Below the pieces are notes generated by a model that saw only the letters and a program-made list of their open reading frames with translations, was not told the origin of the DNA and searched no databases. Of a stretch of 64,000 bases of DNA, positions 1 through 64,000 are shown one piece after another (the first letter of the stretch is position 1; each line of letters opens with the position of its first letter). The DNA comes from Iphione sp. A-MEVVRFRX5 (taxonomy: Eukaryota), in contig OZ320318.1 of the NCBI GenBank assembly GCA_976226885.1, positions 17,360,001-17,424,000 of the forward strand, written 5' to 3'. The translations under genes and the position numbers were made by a program.

Positions 1-1499
1 CCTTGTCTGATAGGAAATCATTCAGAAGGATTATTTCTTCTTTCACTTCAGCACTGACGACTGGAGCCTCATGAGTCTGTCCATTACCCTTGTATTCTCC
101 TGTTCCTTGTCCTATAGTCAGAATTACCTGACCTGTAATACTCATCAATAGAAGCCTCAGTTGGAACGAAATTTTCATCCCATGAAATGACTATTTTCCT
201 GTAGACCTGCTTTTAGGCATTTCTCAAGCTAGGCACGTTTATTTTGATAGTTTTCTACCATTCGGTACAAGGTACAGATCAATATTTTTACAAATACCAT
301 AAAAAGGTATCATTAGTAACATATATAGAGTATTCCCTATCTATATACATTTCCCTATCTAGATAATTACATGTTCTTCATTAATGACGAGGCAGTGTCA
401 CATAAAGCTTACACGTATTATGCCTGTTCGTTAATTATATCGCTTGGCTAGGTGCTAGCCAAAGCAAGATTTGTCTCACCTTGTAAGACCCTTGCATGCA
501 TATTGATTATATAAAATATTTATTACTATCCCTACCCATAAAATTACGGCAACTCTGTCCCTGGTAAAAGAAGTCGTGTCAGCCCTTTGTTTATCCTGTA
601 ACAAGCTTAACAAATAACATATCAAAATGTGCTAAGCCAGCTTGACCCTTTGTTGGTCTCATGCTTGCAGAATATCATCGACAAAATTAATATCTATTAG
701 CGCTGCTCATTGATGTGCAATAGAACCGGGTTTAGAATATCATGAATGGTTTTCATGATTTCTTCCAAGGTTTAATGTCCTTTCCACTGACTGTTTCAAG
801 AGTTAGCAATATTCTCAGAATCATTAAAAAACACTGTCCCTTGACCACTACACGTATCCTCTAAATAGCTTTAGTCACGGAGGTGCCACTACCATTCAGT
901 CCTTGGGGGTGTCTCAGCAGACGATTATGGCCCAGGGTATGTGGAAGTCCACCCCCACATATCTGGCATACACTTCCTAGAATATTGCTTCACAAGATGC
1001 AGTGGTCTGTTTCATGCAGTTGGCTGATTAAGTTTGGTTTGGTATCTTGCTGTGTGTGTAGCATTGTTATCCTCCCAGATCTCACCCAGCACATTATTTG
1101 AACACAGTTGCATCTATTGGGCCTCAGTTGGCCTATTGTTACTTCGATGTTAAAGAATCATTTGCTCTGTAATCTCATAGACAACGCCACCATAGAGGTG
1201 GCCTACCCTGCAACAAATCAGATATAAGACTACTGCTTCATATCTACTGCCAAATGTGTTTTCAATGAAATCATTTATCACTTTATCTGTTCTGTTTGCT
1301 AGAGATAACTGTCTTTGTAGACCTTATGTCTAAGAATAGTAACACTCCATACATGTGTCTGGCTTCTGTACTAAAAAAGATACTGTGTAGACATTCTGTC
1401 TAGATGGTTGCTAAAAAGAACCCCTGCAACCTTCTTATTGGTTGAACTGTTTTAACTACAATTCATTACATCAATGATGTTCAAACTGACATTGCTTTT

Positions 1500-2530
1500 G
1501 ATGTTCACATAATCCAGGTGCCCTCCATCTCCAGCACTAGGCAAGCCACAGCTGTTGCATCTGTCAGTGGTGGGCAATTTCAGGTGTTGTGTCAGGAATC
1601 ATACTAACTGTCATCACCTTGTTAATTATATTGTCTGAGTCCTTCACAATAATAGTGGTCAGAACTTGTGCTTTGCCTCTTTCAAAGAACCCTCTTTGAC
1701 TTAGAAAAATTTGTCATTGTTTCTTAAATCTTCACTTGGCTTTGTAGACATGTATGAGCTCACTTTATTTGAATAGACTAACCTTTGGCTGATATAAAGG
1801 ACAAACCTCTCTATACTTATTAATATCCATATGAAATTTCATCTTCCACTGCAAACAGACTTAAGGTATCTGAATATATACATTCACCTTACATTTATTT
1901 ATGCAACAGTATGTAAGGTATGTGAATATATACATTTATTTACCTTTTTCACTCCAACTTATATCAGGATGTGACACCTGGATATCCAGCATATTTTCAA
2001 TAGCCATAATGAAATCCATTCCAAGAAATAGAACTAGTGTTATTTTACCTTCATCACCTCTTTTGTTTGTTCAAAATCTATGATGATACATACATTAATG
2101 TCAGAGATATAAGCCTCAATTGTCTAAGAGAAAATAATATACTTCTGCATCCCATAGCTTATAACTTCAGATCATTCAATAGAACAAAAGCATAAAGTTA
2201 CCAATTGTGTAGAACTCAAAGGGAAGAGTAAACAAGCTCATTTAGCTCGATCACAATACTATAATACTATAACAATGCTTTTATATTTATTTGCAAGCTG
2301 TTGATAGTCTTTACCATTGTGCAAGCTGTTGCAACCTTGGCAATGGTATAATGTGACACATTACTTCAGGATATCTCTCTTTCTCTTGGTGAAAATTTGT
2401 ATGTTATATGTGTGGAAAACCTGAAGACACAAATTTCAGCTTAACTTAACTTAACTTAACTCAAGATTGGGCTTTATCCCTTCTGTTATACTTTTATTTA
2501 CACTGTAATTGACATACACATTTTGAATCT
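1500..2530 (-). repeat. Dispersed paralogous segment 'Y', copy 1 (decayed, possibly former coding sequence)
   Basis: Long colinear similarity to 12110-13200 and partly to 40280-41000 (e.g. shared gtatgagctca...gatataaaggaca.acctctctatacttatt; ccattgtgca.gctgttgcaa). All frames are interrupted; boundaries approximate. Confidence 0.75.
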
Positions 2531-3827
2531 AGTATTACCTAGGTGCTAGTTTTGACTATGACATATGCGGTGATAATGAATGATGATGTTAAGTTATCAA
2601 CTCCCCAGAATATCTCTAACATGGCCCCCTGGTATCAGAAAAACTGTACCGTTGTCATTGTGAGACTTGAAACACCCTTCTGTGTGGAGGCCTCATGCCC
2701 AAACACAATGTTGCTGGGTATGGCTCTAAGCTCAAACATGTACAACATTAAGGTGTTAAAAAATAAGGATCACATAAATAGGATTATGGAGAAATCCTGA
2801 TTATGTAACAAAGCAAATACCATTATGTCATTTTTGTTTACTTTATGGGTCTGATATAACATTTGTTTATTTGTTCATTTAGGAAATGTAATAGATGTTT
2901 ACTGTTAGGATCATACCAAGTATGTAATTTGATCTAGATGGTTCTCCCTCCCCTCCCATAGAGTTGAAGACACTAATTCATCTTCTACAAACCAAAACAC
3001 TCCTTTGTTTAGCACCCCTTTGATGGGGTGGGTAAATCATATATAAGAACCCTCCTCAGTGAGGTTCCACACATATAGACGCGCACACACATAGATGATA
3101 CATTCCACTATTTTTTTTACCAGATGTATTCTCCGAGATGCCCTTCTTAGTAAAGAGCATAGTTCAATTCGATATTTTAAATTGTTTTTGCTATGGCTGA
3201 GTCTGGAGAACATCAGGTGTCTGTACTAATCATTTTAGTGTCATACAATAATTCTTTCCTGTACTTTTTAGTAGTCTTGGAAAATACCACCACTATTGCC
3301 ACTTAGGAATATACATAAACCCCTCCAGCAAGCCACTGGGGTCATTCCCAAGCCAACACACTACATATCTTCAATGTTGTAGCTTGGTTAGGTTAGAAGA
3401 AGACCTTCACACAACATTGTATAAACATTAAATCACAACCTTCAGATAACATTACATAATTATGTACATGTCTACAAAATTGAAGTTTGGTTAGGTTAGA
3501 AAAGAGTTCTTATAAAACATAATTTTTTATTGGCTTAGGTGATATTATTGAAGTAATATTACAATGAGACAGACCTAGAATATTGCAATAAATCACAACC
3601 TTCAGATAATATCTTATAGTTGGGTGTCTACAACATTGTACTTTGCTTAAGTTAAAAAAAAATTATATATCATATAACTGTTCATTAGGCTAAATTATAA
3701 TATTTGAGTAATATTAGGATGAAACAAGCCTTAGATATTGTCGTTTGGTTAATGACGCCTCTAGAGTGTAGCTTGGTTACATTGGACAATGAAGATATAA
3801 GGAGTTTTCAACAACAGTTTATAAGAA

Positions 3828-3895
3828 GTCCAAATAGCTCAGTTGGATAGATGGTGGACTTCGGATTGAGAAAGTTGGTTCAAATCCCATGTTGA
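3828..3895 (+). mobile_element. tRNA-derived SINE head or tRNA pseudogene
   Basis: A-box-like TAGCTCAGTTGG at ~3835 and B-box-like GGTTCAAATCCC at ~3877 with tRNA-like spacing; no convincing full cloverleaf. Confidence 0.55.
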
Positions 3896-4290
3896 TGTGT
3901 AAAACATTTTAGTTTTGTCATGGTGTCAGAAAAGTTTTTTTCTGATGTTCCACTGCAATGTTTAAAAGACATTACCTTTTTATGTTGCTACAGTCTTATA
4001 CAATAACATTACTACAACAAAAACACAATGTTGCCAGAGTGTTGTGGCAACATTACATTGTTTCCTAGGTCATTCTACTGCTGTTGTCTAACCATACTCC
4101 CGCCATCCTCTGGCCATCCCCTCGCCATCTTTCCTTCTGCTCATGGTCTCCTGTGTTCTACCCTTGCCTGCCTGCCATCTACATTTGTGCTCCTACCTTC
4201 TTCCTGTGGTCTCCTGCCTTCTACCCCTGCATACCTTCTACCCAGCCTGCCGTCTATATTTGCACTCCTACCTTCTGCTCTTGTTTCACT

Positions 4291-5808
4291 ATGTCTAAGA
4301 GATATGATCTTAGCCTTCGAGACAAGGTCAAACTAATCAAGTCAAGGGAGGACCCAGAGACAGTTGGCAGATGAATTCAACATAGAGAAGAGTCAAGTCC
4401 ATAATATCCTGAAGAGGAAGGCTGCCATCCTGGATGACTATGACAAGTTGTTCAATCCTGCGGCAAAGAGGAGGAACCTGACCACTGCTGATGGCAACCA
4501 TGTTTTTATAGTTCACCAAGTTCAGGGGAATGAATGTACCTGTCTCTGGCCCAGTGATCAGAGAGAAGGGCCTGGAAGTCAGCAAACAGCTGGAGATGAA
4601 AGACTTCACTGCTTCTGGGGGCTGTCCCTACAGATTCAAGAAAAGACACTGCATCAGTGGGATGAAGATCAGTGGTGAAAGGGCCAGTGTCCCAGAGGCA
4701 GATCCAGAGGATTGGCAAGATAGGCTGCCTCCCTCTTTGAGGGCTACAAGGAGGAGGACATATTTAATTGATTTTCTTCCATGTGCTCCCTAACAGGACT
4801 CTGGCAGTCAACGAATTAGATGTTGCTGGGGACAAGAGATCCAAGGAAAGATTGACACTGATGCTGAGTGTGTCCATTTTAGAAGGCCATGGTGATTGGC
4901 AAGGCTGCCAAACCAAGGGCCTCCAGGAACCTCGATCTCAAGGGGCTTTCTGTGACCTGGAAGTCCAACAAGACCGCCTGGATGGTCACCTCCATGTTTG
5001 AGGAGTGACTCCAGGCCGTCAACAGGAGGATGGCAGCCCGGAGGGGAAGGTGGCATTACTCCTGGATAATGCCCCTTCCCACCCTGACATCAAGCTCTCC
5101 CATGTGAAGCTCATCTTCTTGCCATCAAACTACAAATCAATCCTACAGCCCGTGGATCAGGGGATCATCAGGAGTGTTAAGAGCCATTACACCAAGAGGT
5201 TCTTGAGGCATGTCCTGACAAAGGTTGCCTGTGGCATGGATGCCTTGGCCATCATGAGCATTGTTGATGCATACATGGCTGTGACATGGCTGAGGGCAGC
5301 AGTGAAGACAGTGGAAGCCTCCACCATCACCAAGTGCTTCAACAAGGCTGGAGTGCATGTTAATGATGCAGCAGATCTTAAGGATCCCATCTCTGAGGAG
5401 AAAGATGAGGATGATCTCCCCCTGGCTGAGCTAATCAGGAGGACTCACCAGGGACTGAAGTTGCCTGGATCCCCCCTAACCCAGGAGGAGTATGAATCCC
5501 TGAGTGAGTCCCCTTCACATGATCCAATGAACAAGACATGGGAGGAAAGCCTTATGGAGGAGGCCAAGGGGAGAGCAGGTGTAGGGAGGTGGATGATGAA
5601 GAAGAAGAAAAACAAGAGCAAGAGTAAACCAGCAAACACATATGCCCATGTGATGAAAATGATTGAAAATGTCAGGGTTTACTGCCTGAAAAAGGGCATT
5701 GTCCCTGCCCTGAGTCCTGCCATGGAACTAATGTTTGTCATTGAGAAGAACTATTCACAGAAATCTACAGTGCAAACAAGCATCGGCCAGTTCTTCACCA
5801 GGAAATGA
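4291..5808 (+). pseudogene. Tigger/pogo-family (CENP-B-like) DDE transposase, frameshifted
   Basis: Pieces across frames: MSKRYDLSLRDKVKLI / EFNIEKSQVHNILKRK (HTH-psq), NVPVSGPVIREKGLEVSKQLEMKDFTASGG..YRFKKRH (CENP-B HTH), DKRSKERLTLML, KVALLLDNAPSHP...LIFLPSNYKSILQPVDQGIIRSVKSHY (DDE_1). Terminal inverted repeats not confidently found. Confidence 0.9.
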
Positions 5809-6519
5809 TTAGGAACACTGTACATAGATGTATTTATTATTTATTTATCTCTTCTTTGTGATTTTATTGTGTGTTTATTATTCTATTGTTTGAATCTCAA
5901 TTACCCAGGCAATCTATAAAGGCTTTATATAATTTAAAGAATAAATGTTAACTTCATTTAAATGTTCACTTCATTTTCTCTTCTACTATGTGTTATTTAC
6001 CATTTATTATCATTTGGGATCAATTGGTAATCAGTTGGAAGCACAGAAGACAAATGCTTCACAGTGAAGACCACCTCTCAGTAGAGAATAAAATTGTTTA
6101 GTCCAAAGCTTGGTCTCCTTAGAGAGGCTATACAGTATATCTAAAGGTTATATTGTACTCATACTACTCTTGATCTATGCTGCGATGGCTCAGGACACTA
6201 CATCATGTGTTCTCTTCAGAAATAAATGTGTTCTCTTCAAAAATAAAACTTCAGAAATAAATTTAGAATGCACACTCCTCATTTTACCTCATCCTTCTTA
6301 AGAGACGTCAGTACATACACAACCTATCTGTCATTACACTCCTGAAGCTAAAAACAAAACAGATCCAGCTACATAAGCGGACCCCAGGCCCACTGTGCAG
6401 AGCAACTACTGATGCAGAGAAGAAGGGCTATCTGTCGATTCAAACAGCCATATGTGATAGTAGTGTGATGGGCACTCCCAGGCTCAGTGGCTTGGCAAAT
6501 TTAAGAATGAGTATAAGTA

Positions 6520-6760
6520 TTATACAAATTGATGTTGGGTCTCAGTGAAATACTATGAAATAAAGAGAGTTTCTGAAATTCATTAGCATAATTCTGGTAC
6601 GAACCTTTTGGAGTCAGCGTCAATATCCTTGACCTAATTTTGATGATGACGCCATTGTATTTTCCCGCCTTGGGTTTACTAGATGAAAACTTTTCAAATG
6701 TGAATTGTTTGGGAATTGAACCTGCATCTGTCACATGTTTTAGTTTATGGAGACTTTTGT
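6520..6760 (-). repeat. Dispersed paralogous segment 'X', copy 1 (copy 2 at 13255-13500)
   Basis: Shared attgtattttcccgcc.tggg.tta c.agatg and flanks. The minus-strand translation has LRR-like spacing (FQKLSLFHSISLRPNI). Confidence 0.6.
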
Positions 6761-6800
6761 GGTTTGCATATCTCATTGGCAGTAGACTGTCATTCACATA

Positions 6801-6977
6801 CAGCAGACTCTCACCCTGTGACCAGCTGCCTTAGGCGGCCATTCGCCTAAGGAGACCACTTTTGTTCAGAACCACCTATTCCTTTGTACATTTATAACCA
6901 ATGCCTTAGGCGGCCATTTGCCTAGGCGACCACTTTTCCTCAGTCCCCTGGGTGGTCACCTAAGGCAGAGGTAATTG
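6801..6977. mobile_element. Tigger/pogo-type MITE
   Basis: TA-flanked, starts CAGCAGACTCTC, ends AGTCCCCTGGGTGGTCACCTAAGGCAGAGGTAATTG. Internal duplicated unit GCCTTAGGCGGCCATT.GCCTA.G..GACCACTTT, typical of Tigger-like non-autonomous elements. Confidence 0.6.
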
Positions 6978-9369
6978 TATAATGATGGCAGTGATGAAAT
7001 AGAAAACTCTTTTTTCAAGAGAAAAACCAATGGGTAGGAGTAGGGGGAACTCTGGCAATGAGTGAGTGGGGCACCCTCTCCTGTCAGAGTCAGAGTGCCT
7101 CCCCCTGAGCGAGGGGGTCCCCAAAACTTTTGGCTGGCTTGGTGGGGGCCCCCTTTAGGGGTCCAATGAGCCAGTGCCCCTGTGATTAGCAGCGCATCAA
7201 ATAGGAAAGTGCATCATTCCCCTGTGTGATTGAGATACATATAGAAGGATTTGATTATTATGTCTGATATATCATGAGGTGTTTTTTGTAGCATAAGGTT
7301 TTGTGTTGTTGATAGATAGAGAGAGGTCAGGGGTTATCAGGTCATGTGAGTGTGAATCCTATGATACATATACAGTATTGTTTTATGGCCTTTCAGAAAG
7401 TCTTTTACAATATTGAGCCAGAGTTTTAGGTGTCCAAACAATTGTGCTTTCGGCAGTGGAGGCTGTGGCATTAAACACATTTTGTTGTTTGTTTCCGATG
7501 TCTGCTGATGGAAAATTAGCTTTGTGTTTGAAGAGTTTGTCTGGTAAATTCATGAGCATGATTTCCAAACGGGATAATGGAAACTGTGTATAATCATTTG
7601 AATATACACATGGTGCCACTGATATAATATGGTTTAAATAGTGAAATATACAGTGGTGAGATTGCATTGGTCATTTGGTGGCATAAGTGTTTTTAGGTAG
7701 GGTGGGTTCCTAATGAAAATATTTTACTTTTTCACTTTTGTTATTGCTGTGGTAGTTGCTTCTTATAAGATGGTAACTTCTTTCATACCCCAAGGTCAGT
7801 TAGAAATAAGTTCATGAGATTGACACAGATCTGACTCTTGAGTATTCCAGAACAGCATGAACTGCCGCAACTAGACCTTTCAACATGCGAAAGATATTTA
7901 GTTGCCACCTCCTAACTGGGATAGGTGGTCTCCAACACAGAAATATTTGGCCTCTCTATCTGTGGCTACAGTGAAAGTGCTGTGCATTGGTGCCATCAAG
8001 GCAGGAGATCGACTGGGCCCTCTCCACAACCATCCATATTTACTTCTACCTTGGGCAAGAGGGCCTACGTTTCCTCATTGGTGGCCACAACATGAAGAAG
8101 AGCTACGACACCATAACATAACTGTGGCCAAAATTTATACCTTGTGGACACAAGCAACCTGTCTAACTGTATCACATCCTAATCTTGAAGGAAAATTAGT
8201 GCTGACACATGCATTTCAATGACAGCAATGGGGAACAATCCAGTCATGCCTTCACACCCATTCTGATGCTATCATCCTTACTTTGACCCTGAGGCAATGG
8301 CCTCATATGGAATGAGAACAGGTACCTAATGTCTCACGTATGGTTTCATGCCTAATGTTATTTTTTATTAGTCTGATGCTTCTCAAAAGATTGAATCCAT
8401 TTCAGCCTAATGCCATCCTTGATTATAAACTTATATTATGCTGTTTTTGACTGAACTTAACCTTATCAAAGGAGCTGTGATATGTGAAAATGGACATTAT
8501 TTTGAATTTCAGTTTTGACACTCTGTTAACAACGGAGTGCTGTTAAGACTGATTCATTTCATACTTATTATTTTTTTGTGTTGCTCGATGTATTGTATTG
8601 ATAACTTGTACTTGTTTGATTGTATTTTTCATTACTCTCTTATCTCGGATCAAAAGGGGACACTATTTTGAATTTCCTTTCGATGCTGTGTCCTGTAGTT
8701 ACAAGATGATGATCTGTAAAAACATAAATTTAATTTTATCTTGATTACCAGTATACCATCATGGGGATGCTGGTCTTTTCAGTTAAATCAGAATACTTAA
8801 CTAACTGCAGGAAAGAAATAAAAATCATCCCAATTTTGTCATACATATGACTTACCTTTCAGTACTAGCCTTTGATAGAATTTCAGAGAGAGCACTACCT
8901 TGTGAGTAAGGACCCTGAATAGCCCAGGAAAACCTTTATTTCTCAAGGGAAATATATCTCAAATCGGGAAATCTTTCATAAAATTAAGAGAAAACTTATA
9001 ATCCAACCTAATTATAAGTAATTTATTCATAAAAAGAATTACTCCCTTCTTAAAGAAGCGGAGAATGTAGTGTGTGCATGAATCCATGTGGTAGCATTCC
9101 ATTTGACAGTCGTCTGTTTGGAGCTATCCACACTTAGGGATCCTTTTGAACCTTGAAACAGATGGCACTGTGCGTAACCTACTGTGTAGTTGGTAACTGC
9201 AACATATGTGTCTATGGTGCAATAAGAGTCTGTAGCTAAATGTGGCACATTGTATGTAATGATTGTATAAACCACTCTGGTGCAGACATATATCTGGAGA
9301 CTGTATTTATTTTTAGCAGCTATTATGTAACAATGGAGTATATGTATAATTTTCAGTGTCTTTTTTAAT

Positions 9370-9520
9370 AAAGAGACCCTTTCTCTTTGCACTTGTGAGA
9401 GAGATCACCCATGCATAACCCTTTTTGTGTATTTGAAGTATACCAGCTTCTTTATTTTGTCATTTGTTCAAATCTACTAACTGCCAATGCTCTGCTAGAC
9501 TAAGACACGTTACAATACAT
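9370..9520. repeat. Dispersed paralogous segment 'Z', copy 1 (copy 2 at 26355-26510)
   Basis: Shared ctttattttgtcatttgttca..tc.actaactgcca.tgct.tgctagactaagacac.ttaca. Confidence 0.75.
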
Positions 9521-10689
9521 ATCTCAGTTTGAAATGCTCTTAGTTACTTACTGCATTGTTTATCAATTCCTCAAGTCTGGAACTAACAGCCGACTGATTC
9601 AATAAACCTTCAGATGTCACACAACAGACAGAAATGGCTCTTCCTCTTGGCTAAGAACTACATAATATAGAGCTTGAGTGTATTTAGCTTCTTGCTAGGC
9701 TATTAATAGTTCTATAGAAGCACGCACATATGCCTTAAGCAAAGAAGAGAGATCTGTTTAATTTCTATCAGTTTAGCTGTTTAGCTCCCTCCTCTACCTC
9801 AAAAATCACATCTGTTTGGGTGCACACATACTCCCTCCCTCAGCTCCCTTGTATTTCTTTCAACTCATTACCATAGACAGCTTGTTGCTCAAACATTGGT
9901 TCAACTTGGATGCATGTTTACGGCGTCAGGTACCTCAGATTTTCAGATTCAGATTCATCATCTCTGTGCCCAGAGCTTTCCATGATAAATCAGTCGATTT
10001 AAGAAATTATGATTTTAAAAGAATGTTGATTAATAAAGATGCACATGTTCATATAAAAACAAGTAATAGTGTTGTCTCTGTCAAAAAGCATGGTATGAGA
10101 GTAGTGCTTTGAAGTAGGATTCTCCTGCCATCATAAAATACTAGATTTTATTGATACTACAATATATTACATCCTTAAACTACAAATAGTCACTCTAATC
10201 ATATGTCAAAAATATTCTGTTGGTCCTGATTACATGAAATGGCAAAATCTTATCTGCATAACCCGCCAACACTTTAATCCGGTTGTTACCATCATTTAAG
10301 TATACAACAGTACAGGTAAAACATTTCCTATATAGATTTGCATACCTCGGATACAACAGTCAAATTAAGGACCTAACTTCCTTGGTCAAGCCAGGATAAA
10401 ATCCATGTGACATGAAATGCAAATATTGACGTTCAAATAAAGCAGTTAATTCAGACTCTTGTCTTCTGCTAATGAGGCTGGAGGGAAAGATCTGTACATC
10501 ATCTCTGGAACCAGGTAACCAGCATTCCATGTTCTAAAATGCAATAAACACACATAGGGTACTCTTTCCAGAAGACAAGTCCAATAACATTTATTACAGG
10601 AACAGTCCATACAACCAAATACTGCAAGTAAATGCACAGAACTCACAATTGAGAATTAACTACTATATATATATACTTCTATATATTAA

Positions 10690-11935
10690 TAACCTTTACT
10701 CCGCCAGATACGTCCATATCTCAGTATGATTCTGGCTTGTACCCGCCATCAAGGAGGAAGTCATTATTAATATCGATCACCCCATCAACATCTCTGGTGA
10801 GAGGACAGTCAGGCCTTAGGGGAGACAGGCCATACTTAGCATCTGTGTACTCACATAGTCTGTTATGAATGACAACTGAGGCATCCAGTAAGATCTGCTC
10901 ACTTTCCTCATCAAAATCAGGCACCATCTGCTTTAGATCCATGGAAGGCAATGTTTTGCACCATAGCCTTCACGGCCCATAATTAGAAAGGCTTGACAAT
11001 CAATCAGCTTTGTTAGATACAACTAAAATGCCCAGGGACTCCTTCTGCGGACTGCGCATGGACCGTTCTCTTTAACCACCAGATCCGTTGATCATAGCTC
11101 TTCCAATCATGATAAAGTTTATGCCTCATCAAATTACAATATGTCACCCTTCAAACCAAGATAGCATGAAATGTAACAGGTGGCCAGATGCCCAGCCGCA
11201 TTCTCACCACAGCTGGGATCGAACGCTTATCACAGAGCAGCATGATGCTGGTCCGACACTGGTCACCCTGTCTTTGTTCATTACACAAACAGAAATCTGA
11301 GCAGGAAGCAACACTTAGGCAACACATGATCAAGCCAATCAAAATATCTAAACAAGAATTATTGCAGAGAATCTCTGATGCGCATTAAAATATTCCTGCC
11401 AGCCGCTTGCCCCCCACTATTCTTTTTCGAGTGCAAGGTATAAGTATCCCTCACCTCCAATGAGAGAAGGTGCGTTTTCATCACTGTGTCAATGCACCTT
11501 GTCACCTCCTACCTCCACGCTCGCAGTGTCTCATTCTTCTCCTTCAGGTTAGTCATTTCCCTCCTTAGAGTCTGCATCTCACTGTCATGTTTTTCTTTCA
11601 GCAATTGTAGCTCAACCATGACAGTTTCAACCATCCGCCTCACATTATCATGTGCGTTGCGGCGTTGACAGTTGACAGAAGACTCTCCTTTGTCGATATT
11701 TCCTGCCGTCCCGCAGCACTCTGAAATATCATCTTCTTCACCATCCGGTCCTTATAAATCTTCGCTTCCAGGCTTTGAATGTTAGTTCTCCAATTTAGTA
11801 ATCGAACGAAGTACAAGAGTATCTCCCCATGCAGTACCCTTGTGACTTGTTTGCGATCTCATGCTTCTTTTAACGTGGTATCGCCTGAACTCGGGGAGTG
11901 TTCAAAGCATGTTCTACTCAGCAGCCGCCATTAGT
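10690..11935 (-). mobile_element. Element D: internally deleted, 3'-truncated member of the NADAR/SGNH LINE family
   Basis: 5' motif TAATGGCGGCTGCTGAGTAG at ~11935-11915. Coiled-coil remnant MVETVMVELQLLKEKHDSEMQTLRREMTNLKEKNE. NADAR C-terminal tail GGQAAGRNILMRIRDSLQ* (11359-11420). ORF2 homologue at 11260-10721. No EN-RT seen downstream. Confidence 0.75.
10721..11260 (-). pseudogene. Element D ORF2: degenerate SGNH-fold protein (stops and frameshift)
   Basis: IMLLCDKRS..PPVTFHAILV*RVTY..HKLYHDWKSYD aligns with A (VLLVCDYRT..PPMLLYAIMVKRAMY) and B. EESEQILLDASVVIHN..LSPLRPDCPL..DG..NNDFLLDGGYKP aligns with A (EEDQVRLDAQVMIHN..LAPIYLDHPV..DG..NHDYLEEDGMTP). Confidence 0.8.
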
Positions 11936-12109
11936 GATTTTGTTTGAACTCATTAGCATAGACAACATACTGATTTGTGCCCAATTATATACTACTGAAA
12001 TTTCAGTTCTTTTAGTATTTTGACTGTTTCTTGTAGCATCACTTTAATCACAATATAATTGCATCAATGAGGATCAAATTTACATTAAGGATGCTGTTTA
12101 TATGTTTCA

Positions 12110-13200
12110 TATGCCCTCCATTCCCAGCCATAGGTGAGCCACACTTGTTGCATCCATCAATGGTGAGTGAGTTCAGGTGTTGCCATACCATTTCGGGAGT
12201 CATACTAACTGCCACCTCCTCATCTGTGAACTTCTCTGAGTCTTTCACAACTTGTAGTGGTTGGATGTTGTGTTTTACCTATTTCCAAGAAATCTTTTGA
12301 CTTTGAGCTATTCATCATTGTTTTGAAAAGTTTCTGATGTTTAAATGTGCACCTGTTACTTAAGTTTTTACCTGGTTTCTAGAACTCACTTAGGATATGT
12401 ATGAGCTCATTTCATTTGAATAGATTGACCTTTGAATGATATAAAGGACATACCTCTCTATACTTATTGATATCTATATAAATATGCATCTTTGACTGCA
12501 AACAAACCATAACACCTTTACATTCATTCATGTAACACTATGTAAGGTATGTGAATATAAACATTAATTTACCTATTTTACTCTAAATTATATCAGGATG
12601 TGACACCTAGATATCCAACAAATTTTTAATAGCCATATTCAAATCCTTTCCAAGTAATATACATCTATTGTTATTGTACCTTCATCAGGTCTTTCCTTTG
12701 TTCAAGATCTATAATGATACATACATTACTGTCAGAGATATAAGCCTGAACCTTTTAAGAGAAAATAATATACTTTAACAGCCCATAGCTTATACCTTCA
12801 GATCCCTCAATAGAACAAAGGCATAAAATTAGCGATTGTGAACACCTCAAAGGGAAAAGTGAACAAGCTCCTTCAGCTAGATCACAAAACTATAATACTA
12901 TGCAAATGCTTATACATTTATGTGCAAACTGTTGTCAGTTTTTACCATTGTGCAGGCTGTTGCAACCTTAGCAATGGTATAATAAGCCACTTTCTTTCAG
13001 GATATCTCTCTTTCTCCTTGGTAAACAAGCATTTGGACATTATATGTGTGGAAAATCTGAAGATACAAATTTCAGCTACAACTACTTTACAGTTAGTCAA
13101 GGTTCGTCTTTTTGCTTTCTATTATACTTTATTTACACTGGAAAAGACATATACGAACATGCAGATATATTTTGAATCCAGTATCACCTAAGTACTAGCT
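12110..13200 (-). repeat. Dispersed paralogous segment 'Y', copy 2 (directly followed by X copy 2 at 13255-13500)
   Basis: Colinear similarity to 1500-2530 over about 1 kb. Confidence 0.75.
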
Positions 13201-13504
13201 ACCTACAGTTCATATGATGAGTATAAGTTGATGAGTATAGGTTTTATACAAGTTGATTTGGGGTGTTACAGAAATAATATGAAATAAGGAGAATTTCTCA
13301 AATTCATTTATTTGCCTCTGATACAAACCAGAAATGGACTTTTAGACCCAACTTCAATGTCTTTGACCAAGTTTTGATGGTGATCTCATTGTATTTTCCC
13401 GCCATGGGGTTACCAGATGGTTTTTTTTTCAAATGTAGATTATTTGGAGATTTAAACCTGGATCTTTCACTTGTTCAAGTTAATGAAGACCTTTCTGGTC
13501 TTGG

Positions 13505-13600
13505 AGAGCTAGCACCAGTGGGGAAGTGAATCCCACACCTTCTGGCATGAGAGGCCAACACCTTACCATCTAGGCTAAAACAGAAATGCCCCTGGCCAAG
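13505..13600 (-). mobile_element. tRNA-derived SINE head (degenerate)
   Basis: Minus strand reads TAGCCTAGATGGTAAGG (A-box-like) followed about 30 nt later by a degenerate B box (GGGATTCACTTCCCC). Confidence 0.4.
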
Positions 13601-14797
13601 AGCTAGAGTTTGGCCTTTATAGCCTCATTAACTGATCACATTAACTAGCTGAGTGACCTACAGAGACCAGGTTTTAATCCCCCACCATCATTTGGGTTTC
13701 TTTCTAGTGGGGGTAGGTGAGGTTAGGACAGAGATATAGTTAACACTTTTGTCCTCCTTCTCAAGACATTTTTTCGTCATTCGCTGTGTATGTGTGTGGG
13801 TGTTAACATCCTTTTTTATTTAATGCCCTTAGTGTTGAGTGTAAGCTGAAGTCTTTCAAACCTCACCCCTGAGTCCAACTCGGGAAAGCAACTGTCCATG
13901 CCATGAATGGTGCTCCTGGATGCACCTTCTTCTGGTTCTACAGTGATTCTCCCAGTATCACAGGGTATACACAGCTGTTCCAGTTGTACCACTGGGATCT
14001 AATTTAGGAGAGGATCCCTGTCCGTATCAGTGGGATAGTGTGTGTGGCTGACTGTGCTGGGAGTAACCCAAAGTATCCATTCTGGGTGTGGCGAGGAACC
14101 TTCCTGTCATTCAGCAGTCTTGGATGTGGCTTTTACCAGAAGGTTAACTAAGCCTGTAGGCCCAATCTGACTCTGTGGTGTAGGCTGTTGCTGATCCCCA
14201 TCACTGAAAGATCGACATTCGCAAAGATGGGGAAACTCACAGGGATCATTTAAGGGATCCACCTCTGAATCAGGGTTGAATGTCGGCTGTCTGTCTGAAT
14301 CTTTGGGAGTGTAGGTTGTCTGTTTTTGATAGGAATCAAAGAAAAGATTAATAAGCCCCCCATTGGATGGACTTCCCTCTTCCTCTGTCTCATTAGGGTC
14401 CTCTTGATTTTCTCTCAAGAGGGGCCGACCCGAGGCAATGTTGGTCTTGTTGGCCAGATCTTCATTGGGGGGAATCAGTCAAGGGTGAAGCTCCTTTTGC
14501 TCAAGTATGGTTCCCAAAATTGGATTGGGAGCTTTCAAAAGTCATCGTCTAGGTTGAAAAGATTCATGGGATGCCCGACAGGATATTTCCGGGAAGCTGT
14601 CTTTTGGAAGGTCCTCTACAGGCAGTCCTTCCTCGTGGGTTTTTTTGTTCACCATCGGGGCAGGCAACCCTGCCTCCTTCCTAACACAGCAGTTATAATG
14701 GAAAATGTATTATCTGTACTAATCTTCTCAAAATGGCTCTGTTTATGTATAGTGTATAGTTATAAAGGCTATCAAAAACCTTGTATGATGTACTAAA

Positions 14798-15570
14798 CCA
14801 GAGCTGACAAAAACTTTCAAAGCACAGGGAAAACTCAAAAGCCAAACCATCGCCGTTTCCACCAAAATCATTCAGACTTGGGAAAATTCTGATTTGGAAT
14901 AATGGCCTAAGGCCACTTTGCAACATACTAGTCTTATTCTTAAGTCCCAAATTGGCAAAATTTAGGCAAACTTGTCCGAAAATGGGCAATACTCAGCCAA
15001 ATTCATCCGAAAATCAGCAAAAATGAGCCAAATTCTTCCAAAAAGTCAAAAATAAGCTGAATTTGGCCAAAACTTGGAAAAAATCAGCTAAAATCAGCCG
15101 AAAATTGTTCGGATTTCAGATAGAAACATTCGGTCATATGAGTGTCTACATACAGAGAAATGTTTCCCATAATGGTTCGGATTCGGGGAAATTTGGTTTT
15201 TGATTTGGAAAATTGGATTTGGAGTTACCTCTGTACTCATGCTTCCAGTAAACAGTACTACGTGATTTCCACTTGTTATAAAACAATGTAATAGACTTGT
15301 CACCTGGTGTCATAACATGTCTGAGAACATGTCTTATAATGTATCTTTATTGTCTAAATCTCACAAAGTCCTTTGGATATGTGGGGTCACCAGATGCTCA
15401 AGCCAACAGATGCCTATAGTTTGATTGTTCTGATTAATGATGTTCACTGAATCACACAATATTTGTACACAGCGCTCCTACCAAGTTAAAGTATAAATGG
15501 GAGTTGCTGGAATAAAGGCTGAAGAATTGAACCTACTGGTGTGGTGTACACTTTGTTTTTGTCAACTGGT
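14798..15570. mobile_element. Putative MITE with imperfect TIRs and internal periodic A-tracts
   Basis: ACCAGAGCTGACAAAAAC (14798-14815) versus GTTTTTGTCAACTGGT (15555-15570), an inverted match with a small indel. Internal repeats of AAAATCAGC-like units at 14990-15110. Confidence 0.4.
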
Positions 15571-17849
15571 AGTGACAGGTTTGGGGAGGCGTTTCTAATC
15601 TAGAGGCATTTTAGGAAGACTGTAGAGACCGTATGAATATTTGTTGGTAGAAGGTAAGGATATCACACCAGAAGAGACCAAAATCAGTGTCACCACCAAT
15701 AACAACCTCTGCATCAACAACTATAGCAATGACAAGGACAATGAAGATAATGACAATGTGTTCACCTCTCCTGCATTCAATATCACCCTAAACATCCCAA
15801 TGTCACCATCAGCTGAACTACATTCTCCACATACCAAACTAATACAAGGCACTACACCACCACCACGACCCTCTCCCAATCTCGGTCTTCTAATTCCACC
15901 ACCAATGTCAACCATACCAGTAACAGTAGCCAAAGCTGTAATAGCAACAGCTGCAAGATCAGAAACCAAGATCCCCAACATCAAAGCCAGAAAACACAGT
16001 CAATCCCTCAACTGCACCTGCACTAATCGTTTCACCTGGGAACTCATTCCTGTCAATAATTTACTTTTCTTTTTATATAAAAGAACTGACTTAGTATCAG
16101 AAATCATCTTTTCTGAGTTAGAATATCCCACCTTTCCAGAGGGCCATAGAATAATACCATGCATATATCACAGGATCACTACTCACACAATGCAATAACC
16201 CCAACTATTCCCTAGCTGTCTCTCAGCAACACAATCCCTTATGCTACAATTATACCTCATGATGTAGCCTACACAGCATCAAGAACTTCTTCACCTATCT
16301 CAATCACATGAAATACATCAAAGACTTACCTACCTTCTGCCATTATAGGGTACCACTTTATGAATTACTTAGACATCAATCAAAAATCAAAATCTTTACT
16401 TCTTCTCATTAATCAATGTCATTAGCAGAGAAAACCCATCCTAATTTCAAATTTCTCACCAATTGATATCATCATAAAAAAACTAGGTCATGGACACTAA
16501 ACCTGACCCCAAAAGGTTACTTCCAGTTTGTACTGTAAAGGAAAAATTAAATTTCAGAAACTATATATTATTACATAGTATTTCGATGAGCCCTCAAATC
16601 AACTTCTATACTACTAGTATGTTGACCTGAAGTACAGATGCTTAATGATGCAGAGGTGCAGCAAATCTTGTCTAACATGACTAGGTGAGGGCAGATTTAG
16701 TTACATGGGTTCATATTATAGTATGATCATGTCTGCTAGATTGTGTTACCCTAGAGCTTATTGACCTGTGTGTGGTGAAAGCTGATGGTAGAGTACTAAG
16801 GGAATCACCCTGTCTCTCCTCAGCATATTTATATGCTGGTTTGTATATAGAGCACCACTCTGTCTGAAGACCTCACCCTTTAAAGCACTATGCTGCTACT
16901 GGTCTCATCTAGGTGCTACAGGGTAGTGTCCTAGAACTTGATGCAGAGTATACTTACATATGTGTGTACATACACATATCTGCATAATAACCATTTGTCT
17001 CTTATGGTACATGATAATTTGTCCTTACCAATGTTTTGCCCATTTCCTCAATTACTGCCTGATTCCTTGCTCGAGAGGAGGGTTTTTGAGTTTGCTAGGC
17101 TATGATACAAGTGATAGTTGAACTTATTCCAGAATGAGTTTTTATAGTTCTCTTTACACAGCAGGAGACCGATTAATACCTGTCTTCTCTTACTTTGTCA
17201 AGTATTGGCCTACCTGTTATCTCCTGATATGTTCACGTGTTGGGGCAAAATCCTGACTCATGAACCCAACCCCCAGTATTAAAGTTGAAATAATGGAACT
17301 TCCTTCTGTGTCAATTACATCCCTTCCCACCCTGTCACCTAAAGCAATTTCATGTATTCTTCTGTGGAGAGTCACGTAGCATCGGTATACACAATCATTT
17401 TTTTCTGCACCAAACATCAGACCATAGCTGATTCTTGGTAACAGCATTACATTGGCCACTGTGACTACCACTCCTGTTGATATACTTCCTTATTCTACTC
17501 AAATGTCTCAGTTTCAACCTTTTTGTATTAGATTATGAAAGTGGCTATTGAAAATCAGTTTTGTATTCATTATCACTCCAAGGTAGGTTAGGTACCAGAG
17601 ACATCTGGTAGCGCCTTATTGAAACGACCCTGTGTATAAATAACCCTGACACGCAGGGCCCAGGCGCAGAGGGGTGGCCGCACCGTACGATTCGTCGCTA
17701 TGGTAGACTGGGCACAAAAGCCCCTAGCGTCTGAGGAAATACGTACAGAACGCTTCCAGTGCAAAGAAAATACACTGAGTTAACCCCAACTACCTCTTTG
17801 TTGTTATTTACGGTGCGGCAATAGTAATAGCTATAGACAGACATCAGTT

Positions 17850-18520
17850 AACATCCCTGATAAACAGTCTTGATTTTGAATTACATGGTTGAAAACTGAA
17901 ATGCACCACTTTGGTTTTAGGTATACTAACTCTAATATCATTTTTACAGGCTCATTTCTCTAATTCATCTAGACCTGCCTGTTCTCTCATCCACTATAAG
18001 TACCAAGTTATCAGCATACAAGATAGGTTGACAGCTTAAGGTATTATTCGGTAGGTAATTTCAAATATGTATCAAAATCAAGGGGCCTAGGTAATATAAG
18101 CCCCTGGGGAATGCCACAGCTTAACTTCAACTCAACAGATTCTCTGGTGTTAACTACTGTACATTGTTTCTGCTCATTTAGTCCTTTATCCAGTGGCACA
18201 AAGGCCTTATATTAATATCGCCTAGCTTCTCCAGTAGAATCCTATGACATATATCATCAAAAGCCTTTTCAATATCAATAAGGTTACCAATTACTAAGCT
18301 ATTCTAATTAAGGTAGCCATGAATTTCGGTCAATCAGGGCAGCGATAGCCATTTCAGTTAATTTGTTCTCCCTGAAGCCATGTTGTGCTTCAAATATCAA
18401 GCTATTCCTCTCGAGGTAATTGTATTGCCATCAGTGAATTATAATTTCCATTAATTTATTGGGCAGGCTCAAAATGCTGATTTGCCAACAGTTTCTGTGC
18501 AGATTACAGTCTCCCTTTTT
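17850..18520 (-). pseudogene. Decayed CR1/L2-group LINE reverse transcriptase fragment
   Basis: KKGD..NCWQISILSLPNKLMEIII, YLERNSLIFEAQHGFRENKLTEMAI, IDIEKAFD, GIPQG, ILYADN, KNDIRVSIPKTKVVHF across frames. Confidence 0.8.
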
Positions 18521-18539
18521 ATCTGTGGGGGATAAATTG

Positions 18540-19150
18540 TAAAAAAAATCGTAAACCAGCTTCACATACTCTTCTAGAGGGTACATGCACGAACACTTCC
18601 TGGAGGAGACTGACCAAGTCAATTCTAGAACTTTAAAAGGTAATCTTGACTGCAGGGTAACCTTATTGTTGACTCAAGACTTTCAAGACATTGGTGATTT
18701 TTCTGACTGTTATAGGGGCTGAAGTTACAGGGTTCCTAAATAGTATATTGACCCTCCTTTTAAGGGAAATGAGTCCTGCATTCTCTCCAAAATGCTGCTT
18801 TCTCTACAAAGCATATAATTATTCCATTATTCAATCTTACAACAAAGACGCTAACTAGAGAATACTTTTCTCTTGTTTTTGACTATTTTCTTCTCATTTT
18901 GTATAACCCTTTGTCACCTCTGTGTTGTATAATTATAAATGTTTACACTGGTCATAATCACGGCGAGGTCAGTCAATAGGTTTGATTGGCATAGGATTGA
19001 CATTTGTAAATATTTAAACTGGTAATAATATAGTATTCATCAGGAAACAGGTTAAAATGGAATAACAGATCTATAAACATATATAAGAATGCCACCACAG
19101 TAACCTTTGACAGTGCATTATCCCTTTTGAAATCATCCACCATTTGATAT
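18540..19150 (-). repeat. Dispersed paralogous segment 'W', copy 1 (copy 2 at 55030-55560); decayed, hydrophobic N-terminal stretch plus LRR-like pieces
   Basis: Shared cttctagagggtaca...gggtaac.ttatt.ttga.tcaagactttcaagacattg.tgatt. Minus-strand pieces KVTVVAFLYMFIDLL, VRLNNGII..VEKAAF, ENAGLISLKRRVNILFRNP, with synonymous-looking differences between copies. Confidence 0.6.
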
Positions 19151-19759
19151 GAAAATGGAACTGTTATACGACTTTTCATACTTTCTCATAATTTGTGTTA
19201 CTGTGACCAGCTTTGAGGCATTCATTATATTATAGTGTGGTTAATGCTACCCAAATTTCGAGCTAACAGTGTTATATATGTTCTTACTACTGAATTGTGT
19301 TACACTATTGCCTGGCAGTGTCTGGCAGTGTTCTCCTTGTGTAAAACAGGTATACCATCTATGCGGTATTTTAACTATGTACAACTTAGTGATGTACCAG
19401 CTGTCAGAATATTTATAGTTTTACAAATAAAATCATATTAGATTTAGTAAGACTAACCATATATCTATATAAAACTGAATGCATGATAAGAACAATCAAT
19501 ACACATGTTAAATTTATCTGCATCATACAGGGTGACAATCCGACGAAGTCCTTTCTGGTGGTGGCTGTGAAAGAATTTCATATTCACTACCAGATCAGCT
19601 ATCAAAGAGCCCTTGCCTTCCAGTAGACCTTCAATAATACTTGAAAGGAAACATAATATTCAGCCAGAGAAGACATGTGATATAATATATTTACACATGG
19701 TATCACAGCAAAATTATTTTTATTTTTCTCTATTTCAGAGATATATAGCTACAGGAAAT

Positions 19760-20818
19760 ATGAAAATCACCAAGAATTCAATCACTGGATCAATTTTGGG
19801 CATTCTGACAGTGCTTTCAACTTCTATATCATCTGCTGCTGTACAGGCATTAAGAAGATCAGTACCAGACTTTCAACTGAGTGCCTTTAGATACATTGCT
19901 ATGGTTATTCTAATATGCATACCATTAATGAAGAAAAAGCTCCCAATTAAAATAAATAAAAAGGAAATCCTACCCATTTTGGGCCTTGGTATCACAAGCA
20001 TGGGATTTACTCTACTTTTATTCACAGCAGCATCACTCTTACCCCTTTCAGTTTCAACTAGCATGTTCCTTGTATCATTTACAATTTCAACATATTTAGT
20101 TGCAAGAATACATTTTCAGGAGCAAGTCACAAGTGTCACACTTGTCCTGATTTGTGGATGTATTGTAGGATTGATACTACTCTTACAACCATGGACAGAT
20201 TTTAACATTGGATATGGTTCATTTGGTAATGCTGATGATTTATTAAATACCAGTAATCTTTTAGGAAAACAAATAAAGAAAAACAATACAACAGAGCTGA
20301 CAACAACATCTAATACCCAAACTGATCTGGTTATCTTAGGTTTCATTCTCACTATTTTGGGGGGAATGAATGAGGCCCTTAATTGTGCCCTCGTTAGCTT
20401 TCCCTTAAAGAATTTACATTCATTTCTCATTGTTTTCTATTCAGCAGTCATTGCACTCCCGTTGTCTATCATTACATCTCTATATGTTGAAGAGCCACTA
20501 ATAAAATATGATTTTAATCAAATAATGCTCATATCAGTACACTGTGTAGGTTCTTGTCTAGCTATTTTATTTATGGCTAGAACTATACATCTACTTGGTT
20601 TAGTTGGTGCTGCAATTATTGTAAACTTGGCACCTATAGTACAACTTGTCTTGCAGTATACATTCATGGACAATTATCTAAGTGGCAGAAGAAATGTAAT
20701 GGAAGTAATAGGTTGTGTAATAGTAACTTTCTCAGTGATTTTAAACTCACTTTATCTCTCTGGTCATAACCATGAAGACCTGCAAGTGGTTAAATACCTT
20801 AGTGTACTATACATGTAA
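19760..20818 (+). CDS. SLC35G-like / EamA (drug-metabolite transporter superfamily) membrane transporter
   Basis: Open 352-aa frame from ATG 19760 with about 10 hydrophobic segments in two EamA-like halves (GILTVLSTSISSAAVQAL..VPDFQLSAFRY; LLPLSVSTSMFL..FTI..YLVARIHFQEQV; AAIIVNLAPIVQLVLQYTFM..EVIGCVIV). A polypyrimidine/CAG splice acceptor ends at 19738, so an upstream exon is possible. Confidence 0.85.
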   Translation: MKITKNSITGSILGILTVLSTSISSAAVQALRRSVPDFQLSAFRYIAMVILICIPLMKKKLPIKINKKEILPILGLGITSMGFTLLLFTAASLLPLSVSTSMFLVSFTISTYLVARIHFQEQVTSVTLVLICGCIVGLILLLQPWTDFNIGYGSFGNADDLLNTSNLLGKQIKKNNTTELTTTSNTQTDLVILGFILTILGGMNEALNCALVSFPLKNLHSFLIVFYSAVIALPLSIITSLYVEEPLIKYDFNQIMLISVHCVGSCLAILFMARTIHLLGLVGAAIIVNLAPIVQLVLQYTFMDNYLSGRRNVMEVIGCVIVTFSVILNSLYLSGHNHEDLQVVKYLSVLYM

Positions 20819-23800
20819 TTTTATATACAAAAGTCCTCTATGCAAAGACCTTGGTATATAACAGATCTTTGGCTAAGGTCCTTATACTATGTATCCTAAC
20901 CTTTGAGAAGAACCTTGTGCTTCCGTTCCTCAAATGGTACCCTTTTGGAAGCCCATTGAGACCTAAAGCTACATCTAACTGTACCTGATGAATCTATGAT
21001 TGTTGGAATAATGCCACAAGCATATTTCACAATAACAAAATAAATCTGTTATAGGATATATTGTGACAATTTAATCCTTACATTCACATGGTGTAATGCC
21101 TCTTATTTCTGCATATTTCTGACCTATTATAAGACATAAGACTATACAATTTGTCTATTTGTAATATGACAATTTGTCCCTCTAAAATATAAAGATAATT
21201 TTATATATTTTGATGCAGTGCATCATATTTATTTTTGCTTGAATGTTGCTATATCCATTTTGAATGATTAAAGGCAAGAAGAAAAAAATGAATAAAAGAG
21301 AGGAATTTGAATAATCTGTAATATTGTAGGATTGCTTCTGCTGATGAAATTTCAGCAAAAAATATTAGTTATTGTCAACTGGTCATTTTTCTATGAAGAA
21401 TAATTGTTCCTAGGTGTTATATTCTTATCAATGCTATAATATCTAGGACAATAGGAGAATCCATGGAGAACAAAGGCTTCATGGGTTTTTTATTTTTTTG
21501 TTTGTGAGTTTGCATTTCCTCACTTAGAGACCTTACTCACTAGAGAGACATACCGAGTGCAGTATTTATAAATAAACAATAGTGATTCATGACTAGTTTA
21601 TACAAATAAAATAGAATTATCAAGTGTTTTGATTGAGAGCAACATGTACAGTATTATAATGCTGTTTAATAAATGACAACTGTGCAACACCAGAACTGAG
21701 TTTCTGAGAGTATTCATTCTGTCCTGTGTTCCTCCTTATGTTCCTCTCTTTAAATCATAGTTTGTTGAACCTCAAGACATTAGTATTTGTCAGTGGAATT
21801 ATGCATAAAAAGATATTACAAAATATAATACAGAAGTACAATAGTTGACAGATTAGTAACAAATACTATTAACAGATGTAGTAAAGATTCTTCCTCTTGC
21901 ACATCCTGAAAAGATAAGAATGATAGAGATACTAATAATAGTGACCCAGATTATTCACTTACATAACAATGATTCATGAGCTTGAGCAATTACAGAATCC
22001 CTTCTGTAAAAATATTTTTAAGTTGAATGTAATTGATCATTGGTAAGCCTCCAGTTCAGATTGAGGTGGAATTTATAAAAGGAATGGGTGTTTTTCAAAT
22101 TTGCATACTATTCAAGGTGATTATACCATAAAATTGATCACTGAATGTTGACAAAATTGATACTGCAGACAAATGTGAGACATCATAATTGGATTTGACC
22201 AATCAAACTGTGCAATTTTGTGACACTGTCACAAGTAATGGCAAACCTAAGCATAGTAACAGTGTTCTCATTTGCCCAGCAATCCCCTCATTGCTAACAT
22301 GTTACTCAGGAAAATGCTAATGGGAAAGGTAGTAATATTATTTGATAAAGGAATGTAACAAAGGATATGCAATTATAATTTGATCGAAGGAAATAAAGTT
22401 TACTGAGTATACCCCTGATATACATATACATGTATAATTATATAGTTTGCTTATTTTCATGTCATGTCAAATTATTAACATTGTAAAAACGTTCTACAAA
22501 TGTGTTACATGTAGAATTCACCACAACACATATCTTGATTGGCCTTTCCAAAAGTATTTACAAGTATTTGGCAAAATATTACAAATTTGCCTGATGCTGA
22601 AAATAAATTACAATATATTTATAAACGAGACTTTAGATGAGATATCATCAAAGTAGAGGTAACTATTGGTAACGCATATCCTAAATCCAGATATCCAAAC
22701 AATATCCTATGAGAGACTATAAGCAGATTTGATTAGTGGAGAAGAAATATAACCCCTCAAATAATCAAATGTAAAACTTAAACAGCTTCAGATTTATATG
22801 AAAAATGTATTGTATAGTACCCTTTTAAAGTACAAGTGGTTGCACTTGTATCTGATAGATTCCATCAGTAAGTACCGCCTCTCTGATGAGCTTTGCTTTA
22901 TGTACCTACCTTTTTACTTTTTTCTGATACTGTAATGTATGATATTGTTTCCTTTTTGGCATTTTCCTATTTGTACTAAATAACTCTTGACAATAAAGGG
23001 GAATTCATTTTTACATCTATAGCCACAAAAGTGATGCTCATGCCTGTATCAGATTTCAATCACTTGCATCTCAAAATTCAATCCGTTCTCCTTCTCACAC
23101 TCCTTTCCACACTCTCATAAATGATTTACAGCCAAGTCGCCACAACTATCAAAAGGTGTCTATGTCCGTGTGTGTTAATACTATGACAGATTGTGTACGG
23201 TCACACTGGTTTTTAATGCTAAATTAACGACATTCAAAACAGCAATAAAAGGGTATTTATCAGTACCAATCATTAAACCTATGCAGTATATTCACTACAA
23301 TAGGACCACTGATTCAACAGGACTATTTCAAAACTGGCTAGAATTGCTACCTCAAATGCCAACTAAGAGTAGATCATATTAACATATTAACAATTTATTA
23401 TCTATTTATTATTTATAATTTTTTTAGTTATTAACTACTCCTGATGCTTACTAACTCCTGGTGTCCTGTCAGTACTCCCTTTCAGTCATGTAGAATGCGC
23501 TGTTGTTCCTTGGGTCCTTTTTATATACTTTTCTAAAACTGTAACATAGTGAGGAATGCATCACACGATATGTTTGAAGTAGCTTCAGGTATTGCACAAG
23601 GTAAATACAATCACTGTCAGCACCAAAGATTTTGTCAGGTAATAATAGGCTATGCATCATAAACACTTTTTTCTATTCAGATTGACAACTAAATAGCAAT
23701 CATGCATATCTGAACCTAAAGGCTATTCATTTGACATGCACTATGGTGATCATCAATTGCATTTTTTACATATAATTTTTGTTTTATATTTTTGGTGCCA

Positions 23801-24250
23801 TCATACAGGCAAAATCAGAATGCATTTCATTCCTGAGCTGATTTTAATTGACGGACAAAGTTCCATTTGGCAGAATCCCATTTACAAAATCCTGTTTGTA
23901 AAAGCGAGAAATGCTCATTCATGTTAGGTAGACTAACAATTATTCAACCAACTCAAAGACAACAGATTATAGAATTGCAGAGTATTCGAGGTATACATTG
24001 CAATCAGCTCAGGTAGACAGTCAAAGAACCATAATATCTGACCAAACGCTTCACAATATTTAAAAAATGTTTTCTGAAAAAGTTTTAAAAACATTAGTGC
24101 AAACATATGAAAATTTAAAAGAACTTGCTATTTAAAAGAACCTTTAAAATTTAAAAGAACCTTTCAGGTGCATATTTTTTATTCTTTTATTTTACATGGC
24201 AATACAATGTGGTGCCAGAATTGCAGTCCATTTGATTTTTCACTTCTTAA

Positions 24251-24426
24251 CCAAATGAGGTCAGCTTGTATCCTCAGGGATACACCAACCCGGCCAGAGT
24301 GTTTCCCTCAGGATAAATCAATTACCTACCAGGGTGTATCCCTGGAGATGCGTATTGCAATGTCACTTTGTATAAGTAATTACTGCTCAAATTCTAATTA
24401 AATGCATTGTTTCTTAATAGAAAGGG
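24251..24426. mobile_element. Possible piggyBac-type MITE with internal 12-bp inverted repeat
   Basis: TTAA at 24247-50 and 24427-30 flanking CC...GGG ends. Perfect IR CAGGGATACACC (24275-86) / GGTGTATCCCTG (24333-44). Confidence 0.4.
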
Positions 24427-24899
24427 TTAAGCACCTCTGGAAATAAATATTTATTTATAATTAATGATAATTTAGCCCTTTGTTATACTCTTTTTCCATC
24501 AAAAGGTAACTGAAATCCTGTTTGTTCTCACAACTTCCGAAGCGTCAAAAGAGGCCAACATCATGATACACCCTGGCATTAGTGTCCTCCTGTCTCACCA
24601 GGGGTCTGGCATTATAGCGTTAAGGTACTATATACAGTCTATATACACACAATATGTACAATCTGTACAGGATATATACAAGATATGAATTCTTTGCATA
24701 CATATTGGTGAGATTTGCAAGTTTGGGTATGGGCTGATGCAGTGAGTAGGATGATGATCGGGGAACCTGCGCGACCATTTGAAATATGATAAGTACATAG
24801 TTGTTTTGTAAGGGTCTCTCCAGTTTTCATCACGAAGATTGTTTCACAAGTTCATTTTTAGATGTTTCTTTTAAATTTATGGTTTTGGGGACTTTTTGA

Positions 24900-25870
24900 G
24901 TTGAGATCATGATCAAAGCACAGCGAAGAAGAAGTAACCAATAGCTTTATCTCATCAAGGAACAGTAAAATACTAGCAGTGGGGTTCTGGCTGGCTAGGG
25001 ATGTCCCACATGACAGAATAACCAGGCATAACACGAGAAGGAAAATAATAACACTACGTCCAAGAAAGGAGGGTTATAAAAGGTCGATTGAATATCTGGG
25101 TGCAGGTCTATGGGATAAATTAGAAAAAAATATCTCAGAACTGGACTGGGAAGGGTTTAGGTTGTTCCTTGCAAAATGTGGATGAGAGTCCAAACTCTCT
25201 CTTAAAGTGGGTTGATTACATATAACCAAACCAACGGAAGCGCAGCGCAACATGCCTAATTTGAACGTGACTATTGGTATAATGACTAACAGGAAAGCGA
25301 AGTATGGGAGTAAGTACTCAGTGGAATTTCAATTCTAAACTGTAAAAATGTATGAGGGAGACGAGGGTCATGGAGCAGTAGCTCCTGTCCCATCACCCCC
25401 TCCTTATCCAATACTTCATACAATGAGACAATGCTTTCCTTCTATAAAGGGTGCTAACCATGGAGCACTGCTCCTGGTATGCCCCCTCTCCTGCACATTG
25501 GTACCACGCCTCCCCCTCCTCTAGACTCGACAATTTTTCTGTTAGGTTAACGTAACTTATAAAGTTATCAGGATACATGGAGCAGATGCACCTGTTGTCC
25601 TGTAACTTATCTATAAGAAGTATATCATACCAAGAGAAATGATGTATTTGTTGTGTTGACCTTGAATGACGTGTCTTTTAGAGTCTGAAATTGCCTACAC
25701 CGCATGATAGATACATGGAGCACAATATTTATGTTCTTAACCTACCTTAGAGCGTGAAATAAGCCTAGAATGTGCCATACATGGAGCGCTGCCCCTGTAT
25801 GGATACTGCACAAAATTTAGCCTATGTAAGTAAAGAAGATCAAATTAGAACTACACTCTTCTCAACTTTA
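24900..25870 (+). mobile_element. Element F: 5'-truncated LINE 3' end (RT C-terminus plus 3' UTR with repeated hairpins)
   Basis: RITRHNTRRKIITLRPRKEGYKRSIEYLGAGLWDKL matches the C-terminal pattern of CR1/L2 ORF2 also seen in B (KPKSQKAALSLRYKGASVWNRL). Five CATGGAGC repeats lie downstream. Ends approximate. Confidence 0.65.
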
Positions 25871-26599
25871 TTCCAACGATTTAAAACACTGGATTAATAT
25901 TCAATTTGTTACATCTTTATGTTCTTGACATTCATTACATTTACATTACTTCATCATATGTATTATCACCGGACCTACTTAGGAAGACTGGATGTTACAT
26001 ACATCATATGTATAATTTTCCGTCCAGAGAAAATAAAAGTATTAAAAAAAAAAAATTTCCAGGATTTCCTTGTATAGTAATGACAATCATATTTGAAAGC
26101 TGTAATTTTAGGCTTTGTATTCAGTAACGTAACATTTCGTAACCCACAGTTCTCTTTGATTTTCTTATACTCATGTAAAAGCATTGGGTAATGTATCGTC
26201 GATGAATAGTTATTACTCCTGTAATTAAATTTAGCACATGTTATGTAATGAATGAGCAATCTTCTCCAGTCCAGACATATATCTAGACATTATGTCTATT
26301 TTCAGCTACTGTCATGTAACCATAGAGTATCTAAGTAGGCATGTTTTCCTGAATAAACAGACTCTTTTTCTTTGCCCTTTTGAGAGAGGTTACCCATGCA
26401 CAGCTATTTGTGTGTATTTGGAGTGAATGAGACTCTTTATTTTGTCATTTGTTCAGGTCCACTAACTGCCAGTGCTTTGCTAGACTAAGACACATTACAC
26501 TATGGTATAGCAAACAGCTTCTATCATTTTGTAGGTGCCTGTGAAGAAATCCATGCAGAGAGTGACATTAAACATCTTTAGATGTGATATGGGTAAATC

Positions 26600-27325
26600 T
26601 GAGATTGGCCGAGGGACAATGTAGAACTGCATTTTTACAATAGGATCCCATACCTTCCTAAAAGCGTCACTATATAGATGATGTCTGTGGTTTGTGAGTG
26701 TGGAATGAGTCGAATTCCATTGAATTGTTTAAGAGATTTTAAAACCCAATGGAGGTCCCCCTGGACTGTACTTGTGATAGATACCACCTTTGAATCCTGT
26801 GCATCAGAAGCTCGCATTTCAGCGAGCACTGAGCTAATGATGAACCTGGACGGGAGTGGTAATGTGGTTACATTACATAAGACCGATCAAATGCTGGTCC
26901 TCGGTGAATGAAATAGCGGTGTGGGCGATGAGGGATTCTATTTCTATATAAGGAGATCTGAGATCTTGGCATGAGGGATGAACATGGAGATATATTAGTA
27001 GAGTTAATATAGACTCACAGCTACATTTTATATTGATCATGAGTAGGAGGAACAGGTATTTCATGAGCTAATTGCATTCCTAGGGAGTATATAAGCAAAT
27101 TTAGGGAAAGCCCGGTGGATGGAGGTGAGGGGACAGATAGGTTATGATATAATGGCCCATGCTTTAACAGCGGGGAATTATAAGTGACCAACTAAGGAAC
27201 ATGATACTTCTTGTAGAAGAAGAGAAGAATATCTGGTCCCGAATGGAAGGGAGTGGTCCATATAGAATAGGTGATCATGTGAGAATGGGAGTAAGGGCCA
27301 GGACAGGGAGTTCACTGAGAAATAT
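26600..27325 (-). pseudogene. Ngaro/DIRS-like element N1, 3' part: RT core and RT/RNase H connection, decayed
   Basis: FSVNSLSWPLLPFSHDHLFYMDHSLPFGTRYSS..QEVS; LGMQLAHEIPVPPT; VLAEMRASD..SITSTVQGDLHWVLKSLKQFNGIRLI are characteristic of YR-retrotransposon RT/RH. Confidence 0.75.
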
Positions 27326-30300
27326 GCAGTGTATTTACCGAAGTAAATCTAGGTCTTTTGGACTAACACTGGATGTTAATACACTCAGTTACTTTAAAAT
27401 GTTTCTGTATCAAGTCCTAGTTAATTGAGAGGCTTCTTGCTGATGAGATCCTTTTCCATTAGGTCTTACTAGAGTGGATGATAATTCACCATTCTCTATC
27501 TAAACATTTTTATGTCAAGGATGATTATTCACCTGCGACTGGCCATTAAATCCTGAACACTGGATGATGATTCACCTGTGTTTGTCTATATGTCAACTGT
27601 TAGTATCCATTCTAAATTTAACACTTTCATAATTTGTACTTTTAGTGAAACAGCCGATCATGATTATTAATACATTATCATGATGGAAGAAATTCTGGTA
27701 ACCAATATATCTCATATAAAAGGTTTAAAATTAGTACAGCTTAATGTTTGTAGTTTATGTAGTAAAACCTCCAATATTGAATTCTTATGAAAGACCCAAG
27801 AAATTGATATATATGCTTGCAGGAGACATGGCTCCAAGCAAAAATACCTGATACATTGTTAAATATACCTGGATATACAGCATATAGATATGATCCTAAC
27901 AAATCATTTAGTGATGAAGTTAAAAATGGGGGGGGTTAGTAACTTATGTAAGACAACATTATATGTGCAAACGTTTTAGTAATCTTTGTAAAATAACACC
28001 AGATATTGAATAATCTATTTTAGAAATCAAACTGGGGAAGATGAAGACAACAATTATTATGAACATCTATAGACCTCCAAATGGTAATATTGATAACTTC
28101 ATTGCAAAAGTTCTGAATATACTTCAAAGTGTCAACATGAACAGGGATGTATGTATCATGGGGGACATAAATATAAATATGAGAAAGAAACAAGATACTT
28201 CAGTGAAAAAATTGGAAATTTTTTGGCTTAAAGAACTTCATAACAAATATAACAAGAGAAACAAATAAGTCAAAGACAACTGTTGATCTTATTGCCACAA
28301 ATAGTGGACATATAAAACAACATGGAACTTTGAATATGAACATATCAGATTATTACACTATGTCTGTGATTAAGAAAAACTCCAAGTTAAACTCAACTTT
28401 ACAGTACAAAGATGCTACATGCAGAAAAAACAACGAGGATATTAAAAAGGAAATCAAAGATCAAAACAAAATTGGGATTATTTGATAATTTAAAATCAGT
28501 TGATGATCAATGGAATTTTCTCTATAGTCACTACATAAGGGTGCTTGATAAATCAACCCCTTATGTGGAGAAAAAAGTACCTGTTAGTAATAACTCCCCA
28601 TGGGTTACCACATCACTTATTAAACAAATAAGATTAAAAATTATCTTTTACGTAAAGCTAAGGAAAGGGGGGCTGAGGATATGAAGAATATAGGGTATTG
28701 TTTGAAGCACATGTACCAGGTTAGACAAATCATGAGAGAGCATAAGAGGATGTACATAAAAGAAAAACTAGCTGGTGCAGGAAATAATCCAAAAGAATAT
28801 TGGGGACTGCTAAAAAGGAATTACAGGGACAGAATCGAAGTATATGCCAAATGTCACACTTTTCAATTACAACAATGAAAGGTTTGAAGATAACGAAAAA
28901 GCAAATGTTTTTAATAGTTATTTTTTTAAATATTCCCCATGATCTATTAAAAGATATACCAGTGTGCATCAATAACGTTGTGTAGGATAACAATAGTAAA
29001 ACTTTGTCCTTCTCTTTTACCGAAATTAAAGAATCTGAGGTAGCAAAGGTAGTTCATAAAATTAAGTAAGTAAAGCAAATAATGTACAAGGTATCTCCAC
29101 AAAAATTATGAAGAAAATCCTAATTATGATGCTTCTGTACTATACACAATTATTAAATCAGATTGTTAGAACAAATGTTTACCCTGAGGCTTGGACAACT
29201 GCGAAAATTATCCAAATTTTTAAAGGAGGTGATTCAACCAAAAGGGACAACTATAGACCTATTTCACTTCTACCTGTCATTAGCAAAATATTGGAAAAGC
29301 TATTATTTGAGCAAATGTACATATACCTTGAGCAAAATAAATTATTCACACAGGCACAATTCAGCTTTAGAAAAGGAAGAGGTACTAGGGAAGCATTAGC
29401 CCACATATTGAACAAGGCTTATTGGAATTACAATAACAAGATATTACAAAATTTGATATTTATAGACCTACGTAAGGCTTTAGATACAGTATCACATTCA
29501 CTATTATTAAATAAATTATCATTAAATTTTTTAAATGGTTTTTAAGATACTGCTATAAGTTTGCTTCAGAATTACCTGAGTAATAGGAAACAGTTTACAA
29601 TTGTAAATTGTTACAAGTCTAAGTTAGGTAATGTAAGTGTTGGGGTTCCCAAGGGCTCTACCCTGGGGCCCCTATTGTTTTCTTTATTTATTAATGATTT
29701 AACACAAGAAATATTGGGTGATGTAACATTTGCCGATGATACTTTAATTATGGTGGGAGGGACAACTATGAAAACCCTCAACGTGAAAACTCAAAAAATA
29801 TGCTATGACATAGAACAGTGGTGTTTGAATAATAGATTTATTGTTAACCCAAAAAAGAGTAACATTATGACTGTTTGGCCTGGCAGAAATAATTGGAATA
29901 AAGAAAGAAAAGACATTTTTATGACTAATGCATTAGTAGAATCTTATAAATATCTAGGAATGTTAATTGACACTAAACTGAAATTTGACCAAGAAGTGAA
30001 ATCAATTGTTAAAAAGATGAATAACAAAATTTATATCATCAATAAGGTTAAGGAATATCTAAGACCAAAAGACTGCTTGCTACTATATAAATGTAAAATG
30101 GAAGATAAAAGAAACAGGATAGTAGTAATCGATAGAGACCTGATTAACAAATTGCATTTGAAGTATAATATTGCTAGTATTGAAAAAAGAATGGATATCT
30201 TAATTGTCAATTTACTTTATAAGATGGTTAATTTAGACTTATGACCTCTTGAAACAAATGTCCTGTTACATCATTTTGATGACAAGTGTTTATAATTGAT

Positions 30301-31278
30301 AACTCCTAAATACGAATTGGTTAAAAGGTCTTTTATATATAATAGGTACAAGGTCTGGAATGATCTTGATCTACTCTACAAGAATTGTGGTTCTTAAGGA
30401 ATTATGTGCTTATTGCAAGATTGTGTTTTCAAATAAACACAAATATTAATTGTATGTAACTATACATATAGTGCCAACTTGAATTTGAATTTGAATTTGA
30501 AACTCTTTATTCAGAATTTTTGATGTACATCAGAGGTCTTCGTCCGAATACGGATATAACACAGAGCAAAGAATTCTTCAGTTAACCTTGAATATCATTT
30601 GTAAAATCTGCTGACATTATATGCTTGTAAAATGAATGCACGAGTCAATTTAAAAAACGCTGCCTATTAAGTGTTACAGGAGTCACAGTGTTACTATCAC
30701 AGTTGTTGGTTTATTCATTCCTACATACACATCAGAAATTATTCATCCTTTGTATGTGGCTTACACAATAAAAACTAGTTTGTTACATGACTTGCGTTAT
30801 CACTCATTACTCGAGTACTCAAACATAGACCCATTTCCAGTGGTAAGCAGTCAACCACTGCAGGCTGCGTGATCAATCAAATGGGCTATACATTCTCTAG
30901 TAAACCAAAAGTGACTAGCATGTCCCCTCACATAAGACTCCAACACATTTCACTTACCCCCTACAGTCATTCTTCATACGAATCACACTCTTGCTATCAC
31001 AGATGCACTATCTGACACGCTTTAGTTTCACAATTGATTCAAATAACATTTGTGGAAGTTATGTTCCCATACATTTGTCTCATCATCCTAAGTCCTCACT
31101 TACACACATGCCCAATTTGTCCAGTAGCTTGCCTAGTTTTATACATATTTACTTACACCATCCTCCCTCACATTCACCCACTCTCAGATAATAAGCGCAC
31201 TCCACACACAACCAGACATTTACTGCCCAATCACTCCTCTATTCAGTAACATTCTCATACACAGTCTGTCCACTCCCT

Positions 31279-33978
31279 TCAGGTCTTCTGGCATAAGGTT
31301 CCATGTCCTGACCCCCCTATATGAAGGGAGGATGCGAATCTAGATGTTTTAGGCTTGCACATCTTACCCCTCCTCCTCCCTCCAGCTCGGGTGACTGACC
31401 CCCTCGATTCAGGCAACAGTTCCATCTGCAATAACCGGTGTAACACCGACAAGCCTCGTGCGTCAATAAGATCCCTGACCCTTGGAATACCTAGTTTCCT
31501 CTGTAGAGAGATTGCAGTCTGTTCCTTATTTGTGACTAGTGATACCCTTGCACACCTATCGACACAAGCTTGCAGCCGCACTACATCAGAGCTAGCAATG
31601 CCATACAGAGTGCATGCGGAGTAGACCAAATGCGACAGCACCAGACTCCTAAAGAGCATGCATCTTATGTGTACTGGAAGCAGTAGTGTTACTCTCGCCA
31701 GTTTGATTGCCGCCCCCCGCATCTTCGATCTAATTCCCTTAACTGCGTTTTTAAAGTTAAGTTTCCCATCAACATTGAACCCAAGCAGCTTGCCGTTTGT
31801 TTTGGCTACTAGTTTTTCTCCCTTTACGTGCAGGTCCAGGTCTAGTCCCGAGGCTTTACTAAGAGGCAGATGAGAACATTTGTTGATGCTCAGGATTAGG
31901 CCGTTGTCTTCACACCACCTACTCACCGCTTCCATCGATCTCAGACACATACCCCTCAGGTGAAGCAGATCCATGCCCTTTACCAGAAGGGTGATGTCGT
32001 CTGCATATAACACTGTGTCTACTCCGGGCGGTAGGAACCCCTGCAATGTGTAGACAGCCATTAAGAAGCCCAGAGGCCCCATTACAGAGCCTTGTGGGAC
32101 TCCAATATCCACTCTGACCACATCAGATTTGTGGCCCACGCACTCCATAAACTGATATCTCCTCGATAGATAGTCCCTTAGTAGTGATACAGGCTTACTA
32201 CCTGACCCTGATCTTATGAATTGGGATATAACCCTGTCTCTACTGACTAGGTCGAATACCTTTTTCATGTCGAGCAGAATAAGACACACATAAAGGCCTT
32301 CGTTCATGCAATCCAGGGTGTCACATACTAGCTTACTTATGGCTGTGTCCATTCGACGCCCCTGCCTAAACCCATGTTGATTGTCACTTAGGAATTTTCA
32401 TGCTTCTAGCTCCTTCACCAACTTACCACAAAACCAGGCCTCACATAGTTTTCCCGGTAGGGACAAGATGCTTACTGGTCGATAGTTGGCAAGGTCATTT
32501 TTGTCTCCTTTTTTGAATATCGGGCACACTCTTGCGATCTTCCAGCGATCAGGAAATCTTCCGGTTAGTAGACACATCCCAAATATCCACACCAGGAACT
32601 CCACATTAAAAAGAAGAACGGGTTTTAAAATACGGTTTGGTATTCCCTGAATTCCTGAAGATGCAGTTGAACTTTGCTAATCAGCCTTCTCACCTCTTCA
32701 ACTCTAGCAGGTTCGATCTCATACCTCTTGTCAGTCGGTGGAGGAATGGCCACTACATTCACTATCTCTCTAGACATGGTTTTGACCTCATCAACAAACT
32801 TCTTGTTGAACTCACTTGCCAGCTAGTCACCCCTATCCAGCTGGGGGCCTTTAGGCAACTGCAAGTCATGCCTACACCTGCCAAGACATTCATCCACTAC
32901 GTACCAAAGCAGTTTGGTGTCCTTCCAGGCCTTATATACTCTGTCATACCAATAAGCCTTTTCTTCCCCTTTTATAACCCGCTTTAACAGTTTTTTAGAT
33001 ATCTAAATATCGTTTCACTATCTACATCACCAGTGTTCCTCCAGTGTAATAGGAAATATTTCCTGTCCCTGACTAGATCAAGGGCTCCTTTACTAAGACG
33101 AAAGCCATCCCTTCTCCCCTTAACAGTGATTGATTTTGTAGGGCATCTTTCCTCTAGCAGTACACAAAGCTTGTCCTCAAACTTTCCCCATTGCTTTTCA
33201 TGGTCCATTGCTTCCAAGTTTGCCTCAGCTACAAGTCGTTCTGCAATTCACCCAGGTCTACCTTATCCCATTGCCTAATAGTGATCACCTGTTGCACTTT
33301 GCTATTCATTCCCTTTTGAAGTCTGATCCCAATGGGTAAATGATCACTAATCCCTAACATCCCTATTTCCCCACCCAGATGTCCATGGAAGTTCACCCAA
33401 ACATCATCAAGACATGAGCCTCCCTGCATCATCGTGCTTCCCTGAATGACCTCGGTGTATCCCCTACTCGAAAGAATCTTGGACAGAGTACCACTTCCTT
33501 TGTCATTACCACCATAGTTATAATTAAAGTCACCCATGATTGCAGTATCACCCATGCGTTTCAGACTTAATGTCTCCAGGACAGTGCAGAGTGTACTTGC
33601 AAAGTCTTTTATTTTTTGAGATGGTGGTCGATAGTAGGCAACCACAGTGATCGGTTTACAACGTCCCCATTTGAGGCGAACCCCCAACACCTCACTAAGA
33701 CCTTGATCTAGTTTGAATTTTAACTCCTCCTGCAATTCCATCTGTTCTAAATAATATATGACTAGCCCCCAACCATGCTTGGACACAACGCCGGCCCTAT
33801 CTTTCCTCACAAATCTGTAGCCTTGTATACCAATTTCATTATTGCCATAACTGTCATTCAACCAAGTCTCTGAAATACAACATATATGTATTTGATCATT
33901 CATCATGTATTCCCTCAACTCAGACATTTTCTTTGGCATACTCCTAATATTCAAGTGAACCATATGCACTCCTTTCAT
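31279..33978 (-). pseudogene. Element A ORF3: apurinic-like endonuclease + reverse transcriptase, frameshifted
   Basis: MKGVHMVHLNIRSM, CISETWL, YYRPP, MGDFN, ISDH (EN); [42 protein letters not shown] (RT). Confidence 0.95.
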
Positions 33979-34988
33979 ACTTCTCACATAGGCTTGTGTA
34001 CCGTGCCCCCCCCCCCCCCTGTGTGCCACACTCCACTCCATTGTCAAGAACACCTCAGACACCCCACGTCACACACCTCCCTTTGCATAATGTTAACGCG
34101 AAACATATATACATAGGTTCATACATCGATCGGCCATAAAATTTTGCAATAGGCACGTCCAGTGAACTATGACCTCAATTATAAACACGAGTGACTAAAA
34201 AACAACAGTTGACAAAGCTCAGTGCCAAATATATTGTAAAAAAGCAAACACACAGGATTTTGTCCTTCTGGGATAGGATACTTATTAACGCATATACATA
34301 AAACATGAGTCATGGAAGTGCAAATATTGTATTACTGAATATTGAATACTGTAATTTTGAAGACACTCAAGTAAAATAGGAAAAATCTCAGGCAACAATC
34401 TTCTCATCAGACCTATATATTATAGATGCATAGTCACAATCCAGTTTCCTCAGAATGTCCTTTCTGGCAATGCACCTGTAATTAACTTGACTATTTAGGC
34501 CAAATAAAAAAAGTGATTTACAACGATGTCAGCAGGAAAACCTTCAGGATTACTTGTAGCATGAATCCCACTCTCTGTAGATTGTCAGTGCACTCTGTTA
34601 AGAGATAAGTCAGCAGACTAAACATGAATTCTTTGATCAGAATAAATAGATTGTTCCTTAACAACATACCGGACATGCAGTCTTACTGTGAGTATATGTT
34701 GAGATACTGGTTCATATCTACTTTGCTCAGATATGTAAGGATAAAATAAAGATGTACGTAAACTCTCAAGATCAATTTTGTAACCCTTATTTCCCTGCTT
34801 GGATCTGTAGTCAATGGAGTAGTAGAGTTACCTAGACTCATCAGAGGTCATCACTATTATGTACACCGAAGCATTGACGAATCAAAACAGATATTATACA
34901 TTACATCATCAGGACGACTCACATCGCAGACACATAAGCATAAATATACAGTTTACTTGAGCTGTTGGGCTACGTGAGACAACAGTTG

Positions 34989-35624
34989 TCAATGAAACTT
35001 ATGCGCGTACTCTTCAATTGACATTTTCAGAGTAAATATCCCGTCCATAATTGTGAGCTTGGATGGTGTCATTCCATCTTCCTCAAGATAATCATGGTTA
35101 GATTGCAAATGACCATCAATTCCCACATTGACCGGATGATCCAAGTAGATAGGAGCCAAACTTTTTGTCCTCACTGTATGTTCCCCTATCATGTTGTGGA
35201 TCATCACTTGTGCGTCTAGCCTCACTTGATCTTCCTCTGCATCCTCACGTCCAGTCAATTTAGCCATGTTAGCCCCAGCTAATGGAGCAATCACCAGCCT
35301 CGTCCCTCGATTGCAGCCAGCACCCATGCTATTACTCAGCCATGTAGCGTAGTACCTCATATGATTCTCAAATGCTCGCGGTGAACGGAGTCTCAAGACC
35401 CACTGACGCCCCACACACTTCAAGATGCTGTGTAGGCCCATAGAAAATATCACAAGATGGTATGTTCTTGTGTTCACGAAGTGACGCTTGCGAATCATCT
35501 GTCGATACATAGCCCTCTTGACCATAATAGCATATAACAACATCGGCGGGAGACTTTCGAGCCCCAACCTTCTGTCTGCCCTTGCCGTCCGATAATCACA
35601 CACGAGCAGCACACGAAGGCTCAT
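34989..35624 (-). CDS. Element A ORF2: SGNH-fold-like protein lacking catalytic residues (211 aa, open)
   Basis: Homologous to B and D ORF2 and colinear with the SGNH ORF of C. Block I reads VCDYRT, block III SMGLH, block V DGMT. Confidence 0.7.
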   Translation of the reverse strand: MSLRVLLVCDYRTARADRRLGLESLPPMLLYAIMVKRAMYRQMIRKRHFVNTRTYHLVIFSMGLHSILKCVGRQWVLRLRSPRAFENHMRYYATWLSNSMGAGCNRGTRLVIAPLAGANMAKLTGREDAEEDQVRLDAQVMIHNMIGEHTVRTKSLAPIYLDHPVNVGIDGHLQSNHDYLEEDGMTPSKLTIMDGIFTLKMSIEEYAHKFH

Positions 35625-35790
35625 GCCTGGTGCTCATAGCTCATTGTCTTTAATCACCACCTCTGTCGATATAAACCATAAAACAAAACTTAGACATCGG
35701 TTATGCACACACACAGGGCAGGTTACTAACATTCCCAGACTAATGAACAATCTTTAAGAACACCCTGCATTGTTCAATAACACGAGATCA

Positions 35791-37366
35791 TCATAGGCTG
35801 TCCGCAACCGAAAGATATCCATCTCTAAGCGACATCAACAAGTTCCCCAGAACATTTTCTCCCTTCAGTTTCTCCCCGTCAACGTCATTCGGTAGTCTCG
35901 GGCCCCTACCATTTCCCAAGATGGCGTCCCTATCACAAAAAATAATCTCTTGGCCCACTGTTTCAAGCAACGCTTGCTTCGCTGACACAGAGCAGTCATA
36001 TTTGCTTTTCAAAATTCTACTCAACACTACCTTGAGCTCATTTTCCCATCCTTCAGGGTCTTGTTAATTTGCTGCAATCTTGTTAATTTCAAGTCGACTC
36101 CTCGCATTAAACAGATCACGTTCTTTCTGCGCGCTTTTGCCTCTCTTCGCCTTCTCCACCACTCTTGTACAAGGAGTGAAGCATATCTCCTTGAGACTTA
36201 GATGAATTTTTCGATGGGATCAAATATTCCGGGAGTTTGCCGACATCCCTTGGTGTTATCTTGTTGCCATCAAGGTGGAGGTCAAGGCCATTCACTGACA
36301 CATGCATACCATGCCTTCTAGCAGCTGATGCCACTTTTTTGAGAAGCTGATGTTTATCCATCACTCTATTAGGTATGTCTTCCTTGAAGAATATTCTTTG
36401 ACATCCGCTCATCTTGGATAATCTACCTTTCTTCTGCAACACTTGATCCCTGATATCCATTTTGAGGTATGGGCCACTATCGTCAATGCAGATAATGTCG
36501 CTGATTATGTTCCGCTGAAGCCCAGTTGCCCTCACTACCACATCCTCAGTAAATTGGTACCTATTTACCTCCTCGTGGTTTGGTACCCCATCCACTATCA
36601 TCTTCCACGAACGATCATAGATTTCAATCCTTGAGACATCTTCATCTATTATGTCCACAGACCTTTCGGTTGCTTCTAACCGACTCTCGACCGTCTTCAA
36701 TCTGTCAGAGATTTCTTGAAGTTTGCTGTCAGTCACCCTGTTGTCATATTTCATACCTTCTATGCCGATCTTGATACCAGTTATGTCATTTTTCAGGTTA
36801 ACAATCTCCTTCATCACGTTGTTGGTCAGTTCCTTTACAGCTTGTTCCAGGACTGTCAGCCTGTCCATCCCCAACATCACAGCCTCCTTGTTTGTCGTTC
36901 CTTGAACATTCGACACACCATCTGCATCATCGACACCGTCGGCGTTGATGGTGGGTGCCTTCTCAAGTGACTCAGATTGCAGACTTCTTGGTGAGTCATC
37001 ATTGTCAACCCTACTTCCTAACCCTCCTATATCAGACGGGCCAGTATCAGTCTCAGTCTAAGTCTCCGATACATGTGTGATTAGGCCTGTCCCATTGTCA
37101 ACACGACCTGCTGCATTACCATTCTTCACCTGTTCCACTGTTGACTGAGCTCTATTCTTTGGCGGTCTCCCTCTTTTCTTTGCACTTGTTTGTGGCTGGG
37201 ATTGCTCTGTGCACTCATCTCCCACTCCAACCTCATTGTTTACGTTTCGTGGTGTTCCCGCCTTCCGTCCCTTCCGAGTACACCTAATGTCGCTCACCTC
37301 TGTCGACTCAGTTGGGAAATCCATTAAATCCCCCACTGAGAGGTTTTGACTGTGAAGTTTTGACAT
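35791..37366 (-). pseudogene. Element A ORF1: AT-hook + coiled coil + L1-type RRM/CTD + degenerate NADAR (premature stops, deletion/frameshift)
   Basis: KKRGRPPK; coiled coil LEQAVKELTNNVMKEIVNLK...; RSWKMIVDGVP..IFFKEDIP (RRM). NADAR pieces GWENELKVVLSRILKSKY..KQALLETVGQEIIFCDRDAILGNG..GENVLGNLLMSLRD. Confidence 0.85.
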
Positions 37367-37599
37367 TGACCTTAAAACTGGTGTGTTTGAAGCAAAGTTC
37401 GGCGAGTTAAAATGAGGAATTCCGATGTGACATGTTAAGGTAAAAGGCACTGGCACCGGGGGGATAGCACGGGTACGTCTACACTACTCGGCAGCCATTA
37501 TTTAAACTTGAAATACATCTTTGTATATTTCTGTCCAAATAACAATGCCTTTATGAGGCGACTGTCGGAAATAAAATTTCATTCTATTCTATTCTATAT

Positions 37600-39100
37600 C
37601 TGTAAGCAATGTAGAGTTGGTACTGTTGGGAAGCTATTTTATCTGCTACGTGGAAGGGGGTAGGTAATAGGCAACCGTATACCATAGTGGTTTTTAGAAG
37701 GGATACCTTTGTTGACTCCTGACCGTGAAGGGTCGAAAATAATATGCTTGTCAACTGCTTTCTTTTCAGAACGTGTCATGATTGGACTTGTAATCTGAGA
37801 GTAAAGCAAAGGGTGGATTAGTAAGGGATCACTGATGATTGCCTGGTTGACAGCTAAGTGCAGAAGTATTTTTCATCATGTAAGAAGTCGTGTGATGTAG
37901 GTGATGTGGAAAATTGTTTTAGGTAAGGGTAGATGGAGGAGGCTGCTTGACCTATTGGGGACCCTAATGTTCAAAAAATCCATAAAGATATGCTTTCTAC
38001 AAGGAATGGGAGGAATGCAGTTGCCTACGCATTGAGGTTTAAGTGATTGCAATAAGTATACGTGCTTCCATAAAATTTGGTAGACCGCCAGCAACACTAC
38101 ACTATTGTAAACTAGAGCAAGTTGATCTCGCATTGATGTAGAAGGAAGCGGTCAATTACATACACGGTGTTCTATCCTCTGGAAATATGACCGAACCTGT
38201 GTCTGAAATTGAGATAACGAGTAATAGGTTTGATAGGTAAATGGTAGATCGCCGACTGGGTCGTCGTTGTAGGCTTCTATGTGTCTTGCTGTCTGTCCGA
38301 ACTCTGCTGCTGGGGCCTCAGGGCCTGCTGAGTCAACCAGGAAAGCCACTCCATCCTGTGCTGAGGATGCTGCCTTAACTTCTGGGAACCTCCTGCGTGA
38401 ATAACACTGGTTGGTCTTGTGGTTTGGTGCCTTGTTATAAAGAAGCAAACAAAATAGACACGGGTATGTCCATCGTAGGCACACAAGCTGGGTCTCCCTA
38501 TGTAGGGGGTAGATGTCCCTTATAGCTCTATGGTGTGCGTCTAGAAATCTGTGCTAAATGTTCTCAATGCAGCAACATTGCCATCATGCAGGCAACATAC
38601 CGGAGAAAAGTAAATTTCTTAAGTGCTGGCTTGTCTGAGTCAAAAGACCTGATACAGGGTATGGTGTGGCCTTTAAGTTTTTCCTTCCCCACGTTTTCCG
38701 GTGCGTCAGGGTGACATATGCATGAAGATGTCCCTGATTTTCAATGCTACTTCAGCCCTGGGTTGATGTGACTGGGGTAGTGTGTTGGTTGCATCCACCT
38801 CCCTGATCGACTGGATCGAGGTGGTAGCTGCCAGTTCTTCTTGTAATATATCCATCTTGGCTGAAGCCACTCGCGTGGTCTCCATATGCCAAACCAATGT
38901 ATTCTGTCCTCGTTTGTGACCGGGTTTCACTGTCAGGATATCGAACCTCTCTTCGATAGCCCTTATCTTCGCCAGGAGACGTGATAGAACCTCACCTCCC
39001 TCAGCACCTGTCGTTTTTGGCCTAGCGACAATTGGAAAGATAAAAAGATACTTGCCCCCTAAGGCGATGCTCCTGAACAATTAAGTGGTTTTCTTATCCA
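37600..39100 (-). pseudogene. Ngaro/DIRS-like element N1, 5' part: gag-like ORF and RT N-terminus, decayed
   Basis: Gag-like pieces with a C-x2-C-x9-H-x4-C motif (PCLFCLLLYNKAPNHKTNQC). RT N-terminus SPIMTRSEKKAVDKHIIFDPSRSGVNKGIP..RLPITYPFHVAD. The frame rejoins 27325 across the E insertion. Confidence 0.7.
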
Positions 39101-40279
39101 GTATCTTGCACCCTTCATACTAGGGGTTAGGACACATATAACCCCTGGATTCGTACAATAATATCACTAGGAATAGACATGCCATGTAGCTATCCTAGGA
39201 TAATGCAGAGTTCAAAGAAAGCCTCAACAATTAGCCGTGGTGCACAGGCAATATCAATGTAGGAAAAGTTAAGTCAAGAAGAAAATCAACACTAGACTCA
39301 CCGGTACTATCATGTAACTCTATTAATGTGTTGACAAGAAAGATGACAGAATTAGTTGTGTATTGTATAGAATTGATATATATTTGTTTCAATGTGAAAA
39401 GCTGATGTAAACCTGCATGTATAAATGGTGTGTCACATTTTAAAAAGCTTATTTAATGAAATAGGAGAATGGACCATAAACCATGATTATTGTTTTAGCA
39501 AAGGTTATGTACTGGATAACTTCAAGTCCTCATGGAATAAATACAAGAATTTAACGTTCCCAGCATTGTACTTCATGTTTTTTTAACATTTTTTACCTTA
39601 CACCACCAAAACCTTTTGTAGATACAGGAAACATTTTTGTTTACGACCATCAGTCAACATTTTGTGAGAATGTACATAGATATATATGTCAAATATGGAG
39701 TTTATCAGTACATTGATATGGTAATGAAACTTTGTTACGATGTTCACCAAGCCAACTTGATCATGCGAGTGACACCCTAAAGTGACATTGACTGTATTAA
39801 AGAATGCTAGGGCTGACAACCATCGTTCAGATTGAAAGTTTCAATTTATCTTTTTTAATAAAGCCTAATTGTGTCTCAGGACCCCCAGTTATTGCATTGA
39901 GTGTCATCCTTTCAACATATACATATACTGTTTACAGTCAACATTTGCTATCTAAGGTATTTGCATAACGGAAGGGAAACTGAAGAAATGGTGAGTGTGT
40001 GACCACGTGAAAACTTGGAAAAATCGAACGTCGGTGGATCCATAGACTAAAACCTGTGATGCTCAGGGGCCTAAATTAATTCGGACTGCCCCTGTTTGCT
40101 ACCAACCCATCCCAATAATGCATTTGTATAACTGACATTTCTGAACAAACCTACGAGTGAATGATTTTCTACAAAACATACGTAGTATGCAGATGAACTA
40201 TAGAGATATTCATATAAATGAATTTTATAAACGGCCTACAATTGCGATACATATATATTTCTGTTTTTGCATAAAAACA

Positions 40280-41000
40280 TAAGGTATGTGAATATAAACG
40301 TAACGTTCTCCTGTTATTCAATTTTATTACATTTTTGCATGTGACAGCAGGCTATCCATCATTTTATGCAAAAGAACATTGGAACAGGAGTAGCTTCAAT
40401 ACATATTTCTTTGATATAATACAAACCTCCGCTCTTGAGGAGAAACTCTATTTGCAAGTTTGGTGAAGTTGACTAATCAAGTGGCATGTGTTCGTTTTCA
40501 CTGGAGTCTCCAAAGAAAGGTGAGTTGGGTATCATCTGATAGTGAGATGAAAGTATTTTCAGGTTCTTGATGGATGACCTTTATCATCTCTTTTTGTTAG
40601 GGATCCACAATGACACAAACATCACTATCAAAGATATCAGCCTAGACCTTCCGAGAGAAATGCACAGAAAATATTGGCCTGCATAACCTTAATTCAGCAG
40701 CCTATTTTGATATATTGCCATCCTTTCAACAGAACAAAAGCATGGTATTAACAACTGTCTAGGTCCCAAAGAGAAGAGTAAAAAACTCTTATTGCTAGAT
40801 CACAATACTACAATATTACAACAATGCTTTCATATTCTTGTGCAAGCTGTTTAAACTTCACCATTGTGCAAGCTGTTGCAAGGTAACTAATGGTGTAATA
40901 AGACACCTTGCTTCAGTACGTCTCTGTTAATACTGGTGAAAACAGGTATTGGTACCTCACATAGGTTTATGTGGAAAATCTAAAGACACGGAGTTCAGCT
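40280..41000 (-). repeat. Dispersed paralogous segment 'Y', copy 3 (more diverged, with insertion)
   Basis: Shared aaggtatgtgaatata, caa.agaacaaaagcat, ctagatcacaatacta, ccattgtgcaagctgttgcaa, tatgtggaaaatct.aaga.ac. Confidence 0.65.
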
Positions 41001-41807
41001 ATATCTACTAAACATCTATTCACGGTTGGTATTTGTCCTCTTTTGCAGTAGATACATGCAAAGTACCAGAGAATACCACATTAGGGACACATCTCCAATG
41101 GGGACGTCTCTAAAAGGGACACTTTTAGGGAGAACACATCTTTTCTATTGTTAATATTATTCATGCCTTTTTTCAGCTGGTAATATATCATAAGATGCCT
41201 GAATTTGCTACCAGAAATTTTAACTTTTGGTGCTGCCAATGGAATATATGACGGTTCTAACATAGATTAGATAAGTATAAAATCATATTAATTTACGTAG
41301 TCATTATTTTAGCTTTTATGTCAAAAACGACATGTACCTTACTAATACTACTGTAATGGATCACATCTGGTCCTCGTGCAAATGAAAAAAACTGTTTTTA
41401 GTCTTAGTAGATAACCATAGAAATCTCATTAGCCATTCCATTTGTGGATCACTTTACCATATATACCCAAGATAAGGTTAGCTACTAGCAAGCTCAGTAT
41501 TAAGTAATCTCTCTGTCTCTCTCAGTCTCTCTCACTGCCATCTCTGAAAATTCTTCTCCCTCTCCTGCTACCTTGTAAGATGTAGATGATGAGTTACCTT
41601 GTTCACATGTGACATGACACTGGGAAACAAGTTTTACCAGGAGTGGTTTCTGCTGACATTCTAAGAACATGAGTACCTGACAAAAATTTGTTTGCACAGT
41701 TAAGTACTACTTGGTAATGTATAACTATACACTTTACATTAGACAGGTGCTTTGGGAACATTATTAGCAACATTACATTCTCTATCACAATAAGTACTGT
41801 GTTACAT

Positions 41808-41824
41808 CTCTCTCTCTTTCTTTC

Positions 41825-41871
<47 letters not shown>

Positions 41872-42001
41872 TTCTCCAAGAGGTGCCTTCGGCACTTGCA
41901 CTCACTGACTGAGCTGTCTGCAATTTTGCTTGTTTAAACCTCTCTCTTTCTCCTCTGTTTCTGTCTCCCTCTCTGTCTCTTTTTCTGTGTGTCTGGCTGT
42001 G

Positions 42002-42054
<53 letters not shown>
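41808..42054. repeat. (CT)n microsatellite cluster
   Basis: Interrupted (CT)n runs at ~41808-41876 and ~42004-42054. Confidence 0.95.
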
Positions 42055-42058
<4 letters not shown>

Positions 42059-45000
42059 GAGGTGCATTGATATACCTCTCAACAAGAGAGATACATTAAG
42101 AGACAGACAGCATCCAATTTAGTTGTGGCCGATATTCACTATGTTCACCACTGCGGACTTGGTTGGTGGCCAATTTTTGTTGATTTGCATGAACACACAG
42201 ATACACACAGATCTACAGACATGTGCACAGCCATATCATTAGTACTGCCATGGCCTGAACTATTTTCCGACAACGTTTTATATAGATACATGCAGTGTAC
42301 TTATGTGTTGGACCATGGCGTGGCTATCCCATGCAGTTCATACAGGTTATGCGTTGGTTAATTAAGACCATGGCAAAGTTAACAATGCATTGGATCCTCC
42401 TGGTGATGGTGGAGTATCCTCTATCTATTCAGCATATGATTAAATGTCACATAGTCTACTGTGTAAATAGTGGAGAACATGATAGCGATGAATGGATTAC
42501 GAGTTTGAATCGTATTGTGGCAAGACCATAAAAAAACTGCTCCGTATTGTCAGCTGTTTCCCTAGCAGAAACGAAGTACAGTAACACATACTCGATTCAC
42601 TGGCCGAATTAATTGTTTCCTGCAGTAAAACATGCGGGTAATATCATTGTCACCGCCTTGAATCGCAATTAGCGCTTGGTATTGATCGAAGTTTCCAGTC
42701 ACAATATGCTCTGTCAGAGAACTCAATGAAATGCCTTGCTAGTAGTTGACATGTATTCTCCATTCAATCTCCCCAAAAGTATTGTTAGAGGTTTCGTCCA
42801 TGACTACCAAAAAATACAAGAAAAGAGATATACGGCAGTCACTCAGAATTAAGACCACTAATTGGACCAGACACAGTTGCCCTTAATTGTGAGAAATTAA
42901 GCTATGGGGACTAACCAAACTTGCCCTTATTCCTGGGTTGTTCCCCTAGTAAGGTTGCACACAAGGTCAGTTGCTACTGTATGTTATTTGCCACAGACAT
43001 CTTGAGTTTAGGACCCTGTCCAAGCTGTGCAAGCACTGATTTGTTCAGATCCTTCTGCCAAGGGGGTAGGGTTGGAAGGGTCCATTTGTAAAGTGATATG
43101 TTGAGGGGTTGTTCACTGCTTGACTGCCTTGTGCCTAACATGCTCCAGGAGACGACCTAACCAGTTTTCCTAACCAGGATATGTTCCTTTGGTGATTGTT
43201 TTGGAGTTATTCATCACTCCAGCTCCCCAGAAAGATGTTCATCGTCGCCTCTGCTGAGGCTGTTTCTAACAGCTGATTTCAGCAGCTTAGGAAAAGTTTT
43301 AGTGCAACAGCTTCACTACAATTTTCCTTCTTAGAGCATGCAATCACTGAATAGGCGGTAAGTCCTGCTCGATCTGGTTTAGTTATTAGTGGTTAGTAGT
43401 GTGAATAAACTTGCTCTTCTTGCACATTATTCCTGACGTCCTGTATTTAGTATAGATATATGCTTATTCAGTGTAATGCCCATTCAAGCCTTGATGTTTA
43501 CAGATTCCGTAATGGTGAGCTGTTGTCAACTTGTGTGGCTTTTCTATGCCAGCGTTTACTGCACACTTCACAATACAATGTAGTTGGATTATGCAGAATT
43601 CTGTAGATCTCTTCAATGGAGCAGCATACCTTATGGACTTTGATCTCGTTCTATTCGACAATTATGGTCAACTTTGGAATTTTTCTCTTGGAGTTCACTT
43701 GACATACGTCATACTTCAATCTAGTCTGCTCTTTCTACTTGTACTCAATCAGTATTGATCCAGACCTGACGCTTGCGTAGTTTATGCTTGGCTTTAAATA
43801 TGTCAAGTCTTTTTTGGTTATGCATAAGTTTCAGTAAAATACCTACTCTTCCTGGTACCTTATAGGTATGATTTATATCGTTTACTTCAATATCTTCCTA
43901 AATAGATGCTATGCGGTTTGCAGCCTCTCACGGTAAATTCTCCCTGGCCTCTCATTCCAATCTTTCTATGAGCAAATTGGTCAATATAGAACATTTGTTT
44001 CCAAACTTCTAATCAGTTATCTTATCTCATGTGTCATATGTATAATGCTGGAGAGAGATTTTCCTTCAATTTTTCAGTTTCAGATTATCGCCCAAGGTAT
44101 CGTTCCTCTGAGATTTTGCTTGTGTAGTGGCTTAGCAACATAATTTTTTTTTAAATTTGACTTGCCACAATCAGAACTCATACACTCCTCGATTTCTCTT
44201 ATGTTATTCTCTCTTTGTGTATGTATTTCCATCATACAAGCCTAGAGAGATATTTTTTTCATTTTAGGATTTGGTCTCTTCGCCATCCACCTGCCGTTGG
44301 GCTGCTGTAAGCAGGCTTTTTGTCCTCTTCCGTATTCTCCTCCTTGTCTTAGGTGGATTTACCAGAGTTAGCATACTCAGTGTAATCATGTAGTTGTTTG
44401 GCCTACTTTTCATTACTTTTCCGAATACACTCGTTCATACCCCTGTTTGACCACTTTACTTGACGTTCCTTTATCGGCCAGTGATTGGCAATGTAACCTT
44501 TTGCCTGTTTCTGTGTCTGGCTCCTCCCTCCCCTCGTTAGGTAGGTTCAAAGCCTCTTTTTATTGCTCTAAACACTGGTTATTTCAGAGTTTTGATATAT
44601 TCACTTTTCTTGAACAGTTCTCTGTAGACTCTAGTATGTTGACTGTTTTAATATCATGTTAAAGTAACCATAGTCATATGCATTACCCAGTAATTGTAGG
44701 CGTAAGTGTGGTAACACCGGGGCATTAGTATTATATGCATTGTAATGAGCCTGATGTTAGGATAATAGGTACCCTGTGTGCAACCGCACATACATATCAA
44801 GTGTTTATACATCATAAATCATTTCTTGTAATGTAAATGATATTGATCTTGTTGTTGGTGTGAAGTCATTACATTATCGATCACTTCATATTAGATTCAT
44901 TCCATTATATATCTCTTGACTGACATGCACCCCTGACTACACAGCGTTACAGACCACTGCGGAGTGTTACAATTTCTTTGAGATAGAAATGAATAATTTT

Positions 45001-46483
45001 ACACACAGATAAACAACAAAATTGAATCCTAGTATGATCTACTGCCTAGCGCCAGAGTTGTTTGAGTCTTTACAGACATATTCTGACTGAAAGATAGTGA
45101 TGTGTTATTCTGGATAGCAAAGGGACTGATGTCAAGATATGAGGTACCGTGTATGCAGTTACACATCAGCCTATTATTCATCACCATCAACCCAAGGAGG
45201 GTCGTATTTGCTTGCATAAGTAATGCATATGAGCATAACCAAATTGATGTTATTACTCCCAGAGCACCTAATATCTAGCTGTTGCCAGTAATGGTTCTTG
45301 TGCAAGGGCCAACCAGTGAGTCCATTGTGTGTACAGACCACCAAAGTGATAAGCTCAGTACTTTTCAAGCAAGTTTGCGAACTGCTTTGCACTCAGGATC
45401 ATCATGCTGAAGATTAGCTACCTTTCTAATTGGGGATTTCAGTGTGAATTGGTTATCCCTCCCACCCATTCCACAAGACATAAACTTGGTGATCTTATTT
45501 TCGGGCTTGGCCCCAAACAGCTTCTCACAGGCAGAACTAGACTGATGACTTGAACTTGTTGAGATATAACATCTTAACAAAGCTAAATTATGTTGCCTTG
45601 CAAAAATGACATCTGCTTGAGTAGTTTTAATCCCATGATACATTTCTATATAAGTAGGAATTAGCCCATGCACGATGGATATTTCCTATTAGACTGTCAG
45701 ATAATAAACACTATTCTTACTACAATTAAACCTGTTTCACTTGAATGGGCTACATTGTAGCCATCCTTAATCTTATTCATCTTGTCTCTACCAGCAACAG
45801 CCATACATAGAAAAATGCAATTGAAATGATCCTTTAGGAACACTCTTAGAGCAGCTCAGCATACATCAGCAGACAAACTCTTCTTTCAGTTTGTAATTCT
45901 GTATTAAATTTGTTGCATTCGATAACCATATATTTTATCATAAAACTATGTTTAAGCTGCTACTATATAAAAATTAAATCTACTCACAACATAGGCAATT
46001 TCAGATAAATTCACTGAAAAACCTGGTCACAGCTGATGGTTGCAGTGTGCTTAACAGTCATCTCTATGGGGCTTCATAGAAGGGTCATTCATTCATTACA
46101 TCTGAGAAGTCTAGAAGAGTAAATTTTTATGATTTGATAAACATATTTTGAGTAATGAATTACAACAATCGTTTCTAAATATATTCATTCATCTCTGAAT
46201 CACCAGGTAGCAGTTCTGAGGACATACACATAGGGTCATCGTACAGGTAAGACCCAATTTCTTAAATGTAGAGGATCATTGTAAAAAGATGAACTATAAC
46301 TATAACAATGAATTCCTGCATTGGAGATTAATAAAGCTTAACAAATGTTCATATGAGCCTTTAAAAATTGGTTATATATATTAACTGTATCATCATCTTT
46401 GGAAAAGTTCATACGAACATGGCGACTGAGTAGACGTGTTATGAGTCGGCTCCACCAGTAAGGTACACCATCGATCAATCAAC

Positions 46484-48124
46484 ATGGGTAAATGCTCTGC
46501 GCTGAATAATTCAAAAGGCACTGGTCTTGTGAACACACCTGTGTTTCGTCCAAGAGGAAGAGGTCGTTCCCTAATGCATGATTCTCCTGCCCGAAATGGT
46601 ACCCTGAGGGTGGGTGATAATGGAGGAATGACGGCAGATAGATCGGGTGTCAAGGACGCCGTAAACAAAGGCGCTGTCAAAGAGAGTGGTGACAACGATG
46701 CAGACCGGACCGGGTGCGGCTCTGCTGGCGCGCCGGGGACGGATAATGTGACAGTCGCTGTTGACAGTGCTGACAAGCCAAGGAATACGGAGTCCGAGCC
46801 GAGCCCTGGAAACGACAACAACGGTGAGTTGACGGGAGAAGATAATATGGCCAACGATGACACTGAAGCAGGCTCAGACTGTGCTAAAAGATCGAATACA
46901 AGTGGAGGTGGATCCAATGATTTGACTGGAAAACCTGATTTGCAATTTGATGTCAATGTCTTAAACGAGCTGAGGCAGGAACTGAACAGTTTCAAAAAAT
47001 CAACGTCAGAAGAGATCAGAGCACTTAAACAGGAAATCGCAGTGCTGAGGCTTGATAAATGTAGATTAGAGTCTCAGCTGAGGAATGCTGAAGCTGAGAA
47101 AAAGATGAACGATGAGTCGTCTGAGTGGAGCGCTATGAAAGCAAAGCTCGAGAGTGTGAAGTTAAAGTGCAACCGAGTGGACAAAGACCTATCCAGGATG
47201 GAGATCTCGAATCGATCTAGAAGGGTCATTGTTGAAGGAATTCATAAATCAAATGCCAAAAACCTGCATAATTATCTGACGAAGCTGGTTCGCGATGTTG
47301 CCAAGATCGACAAGCGTGATGTGTCAAGCACTTCCCTCGTCGCAGAGGATGACCGGAGCATTCGTGCGATGTTGATCTTTGAGACTCATCAGCACAGGAA
47401 CAACTTCATGAAGAACAGGGCAAAGTTGGCGACCATACAACAATATAGCAACATCTACCTGAGAGAGGATATCCCAATCAGGGCCCAGGATTCGTATAGG
47501 AGGCAATGTAGGGTAGCTTCGGCTGCTAGACAAGCGGGGAGACGCGCGATGGTGAAAGGCTTGGACGTAATTATTGACAGTGAGAGATTCGCCCCTGGGG
47601 ACAGTGATGCTCTACCGACCGACGTGAAAGAGAAATTATTTCAAACAAACGAGGTCGAAGGAGAAATACAGTTCACCAATGTGACCCCCGGGCTGTCTCC
47701 AATGGAACATACGCTGATGTTTATCAATAATGAATTCTTCGAAAACATCGAAAGTGCGTATCAAATTGCAAAGTCTCGCGAGTGTGAGAGTGGGACGAAG
47801 GTGAAGGCCATTCGTGACTCGACAAGTGGTTTTGAGGCGAGACGTTTGGGATCGAGCATGGAAACTTTGTCAAGATGGGAGGAAGAGTGCGAGGTAATAC
47901 TTGAAAACCTGTACAAACATAAGCTCCTATTGCATCCGCAGTTAAAAGATTGTCTGCTTCGTACGGGTAAACATCGCATTTCATATGTTGACTGGGACTT
48001 GGTACTTGGAACTGGGATGCGGTGGGGAGAAAACCGGTCTGATCCGGATAAACTGAGCGGAGCGAACCTGTTGGGAAGGGTTCTTCAAAACATACGTGAC
48101 ACTGTATTGTCATCTTCCTCTTAA
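46484..48124 (+). CDS. Element B ORF1 (546 aa, open): disordered N-terminus, coiled coil, L1-type RRM/CTD, C-terminal divergent NADAR domain
   Basis: Coiled coil LNELRQELNSFKKSTSEEIRALKQEI; RSRRVIVEGI..IYLREDIP. NADAR-like FENIESAYQIAK..WEEECEVILENLYKHKLLLHPQLKDCLLRTG..LGTG..GANLLGRVLQNIRD. Confidence 0.9.
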   Translation: MGKCSALNNSKGTGLVNTPVFRPRGRGRSLMHDSPARNGTLRVGDNGGMTADRSGVKDAVNKGAVKESGDNDADRTGCGSAGAPGTDNVTVAVDSADKPRNTESEPSPGNDNNGELTGEDNMANDDTEAGSDCAKRSNTSGGGSNDLTGKPDLQFDVNVLNELRQELNSFKKSTSEEIRALKQEIAVLRLDKCRLESQLRNAEAEKKMNDESSEWSAMKAKLESVKLKCNRVDKDLSRMEISNRSRRVIVEGIHKSNAKNLHNYLTKLVRDVAKIDKRDVSSTSLVAEDDRSIRAMLIFETHQHRNNFMKNRAKLATIQQYSNIYLREDIPIRAQDSYRRQCRVASAARQAGRRAMVKGLDVIIDSERFAPGDSDALPTDVKEKLFQTNEVEGEIQFTNVTPGLSPMEHTLMFINNEFFENIESAYQIAKSRECESGTKVKAIRDSTSGFEARRLGSSMETLSRWEEECEVILENLYKHKLLLHPQLKDCLLRTGKHRISYVDWDLVLGTGMRWGENRSDPDKLSGANLLGRVLQNIRDTVLSSSS

Positions 48125-48173
48125 TTGTGGGGTAAATCTACTTGTCAATGAATCCACTGGTACTGTGTATTGA

Positions 48174-48920
48174 TTTACAGAGTGGTCGATCGTTAGGGGC
48201 AGTGATCTTGATGGAGGCAGACGGTGTCGCGTCTTGTTTATCACCGACGACAGAACGCATACTGCCCTGACACTAATGATGCGGGAGAGCTTGCCACCCC
48301 TTACCATGCATATTCTACAAGTGCCCAAAGCAACCTACGAGTGGCTTTGGAAGGAGAGGTTCTACGTGGATGTAACATCTTATGACCTGATACTGCTGGC
48401 CATGGGCCAACAGGAGCTTCTACGATGGGAGACAGGTCAATGGGCGGTACGTCATCGGAGCCCCATGCGGTATAACGAAGTGTTGGGCTACTACATCAGC
48501 AAACTAACATTGTGGGCGCGTGGCCCAGTAGGAACGGGGCCGCGCTTGATGTGTTGCCCGATGGCTGGGATGTCGCTGAGCAGGATCGAGCCCGACATAA
48601 TTGATGCGTGCGAGCAGCAAATCCTGAACGCCATGTGTACGATTCATAACTACTATGCTGAAAGCACTGCGCTGCGATATGGCTTGACATCAGCTCGGCT
48701 GGACTGGCCGATAAACATCTATGACGCCAACAGCTTGTCACTGCGCTTGGACAGGCTTAGGCCAGATGGCGTAGCAGTGGTTGAGGAGGTCTGTGTAATG
48801 TGGGCACAGGCCCTTGCTGAGTGTATCAAGGCGTTCTCTGCGAAATACTGCTGGGAGCGGCGAATCATCAGTGTGCCGGTCTCATGCAGCGACAGCGAGC
48901 GGAATGTGGACAATGAGTAG
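48174..48920 (+). CDS. Element B ORF2: SGNH-fold-like protein lacking catalytic residues
   Basis: Frame open from 48174 with no in-frame ATG before RVLFITDDRT, so the start is uncertain. YDLILLAMGQQ and LRPDGVA correspond to SGNH blocks III and V. Homologous to A and D ORF2. Confidence 0.7.
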   Translation, partial: FTEWSIVRGSDLDGGRRCRVLFITDDRTHTALTLMMRESLPPLTMHILQVPKATYEWLWKERFYVDVTSYDLILLAMGQQELLRWETGQWAVRHRSPMRYNEVLGYYISKLTLWARGPVGTGPRLMCCPMAGMSLSRIEPDIIDACEQQILNAMCTIHNYYAESTALRYGLTSARLDWPINIYDANSLSLRLDRLRPDGVAVVEEVCVMWAQALAECIKAFSAKYCWERRIISVPVSCSDSERNVDNE

Positions 48921-50358
48921 GTACTGACAATCGTTCTTGGCAGTGGCAGCTCTGATTGACTTGAAAGTTGAGTAGTGACTTTGGTATCATGGTAATTCAA
49001 GGATATTTGGATGCTGAATGGTTACTTATGAGAACATTTACTATAAAAATTGATGATATTATCAGCAAGTTCTACTTACCATAACAATCGTTTTATTGCA
49101 ACCGGGTCTTTTTATATGTACTACCTCGCCATTACTAGTATGTTAATTGATATATGTTTTATGGTGTGCTCAAGAGCGTCAGCTGGATTGTTGTATTAGA
49201 GTGTGGGATTGGTTTGGCACTCGTATGTATCTGTGGTAAAGTTGTCTCTGTAAGTCAGCTTAAATGATTCGCGAGTAACTACATTTGGGTGGACAGGACC
49301 TGCATATCATGATCGAGACACTGCCCAAGTACAGAGCTATGATGAACATTACAGCCATTTGCTATCTGCAATGTTATCTGGAGATATTCTCATGGTAATC
49401 GGGATGTGCTAATTTGAGAATTTGAAATCACTATATCGTCGACAGACTGGTAGATCTGGTACCTGGTTACTTGTGATTATCATGAGATTCATATCCGTAT
49501 GTATCCAAGATCCCTTGTGCCGTCGTGAAGGGTATTTGATTTCCGTACTAAGTGCAACAATTTGGTAAATAGCTATCTGACACTGAACCACGATTTTTAG
49601 CAAACTGAAAAATTTTGTAATTGATTGGTTATATCTCAGGTATGAATCGTTTACTTCTTGAATATTAAAGTGTTTTTATCGCACTGATTTTTTGCACCTG
49701 TTCATTTCTGTGTCGCATCCAGATATGACTCACCATAGTACATATGAAAACAATATACAGCAGACTTGCTCATGTTTGTATTTCACCCGAAATTTGCAAT
49801 AACAAAGCTAGCTAGTATTAGGTGACACATTATCAAACAAAATTGTTTCCTCTAAGTCATCAGCTACGTGTAAATTAGATACTCGCAACAAAGTAAAATT
49901 TGTACATGTAATATGCTATATGTGCTAGTAGTGTGTGCCCTCTTGGGCGTGATATTTATCTACCGAGCGTGGCAACAGGCAGGGACAGGCATTGAGTGTA
50001 CACTCGCTACTGTTACTGCTGCATAATAACACTGGTGGATAAGCAATTAAACAGGGGTAGGGAAAGGGGGGGTGAGAAAGCTTCTCAACGATTTATGCTA
50101 CAGCTATGAGTGTTATCCATGTTATGGTGTACTTGCTGGGGGGGCAGACCAAACCAATAATAGTGCTTAAAAAACAGTATTCTTCTGCAACTAGGGTTCA
50201 TGTAATACTTTTTGTATCTCAGCTGCGCCCATCCGTCACCAGCTATTCTAACCACAACTAAACAGAAACTTTCTATCTCTTGACTAATATTCCTGGGTAG
50301 GAGGTTATTACAATATTCCAATTAACACTCTTACTGCTGGGGGGGGGGGGCTTCAACC

Positions 50359-53144
50359 ATGAGACCGCTGAACATAGTGCATTACAACGTGAGGAGTTTG
50401 AGGAAGAAGCTGACTGAGTTGGAGTTGAACATGACTGAGGACAATGTGTCCATATGCGTTGTCAGTGAGACCTGGTTAAATGACACTTATCAGGATGGGG
50501 AAATAGCAATTAAGGGGTACTACACAGTAAGACAAGATAGAGCAGGCAAGGGAAAGAAGCATGGGGGGGGCCTTTTGTTCTACATCAAGAAAGGTATTGA
50601 TTTGCGACACACATGGAGGTTCAATCACGAGGAGTCATTATGCGAAGCCTTGGGGGTCAAGGTCAAGGCCGGGAACAGAAGACCGATAAACATCATACAT
50701 ACCGATAAAGCATATACAGACCTCCCAACGACAAGATGAAGGACTCTACAGGGGCCATCTCAAATATCCTAGACAATGTGGGAAGGAGTAATAGGGAGGA
50801 CTTCATAGCCTTGGGAGACCTCAACTACTACTTGCGAGATTGTAACAAAAGTGGCGCTAGCATTAGTAATGCATTTGCTGGCCGCGGATATGTCCAGTTA
50901 CGGACGGGACCAACAATGGTGGACTCGGAAAGGTGCCTTGACCACATCTGGGTAAGGAATGTGGCGAAATGCTCAGCAGCGACGCTGACCTGGTGCCTTA
51001 GTGACCACCTTCGAGTGATGCTCAGATACAACAGAGGAGCACCAAATAGGACGACCATCGACTTCAGGGTAAGGAAGTGGCATGATGTGGATGTCACGGA
51101 CTTGCATGGACGGTTAGTGGATGGAGGAATGAACTTCAAAGAAGATCCTGAATTGACATGGACTGACTTTGAAGAGAAAGCAAAAGGCCATCTGCTGAAA
51201 ATGTTCCAGAGAGGACGGTGCGGAGGAAGATTGGTCAGGATGGGTTCAAATTGGATGCTGGCATCAGAGAACTCATTAAGGATCGCTGTTACTACTTAAA
51301 GAAATGGCCCCATTTCAGATCGGAAGATGACCGTCGTATATTCAGGTATCTTGATGCCAAGGTGCCCAAATCGATCAAGCGAGTGAGGTGAGACTATTGG
51401 TATACAAAAATTGGGGCATGTGGTGGTGACAGTAGTAGGCTATGGAATACTGTGAACGAAGTGCTAGGCCGAGCAAGCAACACTACAGTACTACCGAAAC
51501 AATCAGGCGACAGAGACGGTGTAGTAGGCAACCTAGCGGATTCACTTAACAATCACTTCGTGGAAGAGGCAAGGAAGTTATCAGAAAATGCTATGACAGA
51601 TTACAACGTCCTGCGCAGGAGAGCTTGTCCCTCATTCGACGTGGGCTATCCCACGCCAGAAGAGCTACGTCCGATTGCGCAGCAACTCAATGTGAAGAAG
51701 TCGTCATTGAAGGCCTCCCCTCGGTGGTGCTGAAGCCCCTGCTGTTGCATTCGTTGGATCTGCTGGCCTGGATATTCAGGCGTATGCTCATCACAGGCAT
51801 TTACCCCTCCAGCTGGAAAATCACGCGGGTCACCCCCCTATACAAGAAAGGGGATCCTAAGAATTTAGGGAATTACCGACCCGTTTCGATTCTCCCGCTG
51901 CAGGGGAAGGTATTTGAAAAGTGGCTAATGTCGAAGGTGATGAGCAAGATAGAGGAGAGCGGATACCTGGGCCCGCATCAGCAGGGGTTCATATCCACGC
52001 GGAGCACTGAGACAGCGATGGTTTTAATACTCAACCATGCAATGGAGAAACTGAATCATGGGAGGTACTGCTGTGTGATGGCTTTCGATTTTAAGAAAGC
52101 CTTTGACTTGGTCCCCCATGATTTGGTGCTTCGTAGGTTTGTGGGTGCTGGGGCTAGCAGGGAGGTGACCACCTTGATGAAAAACTACTTTGAGAGCAGA
52201 TACCAGTTTGTGAGCTGCGCGGGTCAGGTCTGGGAGAAAAGACAGCTAGTAAGTGGGGTGCCACAGGGATTGGTAGTCGGCCCACATGCATTCAACCTAG
52301 TGGTCGACAGTGTGGTTGACTTTATTCCCAGTGGGGTCAAGGCTGTGTTGTATGCAGATGACCTGACCCTGATTGCGGCGCCAACGACCTGTTAAGACTA
52401 AGGGCACAAGTGCAAAATGCGGTTGATGCCGTTAAAAGGTGGAGTACATCCGTCAGACTGTACCTTAGTGAAAAGAAGTGCCTCTACATGCCGCTGGGGA
52501 AGGCTGCGGGCTTCAACCTTGATGTATCGCTGAATGGGACATCACTCCAGATTGTGAACTCAACATCGTTGCTTGGTTACCAAGTGGATGCCAAGCTTCG
52601 TTTCAAGGAAAGCGTTAAGGCTCTGAAGAAAAAGATGTGGTCCGCTGCATTGAAAGTGGGAAGAGTGAAGAATCTACTCCCAATGGCTGCAAGAGTTCGC
52701 TTGTTGCGGGCTCTCGTCATACCACATCTGCATTATGCAGCGGTATTACTGTATGGCACACCGGCTGCTGACATCTGCAAGGTCCAGGTGCACCTGAATA
52801 GGTGCTGTAGGATCGCGCTTCAAACAGTTAACTACCTATCTTTGAGGACACTGTCAAGCAAATTCGGCATAGAGTGCGTTTCTGATTTAGTGGAACGCAG
52901 AGGGGTGATGGCCGTACATAGGCAGATGCAGCTGGGGCTGCTTCCACTGGCTACTGTATCAAAGATGAGGCACGGTGGCTTCTCCAGGATAAAGCTGGAT
53001 CGGCCTAAATCACAGAAGGCTGCGTTGTCTTTGAGATACAAGGGTGCCTCAGTATGGAACCGGCTACCGCCCTATCTGAAGAATTGTCCGAAACCAGCCA
53101 TTAAGGAACGGCTACTGGGACAAGCAAACGAAGCAAGAGCCTAG
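50359..53144 (+). pseudogene. Element B ORF3: endonuclease + reverse transcriptase, frameshifted
   Basis: MRPLNIVHYNVRSL, VSETWL, LGDLN, LSDH; [38 protein letters not shown]; thumb and C-terminal region to 53144. Confidence 0.95.
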
Positions 53145-55029
53145 TATCAGAAGCAGAGCAACAACACATGTGGGCACATTTGATGCGTGCGGGAAGACCG
53201 TGAAGGTATCGGTGTCAACGTACGACATTACTGAATGGTGATCATCAACCTATGCCACGTGGTAAACAAGGGAACTGAACTGCTGGGGACCAGATGTCTG
53301 CCCATATATCGAGGAGCGGGATGTCCTGATTAACACTCTTTCTATGTCCTAATTCTCTATCATTCTATCTCAATCAATGCTGGTGACAGGTTTGTGGTTA
53401 TATTTTTATCATGTAAATCCAGGTGTAACCTATTTTAAATTGGCCTGTGGGTGGTGGTGGATGGAGTACATATCAGAATCAAAGTTGTCTGGTGTTGTGC
53501 ATTGGGCATTATACAACCCACCCTAGGTGGTATAACTGTTTTGTTGAAGACAACAGTTGATATTAATAAGCAAAACTTTTTATAAGCAGTTATAATTGGG
53601 TGAACAGTAGGCAGGGTGCTTCCCTGCCAGTGGTATGCACAAGCGGTATATGCATTTATGGAAATAGAAACTCCAGAATGTCAAAGAAGGGTGATGTAGC
53701 AAGGTAGCAGTAACTGGAGTATGTAGGAATCTCTCGCCATCTCAGCGAAGTGCTATGACGTGACTATGGCTAGTGATGAGTAGCAGCTACAACAAGCTGG
53801 CGAACTGGATGACGTTGAACCTCGGACTGTCTTTCATTGGAAGTGTATCAATCCGAACATATCTTTATTATTCATTTAAATGTACATATACTGCATTATT
53901 CCTGTGTTCTCAATCTGATTACTGTGTCATATTTACTTGTACATGTTGCCCATGAAAACTTTATGTAACCATAAAGAGGCAATAAACAAATTCAAATTCA
54001 AATTCAAATCATACATGCTTTAACGTCTGTGATTATGACATCAAATGTGCAATTTCCTATAAAGCTATGAGCAAGTGTGTTAAATGTTTACTTATCTGTC
54101 AAAATCATATCCAGCGGAAATCTATGTAAGAGGTGAAACTTTGAACTGGAATTATGTTCTATCCAGTCTCATTAATCATACTCTATATGGGCAAAGTGAA
54201 TGGTTTGGCCTAAGCAACTTTAGTCTCTTCCATAGTTTGGTCTCCCTTGTGATTTGGTCTTTTACCCCACTACTTTTATAGAGCAAGTATACAGGAAGCC
54301 CAGGAGTGGCACATTTTTCACCATTAGTAGTTTTAATGAGGGATGAAGGTAAGGCACATTTGCAAACAGATATTCTGATATTCTTCCCTCAATGACGGAC
54401 AACTGGTAGAGACGTGTTTTTCAGGTAGGTGGGGGACAGCTCATGTTAGTTTTTTGTAGCTGCTCTGACGGATATCTATGCTCATACATCAAACTGCTAC
54501 TGTATTCGTAACCAAGGAGAATGGGCATTCTATGTGAAATAAGGGTACGTCTAATAAAGGAACTCCATCAGGCAAAACTGACGCAGCAGCGGGGGTCTTC
54601 ACAGAGACTTTTGAGTACTGAGGTCGATCGACCTTTGCCACAAAAAACAATGTGAATAGGCAAAGTGACATTGTTTACACTCCCTGTACAAAAAAGCATC
54701 ATTTGTTCGACAAGCTGCCATCAGCAGTGTGAAATTAGCTAGACAATACAGGACAAATAAATCTTAAACGATTGAGACACAATAATTTGCTTTGTTATAA
54801 GTTCAATAAAGAAAACTTGAATCTTGCCTAGCTATCTGATACAGTTGAAACATCACCAAACAATCCATCCTTCGTAATTTTTTAAAATGTAGGATCCGTG
54901 GGATTTTTGTTGGATGATTTGTGCTCTCTAAGGAATATGTTTGCCCCTTTTTCCCTGATGAATTTTGGGTATTAATATTTACAGTAACAACCAGGTGGGT
55001 AAACAAAGCACTGCATTCTCCTTTGGCAA

Positions 55030-55560
55030 GAGACAAAAATTCATAAAATAACATCTAATAACTTCGCATACACTTCTAGAGGGTACAGAAATATTCACCT
55101 TCTGGATGAGGTTGAGCATTCCATTCTAAAACTGGGAAGGGTGAACTTGTCTCGAGGGTAACTTTATTCTTGATTCAAGACTTTCAAGACATTGATGATT
55201 GTTTTTTTACTGAGATGGAAACTGAAAACACAGGGTTCCTGAACAGTAGATTAGACCATCTTTTTGAGGGCAGTGAGAGCTGCATTCTCTTCAAATGCTG
55301 CATTCTGTCCAAAGTATATTGTATTATTCATTCTCACAATAAATATTTCAACTTGTGGCTACCTTTGTATTGTTTTGATTATTCTATTCTCATTTGTTTA
55401 ACCCTTGCTACCTCTATGTCTTGTATTTGTAAATGCTTAGACGTGTCATAAACAATGAATGATCAACAAATTGCTTTAATCCACATAACAGAGCAACAAA
55501 CATGGAAAAGAATACTGCTATGGTAACCTTTGCATAATAGCATAATCCACTTTAGAATAA
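55030..55560 (-). repeat. Dispersed paralogous segment 'W', copy 2
   Basis: Colinear with 18540-19150; KVTIAVFFSMFVALLCGL and ENAALTALKKMV(N)LLFRNP pieces. Confidence 0.6.
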
Positions 55561-55899
55561 TCTATTTTTAAGACGTTTATTATACATATATTGGATAAGT
55601 ACGTACAATATTGTTTTTGTATCAGTGCCTTCCTAGAGCACTCTTCACACAGAGATAGTAATTAATGAGATGTTGTGTAATGATAGTATTAGGCAAACGT
55701 AATAATGTGAGAGTATGATACCTTGTGTTATCACTTGTTACTTGGTTGTTAGTACATCAAACATTTACACTTTGCATTAATTCTCCTCTTTTTGATCTTA
55801 CATAGTTGTTGATCATATTACATCCAATATGTGGCTTCACAGTCTTAGAAGGCATCATGGAATTTTCATTGTGTGTATGTCCTTTCTCCCTTTCTTGTT

Positions 55900-56560
55900 G
55901 ACATGGGAAAGAGAAAAATTATCATTCTAAATTCATCACTGATGACTCCAATTTTTGCCATGGAGTATTGTACACAAATTTGATTGACTTCCTATGTGAC
56001 CCCTGTTTAGGTCTAAAGAGTCGTATTACATTTTTCATAGACTTTTTACATTCCTGTCCAGCGGGTGCTTGACATTGTGCTGCCTTGTATGCATGTACCT
56101 GTATTCTTATATCCCATTTTGATATATAATCGTTTACAACATCTTCAGTATTTTATTTTTTATATCCATATGCACTGTCCATTATTCTTTTTCTTGCCAA
56201 AAATGATTTTTTAAAAAATCTTAACGCTTGGGCCCTTATTGGCCACCGGAGCACAGTTGCTCATTGATAACACCATTGTTTTTGCTATATTCAAGGCTGT
56301 AGATTGGTCAAGGTACTTTGGAATCGTCCTAAAATGAGTATATCTTCCATACAACTTCCTTACTAGATTATTTTGATAGGCTGCCATCGTTAATAGAATG
56401 ATCTCCAGGTATGTTAATCTATGCATAACCGAGATTCCTATATCTTGCAAGACTGTTGGGTTATTTAGAACTTCATGCGGCCAGCCATAATGAAATTGCA
56501 TACACTGAGTCTTCGATTGATTCATTAAAATTTTCATTCTTTTTGTCTAGTCTACAATAT
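55900..56560 (-). pseudogene. Decayed LINE RT thumb/C-terminal fragment
   Basis: ILMNQSKTQCMQF..LTYLEIIL..KLYGRYTHFRTIPKYLDQSTALNIAKTMVLS, then RPKQGSHRKS. Confidence 0.65.
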
Positions 56561-56733
56561 TTTTCACATCCTGGTTCAAACTACTTATTGCCATTTCCAT
56601 TGGTTCCCTATGCATACTATTGTGACATCACCAGCATACATATAATATATATTCTGGAATGTTGTATACAATCAGGTAATGAATTCATAGCAAATTAGGA
56701 ATAAAAGTCCAACAAAAGGAAGAAAAGACCTAA

Positions 56734-57448
56734 TATTGGTACTTTGCTCAGATCCTTACCATACATATAATAATTAACAACATTTGGAAGAATAAAGACA
56801 GTTTATTGACAATGATTGTCTCTTGAGACAGAACCTTTGAGAATACACAATACAATGCAAATATCAATAGAACACATGATCAAACCAAAAGTAGGAGGGG
56901 GTGAAGGCAGATCTCTAGAGATCAACACCTTACAACACATGAAATAAAAGTCTCCATCTTAATGCCACATAATTGCTTTAATTCGTCAAAAAGAACATAT
57001 ACGAACGGGAACAAGGGCATCATTTTGATGTGTATACATGAAATGTCATATCGAGTTTTCACATAACAACCGTCCCTGAATATCTCATCATAAAGAAAGA
57101 CTTGGGTGGACGGGAGTGGTATTTCGACTCTCCCACCAACAGGAACCAACTGCCAGCCCGTGTTGGCATAGTCAGCTAGGTACCCTGCCAACACACCAGG
57201 GGGCTCCACCTTCGCATCCCAATACCCAGCGAATGCCATGCATTAGCTACACTATTGGTACTTTGCTCAGATTCTTACCATACATATAATAATTCACAAC
57301 ATTTGGAAGAATAAAGACAGTTTATTGACAATGATTGTCTCTTGAGACAGAACCTTTGAGAATACACAATACAATGCAGATATCAATAGAACACATGATC
57401 AAACCAAAAGTAGGAGGGCGTGAAGCCGGATCTCTAGAGATCAACACC
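56734..57448 (-). repeat. Split direct repeats (B1-A2-B2 type) at the 3' end of Ngaro-like element N2
   Basis: About 196-bp near-identical direct repeat at 56734-56929 and 57253-57448, separated by ~320 bp of unique sequence, immediately downstream of the YR ORF. Confidence 0.85.
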
Positions 57449-57463
57449 AAACCCAATAGGGCT

Positions 57464-58475
57464 TTACGACCAATTTGGTCCATTGGCCAAAACGTTGGCA
57501 GCTTGGGCAGAGGCAAGCTGCCTACTGGTATATTTTGCAGAACCTGGAAGAGACCTCCACGTGCCTTGGGCCAGGATCTGGCTATCCGATGCTCCTGCAA
57601 GCTGCAGGGCCTGGGCAACACCTCTTCTAAAACTATGAAGGCTATACAAACTAGTATCATAACCTAAGGTGGAAATGGTTTTCTTAAACACAGCTGATAA
57701 TTTTTTAGCCGAAAAGGGCATGGAATATGCTTGATCAGTAAAAAGGGGCTGAGCCGGGTGGGCGGTGAGGATCATATGCATCATGTCCACTAAGGCTTTC
57801 ACCGGGCAATATGGAGCTACTATCTTTGGGACTGTAATTACCTCGGGGGGGCCCAACCTTATTGTTTTGGACCATTTGACCATTACCTGGACTGAATCAT
57901 CAGCCAGCACGACGTCGCTTCTAGTTGACTGTTTCTTTGGATCAAATGCTTGCTGTGACTTGGGGGCTATATTACTCTGCCTCACCAATGAAAAGAACAT
58001 GAAGGTAAAAATGGAGTTAAGTACAATACCCAATTTACCTAGCTTTCGCAGGTGGTGGTATATTTCTGACAACATGGGTATGGTAATAGGTGACTTCTGA
58101 TCAACCTGATGCTTCGACGTCAGGTGCATCGCTTTAATGGCTGTTGATACCTTAGGTGATTCAAAGGCTACAATAGGGAAGTCTTTCTGCGATATAACAT
58201 ACTTCAAGGAAGATACATACTGGGCACAGACCTGTGGGCTCCAATTTTGGAGGTCCAGATATTCAATATATAGCATGATATGAAAGTCTCTTAGCTGATT
58301 CAATGGATATTGGTAGTGCAGACAAAAGGCAAGGCCCAATTCTGCCTGTTGCATTTTTCGTTGGTGTGTTGCAGCGGTGATGGCTTGGCGCTGCCTAAAT
58401 ATGGCCTTGGATGCTAATGGCTTGAGCTCAGGAACTGTAATCGAAATATATGGCGATATACAATTCGGTGCTTAT
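57464..58475 (-). CDS. Tyrosine recombinase of an Ngaro/DIRS-like retrotransposon (N2)
   Basis: Catalytic pattern present: FFSLVRQSN (R), VKWSKT (K), YSLHSFRRG (HxxR), GTWRS, KYT (Y). The frame extends upstream of ATG 58354 to about 58475. Confidence 0.9.
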
Positions 58476-58703
58476 GTTAAGATGCCCTCATAGCAACATG
58501 GATGTAATGGTCACCGGCTAGTGCGGAGCGTACTGACTGAGGGTCCGGGGAGAGGCTGAATTTTGGAAATTAGGAGTGGTCATTTATATCGATATTCTGT
58601 CTCTGTGTAGTATCAACAATTGTGACGACCTTGTTAGGGTGTATATGACATACATGGTAAAATTTGAGGTTCTGCGCGGTTTTAAAATTGCCGACGGTCA
58701 ATA

Positions 58704-60461
58704 ATGGGTGAAAAAAACGGGTACGACGTGTCTAGGGAGGGGGTAATACCTCAGCCAATACTGACGCAGCCATTATGTAACACTGCCCTGGTTTCGCAGA
58801 GTCTCCAAGTGCACACCGAGCCGGTTGTGCCCACTACTGAGGAGCATTCGGAAATCACAAAAAATCTCACTATCACAAACTCCCAGACGAGTATAAAGGA
58901 TTATATGATCAGTCAAACAGAAATGCAGGCTACGCCTAATGCCAGTGAAGGTGATAGCCGGAAGCGAAAAAAGGAGAACAGTCCCTTAACTGAGTTGCAA
59001 CTGAAGGGTAAAAATACCAATAATGACCCATCGAATCTCTGTGACCCCGCTGTCATCGATTTAATAATATCTGAAATTAACAGAAAGGGAGAGGAAACTC
59101 TTCAGGAAATTAAAACCTGCCTCACAAGTGAATGCACTATAATAAATGCTAAAATAGTAGAACTGACCTCGAAGTTGGAGACAAATGATGCGAAAATCGA
59201 TGCGAACACGGCAAAATTAAAACTTCTCGAGGATGAGTTTGAGGAGCTGAAGCGTGGTAATGCTGAGACCAAAGGAGAAGTTGACATATTGAAAAAGACG
59301 GATCGTGATAACACAAAACCCCTCAAAGATGACTTAGACAGCCTAAGATCAGATATATCAGGCTTAAACAATAGTGTGAAACATCTCTTGACAAATGGAC
59401 AATCGAGTGATTCTAAGACACCTATTGATACTGACCTGGATAAGAAACTTAGAATGAATAACCTATACATTGAAGGACTAGAGCTGAAAGAAGATGACGA
59501 TCTGATGACCAAGATAAGGGAACTGATGACAAGCATTGGAGTTGTTTTGTTGGACACGGATGTGGATCATCTGTATAAGGTTCCAAGACGACAACCCGGA
59601 TCTAGTCCTGGAGTGTTCTTCAAATTGGTTCGCTATACTAAATGTGTGGAAATCCTACAAAAGAAGAAAACCCTAGGTAAACGCAAAGTTTGGATCAATC
59701 GGGATTTGACTCCATCTGAGCGAAACGACCAATACATGATAAGGTCCACTGTCCGAGCAATCAAAGAACACTGCCCTGAACTGGAGTTCACGGTAAAAAA
59801 AGGTGGGATATATATTGGTGAAACTCTATACAGCGTAACTCAGCTCGGTGATATTCCAGAACTGAAGGATGTCAATGTACAGATCAGAAAACCAGCTGGT
59901 ACAACTGGAAAGTCTATCAGCGGGAGAAAGGCAAAAAAGGAGAAACCTAAAGCTAAGCCTAAGGACAATAAAGAAGCTGAAACATTGGCCTTCGCTGGTA
60001 GTTCCTCACCACTGTCTAATTTGTATGAAATGACCTTTACCTGGGACAACATCCAATTCTTACACGTGGAGCAGGCCTATACATATGCTAAGTGCAAGGC
60101 CGCTAATATTCAATCAAAGATGGCCAAAGCAATGCATATCACGAATCCCAAGGACCTGCGCCAATTAAGGCATAGTTTACCGGTAATAAATGACTGGAAC
60201 AAGCTTAAGTTAGAAATCATGCAGGAACTAATTTGGAACAAATTTGACCAAAACGCGATATTGAAAAAGAGATTACTAGAAACTGGAGATGCAATCTTAG
60301 TAGAAGCCACGACCAACAACTTCTGGGGGGCCGGTGTGGTAAAAAATTCGAAGCAAATCCCAAAGCATACATATCCAGGGTCAAACTGGCTTGGCAGACT
60401 TCTTGAGATAACAAGAAGTGATTTGAAGGCAGATGACGAAACGCCGATGGAGGATCAATAG
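58704..60461 (+). CDS. Element C ORF1 (585 aa): coiled coil + L1-type RRM/CTD + C-terminal NADAR (YbiA-like) domain
   Basis: RRM RMNNLYIEGL..VWINRDLT. NADAR from ~59979: SSSPLSNLYE..FLHVEQAYTYAK..WNKLKLEIMQELIWNKFDQNAILKKRLLETGDAILVEATTNNFWGAG..GSNWLGRLLEITR, matching the YbiA pattern FSNF..SEHYFQAQK..W....VM...KF.Q...L...LL.T....LVE....YWG.G...G.N.LG.LLM..R. Confidence 0.95.
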   Translation: MGEKNGYDVSREGVIPQPILTQPLCNTALVSQSLQVHTEPVVPTTEEHSEITKNLTITNSQTSIKDYMISQTEMQATPNASEGDSRKRKKENSPLTELQLKGKNTNNDPSNLCDPAVIDLIISEINRKGEETLQEIKTCLTSECTIINAKIVELTSKLETNDAKIDANTAKLKLLEDEFEELKRGNAETKGEVDILKKTDRDNTKPLKDDLDSLRSDISGLNNSVKHLLTNGQSSDSKTPIDTDLDKKLRMNNLYIEGLELKEDDDLMTKIRELMTSIGVVLLDTDVDHLYKVPRRQPGSSPGVFFKLVRYTKCVEILQKKKTLGKRKVWINRDLTPSERNDQYMIRSTVRAIKEHCPELEFTVKKGGIYIGETLYSVTQLGDIPELKDVNVQIRKPAGTTGKSISGRKAKKEKPKAKPKDNKEAETLAFAGSSSPLSNLYEMTFTWDNIQFLHVEQAYTYAKCKAANIQSKMAKAMHITNPKDLRQLRHSLPVINDWNKLKLEIMQELIWNKFDQNAILKKRLLETGDAILVEATTNNFWGAGVVKNSKQIPKHTYPGSNWLGRLLEITRSDLKADDETPMEDQ

Positions 60462-60558
60462 TTGTTTTCTGAACGCGCCCAAGGGCGGTGATACCAGCTG
60501 CGCAAAAATTATCCAACCTCAGCGTGCCCTAACTGTCTATGCGACACCTGATACCACC

Positions 60559-61242
60559 ATGTCTCTAGAGCGGTTCATTTATATATTCTCCAGTAGCCAT
60601 GGTCGAGGAATGCAACAAATTTTTTACCAGGAGGGGTGGAATGTCAATGTAAAATTCTATCCCGGTTGCAAATTGGAGGAGCTGACTGAGCACATTGTGT
60701 TTGGAAACTGGGACCCCTATCCCAGCATTATCGTCATTCTATGTGGAGGCAACAACGTGACAAGGCTCTTACGATGTAGAGACAGAAATGGAAACAGACT
60801 AAGGTATGTTGTCCCCCGTTACCATGCTTCGTTTAGTGCTGCTGACCAGCTTGAGAGCATCTACTGGGACTGTAGAACGAAAATACAGACCCGATATCCG
60901 TACAGTGTTATAATGTTATCTACCATCTTCAGTGTGGATTACGCTGTGACTAATTACAATCTCAACGGTTACCATGGTGACCATGAGGCTACCACACGCA
61001 TACAAGACATGATAAACCAAACCATAACACTGGTAAATCAATGCATAACGATGATAAATCATACGTTCGGCATTCTAACTCCGTGGTGCAATGCAGTAGT
61101 TCACTCCAGAAACCATGGTATGTGGAGGCATCGTCTAGTGAGACTCCGTGACGGTACCCACTTGGCTGACTACTGGAAGCGTAAGGTAGTGAGAAAGATT
61201 ATTAAAGCACTACTCAAACTATTGTATGGTAGTGGCTGGTAG
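60559..61242 (+). CDS. Element C ORF2: SGNH/GDSL-type hydrolase (227 aa from MSLERF)
   Basis: Block I IFSSSHG (nucleophile Ser), block II YPG, block III ILCGGNN, block V RDGTHL (DxxH). Confidence 0.85.
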   Translation: MSLERFIYIFSSSHGRGMQQIFYQEGWNVNVKFYPGCKLEELTEHIVFGNWDPYPSIIVILCGGNNVTRLLRCRDRNGNRLRYVVPRYHASFSAADQLESIYWDCRTKIQTRYPYSVIMLSTIFSVDYAVTNYNLNGYHGDHEATTRIQDMINQTITLVNQCITMINHTFGILTPWCNAVVHSRNHGMWRHRLVRLRDGTHLADYWKRKVVRKIIKALLKLLYGSGW

Positions 61243-62183
61243 TTGACTGACGGCTAGGCTGCTCCTAACTTCGCGTATGTGCAAGTGGGCTGAGGTGAAT
61301 GCACTATAACCAGGACGCTGTACACGCTCATGACTTCTTTGTCTCAAGGATGTTTATCCTGAAATTGACAAACTTTATTTATCAACCTGAAATGATGATG
61401 TCTGACCCTAGTTGTACACTGAAAGGATGTTTATCCTGATAATAATAATAAATAGGAGTACCTAATAACAACAATTAGCTATACAAAGTTAAATTGTGAT
61501 ACTACATCATTTATTGGTAATCCTGTTGACTATATAACTGTTAAGGATGTTTATCCTGAAAGTACCTGATACGTTACTACTGTTGTTAATGTTATTTGTC
61601 ACGAAGTTGTGTTACATATCAATCAAATAACTGATTGACTATATATCAACTATTCTTAATATACTGTGAGGTAGTTGTTTTTTGACCACTCCTAACTATG
61701 TAAGGATAATGCTAGAAAAGTACAATTAAAGATGTTGATTCATATGTTAATTAATGTTTTACTTGTATTATATTACAAGTCCTGTGTGTTTGCCTCCCTC
61801 TCCGTGGACCCGAAGCCGGTGACCGTATTATAATATTTCTCATTTTCACAATTTAATTCTCTATTAACTTACAATCTCTAGTTACATTAGAGTGAATCCA
61901 AATTATCTTATACTAATAATATTTGCTATCATAATTTACTCCTATCATTTTTAACATTTATTGGATTTATAACCAAAGACACTATAGAAGTTCTTTGAAA
62001 CGGTATAAGAGACATGAGATATTCACTAATAGGCATCTTTGGATGCAAACGAGGTACTATGAAGGTAATAATGAATAGTTACTCAATGAGGTTATTTACA
62101 AGTTGTGTTACAGATAACACAACATATCTGGTGGCTGCGATCGCTCCTATGAACAAGTGCGTATATTGGATGATGTTAACCAT

Positions 62184-64000
62184 ATGGCTGACCTAACGGG
62201 AATTTTTGGTATGTACCATATAAACTGCCAGAGTCTGCGAGGTAAGTGTGAAGAATTTGAGTTACTGTTTAGCACGACTGAACCGGACTGTATAGTTATA
62301 ACTGAAACTTGGTTAAGTGCAGAAATACCTTCGCAGCTATTTGAAAGGGTGGGGTATACTATGTTGAGGCAGGATAGAGTGGGTAGACGAGGTGGTGGTA
62401 TTCTTATATATTGTAAAGATTATTATGGAGTTAAATATGACATCCTGAGTACTAGACAGGTTCTGTGCGCAGATCTAGAGATGATGGTAGTCAACATTGA
62501 AATATGTGGTAACTGTACAATTCAGTTATATGCATGTTATAGGCCGCCGAATGGCAACCTCAACGAAGCACTTGATATCCTAAGAAGTACCATAGATAGT
62601 ATAAATGGTACAAAACATAGAAAGTTGTTGATAATTGGTGACTTCAACGTGGACTGGGCAACCAACAACTGTGCTAAATCTAAAGTAAAATATTTTTTTA
62701 CCGAAATAACACTTAAACAGTACATAACAGGGCATACAAGAGTTACCACTACATCTTGTACCATCATTGACCTTTGCTTCAGTAATCTAGGTGATACATT
62801 GATGTGTGATGTAATACATACTACAATTAGCAATCACTATATGTTACAAATGTTGATTAAAGATAGATTAAAGATAGTTAAAGAGGTTCGCACTTATGTT
62901 GACTATTCTGTGCTGAACTATATACTACTGCATCAGATGGTCATGGAAATTGACTGGACTGATATGTACAGATCTAATGATATAGAATACAAATGGGAGG
63001 TGCTCCTCTTAAATATAAAAAGAATAATGGATCAATTACTTCACACCAAAAAGTATACAGTCAGACGTGACACACCGAGGTGGGTAACTGGAGAGTATTT
63101 AGATTTGGTTCATATGAAACACCAAGCACGAAAAACATATATTGAGAGTGGAAATCCCATCGACTGTCTGAACTACCATATGTTAAAATCGAAAGTTAGG
63201 AAAGGTGGACAACAACTTAGAAAACGTCTAATAGAAAACAGACTAAATAATACTTCTGATAATCCACATAAATTTTGGCACAATTTGAAGTGTGAACTAG
63301 GCATGGGCAAGAAAAAGAAGGGAATCTGTACAGAAACAAGTTCAGAGGATACCTGCACCTATCAAGAGATAGCTGATAAATTGAATGAACACTTTGTCCA
63401 AGTAGGCCCTAAAATTGCCGAATGCCTAGGTGAAGAGGTATACACATACAGAGGTAAGATTACTGCCTGTCGTTTAACTTGGCGGGCAATTGACCTACTC
63501 GAAATAATAGAGAATATATTCAAGGTTCCAAATCATAAGGCTAGTATGATGCTGGATCTCCCCAACTATATCTGGAAAGACATACTCTTTATAATAGGAA
63601 CAGAAATTGAACACTTATTTAATTTTAGTTTTGAAAGTAATACTTTGCCTGTCGCCTGGAAAGCGGCTACTGTAACCCCTCTATCCAAATGTGAAGATAA
63701 ACAAGGATTCGACGTAAATAACTACAGACCTATTAGCCAGCTGCAGTTGATTAGCAAGTTAATGGAAAAAATAATATATGATAGAATAATGACATTTTTG
63801 GAGACGAATAACTTACTAACAGAATGCCAGCACGGTTTTAGAAATAATAGAGGGACCGACACAGCAATTTACACACTACTGGGTATGGTATACGAAGGCC
63901 TAAATTATTCTAAGAAGATCTGTGCAGGTTTCATCGACTTCTCCAAGGCATTCGATTCTGTTTCTCATGAAATACTACTGGATAAATTGACAAAAGTAGG
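62184..64000 (+). CDS. Element C ORF3: endonuclease-reverse transcriptase, open to the window end (partial)
   Basis: Manual translation from ATG 62184 (MADLTGIFGMYHINCQSL) found no stop through 64000: ITETWL, CYRPP, IGDFN, IIDL, ISNH, NYRPIS, QHGFR, FIDFSKAFD. Absent from the ORF track, presumably because there is no stop codon inside the window. Confidence 0.9.
   Translation, partial: MADLTGIFGMYHINCQSLRGKCEEFELLFSTTEPDCIVITETWLSAEIPSQLFERVGYTMLRQDRVGRRGGGILIYCKDYYGVKYDILSTRQVLCADLEMMVVNIEICGNCTIQLYACYRPPNGNLNEALDILRSTIDSINGTKHRKLLIIGDFNVDWATNNCAKSKVKYFFTEITLKQYITGHTRVTTTSCTIIDLCFSNLGDTLMCDVIHTTISNHYMLQMLIKDRLKIVKEVRTYVDYSVLNYILLHQMVMEIDWTDMYRSNDIEYKWEVLLLNIKRIMDQLLHTKKYTVRRDTPRWVTGEYLDLVHMKHQARKTYIESGNPIDCLNYHMLKSKVRKGGQQLRKRLIENRLNNTSDNPHKFWHNLKCELGMGKKKKGICTETSSEDTCTYQEIADKLNEHFVQVGPKIAECLGEEVYTYRGKITACRLTWRAIDLLEIIENIFKVPNHKASMMLDLPNYIWKDILFIIGTEIEHLFNFSFESNTLPVAWKAATVTPLSKCEDKQGFDVNNYRPISQLQLISKLMEKIIYDRIMTFLETNNLLTECQHGFRNNRGTDTAIYTLLGMVYEGLNYSKKICAGFIDFSKAFDSVSHEILLDKLTKV

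Follow-up and report, generated by a model that had tools for sequence, protein, structure and literature searches.

Structure of element B and of its relatives in the window

Why should a LINE conserve two adjacent enzyme folds when both have lost catalytic residues? This question is raised by element B, one of four LINE copies considered in the window (the whole 64,000-nucleotide stretch of DNA analysed), in which a NADAR domain is followed by a frame encoding an SGNH-fold protein. In the preliminary description both enzymes were thought to have become non-catalytic binding modules together and to work as a functional pair. The sequence evidence instead makes it fairly probable (about 0.6) that the NADAR domain and the SGNH gene are tied to one another by the overlapping DNA signals of a predicted splice, and not as a pair of proteins, both being degenerate and yet conserved.

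The 5′ end of element B (46419..46433, + strand) consists of a AANATGGCG motif, which we take to be YY1-like and whose ATG starts a four-codon uORF. The similarity of B to its relatives L031 and L032 starts at these same positions, and the motif with an in-frame stop is located at the 5′ end of most of the A/B families listed. Both frames reported as open in B are so (46445-48124, bearing the NADAR domain, and 48174-48920, encoding the SGNH-fold protein). ORF1 (46484..48124, +; 546 aa) comprises a disordered N-terminus, a coiled coil, an L1-type RRM and CTD, and a C-terminal NADAR domain, and its family profile matches L1 ORF1p (2ykp/2yko, E 9e-7). ORF2 (50359..53144, +), encoding an AP endonuclease and a reverse transcriptase (RT), is a single frame in L031 and L032; in B it is split across four frames, so that B is a dead copy, in this case of a three-frame LINE clade. 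At its C-terminus ORF2 has a WNxLP motif but no CCHC knuckle, an ending presumed to be CR1/L2-like. With AP endonuclease and RT in ORF2, and coiled coil, RRM and CTD in ORF1, the element is a LINE with a type II ORF1, as that type is defined in PMC4120745. Single-query searches outside this genome returned no match for the SGNH sequence and, for ORF1, one protein, which has a canonical NADAR.

Copies A and D belong to the same clade as B. Copy A (31279..37483, −) is decayed, with ORF1 and ORF2 broken, a stop inside the 19-nt leader described below (ATG at 36049) and another early in the SGNH exon. In copy D (10712..11865, −) a deletion from the coiled coil to the final NADAR residues fuses the ORF1 N-terminus to the last NADAR codons, leaving no NADAR domain, and the SGNH frame is broken. 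Copy C (58686..64000, +) is a related LINE, in which the NADAR has Glu125 and Trp133, while the SGNH has the Ser, Gly, Asn, Asp and His residues and its own ATG. As a reference copy C is not fully canonical, since in its NADAR Asp130 is replaced by Asn and Gly78 by Arg.

The motifs from which loss of catalysis had been read are present in B (ISYVDWDLVLG at 47978, TDDRT at 48243, DGVA at 48765), in A (IIFCDRDAILG at 35946, CDYRT at 35600, DGMT at 35078) and in D (CDKRS at 11234). The similarity of the replacements in A, B and D extends across the clade, but within the window the NADAR comparison is confined to A and B, as D has no such domain. The further proposal of a lineage-level change, rather than decay of individual copies, agrees with the placement of A, B and D in one RT clade (SH-aLRT 100 in a quick tree) and with dN/dS values well below 1.

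Remodelling of the NADAR site

The NADAR domain of B (47660..48112, +) was delimited by Pfam profile, predicted structure and family alignment; residue numbers follow 8BAU and family counts refer to 47 A/B/D families. It scores above the Pfam cut-off (55.2 bits versus 35.1) and its predicted structure (pLDDT 93) matches YbiA 2b3w and NADAR 8bau (Foldseek, TM 0.75-0.76), a fold and profile match that place it in the NADAR superfamily. Its site is lost only in part. As had been described, the catalytic Glu125 is gone, being replaced by Tyr (47984), and Trp133 is replaced by Leu (48005) with a new Asp at 127 (47990), but Glu43 (47750), Lys50 (47771), Gly78, Trp89 (47876) and Asp130 (47996) are kept. 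Glu125 is found in 0/47 families, position 125 being Tyr in 42, including B, Phe in four and His in one; B thus lacks the residue used there by catalytic members of the YbiA subfamily (Glu; Asp in the BC4488 type, His in the phage type). Three pyrophosphate contacts of 8BAU are mostly lost (Arg/Lys79 is kept in 11/47, Arg93 in 10/47 and Trp133 in 1/47 families), which weakens the suggested role as an ADP-ribose reader. The domain is nevertheless under purifying selection (dN/dS 0.06-0.29; dN/dS values are quoted from unsaturated pairs, those with infinite dS being left out).

The loss of the acid equivalent to Glu125 abolishes efficient NADAR hydrolysis (PMC11543638), while active NADARs differ at this position, with Glu, Asp or His (PMC11125620). 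An unlikely alternative to be weighed here is that the domain is a remodelled but active N-glycosidase, working through Glu43, Lys50 and either Asp127 or Tyr125 on another substrate, and that the SGNH protein alone is a pseudo-enzyme. B retains both Glu43 and Lys50 of the catalytic NADARs, and the frequencies of these residues (45/47 and 36/47 families), together with those of Asp127 (47/47), Asp130 (43/47) and Arg75 (44/47), are as this would require, as is the need for the Glu43/Lys50 pair in phage AdfN (PMC11257639). Activity is also documented for phage NADARs in which position 125 is His (PMC11125620), but in E. coli C7 an acid two residues downstream (E173) fails to rescue D171A or D171N (PMC11543638), Lys50 is gone in 11/47 families, and the invariance of Trp89 is explained by an ATG embedded in its codon.

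Loss of catalytic residues in the SGNH-fold protein

The predicted second exon (48181..48920, +) encodes an SGNH-fold protein, identified by predicted structure and family alignment (252 aa including the leader). No Pfam match was obtained for the second frame of B. Its predicted structure (pLDDT 95) has an SGNH fold (Z up to 15.2, rmsd 2.7-3.2), and Foldseek with this model gave 55 matches at E <= 0.001, nearly all of those listed being SGNH/GDSL proteins. The nucleophile Ser (Asp at 48249), the block II Gly, the block III Asn and the His (Ala at 48774) are missing from B, in which blocks I, II, III and V hold Asp, Lys, Gln and Asp-Gly-Val-Ala rather than the residues of an active SGNH enzyme. 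The reported loss of Ser and His is thus borne out, and it is clade-wide: neither a complete Ser-Asp-His triad nor the block II Gly occurs in any of the 47 A/B/D families. The losses are uneven, with Ser present in 8/47 families, His in 17/47 and both in 6/47, and piecemeal, Ser and His each requiring six changes on the tree. Purifying selection is again evident (dN/dS 0.03-0.10; 0.09-0.10 for B against L031/L032), so that neither domain evolves neutrally. The net charge is only mildly basic, with a median of +3 in LINEs and +8 in copies without NADAR.

An SGNH profile connects to DSRG/DGxH proteins, including one that scores above the cut-off of Pfam Lipase_GDSL. Direct comparison of the B-type and C-type SGNH profiles is weak (probability 1 %, E 0.054), and their homology therefore rests on the fold and the bridging DSRG families; the SGNH alignments had no real sequence match in the PDB. 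The structure models, with NADAR and SGNH folds, uphold the homology of both B domains to catalytic families. The proposal that both are non-catalytic modules, conserved while catalytic residues were lost, is plausible, more firmly for the SGNH domain than for a NADAR that keeps Glu43, Lys50 and Asp130.

A predicted splice within the NADAR-coding region

The SGNH frame of the A/B/D families has no conserved start of its own. A Met at least seven codons before block I is found in 14/45 of these families, at scattered offsets, versus 50/52 canonical families, where it is mostly at -9 or -11. A first coding exon of 19 nt (47875..47893, +), encoding MGGRVR plus one base in a shifted frame, is predicted within the NADAR-coding region, with its ATG overlapping the Trp89 codon. 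It is followed by a predicted GT-AG intron of 287 nt (47894..48180, +) containing the 3′ half of NADAR and the ORF1 stop. The embedded ATG and AG|GTA donor occur in 47/47 A/B/D families versus 0/56 others, with a mean of 2.1 and a maximum of 6 of 47 in a recoded control. The donor Val codon is GTA in 46/46 cases, and a YAG acceptor stands at one fixed place in 45/45 versus 1/52 controls. Exon phases agree across the predicted splice, and the predicted intron length ranges from 259 to 786 nt among families. The 3′ half of NADAR embedded in the intron is also selected as protein (dN/dS 0.09-0.25, unsaturated pairs).

This predicted start of the SGNH gene inside NADAR was missed in the preliminary description. 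Spliced genomic copies were not found, the junction pattern giving no matches and 0/129 examined SGNH 5′ ends being joined. Two other donors were discarded: one overlapping the start of ORF1 (ATG G|GT), because its third base is variable, and one at the YY1-like 5′ end, because GT is missing from two families and the phase does not fit. A generic donor scan along ORF1 gave nothing consistent. Ahead of ORF2 no conserved acceptor was found, and in the 20 contexts listed this frame starts at an ATG of its own.

Two candidate internal-promoter elements lie upstream of the donor. The CGCGCG motif (47543..47548, +) is fixed at synonymous sites (third-position z 7.5-8.1), and CGCG is counted 154 times versus a recoded mean of 83 and maximum of 114. 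The second, a TCTCGCGAG motif at Ser-Arg codons (47774..47782, +), has a third-position z of 8.8. The first motif is visible, and TCGCG-like words are found, in the cargo copies described below.

Decoupling of the two domains

On the RT tree the NADAR and SGNH residue losses fall on one long stem, a placement as compatible with joint change as with coincidence. Clade Q, represented by 25 non-redundant families and separated from A/B/D by an RT branch with a support of 99, has a NADAR without Glu43, Lys50, Trp89, Glu125 and Trp133 (Glu125 0/25, Lys50 0/25, Glu43 1/25) adjoining a canonical DSR/PG/DGLH esterase, which is intact (DSR 25/25, DGxH 24/25). A rough FastTree NADAR tree, with support labels that are unreliable after rerooting, puts Q beside A/B/D; the NADAR losses of the two may share an origin, in which case NADAR loss preceded SGNH loss. 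In sister clade P, Trp133 is already Leu while Glu125 and the triad are intact.

Furthermore, A/B/D-type SGNH cassettes without a NADAR frame are found in or beside a family of ~31-kb LTR elements. Three of these cargo loci are shown to lie between LTRs, and the others were attributed to the LTR family because they share at least 1.1 kb of DNA and lack a LINE ORF2. On the tree the cargo SGNHs require nine changes, eight of them forced by well-supported branches, and thus at least eight separate entries. They are under selection (cargo-to-cargo dN/dS 0.06-0.27, unsaturated pairs), and 24/31 cargo cassettes with a decayed NADAR frame retain the 19-nt exon, 7/31 being without the strict donor motif. 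None of 60 loci had the >300 nt of similarity that would point to the LTR family having captured canonical SGNH as well, but this test is weak, the loci being 3.6 kb long and cargo-like loci of that size scoring low too. Repeated capture of an esterase-like gene by a giant retrovirus-like element is the likely explanation, although the cargo SGNH could still partner NADAR supplied in trans by LINEs.

The functional pair of the preliminary description, in which both domains turned together into non-catalytic binders forming one module, for instance a reader or decoy of ADP-ribose together with its partner, is improbable in the light of these data. It would account for the shared stem and for the constant co-occurrence of the two selected domains in intact A/B/D LINEs, where overlapping signals could also co-regulate them. 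However, in an obligate pair the states should co-vary and neither protein should occur alone, and clade Q combines a dead NADAR with an intact esterase, while the cargo has kept a selected SGNH without NADAR at least eight times. The piecemeal loss of Ser and His, the presence of the Trp133 to Leu change in clade P, where Glu125 and the triad are intact, and the loss of most pyrophosphate contacts also argue against it. It is very improbable that the SGNH-fold protein retains enzymatic activity through a site rebuilt on the His of 'HN' and the Asp of 'LDxP'. In favour of this, these clade-specific residues are near-invariant (130/133 and 131/133) in A/B/D and absent in canonical relatives, and six families keep both Ser and His; against it, 13 different residues occupy the nucleophile position in A/B/D families and block II Gly and full triad are absent throughout.

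Proposed mechanism and comparison with known systems

Under the preferred reading, that of two domains tied by overlapping DNA signals, a full-length RNA would be translated into ORF1p, an L1-type RNA-coating protein by homology with a C-terminal NADAR, and ORF2p. The same RNA, unspliced, would be the template copied, given the 0/129 spliced genomic copies. Splicing from the NADAR donor to the acceptor before the SGNH frame would act on a second transcript, which probably starts at an internal promoter of CGCG type within the CTD/NADAR region, and would give the 252-aa protein; the splice signals are present and the splicing is predicted. This protein probably has no catalytic role and binds anionic membranes or RNA at its surface, although its only mildly basic net charge counts against this. 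Its target is probably generic to retroelements or host; such a target would explain its repeated capture, and its retention under selection, by an unrelated LTR family. Hydrolysis by the NADAR is probably abolished or strongly reduced, and the domain may serve ORF1p as a binding or structural module. More tentatively, the esterase may have become a non-catalytic, separately transcribed and spliced accessory that aids retroelements generally, by membrane or RNP targeting or anti-silencing, and was captured with its promoter and splice signals at least eight times, from different LINE subfamilies, by a giant env-bearing LTR family, as a portable pseudo-enzyme gene.

The OSK domain of Oskar (5a4a; Z 12.4, rmsd 3.2), which presumably binds RNA, belongs to a host germ-plasm protein and is outranked in the fold search by active bacterial SGNHs, making it an analogy and not a relative. 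As is probable here, it is an SGNH fold without hydrolytic activity (PMC3905857). The esterases of CR1/L2/RTEX elements and ZfL2-1 are likewise LINE-encoded SGNH folds upstream of ORF2 (PMC3905857, PMC4120745, PMC13343379). They are active and constitute ORF1 in place of an RRM, whereas the SGNH protein here, without the triad and with a predicted splice, occupies a third frame in an element that also has a type II ORF1. The ZfL2-1 esterase still binds liposomes after mutation of its active site (PMC3905857). In bdelloids, LTR elements and Athena Penelope-like elements share GDSL ORF3s and the Athena-L derivatives are catalytically degenerate, so that there too GDSL/SGNH cassettes move between retroelement classes and degenerate forms occur; the bdelloid LTR copies, however, retain their catalytic residues and group apart from LINE esterases (PMC5408684). 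Here, degenerate LINE cassettes entered LTR-element DNA at least eight times, with splice signals.

Retrotransposon-borne NADARs of the YbiA family are described in the ORF1 of Tx1 LINEs of Crassostrea gigas, the same location as here, and in the Pol of Ectocarpus Gypsy elements (PMC12477816). The available portion of that source presents them as conserved YbiA-type domains and does not mention catalytic loss, a separate esterase gene or a splice; unlike in the Tx1 comparison, ORF2 here ends in WNxLP without a CCHC knuckle. With the NADAR ADP-ribosyl hydrolases (Phytophthora 8BAU, E. coli YbiA 2B3W, DarT1 antitoxins; PMC11543638, PMC11125620) the B domain shares the fold, Glu43, Lys50, Gly78, Trp89 and Asp130, but here Glu125 is Tyr/Phe, Trp133 is Leu, Arg79 and Arg93 are mostly lost, and the domain is fused to an RNA-chaperone ORF1p.

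Conclusions

The contrasts within this genome bear on what LINE-borne esterases and NADARs do: both sites are intact in C, F and P, the NADAR is dead and the esterase intact in Q, both are degenerate in A/B/D, and the esterase fold occurs alone in the LTR cargo. These contrasts indicate that the folds are retained even where catalysis can be dispensed with, and single out the pseudo-SGNH as the component likely to be of value by itself. A gene that depends on an intron, as the predicted splice would make this one, is unusual in an element copied from RNA, and would imply separate coding and template transcripts.

Architecture of copy B and its neighbours

The LINE retrotransposon copy B lies on the forward strand, with similarity to two close relatives starting at its 5' end at position 46419. 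Its ORF1 (46484-48124, +) encodes a coiled coil, an L1-type RRM and CTD, and then the NADAR domain, and the ORF1 family profile matches L1 ORF1p (E 9e-7). A second frame, open from 48174 to 48920 (+), encodes the SGNH domain, while ORF2, comprising the endonuclease and reverse transcriptase (RT), is broken into four frames. The ATG of a 5' YY1-like motif at 46419-46433 and its equivalents are followed in most families by an in-frame stop within 3-5 codons, forming a minimal uORF before ORF1. Also found in the window are a fifth, C-type copy (42427-43984, -), decayed and with NADAR and SGNH remnants; a tyrosine-recombinase-like frame of DIRS- or Crypton-like type (57467-58471, -), with an adjoining 196-nt direct repeat (56734-57448); a single long EamA/SLC35-like transporter frame, probably a host gene (19571-20818, +); and a decayed DDE_1 transposase of Tigger/pogo-like type (4007-5808, +).

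Remodelling of the NADAR and SGNH active sites

Relatives were sought in the 1.18 Gb genome, where every search for this very large LINE family yielded 2,200-3,400 candidates, with scoring limited to 150 of them. All family counts refer to 310 fetched loci made non-redundant at 90% identity, which constitute a query-biased sample. NADAR sites were mapped onto the ADP-ribose complex 8BAU, with residue roles taken from PMC11543638. Among the 47 families of the clade containing copies A, B and D (A/B/D), Glu125 is absent throughout (Tyr in 42, Phe in 4, His in 1) and Trp133 is retained in one, with Arg/Lys at position 79 in 11 and Arg93 in 10. These families retain Trp89 (47/47), Glu43 (45/47), Asp130 (43/47), Gly78 (37/47) and Lys50 (36/47), and all 47 have a new Asp at position 127. 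In 47 non-A/B/D comparison families, Glu125 and Trp133 occur in 43 and 40, respectively. With Glu125 gone and Trp133 nearly so, Glu43, Lys50 and Asp130 mostly kept and Asp127 gained, the A/B/D site has been remodelled rather than erased. No A/B/D family has a complete SGNH triad: of the 47, 26 keep Asp, 17 keep His and 8 keep Ser, while the block III Asn is found in 3 and the block II Gly in none. All of the 56 other families have both Asp and His, 54 have the Gly and 52 the Ser, the remaining 4 being truncated. Every motif quoted in the preliminary description was found in the sequence, and both folds were confirmed by confident structure models, but its picture of catalytic loss in both domains of A, B and D needs amending, given the remodelled NADAR site, the removal of NADAR from D by deletion and the decay of A.

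Selection on the two domains

Nei-Gojobori dN/dS with bootstrap gave values well below 1 for both domains, and neutral decay is rejected. For B against its close relatives L031 and L032, NADAR values were 0.29 (0.18-0.47) and 0.23 (0.14-0.37), SGNH values 0.10 and 0.09, and RRM/CTD values 0.09 and 0.08, respectively; L031 against L032 gave 0.23 for NADAR, 0.09 for SGNH and 0.11 for ORF2. NADAR dN/dS was 0.06-0.12 in seven further A/B/D pairs and 0.05 in the single unsaturated C pair. In the B family, NADAR is under slightly weaker constraint than the domains around it. The NADAR half within the predicted intron is likewise constrained (0.09-0.25), and NADAR is therefore selected as protein.

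Decoupling of NADAR and esterase degeneration

In a quick IQ-TREE RT phylogeny of 70 elements, A/B/D forms a single clade on a long stem (support 100), to which both degenerations map, and the lineage-level change proposed at the outset thus holds. The order in which the two domains degenerated is not readable from this stem. Clade P, on the A/B/D side of the tree (support 99), has Glu125 and the triad intact, with Trp133 already Leu. On the SGNH tree, Ser and His each require six changes within A/B/D, which points to piecemeal loss. A second pseudo-NADAR lineage, the large LINE clade Q (L207, L208, L231-L278), combines a fully degenerate NADAR with a canonical esterase. In its 25 families Glu43 is found once and Lys50, Trp89, Glu125 and Trp133 never, in an alignment that is gappy near Trp89, while DSR and the block II Gly are present in 25/25 and DGxH in 24/25. 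As Q adjoins A/B/D in a rough NADAR tree, the NADAR loss may be common to both; shared or not, it took place in Q without accompanying esterase loss. Clade Q, together with SGNH cassettes lacking NADAR, speaks against an obligate pair, and of the functional-pair interpretation proposed at the outset the stem-level change and the selection stand.

A predicted splice from NADAR into SGNH

The SGNH frame of B has no Met ahead of block I. An acceptor, comprising a pyrimidine tract (68% C+T) and YAG|AR, occurs at one fixed place in 45/45 alignable A/B/D families, as against 1/52 others. Codon alignment located a donor within NADAR, where a Val codon following AG is GTA, the rarest Val codon (405/2,128), in 46/46 sequences. 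Exactly 19 nt 5' of it, in all 46, xxA-TGG at Trp89 supplies an ATG, with the leader open in 44. In a larger set, the ATG plus donor motif is present in 47/47 A/B/D families, 0/56 others and 0/25 Q families; after synonymous recoding it turned up in 2.1 families on average and in 6 at most. The phases of the 19-nt exon and acceptor agree, and in B the predicted intron (47894-48180, +) would yield a product of 252 aa. CGCG words upstream of the embedded ATG, fixed at synonymous sites and visible in LTR-element cargo too, suggest an internal promoter. No spliced genomic copy was found among 129 examined, and a junction pattern search gave 0 matches. Seven copies (L007-L013) are 99.3-99.8% identical in the pairs compared: the A/B/D clade has moved recently and kept its intron. 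In several canonical families of another LINE group, F (L131-L160), a pyrimidine tract and AG were seen by eye right before the SGNH ATG, so that here too a splice, in this case out of a non-coding exon, may give access to the esterase.

SGNH cassettes in LTR elements

Many A/B/D-type SGNH frames occur without a NADAR frame or LINE ORF2, and three such cassettes were placed inside LTR elements of 30.7-32.3 kb, with which 20 further loci have 1.1-8.4 kb in common. The 19-nt exon is retained in 24/31 cargo cassettes, an independent sign of its use. NADAR remnants upstream of the cargo SGNH are frameshifted, and dN/dS between cargo SGNHs is 0.06-0.27 (eight unsaturated pairs). On the SGNH tree the cargo requires nine changes, eight of them forced by branches with support of at least 95. 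The LTR elements (L111-L130 with L057, L109 and L120; three G000 regions) have LTRs of ~1.4-1.5 kb that are 99.5-99.7% identical. These elements encode a Baculo_F-like frame alongside Ty3/gypsy-type pol domains; their cargo varies, and the LINE-derived SGNH cassette within it lies in the opposite orientation. The cargo region also holds a family of ~220-aa frames without Pfam match, often in diverged tandem copies (L057:8960-9619, L110:1-3435, L108:5959-7405), and a C2H2 zinc-finger frame (L091:6342-7115). Elsewhere, a 587-aa open frame with a tandem acidic repeat before an A/B/D-type SGNH domain (L223:2013-3773) is possibly a domesticated or repeat-expanded copy, and a LINE endonuclease fused in frame to a pseudo-SGNH (L222:1981-3633) probably stems from a truncated insertion. 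The literature covered, excluding most subscription journals and Repbase reports, contained no description of a LINE that combines a degenerate NADAR and a spliced esterase gene, nor of the capture of such an esterase gene by an LTR element.

Proposed roles

According to PMC11543638, loss of the acid equivalent to Glu125 abolishes efficient NADAR hydrolysis and a nearby acid is no substitute, and the A/B/D NADAR is on this basis probably dead or weak. A NADAR with altered activity, for which the retained Glu43 and Lys50 leave room, is a less likely rival. The ADP-ribose reader proposed in the preliminary description is doubtful in the 8BAU binding mode, since the phosphate contacts are mostly lost. 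What likely links the probably dead or weak NADAR to the SGNH in A/B/D is a predicted splice that would start the SGNH gene inside NADAR, with a putative internal promoter giving access to the embedded ATG. By analogy with the inactive SGNH of Oskar and with the ZfL2-1 esterase, for which PMC3905857 gives liposome binding without need for the active site, the SGNH protein would most likely bind anionic membranes or RNA without acting as an enzyme.

Follow-up and report, generated by a model that had tools for sequence, protein, structure and literature searches.

The region analysed here is a 64,000-nt window of Iphione sp. A-MEVVRFRX5 (OZ320318.1, positions 17,360,001 to 17,424,000, forward strand), and coordinates refer to positions within this whole stretch of DNA. 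The first ORF considered, ORF1, belongs to a full-length three-ORF LINE of 6,994 bp that runs from window position 58505 to 65498, past the window end; positions beyond that end are given as window equivalents. The features of the locus are as follows.

58153..58504, no strand: left copy of a 352-bp direct repeat, the target-site duplication (blastn)
58505..58703, + strand: 5' UTR of the LINE, 199 nt, between the duplication boundary and the ORF1 ATG
58704..60461, + strand: ORF1, 585 aa, ATG to stop, with a disordered N-terminus, coiled coil, RRM, CTD, basic linker and NADAR domain
59046..59369, + strand: long helix (aa 115-222), the presumed oligomerising coiled coil (AF2; Foldseek 2ykp)
59424..59852, + strand: RRM and CTD (aa 241-383), predicted RNA-binding core of an L1-type ORF1p (AF2, Foldseek)
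59880..59972, + strand: disordered Lys-rich linker (aa 393-423; AF2 pLDDT <50)
59973..60443, + strand: NADAR domain, YbiA type (aa 424-580; Pfam, NCBIfam, alignment to 8bau and 2b3w)
60559..61242, + strand: ORF2, 227 aa, predicted SGNH-fold esterase, with a conserved ATG 97 nt past the ORF1 stop
61243..62156, + strand: ORF2-ORF3 spacer, 914 nt, without a long ORF
62157..64000, on to window-equivalent 64895, + strand: ORF3, APE endonuclease and reverse transcriptase (Pfam)
window-equivalent 65499-65849, beyond the window (L031 4000-4350): right copy of the 352-bp repeat (blastn)

The two copies of the duplication are 98.0% identical over 352 bp (blastn). Homology to two related copies of the element begins at 58506 and stops at 65498, at the edges of the duplication; in copy C1, for example, the alignment starts at query position 207, equivalent to window 58506. 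The insertion site lies inside a DIRS-like element, and the 3' UTR of the LINE extends to 65498, ending ...AATAAAGGTTATAATAATAAT. That ORF1 is part of a LINE had been claimed from the sequence alone, and the claim is substantiated by the APE-RT ORF downstream on the same strand, by the target-site duplication and by the shared homology boundaries. The shared duplication and boundaries also argue against unrelated insertion histories for the ORF1 and EN-RT parts. The element is a complete, structurally intact three-ORF APE-type non-LTR retrotransposon, and we regard its anatomy as described here as close to certain.

ORF3 is 912 aa long when counted from a GTG codon, with the first ATG at 62184, and matches Pfam RVT_1 (E 1e-34), Exo_endo_phos_2 (E 2.7e-6) and Exo_endo_phos. 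It is short, is without a C-terminal CCHC, and contains the motifs Q-HGFR, FIDFSKAFD and LIEYA-type, which we take to be CR1/L2/Jockey-like. Judging from ORF length, the missing C-terminal CCHC and these RT motifs, the RT appears to be CR1/L2/Jockey-like. Public EN-RT relatives retrieved by a word-index protein search (634 matches) were all at or below approximately 34% identity, and neither these matches nor the ESM Atlas provided a clade name. TRF found no tandem repeats in the spacer upstream of ORF3, and 40 of the 50 best EN-RT copies likewise have a gap of 0.9-1.9 kb between the esterase ORF and EN-RT.

ORF2 begins with MSL or MAL at the same place in 22/22 copies; across these copies mean column identity was 74%, with S12/S13, G63, N65/N66, D198 and H201 conserved. 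Pfam and NCBIfam profiles gave no match to ORF2. When its AF2 model (pLDDT 82) was searched with Foldseek, the matches at E <= 0.001 were SGNH/GDSL-type hydrolases save for two designed scaffolds (best E 8.7e-6). ORF2 is a predicted SGNH/GDSL hydrolase in which the Ser of block I, the Gly/Asn of blocks II and III and the Asp-x-x-His of block V are all present. An ORF1p-internal esterase type was rejected, since the esterase is the separate ORF2 and ORF1p bears the NADAR domain.

The ORF1 protein and its NADAR domain

In the AF2 model of ORF1, helices span residues 115-203 and 205-222, with block-mean pLDDT mostly 84-94 at approximately aa 121-190 and declining toward both ends, while residues 241-383 adopt a beta-alpha-beta topology. 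A Foldseek search of the PDB matched this fold to the human L1 ORF1p trimer 2ykp (E 1.1e-4), to further L1 ORF1p structures (2yko, 2ykq, 2ldy for the RRM-CTD and 2w7a for the central domain) and to many RRMs. Pfam Transposase_22 gave nothing at E <= 0.1 against ORF1, and Transposase_22 clusters were returned by the ESM Atlas only at scores of 0.78-0.79. Since the profile gives no match, the L1-type label of the N-terminal half rests on fold. By that criterion the N-terminal half is predicted to be an L1-type ORF1p, in which a coiled coil is followed by an RRM and then a CTD, and which presumably trimerises and binds RNA. The sequence-only reading had described just such a protein, and the AF2 model and Foldseek matches bear this out even though the Transposase_22 profile is silent. 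It had further described the protein as running on in frame, via a Lys-rich linker, into a NADAR domain; a single ATG-to-stop frame of 585 aa does contain both, and the motifs quoted at the time can all be read in the translation, as PLSN, VEQAYTYAK, KFDQN, LLETG, LVEA, FWGAG and GSNWLGRLL. The linker itself reads GRKAKKEKPKAKPK. It differs in length and sequence from copy to copy and has the highest dN within ORF1.

The identity of the C-terminal domain was upheld by both comparisons that had been suggested for it, one with the Pfam NADAR profile and one with the structure of YbiA. PF08719 covers aa 434-574 of ORF1 (profile positions 10-162 of 163) with an E value of 4.4e-25 and a score of 89.2 bits against a cut-off of 35.1, and copy L033 and distant relatives likewise exceed the threshold. 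With NCBIfam TIGR02464, which describes YbiA-type N-glycosidase domains, the score was 87.9 bits (cut-off 73.7). The domain is modelled as a helical core with small flanking sheets (block-mean pLDDT 86-93 at approximately aa 441-520), a fold matched in the PDB by YbiA (2b3w; E 5.5e-6, TMt 0.70) and by the Phytophthora NADAR 8bau (E 1.2e-4).

The numbering of putative catalytic residues was transferred from those reported in PMC11543638. In alignments to 8bau and 2b3w, ORF1 residues E456, K463 and E534 align with E43, K50 and E125 of the P. nicotianae NADAR, and W498 and W541 map to ADP-ribose-contacting positions. The equivalent positions in the E. coli C7 NADAR are E88, K95 and D171, and mutating them abolished G-ADPr hydrolysis or rescue from DarT1 toxicity (PMC11543638). 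Among the 30 nearest copies of the Iphione element, which are 53-100% identical, E456 is kept in 28, K463 in all 30 and E534 in 27; W498, W541 and K502 are likewise kept. The substitutions E534K, E534Q, E456K and E456D occur in single copies, and the copy bearing E534K (L006) has an ORF1 that is still open. The last-strand position of the ORF1 NADAR is Glu (E534, within the motif LVEA), not Asp or His. This residue, together with a TIGR02464 score above cut-off, places the domain in the YbiA subfamily. A DarG1 / BC4488 antitoxin type was rejected because Glu replaces Asp and because the neighbours are the esterase and EN-RT ORFs, with no ART.

Recurrence of the fusion and selection on it

Searches of the Iphione genome returned 3,415 NADAR candidates. 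All 150 scored matches had E <1e-37, and most of them sit in open frames of 500-630 aa. The sequence-only reading had proposed looking for linkage of ORF1-NADAR and EN-RT. Three independent genome searches, compared by the coordinates of their matches, show the modules linked genome-wide, and the arrangement recurs in other public assemblies. Within the genome, the esterase ORF lies 100-180 bp downstream of NADAR in 27 of the 30 best matches, and EN-RT follows the esterase ORF at the distance given above. Identities to this copy co-vary across NADAR, esterase and EN-RT (Spearman 0.86-0.93, n=27; given purely as a description). In 17/30 nearest copies, one uninterrupted frame of >500 aa spans the fusion. 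Elsewhere, on ENA contigs with only 23-32% identity, a NADAR-ORF1 precedes EN-RT, and one of these contigs also encodes an esterase-ORF homologue (hhalign 96.6%, E 5e-10). An exhaustive ORF1 profile search of public proteins found 227 representatives at E <1e-30, the best being a Haliotis rufescens gene model for an 'uncharacterized protein' with seven matching stretches, which was also the only named protein among 20 looked up. A word-index protein search with whole ORF1 and with aa 424-585 gave no match; this reflects a limit of the index, because the exhaustive search found those 227 representatives.

Selection on the domain is strong. In the closest pair of copies, dN of NADAR was 0.032 and dS 0.59 (omega 0.05), and NADAR had the lowest dN of five ORF1 regions in 14/14 pairs. 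NADAR is the most constrained and slowest-evolving part of ORF1 and is under strong purifying selection. Since the catalytic residues are intact and purifying selection is strong, it is reasonable to infer that the domain would be an active hydrolase carried on the RNP.

Possible functions and relation to known systems

We infer that ORF1p binds RNA in cis: the coiled coil presumably oligomerises the protein, whose RRM and CTD would coat the RNA of the element itself. The YbiA-type NADAR, with a complete active site, would sit at the end of a flexible basic tether of ~30 residues, and with such a coat each RNP would bear many copies of an N-glycosidic hydrolase. This hydrolase would most likely strip ADP-ribose from guanine or cytosine bases, its substrates being the element's RNA template, its cDNA or single-stranded target DNA, and with their bases cleaned, these nucleic acids would stay fit for target-primed reverse transcription. 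The separate SGNH esterase (ORF2) and the APE-RT (ORF3) would complete the element. As a whole, a complete LINE with an ORF1p-tethered, base de-ADP-ribosylating NADAR is our best explanation, and we give it an even chance of being right. Base de-ADP-ribosylation as the function of the ORF1 NADAR, taken by itself, is a tentative assignment that we place somewhat below even. All tested NADAR subfamilies, including the YbiA type, remove G-ADPr in DNA and RNA, and NADAR- and YbiA-type enzymes also remove ADP-ribose from cytidine (PMC11543638, PMC11125620, PMC11833690, PMC12945103). YbiA-type NADARs are weaker on nucleic acids than the DarT1-associated ones and are without their DNA-binding extension (PMC11833690, PMC11125620).

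The NADAR could instead be active on a small molecule, such as free ADP-ribosylated nucleotides, another ribosyl N-glycoside or a NAD-derived signalling nucleotide, in which case it would shift the metabolic or immune state of the cell in the element's favour. In its favour, TIGR02464, which models YbiA-type N-glycosidases and is matched above its cut-off, is the best match by sequence; the substrates of E. coli YbiA are N-glycosides of the riboflavin pathway, and those of ScARP-type ARTs include free nucleosides and nucleotides (PMC11543638, PMC12945103). The modelled domain is, moreover, a 'naked' YbiA fold: the extension by which DarG1 NADARs bind DNA is missing (PMC11125620). However, a flexible tether to an RNA-coating protein puts the enzyme on the RNP, which fits a polymer substrate better. 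Animals are not known to make riboflavin, so the known small-molecule substrates of YbiA are not expected in the host. YbiA-type enzymes also cleave G- and C-ADPr on oligonucleotides (PMC11125620, PMC12945103), and on balance we consider a small-molecule substrate unlikely.

A module that mainly binds nucleic acid, ADP-ribose or a host protein, and for which catalysis is dispensable, would account for the single copies with E534K, E534Q, E456K or E456D, and for the open ORF1 of L006. We think this quite unlikely, given that the three catalytic positions are kept in 27-30/30 copies at 53-100% identity, that the ADP-ribose-contacting W498, W541 and K502 are kept, and that NADAR is the most constrained part of ORF1. 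It is more improbable still that the domain acts in RNA end or RNA repair processing of a retrotransposition intermediate and counters no host modification. De Souza and Aravind put forward a general RNA-processing role for the NADARs of viruses; it has since been taken up for those of TEs and is the sole published hypothesis for retrotransposons (PMC12477816), and the tethering of NADAR to an RNA-binding protein would suit it. Yet no NADAR assayed to date acts on RNA or DNA that is ADP-ribosylated at a phosphate end (PMC11833690), and no specific RNA-processing reaction has been demonstrated for any NADAR. Finally, the sequence-only reading had itself raised the prospect of a one-off fusion. 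Whether it is pictured as a chimeric insertion, as an artefact of ORF calling or as read-through into an exon captured from the host, this is negligible and was rejected on the copy number (3,415 candidates, with scored matches at E <1e-37 mostly in 500-630 aa open frames), the conserved order with esterase and EN-RT, the distant relatives in other assemblies and the omega of 0.05.

If the ORF1 NADAR does strip ADP-ribose from bases, the counter-defence role proposed in the sequence-only reading, directed at a pathway by which the host would ADP-ribosylate retrotransposons, is plausible. None of the analyses here supports it, and its support is circumstantial and comes from the literature: T4-like phages deploy an orphan NADAR against DarTG1 (PMC11825919), and CARP-1 homologues occur mainly in Bivalvia (PMC12945103). 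In its specific form, in which an RNP-borne base de-ADP-ribosylase would counter a restriction mechanism that ADP-ribosylates the guanines or cytosines of retroelement RNA or cDNA, we hold this proposal to be doubtful. Example modifiers would be CARP-1/pierisin-type enzymes, made by lophotrochozoan hosts or by microbes living with them; within its ART family CARP-1 has diverged the most (PMC12945103). The host genome gave no match to Scabin-like PF22596 or Enterotoxin_a PF01375, and control genomes were blank too, so these empty searches are no evidence of ART absence. Were restriction of this kind real, the ORF1p NADAR would be the eukaryotic transposon counterpart of the phage anti-DarTG1 NADAR, and there would be a hitherto unrecognised ADP-ribosylation-based genome-defence pathway in animals. 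Many 'animal NADAR genes' in mollusc and annelid surveys may, as a corollary, be LINE ORF1s.

LINE ORF1 proteins are usually regarded as passive RNA chaperones. To our knowledge, the CR1/L2 esterase is the only well-studied enzymatic accessory of a LINE ORF1, and we know of the NADAR class only from toxin-antitoxin systems, phage counter-defence and riboflavin damage control. The element described here places a second enzyme class on ORF1p, under strong selection in a very large, old LINE lineage, beside a separate esterase gene. ADP-ribosylation researchers have stated the roles of animal NADARs as unknown (PMC11125620), and LINE ORF1 gives these proteins a concrete, biochemically testable context. 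Some of the NADARs counted in animals may be encoded by transposons, a possible case being the Haliotis rufescens gene model. If the substrate is indeed base-linked ADP-ribose on nucleic acid, this would hint at a further, new layer of host-transposon conflict.

The closest published precedent is a single sentence noting that Tx1 LINEs of Crassostrea gigas (Repbase) have a NADAR domain in their ORF1 (Genome Biol 2025;26:320; PMC12477816). The sequence-only reading had suspected that NADAR in a LINE ORF1 was completely novel; strictly, this fails because of that 2025 mention. Both cases involve a YbiA-family NADAR within the ORF1 of an invertebrate (lophotrochozoan) LINE, and an RNA-processing role was suggested for the oyster elements (PMC12477816). 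In contrast to the present analysis, that report is without anatomy, selection analysis or a copy survey, and its elements are classed as Tx1 (L1 group), whereas here a short RT ORF without a C-terminal CCHC accompanies a separate esterase ORF. Mammalian L1 ORF1p (2ykp, 2ldy, 2w7a) has the same succession of coiled coil, RRM and CTD as the predicted Iphione protein, whose modelled fold matches the human trimer, but is without an enzymatic domain, and the similarity is too low for Pfam Transposase_22. Zebrafish ZfL2-1 and other CR1/L2 esterase-type LINEs combine an accessory SGNH-fold esterase with a coiled-coil ORF1p (PMC3905857). In those elements the esterase is a domain of ORF1p, whereas the Iphione element encodes it separately, as a second ORF of 227 aa, and has NADAR on ORF1p; block I of the Iphione esterase is FSSSHG, not GDS.

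As an enzyme, the domain most resembles E. coli YbiA and the P. nicotianae NADAR (2b3w, 8bau), with the same predicted fold, E/K/E positions, last-strand Glu and ADP-ribose-contacting Trp. These are free-standing single-domain bacterial and oomycete proteins, however, and identity is only 22-24%. The closest functional analogy is with the orphan NADAR of T4-like phages, DarG1 and viral macrodomains, in which a mobile or parasitic element carries its own eraser of nucleic-acid ADP-ribosylation (PMC11825919). Phage NADARs have His and DarG1 has Asp where the ORF1 NADAR has Glu; no partner ADP-ribosyltransferase was found here in the PF22596 and PF01375 searches, for which controls were blank, and viral macrodomains have a fold unrelated to NADAR. 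Ectocarpus Gypsy LTR retrotransposons have also recruited a YbiA-family NADAR, at the N-terminus of Pol (PMC12477816). That is another element class in another host kingdom, with the domain fused to Pol rather than to an RNA-binding ORF1p, and it is probably an independent capture.

Domains and fold of the ORF1 protein

ORF1 (58704-60461, + strand) encodes 585 amino acids, and in this translation we could read all of the NADAR motifs quoted in the sequence-only reading as well as the Lys-rich linker that it described. Pfam placed NADAR (PF08719) over aa 434-574, nearly the whole profile, with an E-value of 4.4e-25 and a score of 89.2 bits, the cut-off being 35.1 bits. The NCBIfam profile for the YbiA-type N-glycosidase domain, TIGR02464, scored 87.9 bits against a cut-off of 73.7. 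An AF2 model, built with 15 copies from the same genome as input, had a mean pLDDT of 68, with block means of up to 84-94 in the folded parts, and divided the protein into the following regions.

Regions of the ORF1 protein in the AF2 model
N-terminus: disordered
aa 115-222: long helix
aa 241-383: RRM and CTD
aa 393-423: disordered linker
aa 424-580: NADAR fold

When the model was compared with the PDB by Foldseek, the top match was E. coli YbiA (2b3w; E 5.5e-6, TMt 0.70), followed by the human L1 ORF1p trimer (2ykp; E 1.1e-4), the ADP-ribose complex of a Phytophthora NADAR (8bau; E 1.2e-4) and then RRM-CTD and RRM entries. The profile matches and the modelled fold together bear out the description of ORF1 as an L1-type ORF1p fused to NADAR, but Pfam Transposase_22 gave no sequence-level match in ORF1.

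The disordered, variable N-terminus contains a pair of short motifs that are conserved, QTSI.DY and TPN...RKRKKENSP.TE (window 58884-58994, aa 61-97). Q61, I64, Y67, T77, P78, K87, R88, K90, N92, S93 and P94 are invariant across the 15 ORF1 copies, whose identity extends down to 38%, and the motifs resemble an NLS and a Ser-Pro site.

Extent and insertion site of the element

A 352-bp direct repeat of 98% identity brackets the LINE, at window 58153-58504 and, in window numbering continued beyond 64000, at 65499-65849 (4000-4350 of L031, the locus extended past the window end). Homology to C1 and C22, the nearest related copies in the same genome (DNA identity 80% and about 70%, respectively), runs over 58506-65498 and ends exactly at the repeat edges. 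Because the repeat brackets the unit and the homology boundaries sit at its edges, we assigned the LINE to 58505-65498, a length of 6,994 bp, within which all three ORFs are open.

Parts of the LINE and of the surrounding element
5' UTR of the LINE: 199 nt
60559, +: start ATG of ORF2, 227 aa; ATG conserved, 97 nt past the ORF1 stop
61243-62156: spacer between ORF2 and ORF3, 914 nt, without an ORF
62157, +: start of ORF3, first ATG at 62184, extending past the window
3' UTR of the LINE: 603 nt, terminus AATAAA and, after it, a short TAA-type tail
57464-58354, -: tyrosine-recombinase-like ORF of the DIRS/Ngaro-like element, weak Phage_integrase match
L031 4335-5600, -: RT ORF of the DIRS/Ngaro-like element, RVT_1 E 2.6e-8
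L031 6609-7232, -: further part of the opposite-strand element around the LINE

In the extended locus the complete ORF3 product is 912 aa long and contains Exo_endo_phos and RVT_1 domains. TRF detected no tandem repeat in the spacer (61243-62156); an ORF2-ORF3 gap of 0.9-1.9 kb recurs among relatives.

The model of ORF2 adopts an SGNH hydrolase fold (pLDDT 82), and its Foldseek matches at E <= 0.001 were SGNH/GDSL-type hydrolases save for two designed scaffolds. Among 22 copies, which have a mean column identity of 74%, the Ser, Gly, Asn and Asp-x-x-His positions are kept. The esterase ORF of a distant relative (L035, contig of ENA ERZ25767047, 10743-11366) carries a classical block I, FTDSRG, plus GINDIT and DGLH, and the corresponding blocks in the Iphione family read FSSSHG, GGNNV and DGTH; judged from these blocks, the nucleophile context of the esterase has changed within the lineage.

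The LINE is inserted into an element on the opposite strand whose tyrosine-recombinase-like ORF and RT ORF flank the insertion, and which we class as DIRS/Ngaro-like because it combines a weak tyrosine-recombinase ORF with an RT ORF. Its segment 58300-58440 has other genomic copies at 75-78% identity. The direct repeat around the LINE is a target-site duplication (TSD) whose seven mismatches mark the insertion as recent compared with how far the LINE family has diverged, and the corresponding 2% divergence shows that it is much younger than the split from the nearest relative. At 352 bp, the TSD far exceeds the 5-15 bp typical for LINE insertions (ZfL2-1, 5 bp; L1, 15 bp; PMC4245944).

Copies of the element and conservation of NADAR

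We searched the window's own genome (1.18 Gb) for further copies and obtained 3,415 candidates for NADAR, 2,386 for the esterase ORF and 26,903 for EN-RT. All of the best 150 NADAR candidates, which were the ones scored, reached E < 1e-37 at identities of 45-100%, and most lay in open frames of 500-630 aa. In at least 27 of the 30 best NADAR matches an esterase match followed on the same strand, 100-180 bp downstream, and in at least 40 of the 50 best EN-RT matches one lay 0.9-1.9 kb upstream; both counts are minima, because scoring covered the top 150 or 50 candidates. With thousands of NADAR candidates and a recurrent esterase/EN-RT order, the fusion is not a one-off chimera. Among the 27 elements that occur in all three result tables, NADAR, esterase and EN-RT co-vary in their identity to the window copy (Spearman 0.86-0.93, a descriptive value only, as the copies are related by descent), and the three modules thus appear to have diverged together. 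Both accessory enzymes are better conserved than EN-RT among family members (NADAR, esterase and EN-RT identities of 80%, 87% and 67% in copy C22, and of 69%, 84% and 54% in copy C22:63.10M).

Residues were mapped by aligning the ORF1 NADAR to 8bau, with roles taken from PMC11543638. The catalytic positions E456, K463 and E534 match E43, K50 and E125 of the P. nicotianae NADAR, whose counterparts in E. coli C7 NADAR are E88, K95 and D171 (PMC11543638); W498, K502 and W541 align with the ADP-ribose-contacting W89, R93 and W133. We placed the domain in the YbiA family because of the Glu in the last strand. Among the 30 nearest copies, E456 is kept in 28, K463 in 30 and E534 in 27; W498 is kept in 29, the sole exception being a stop codon, and K/R at 502 and W541 in all. 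Nei-Gojobori analysis of codon alignments of intact copies, most pairs of which are synonymously saturated, gave for NADAR in the closest pair (window versus C1) a dN of 0.032, a dS of 0.59 and an omega of 0.05. NADAR had the lowest dN of five ORF1 regions and the linker the highest in 14/14 pairs. The domain has retained its catalytic residues and is under strong purifying selection.

To look outside this genome, we searched 1.84 billion representative proteins with a profile built from the 15 ORF1s; 227 of them matched at E < 1e-30 and 5,620 had E < 1e-10. The matching proteins were mostly 400-700 aa long, with two matched stretches (RRM/CTD and NADAR). The top match (P0001), Haliotis rufescens LOC124129589 (XP_048255699.1), is a 4,240-aa 'uncharacterized protein' gene model with seven matched stretches, which automatic annotation has probably joined from several LINE ORFs; mollusc NADAR gene surveys may count such transposon ORFs. 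By Pfam, the public proteins P0002 (ENA, 1,075 aa) and P0093 (NCBI, 2,914 aa) hold five and three NADAR domains, and may be either genuine multi-NADAR proteins or gene models chaining TE copies. In two ENA contigs from another assembly a NADAR-ORF1 precedes EN-RT, with identities to the window LINE of only 23-24% (ORF1) and 29-32% (EN-RT). In one of these contigs a 208-aa ORF lies between the two and is a homologue of the esterase ORF (hhalign 96.6%, E 5e-10). ESM Atlas holds NADAR clusters of 415-489 aa whose few taxon records are Annelida. The profile matches, distant contigs and clusters together indicate that the design is old and widely distributed, at least among lophotrochozoans.

Possible role of NADAR and relation to known systems

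The analysis shows the architecture of ORF1, its tethering linker, an intact NADAR active site and selection on the domain. Animals are not known to synthesise riboflavin, and YbiA's known metabolic substrates are therefore unlikely in this host. If ORF1p behaves as its L1 homologue, it would oligomerise and coat the element's own RNA, and the coated RNP would display many NADAR domains. These would be expected to hydrolyse ADP-ribose on guanine N2 and on cytosine, in RNA or ssDNA, as NADARs from every subfamily tested have been shown to do, YbiA-type enzymes and a sponge enzyme among them (PMC11543638, PMC11125620, PMC11833690, PMC12945103). The support for a counter-defence role is circumstantial and comes from CARP-1 homologues, found chiefly in Bivalvia (PMC12945103), and from phages, which use an orphan NADAR against DarTG1 (PMC11825919). 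The Scabin-like and Enterotoxin_a ART families gave no match in the host genome, a result made uninformative by control searches that were equally without match. That ADP-ribosylation restricts retroelements and ORF1p-NADAR counters it is, in our view, a conceivable but unlikely explanation.

Judged by its ORF length, its lack of a CCHC and its motifs, the RT of ORF3 is probably CR1/L2/Jockey-like and thus of a clade other than Tx1. The sequence-only reading knew of no NADAR in the ORF1 of CR1/L2/Jockey-group LINEs. Our literature search on 'NADAR domain' and 'ORF1' found PMC12477816 (2025) alone, in which one sentence says of several Tx1 LINEs of C. gigas (Repbase) that a YbiA-family NADAR appears to be present in their ORF1 proteins, and which also reports NADAR in Ectocarpus Gypsy Pol. 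The bare fusion was thus already in print, while no earlier analysis of it was found. The present analysis goes further: it describes an intact element in full, down to its exact ends, and its three-ORF layout with a free-standing esterase, within a family numbering in the thousands, and it shows retained catalytic residues and strong purifying selection. The ORF1-NADAR fusion is real and well supported, and is neither unique nor wholly new.
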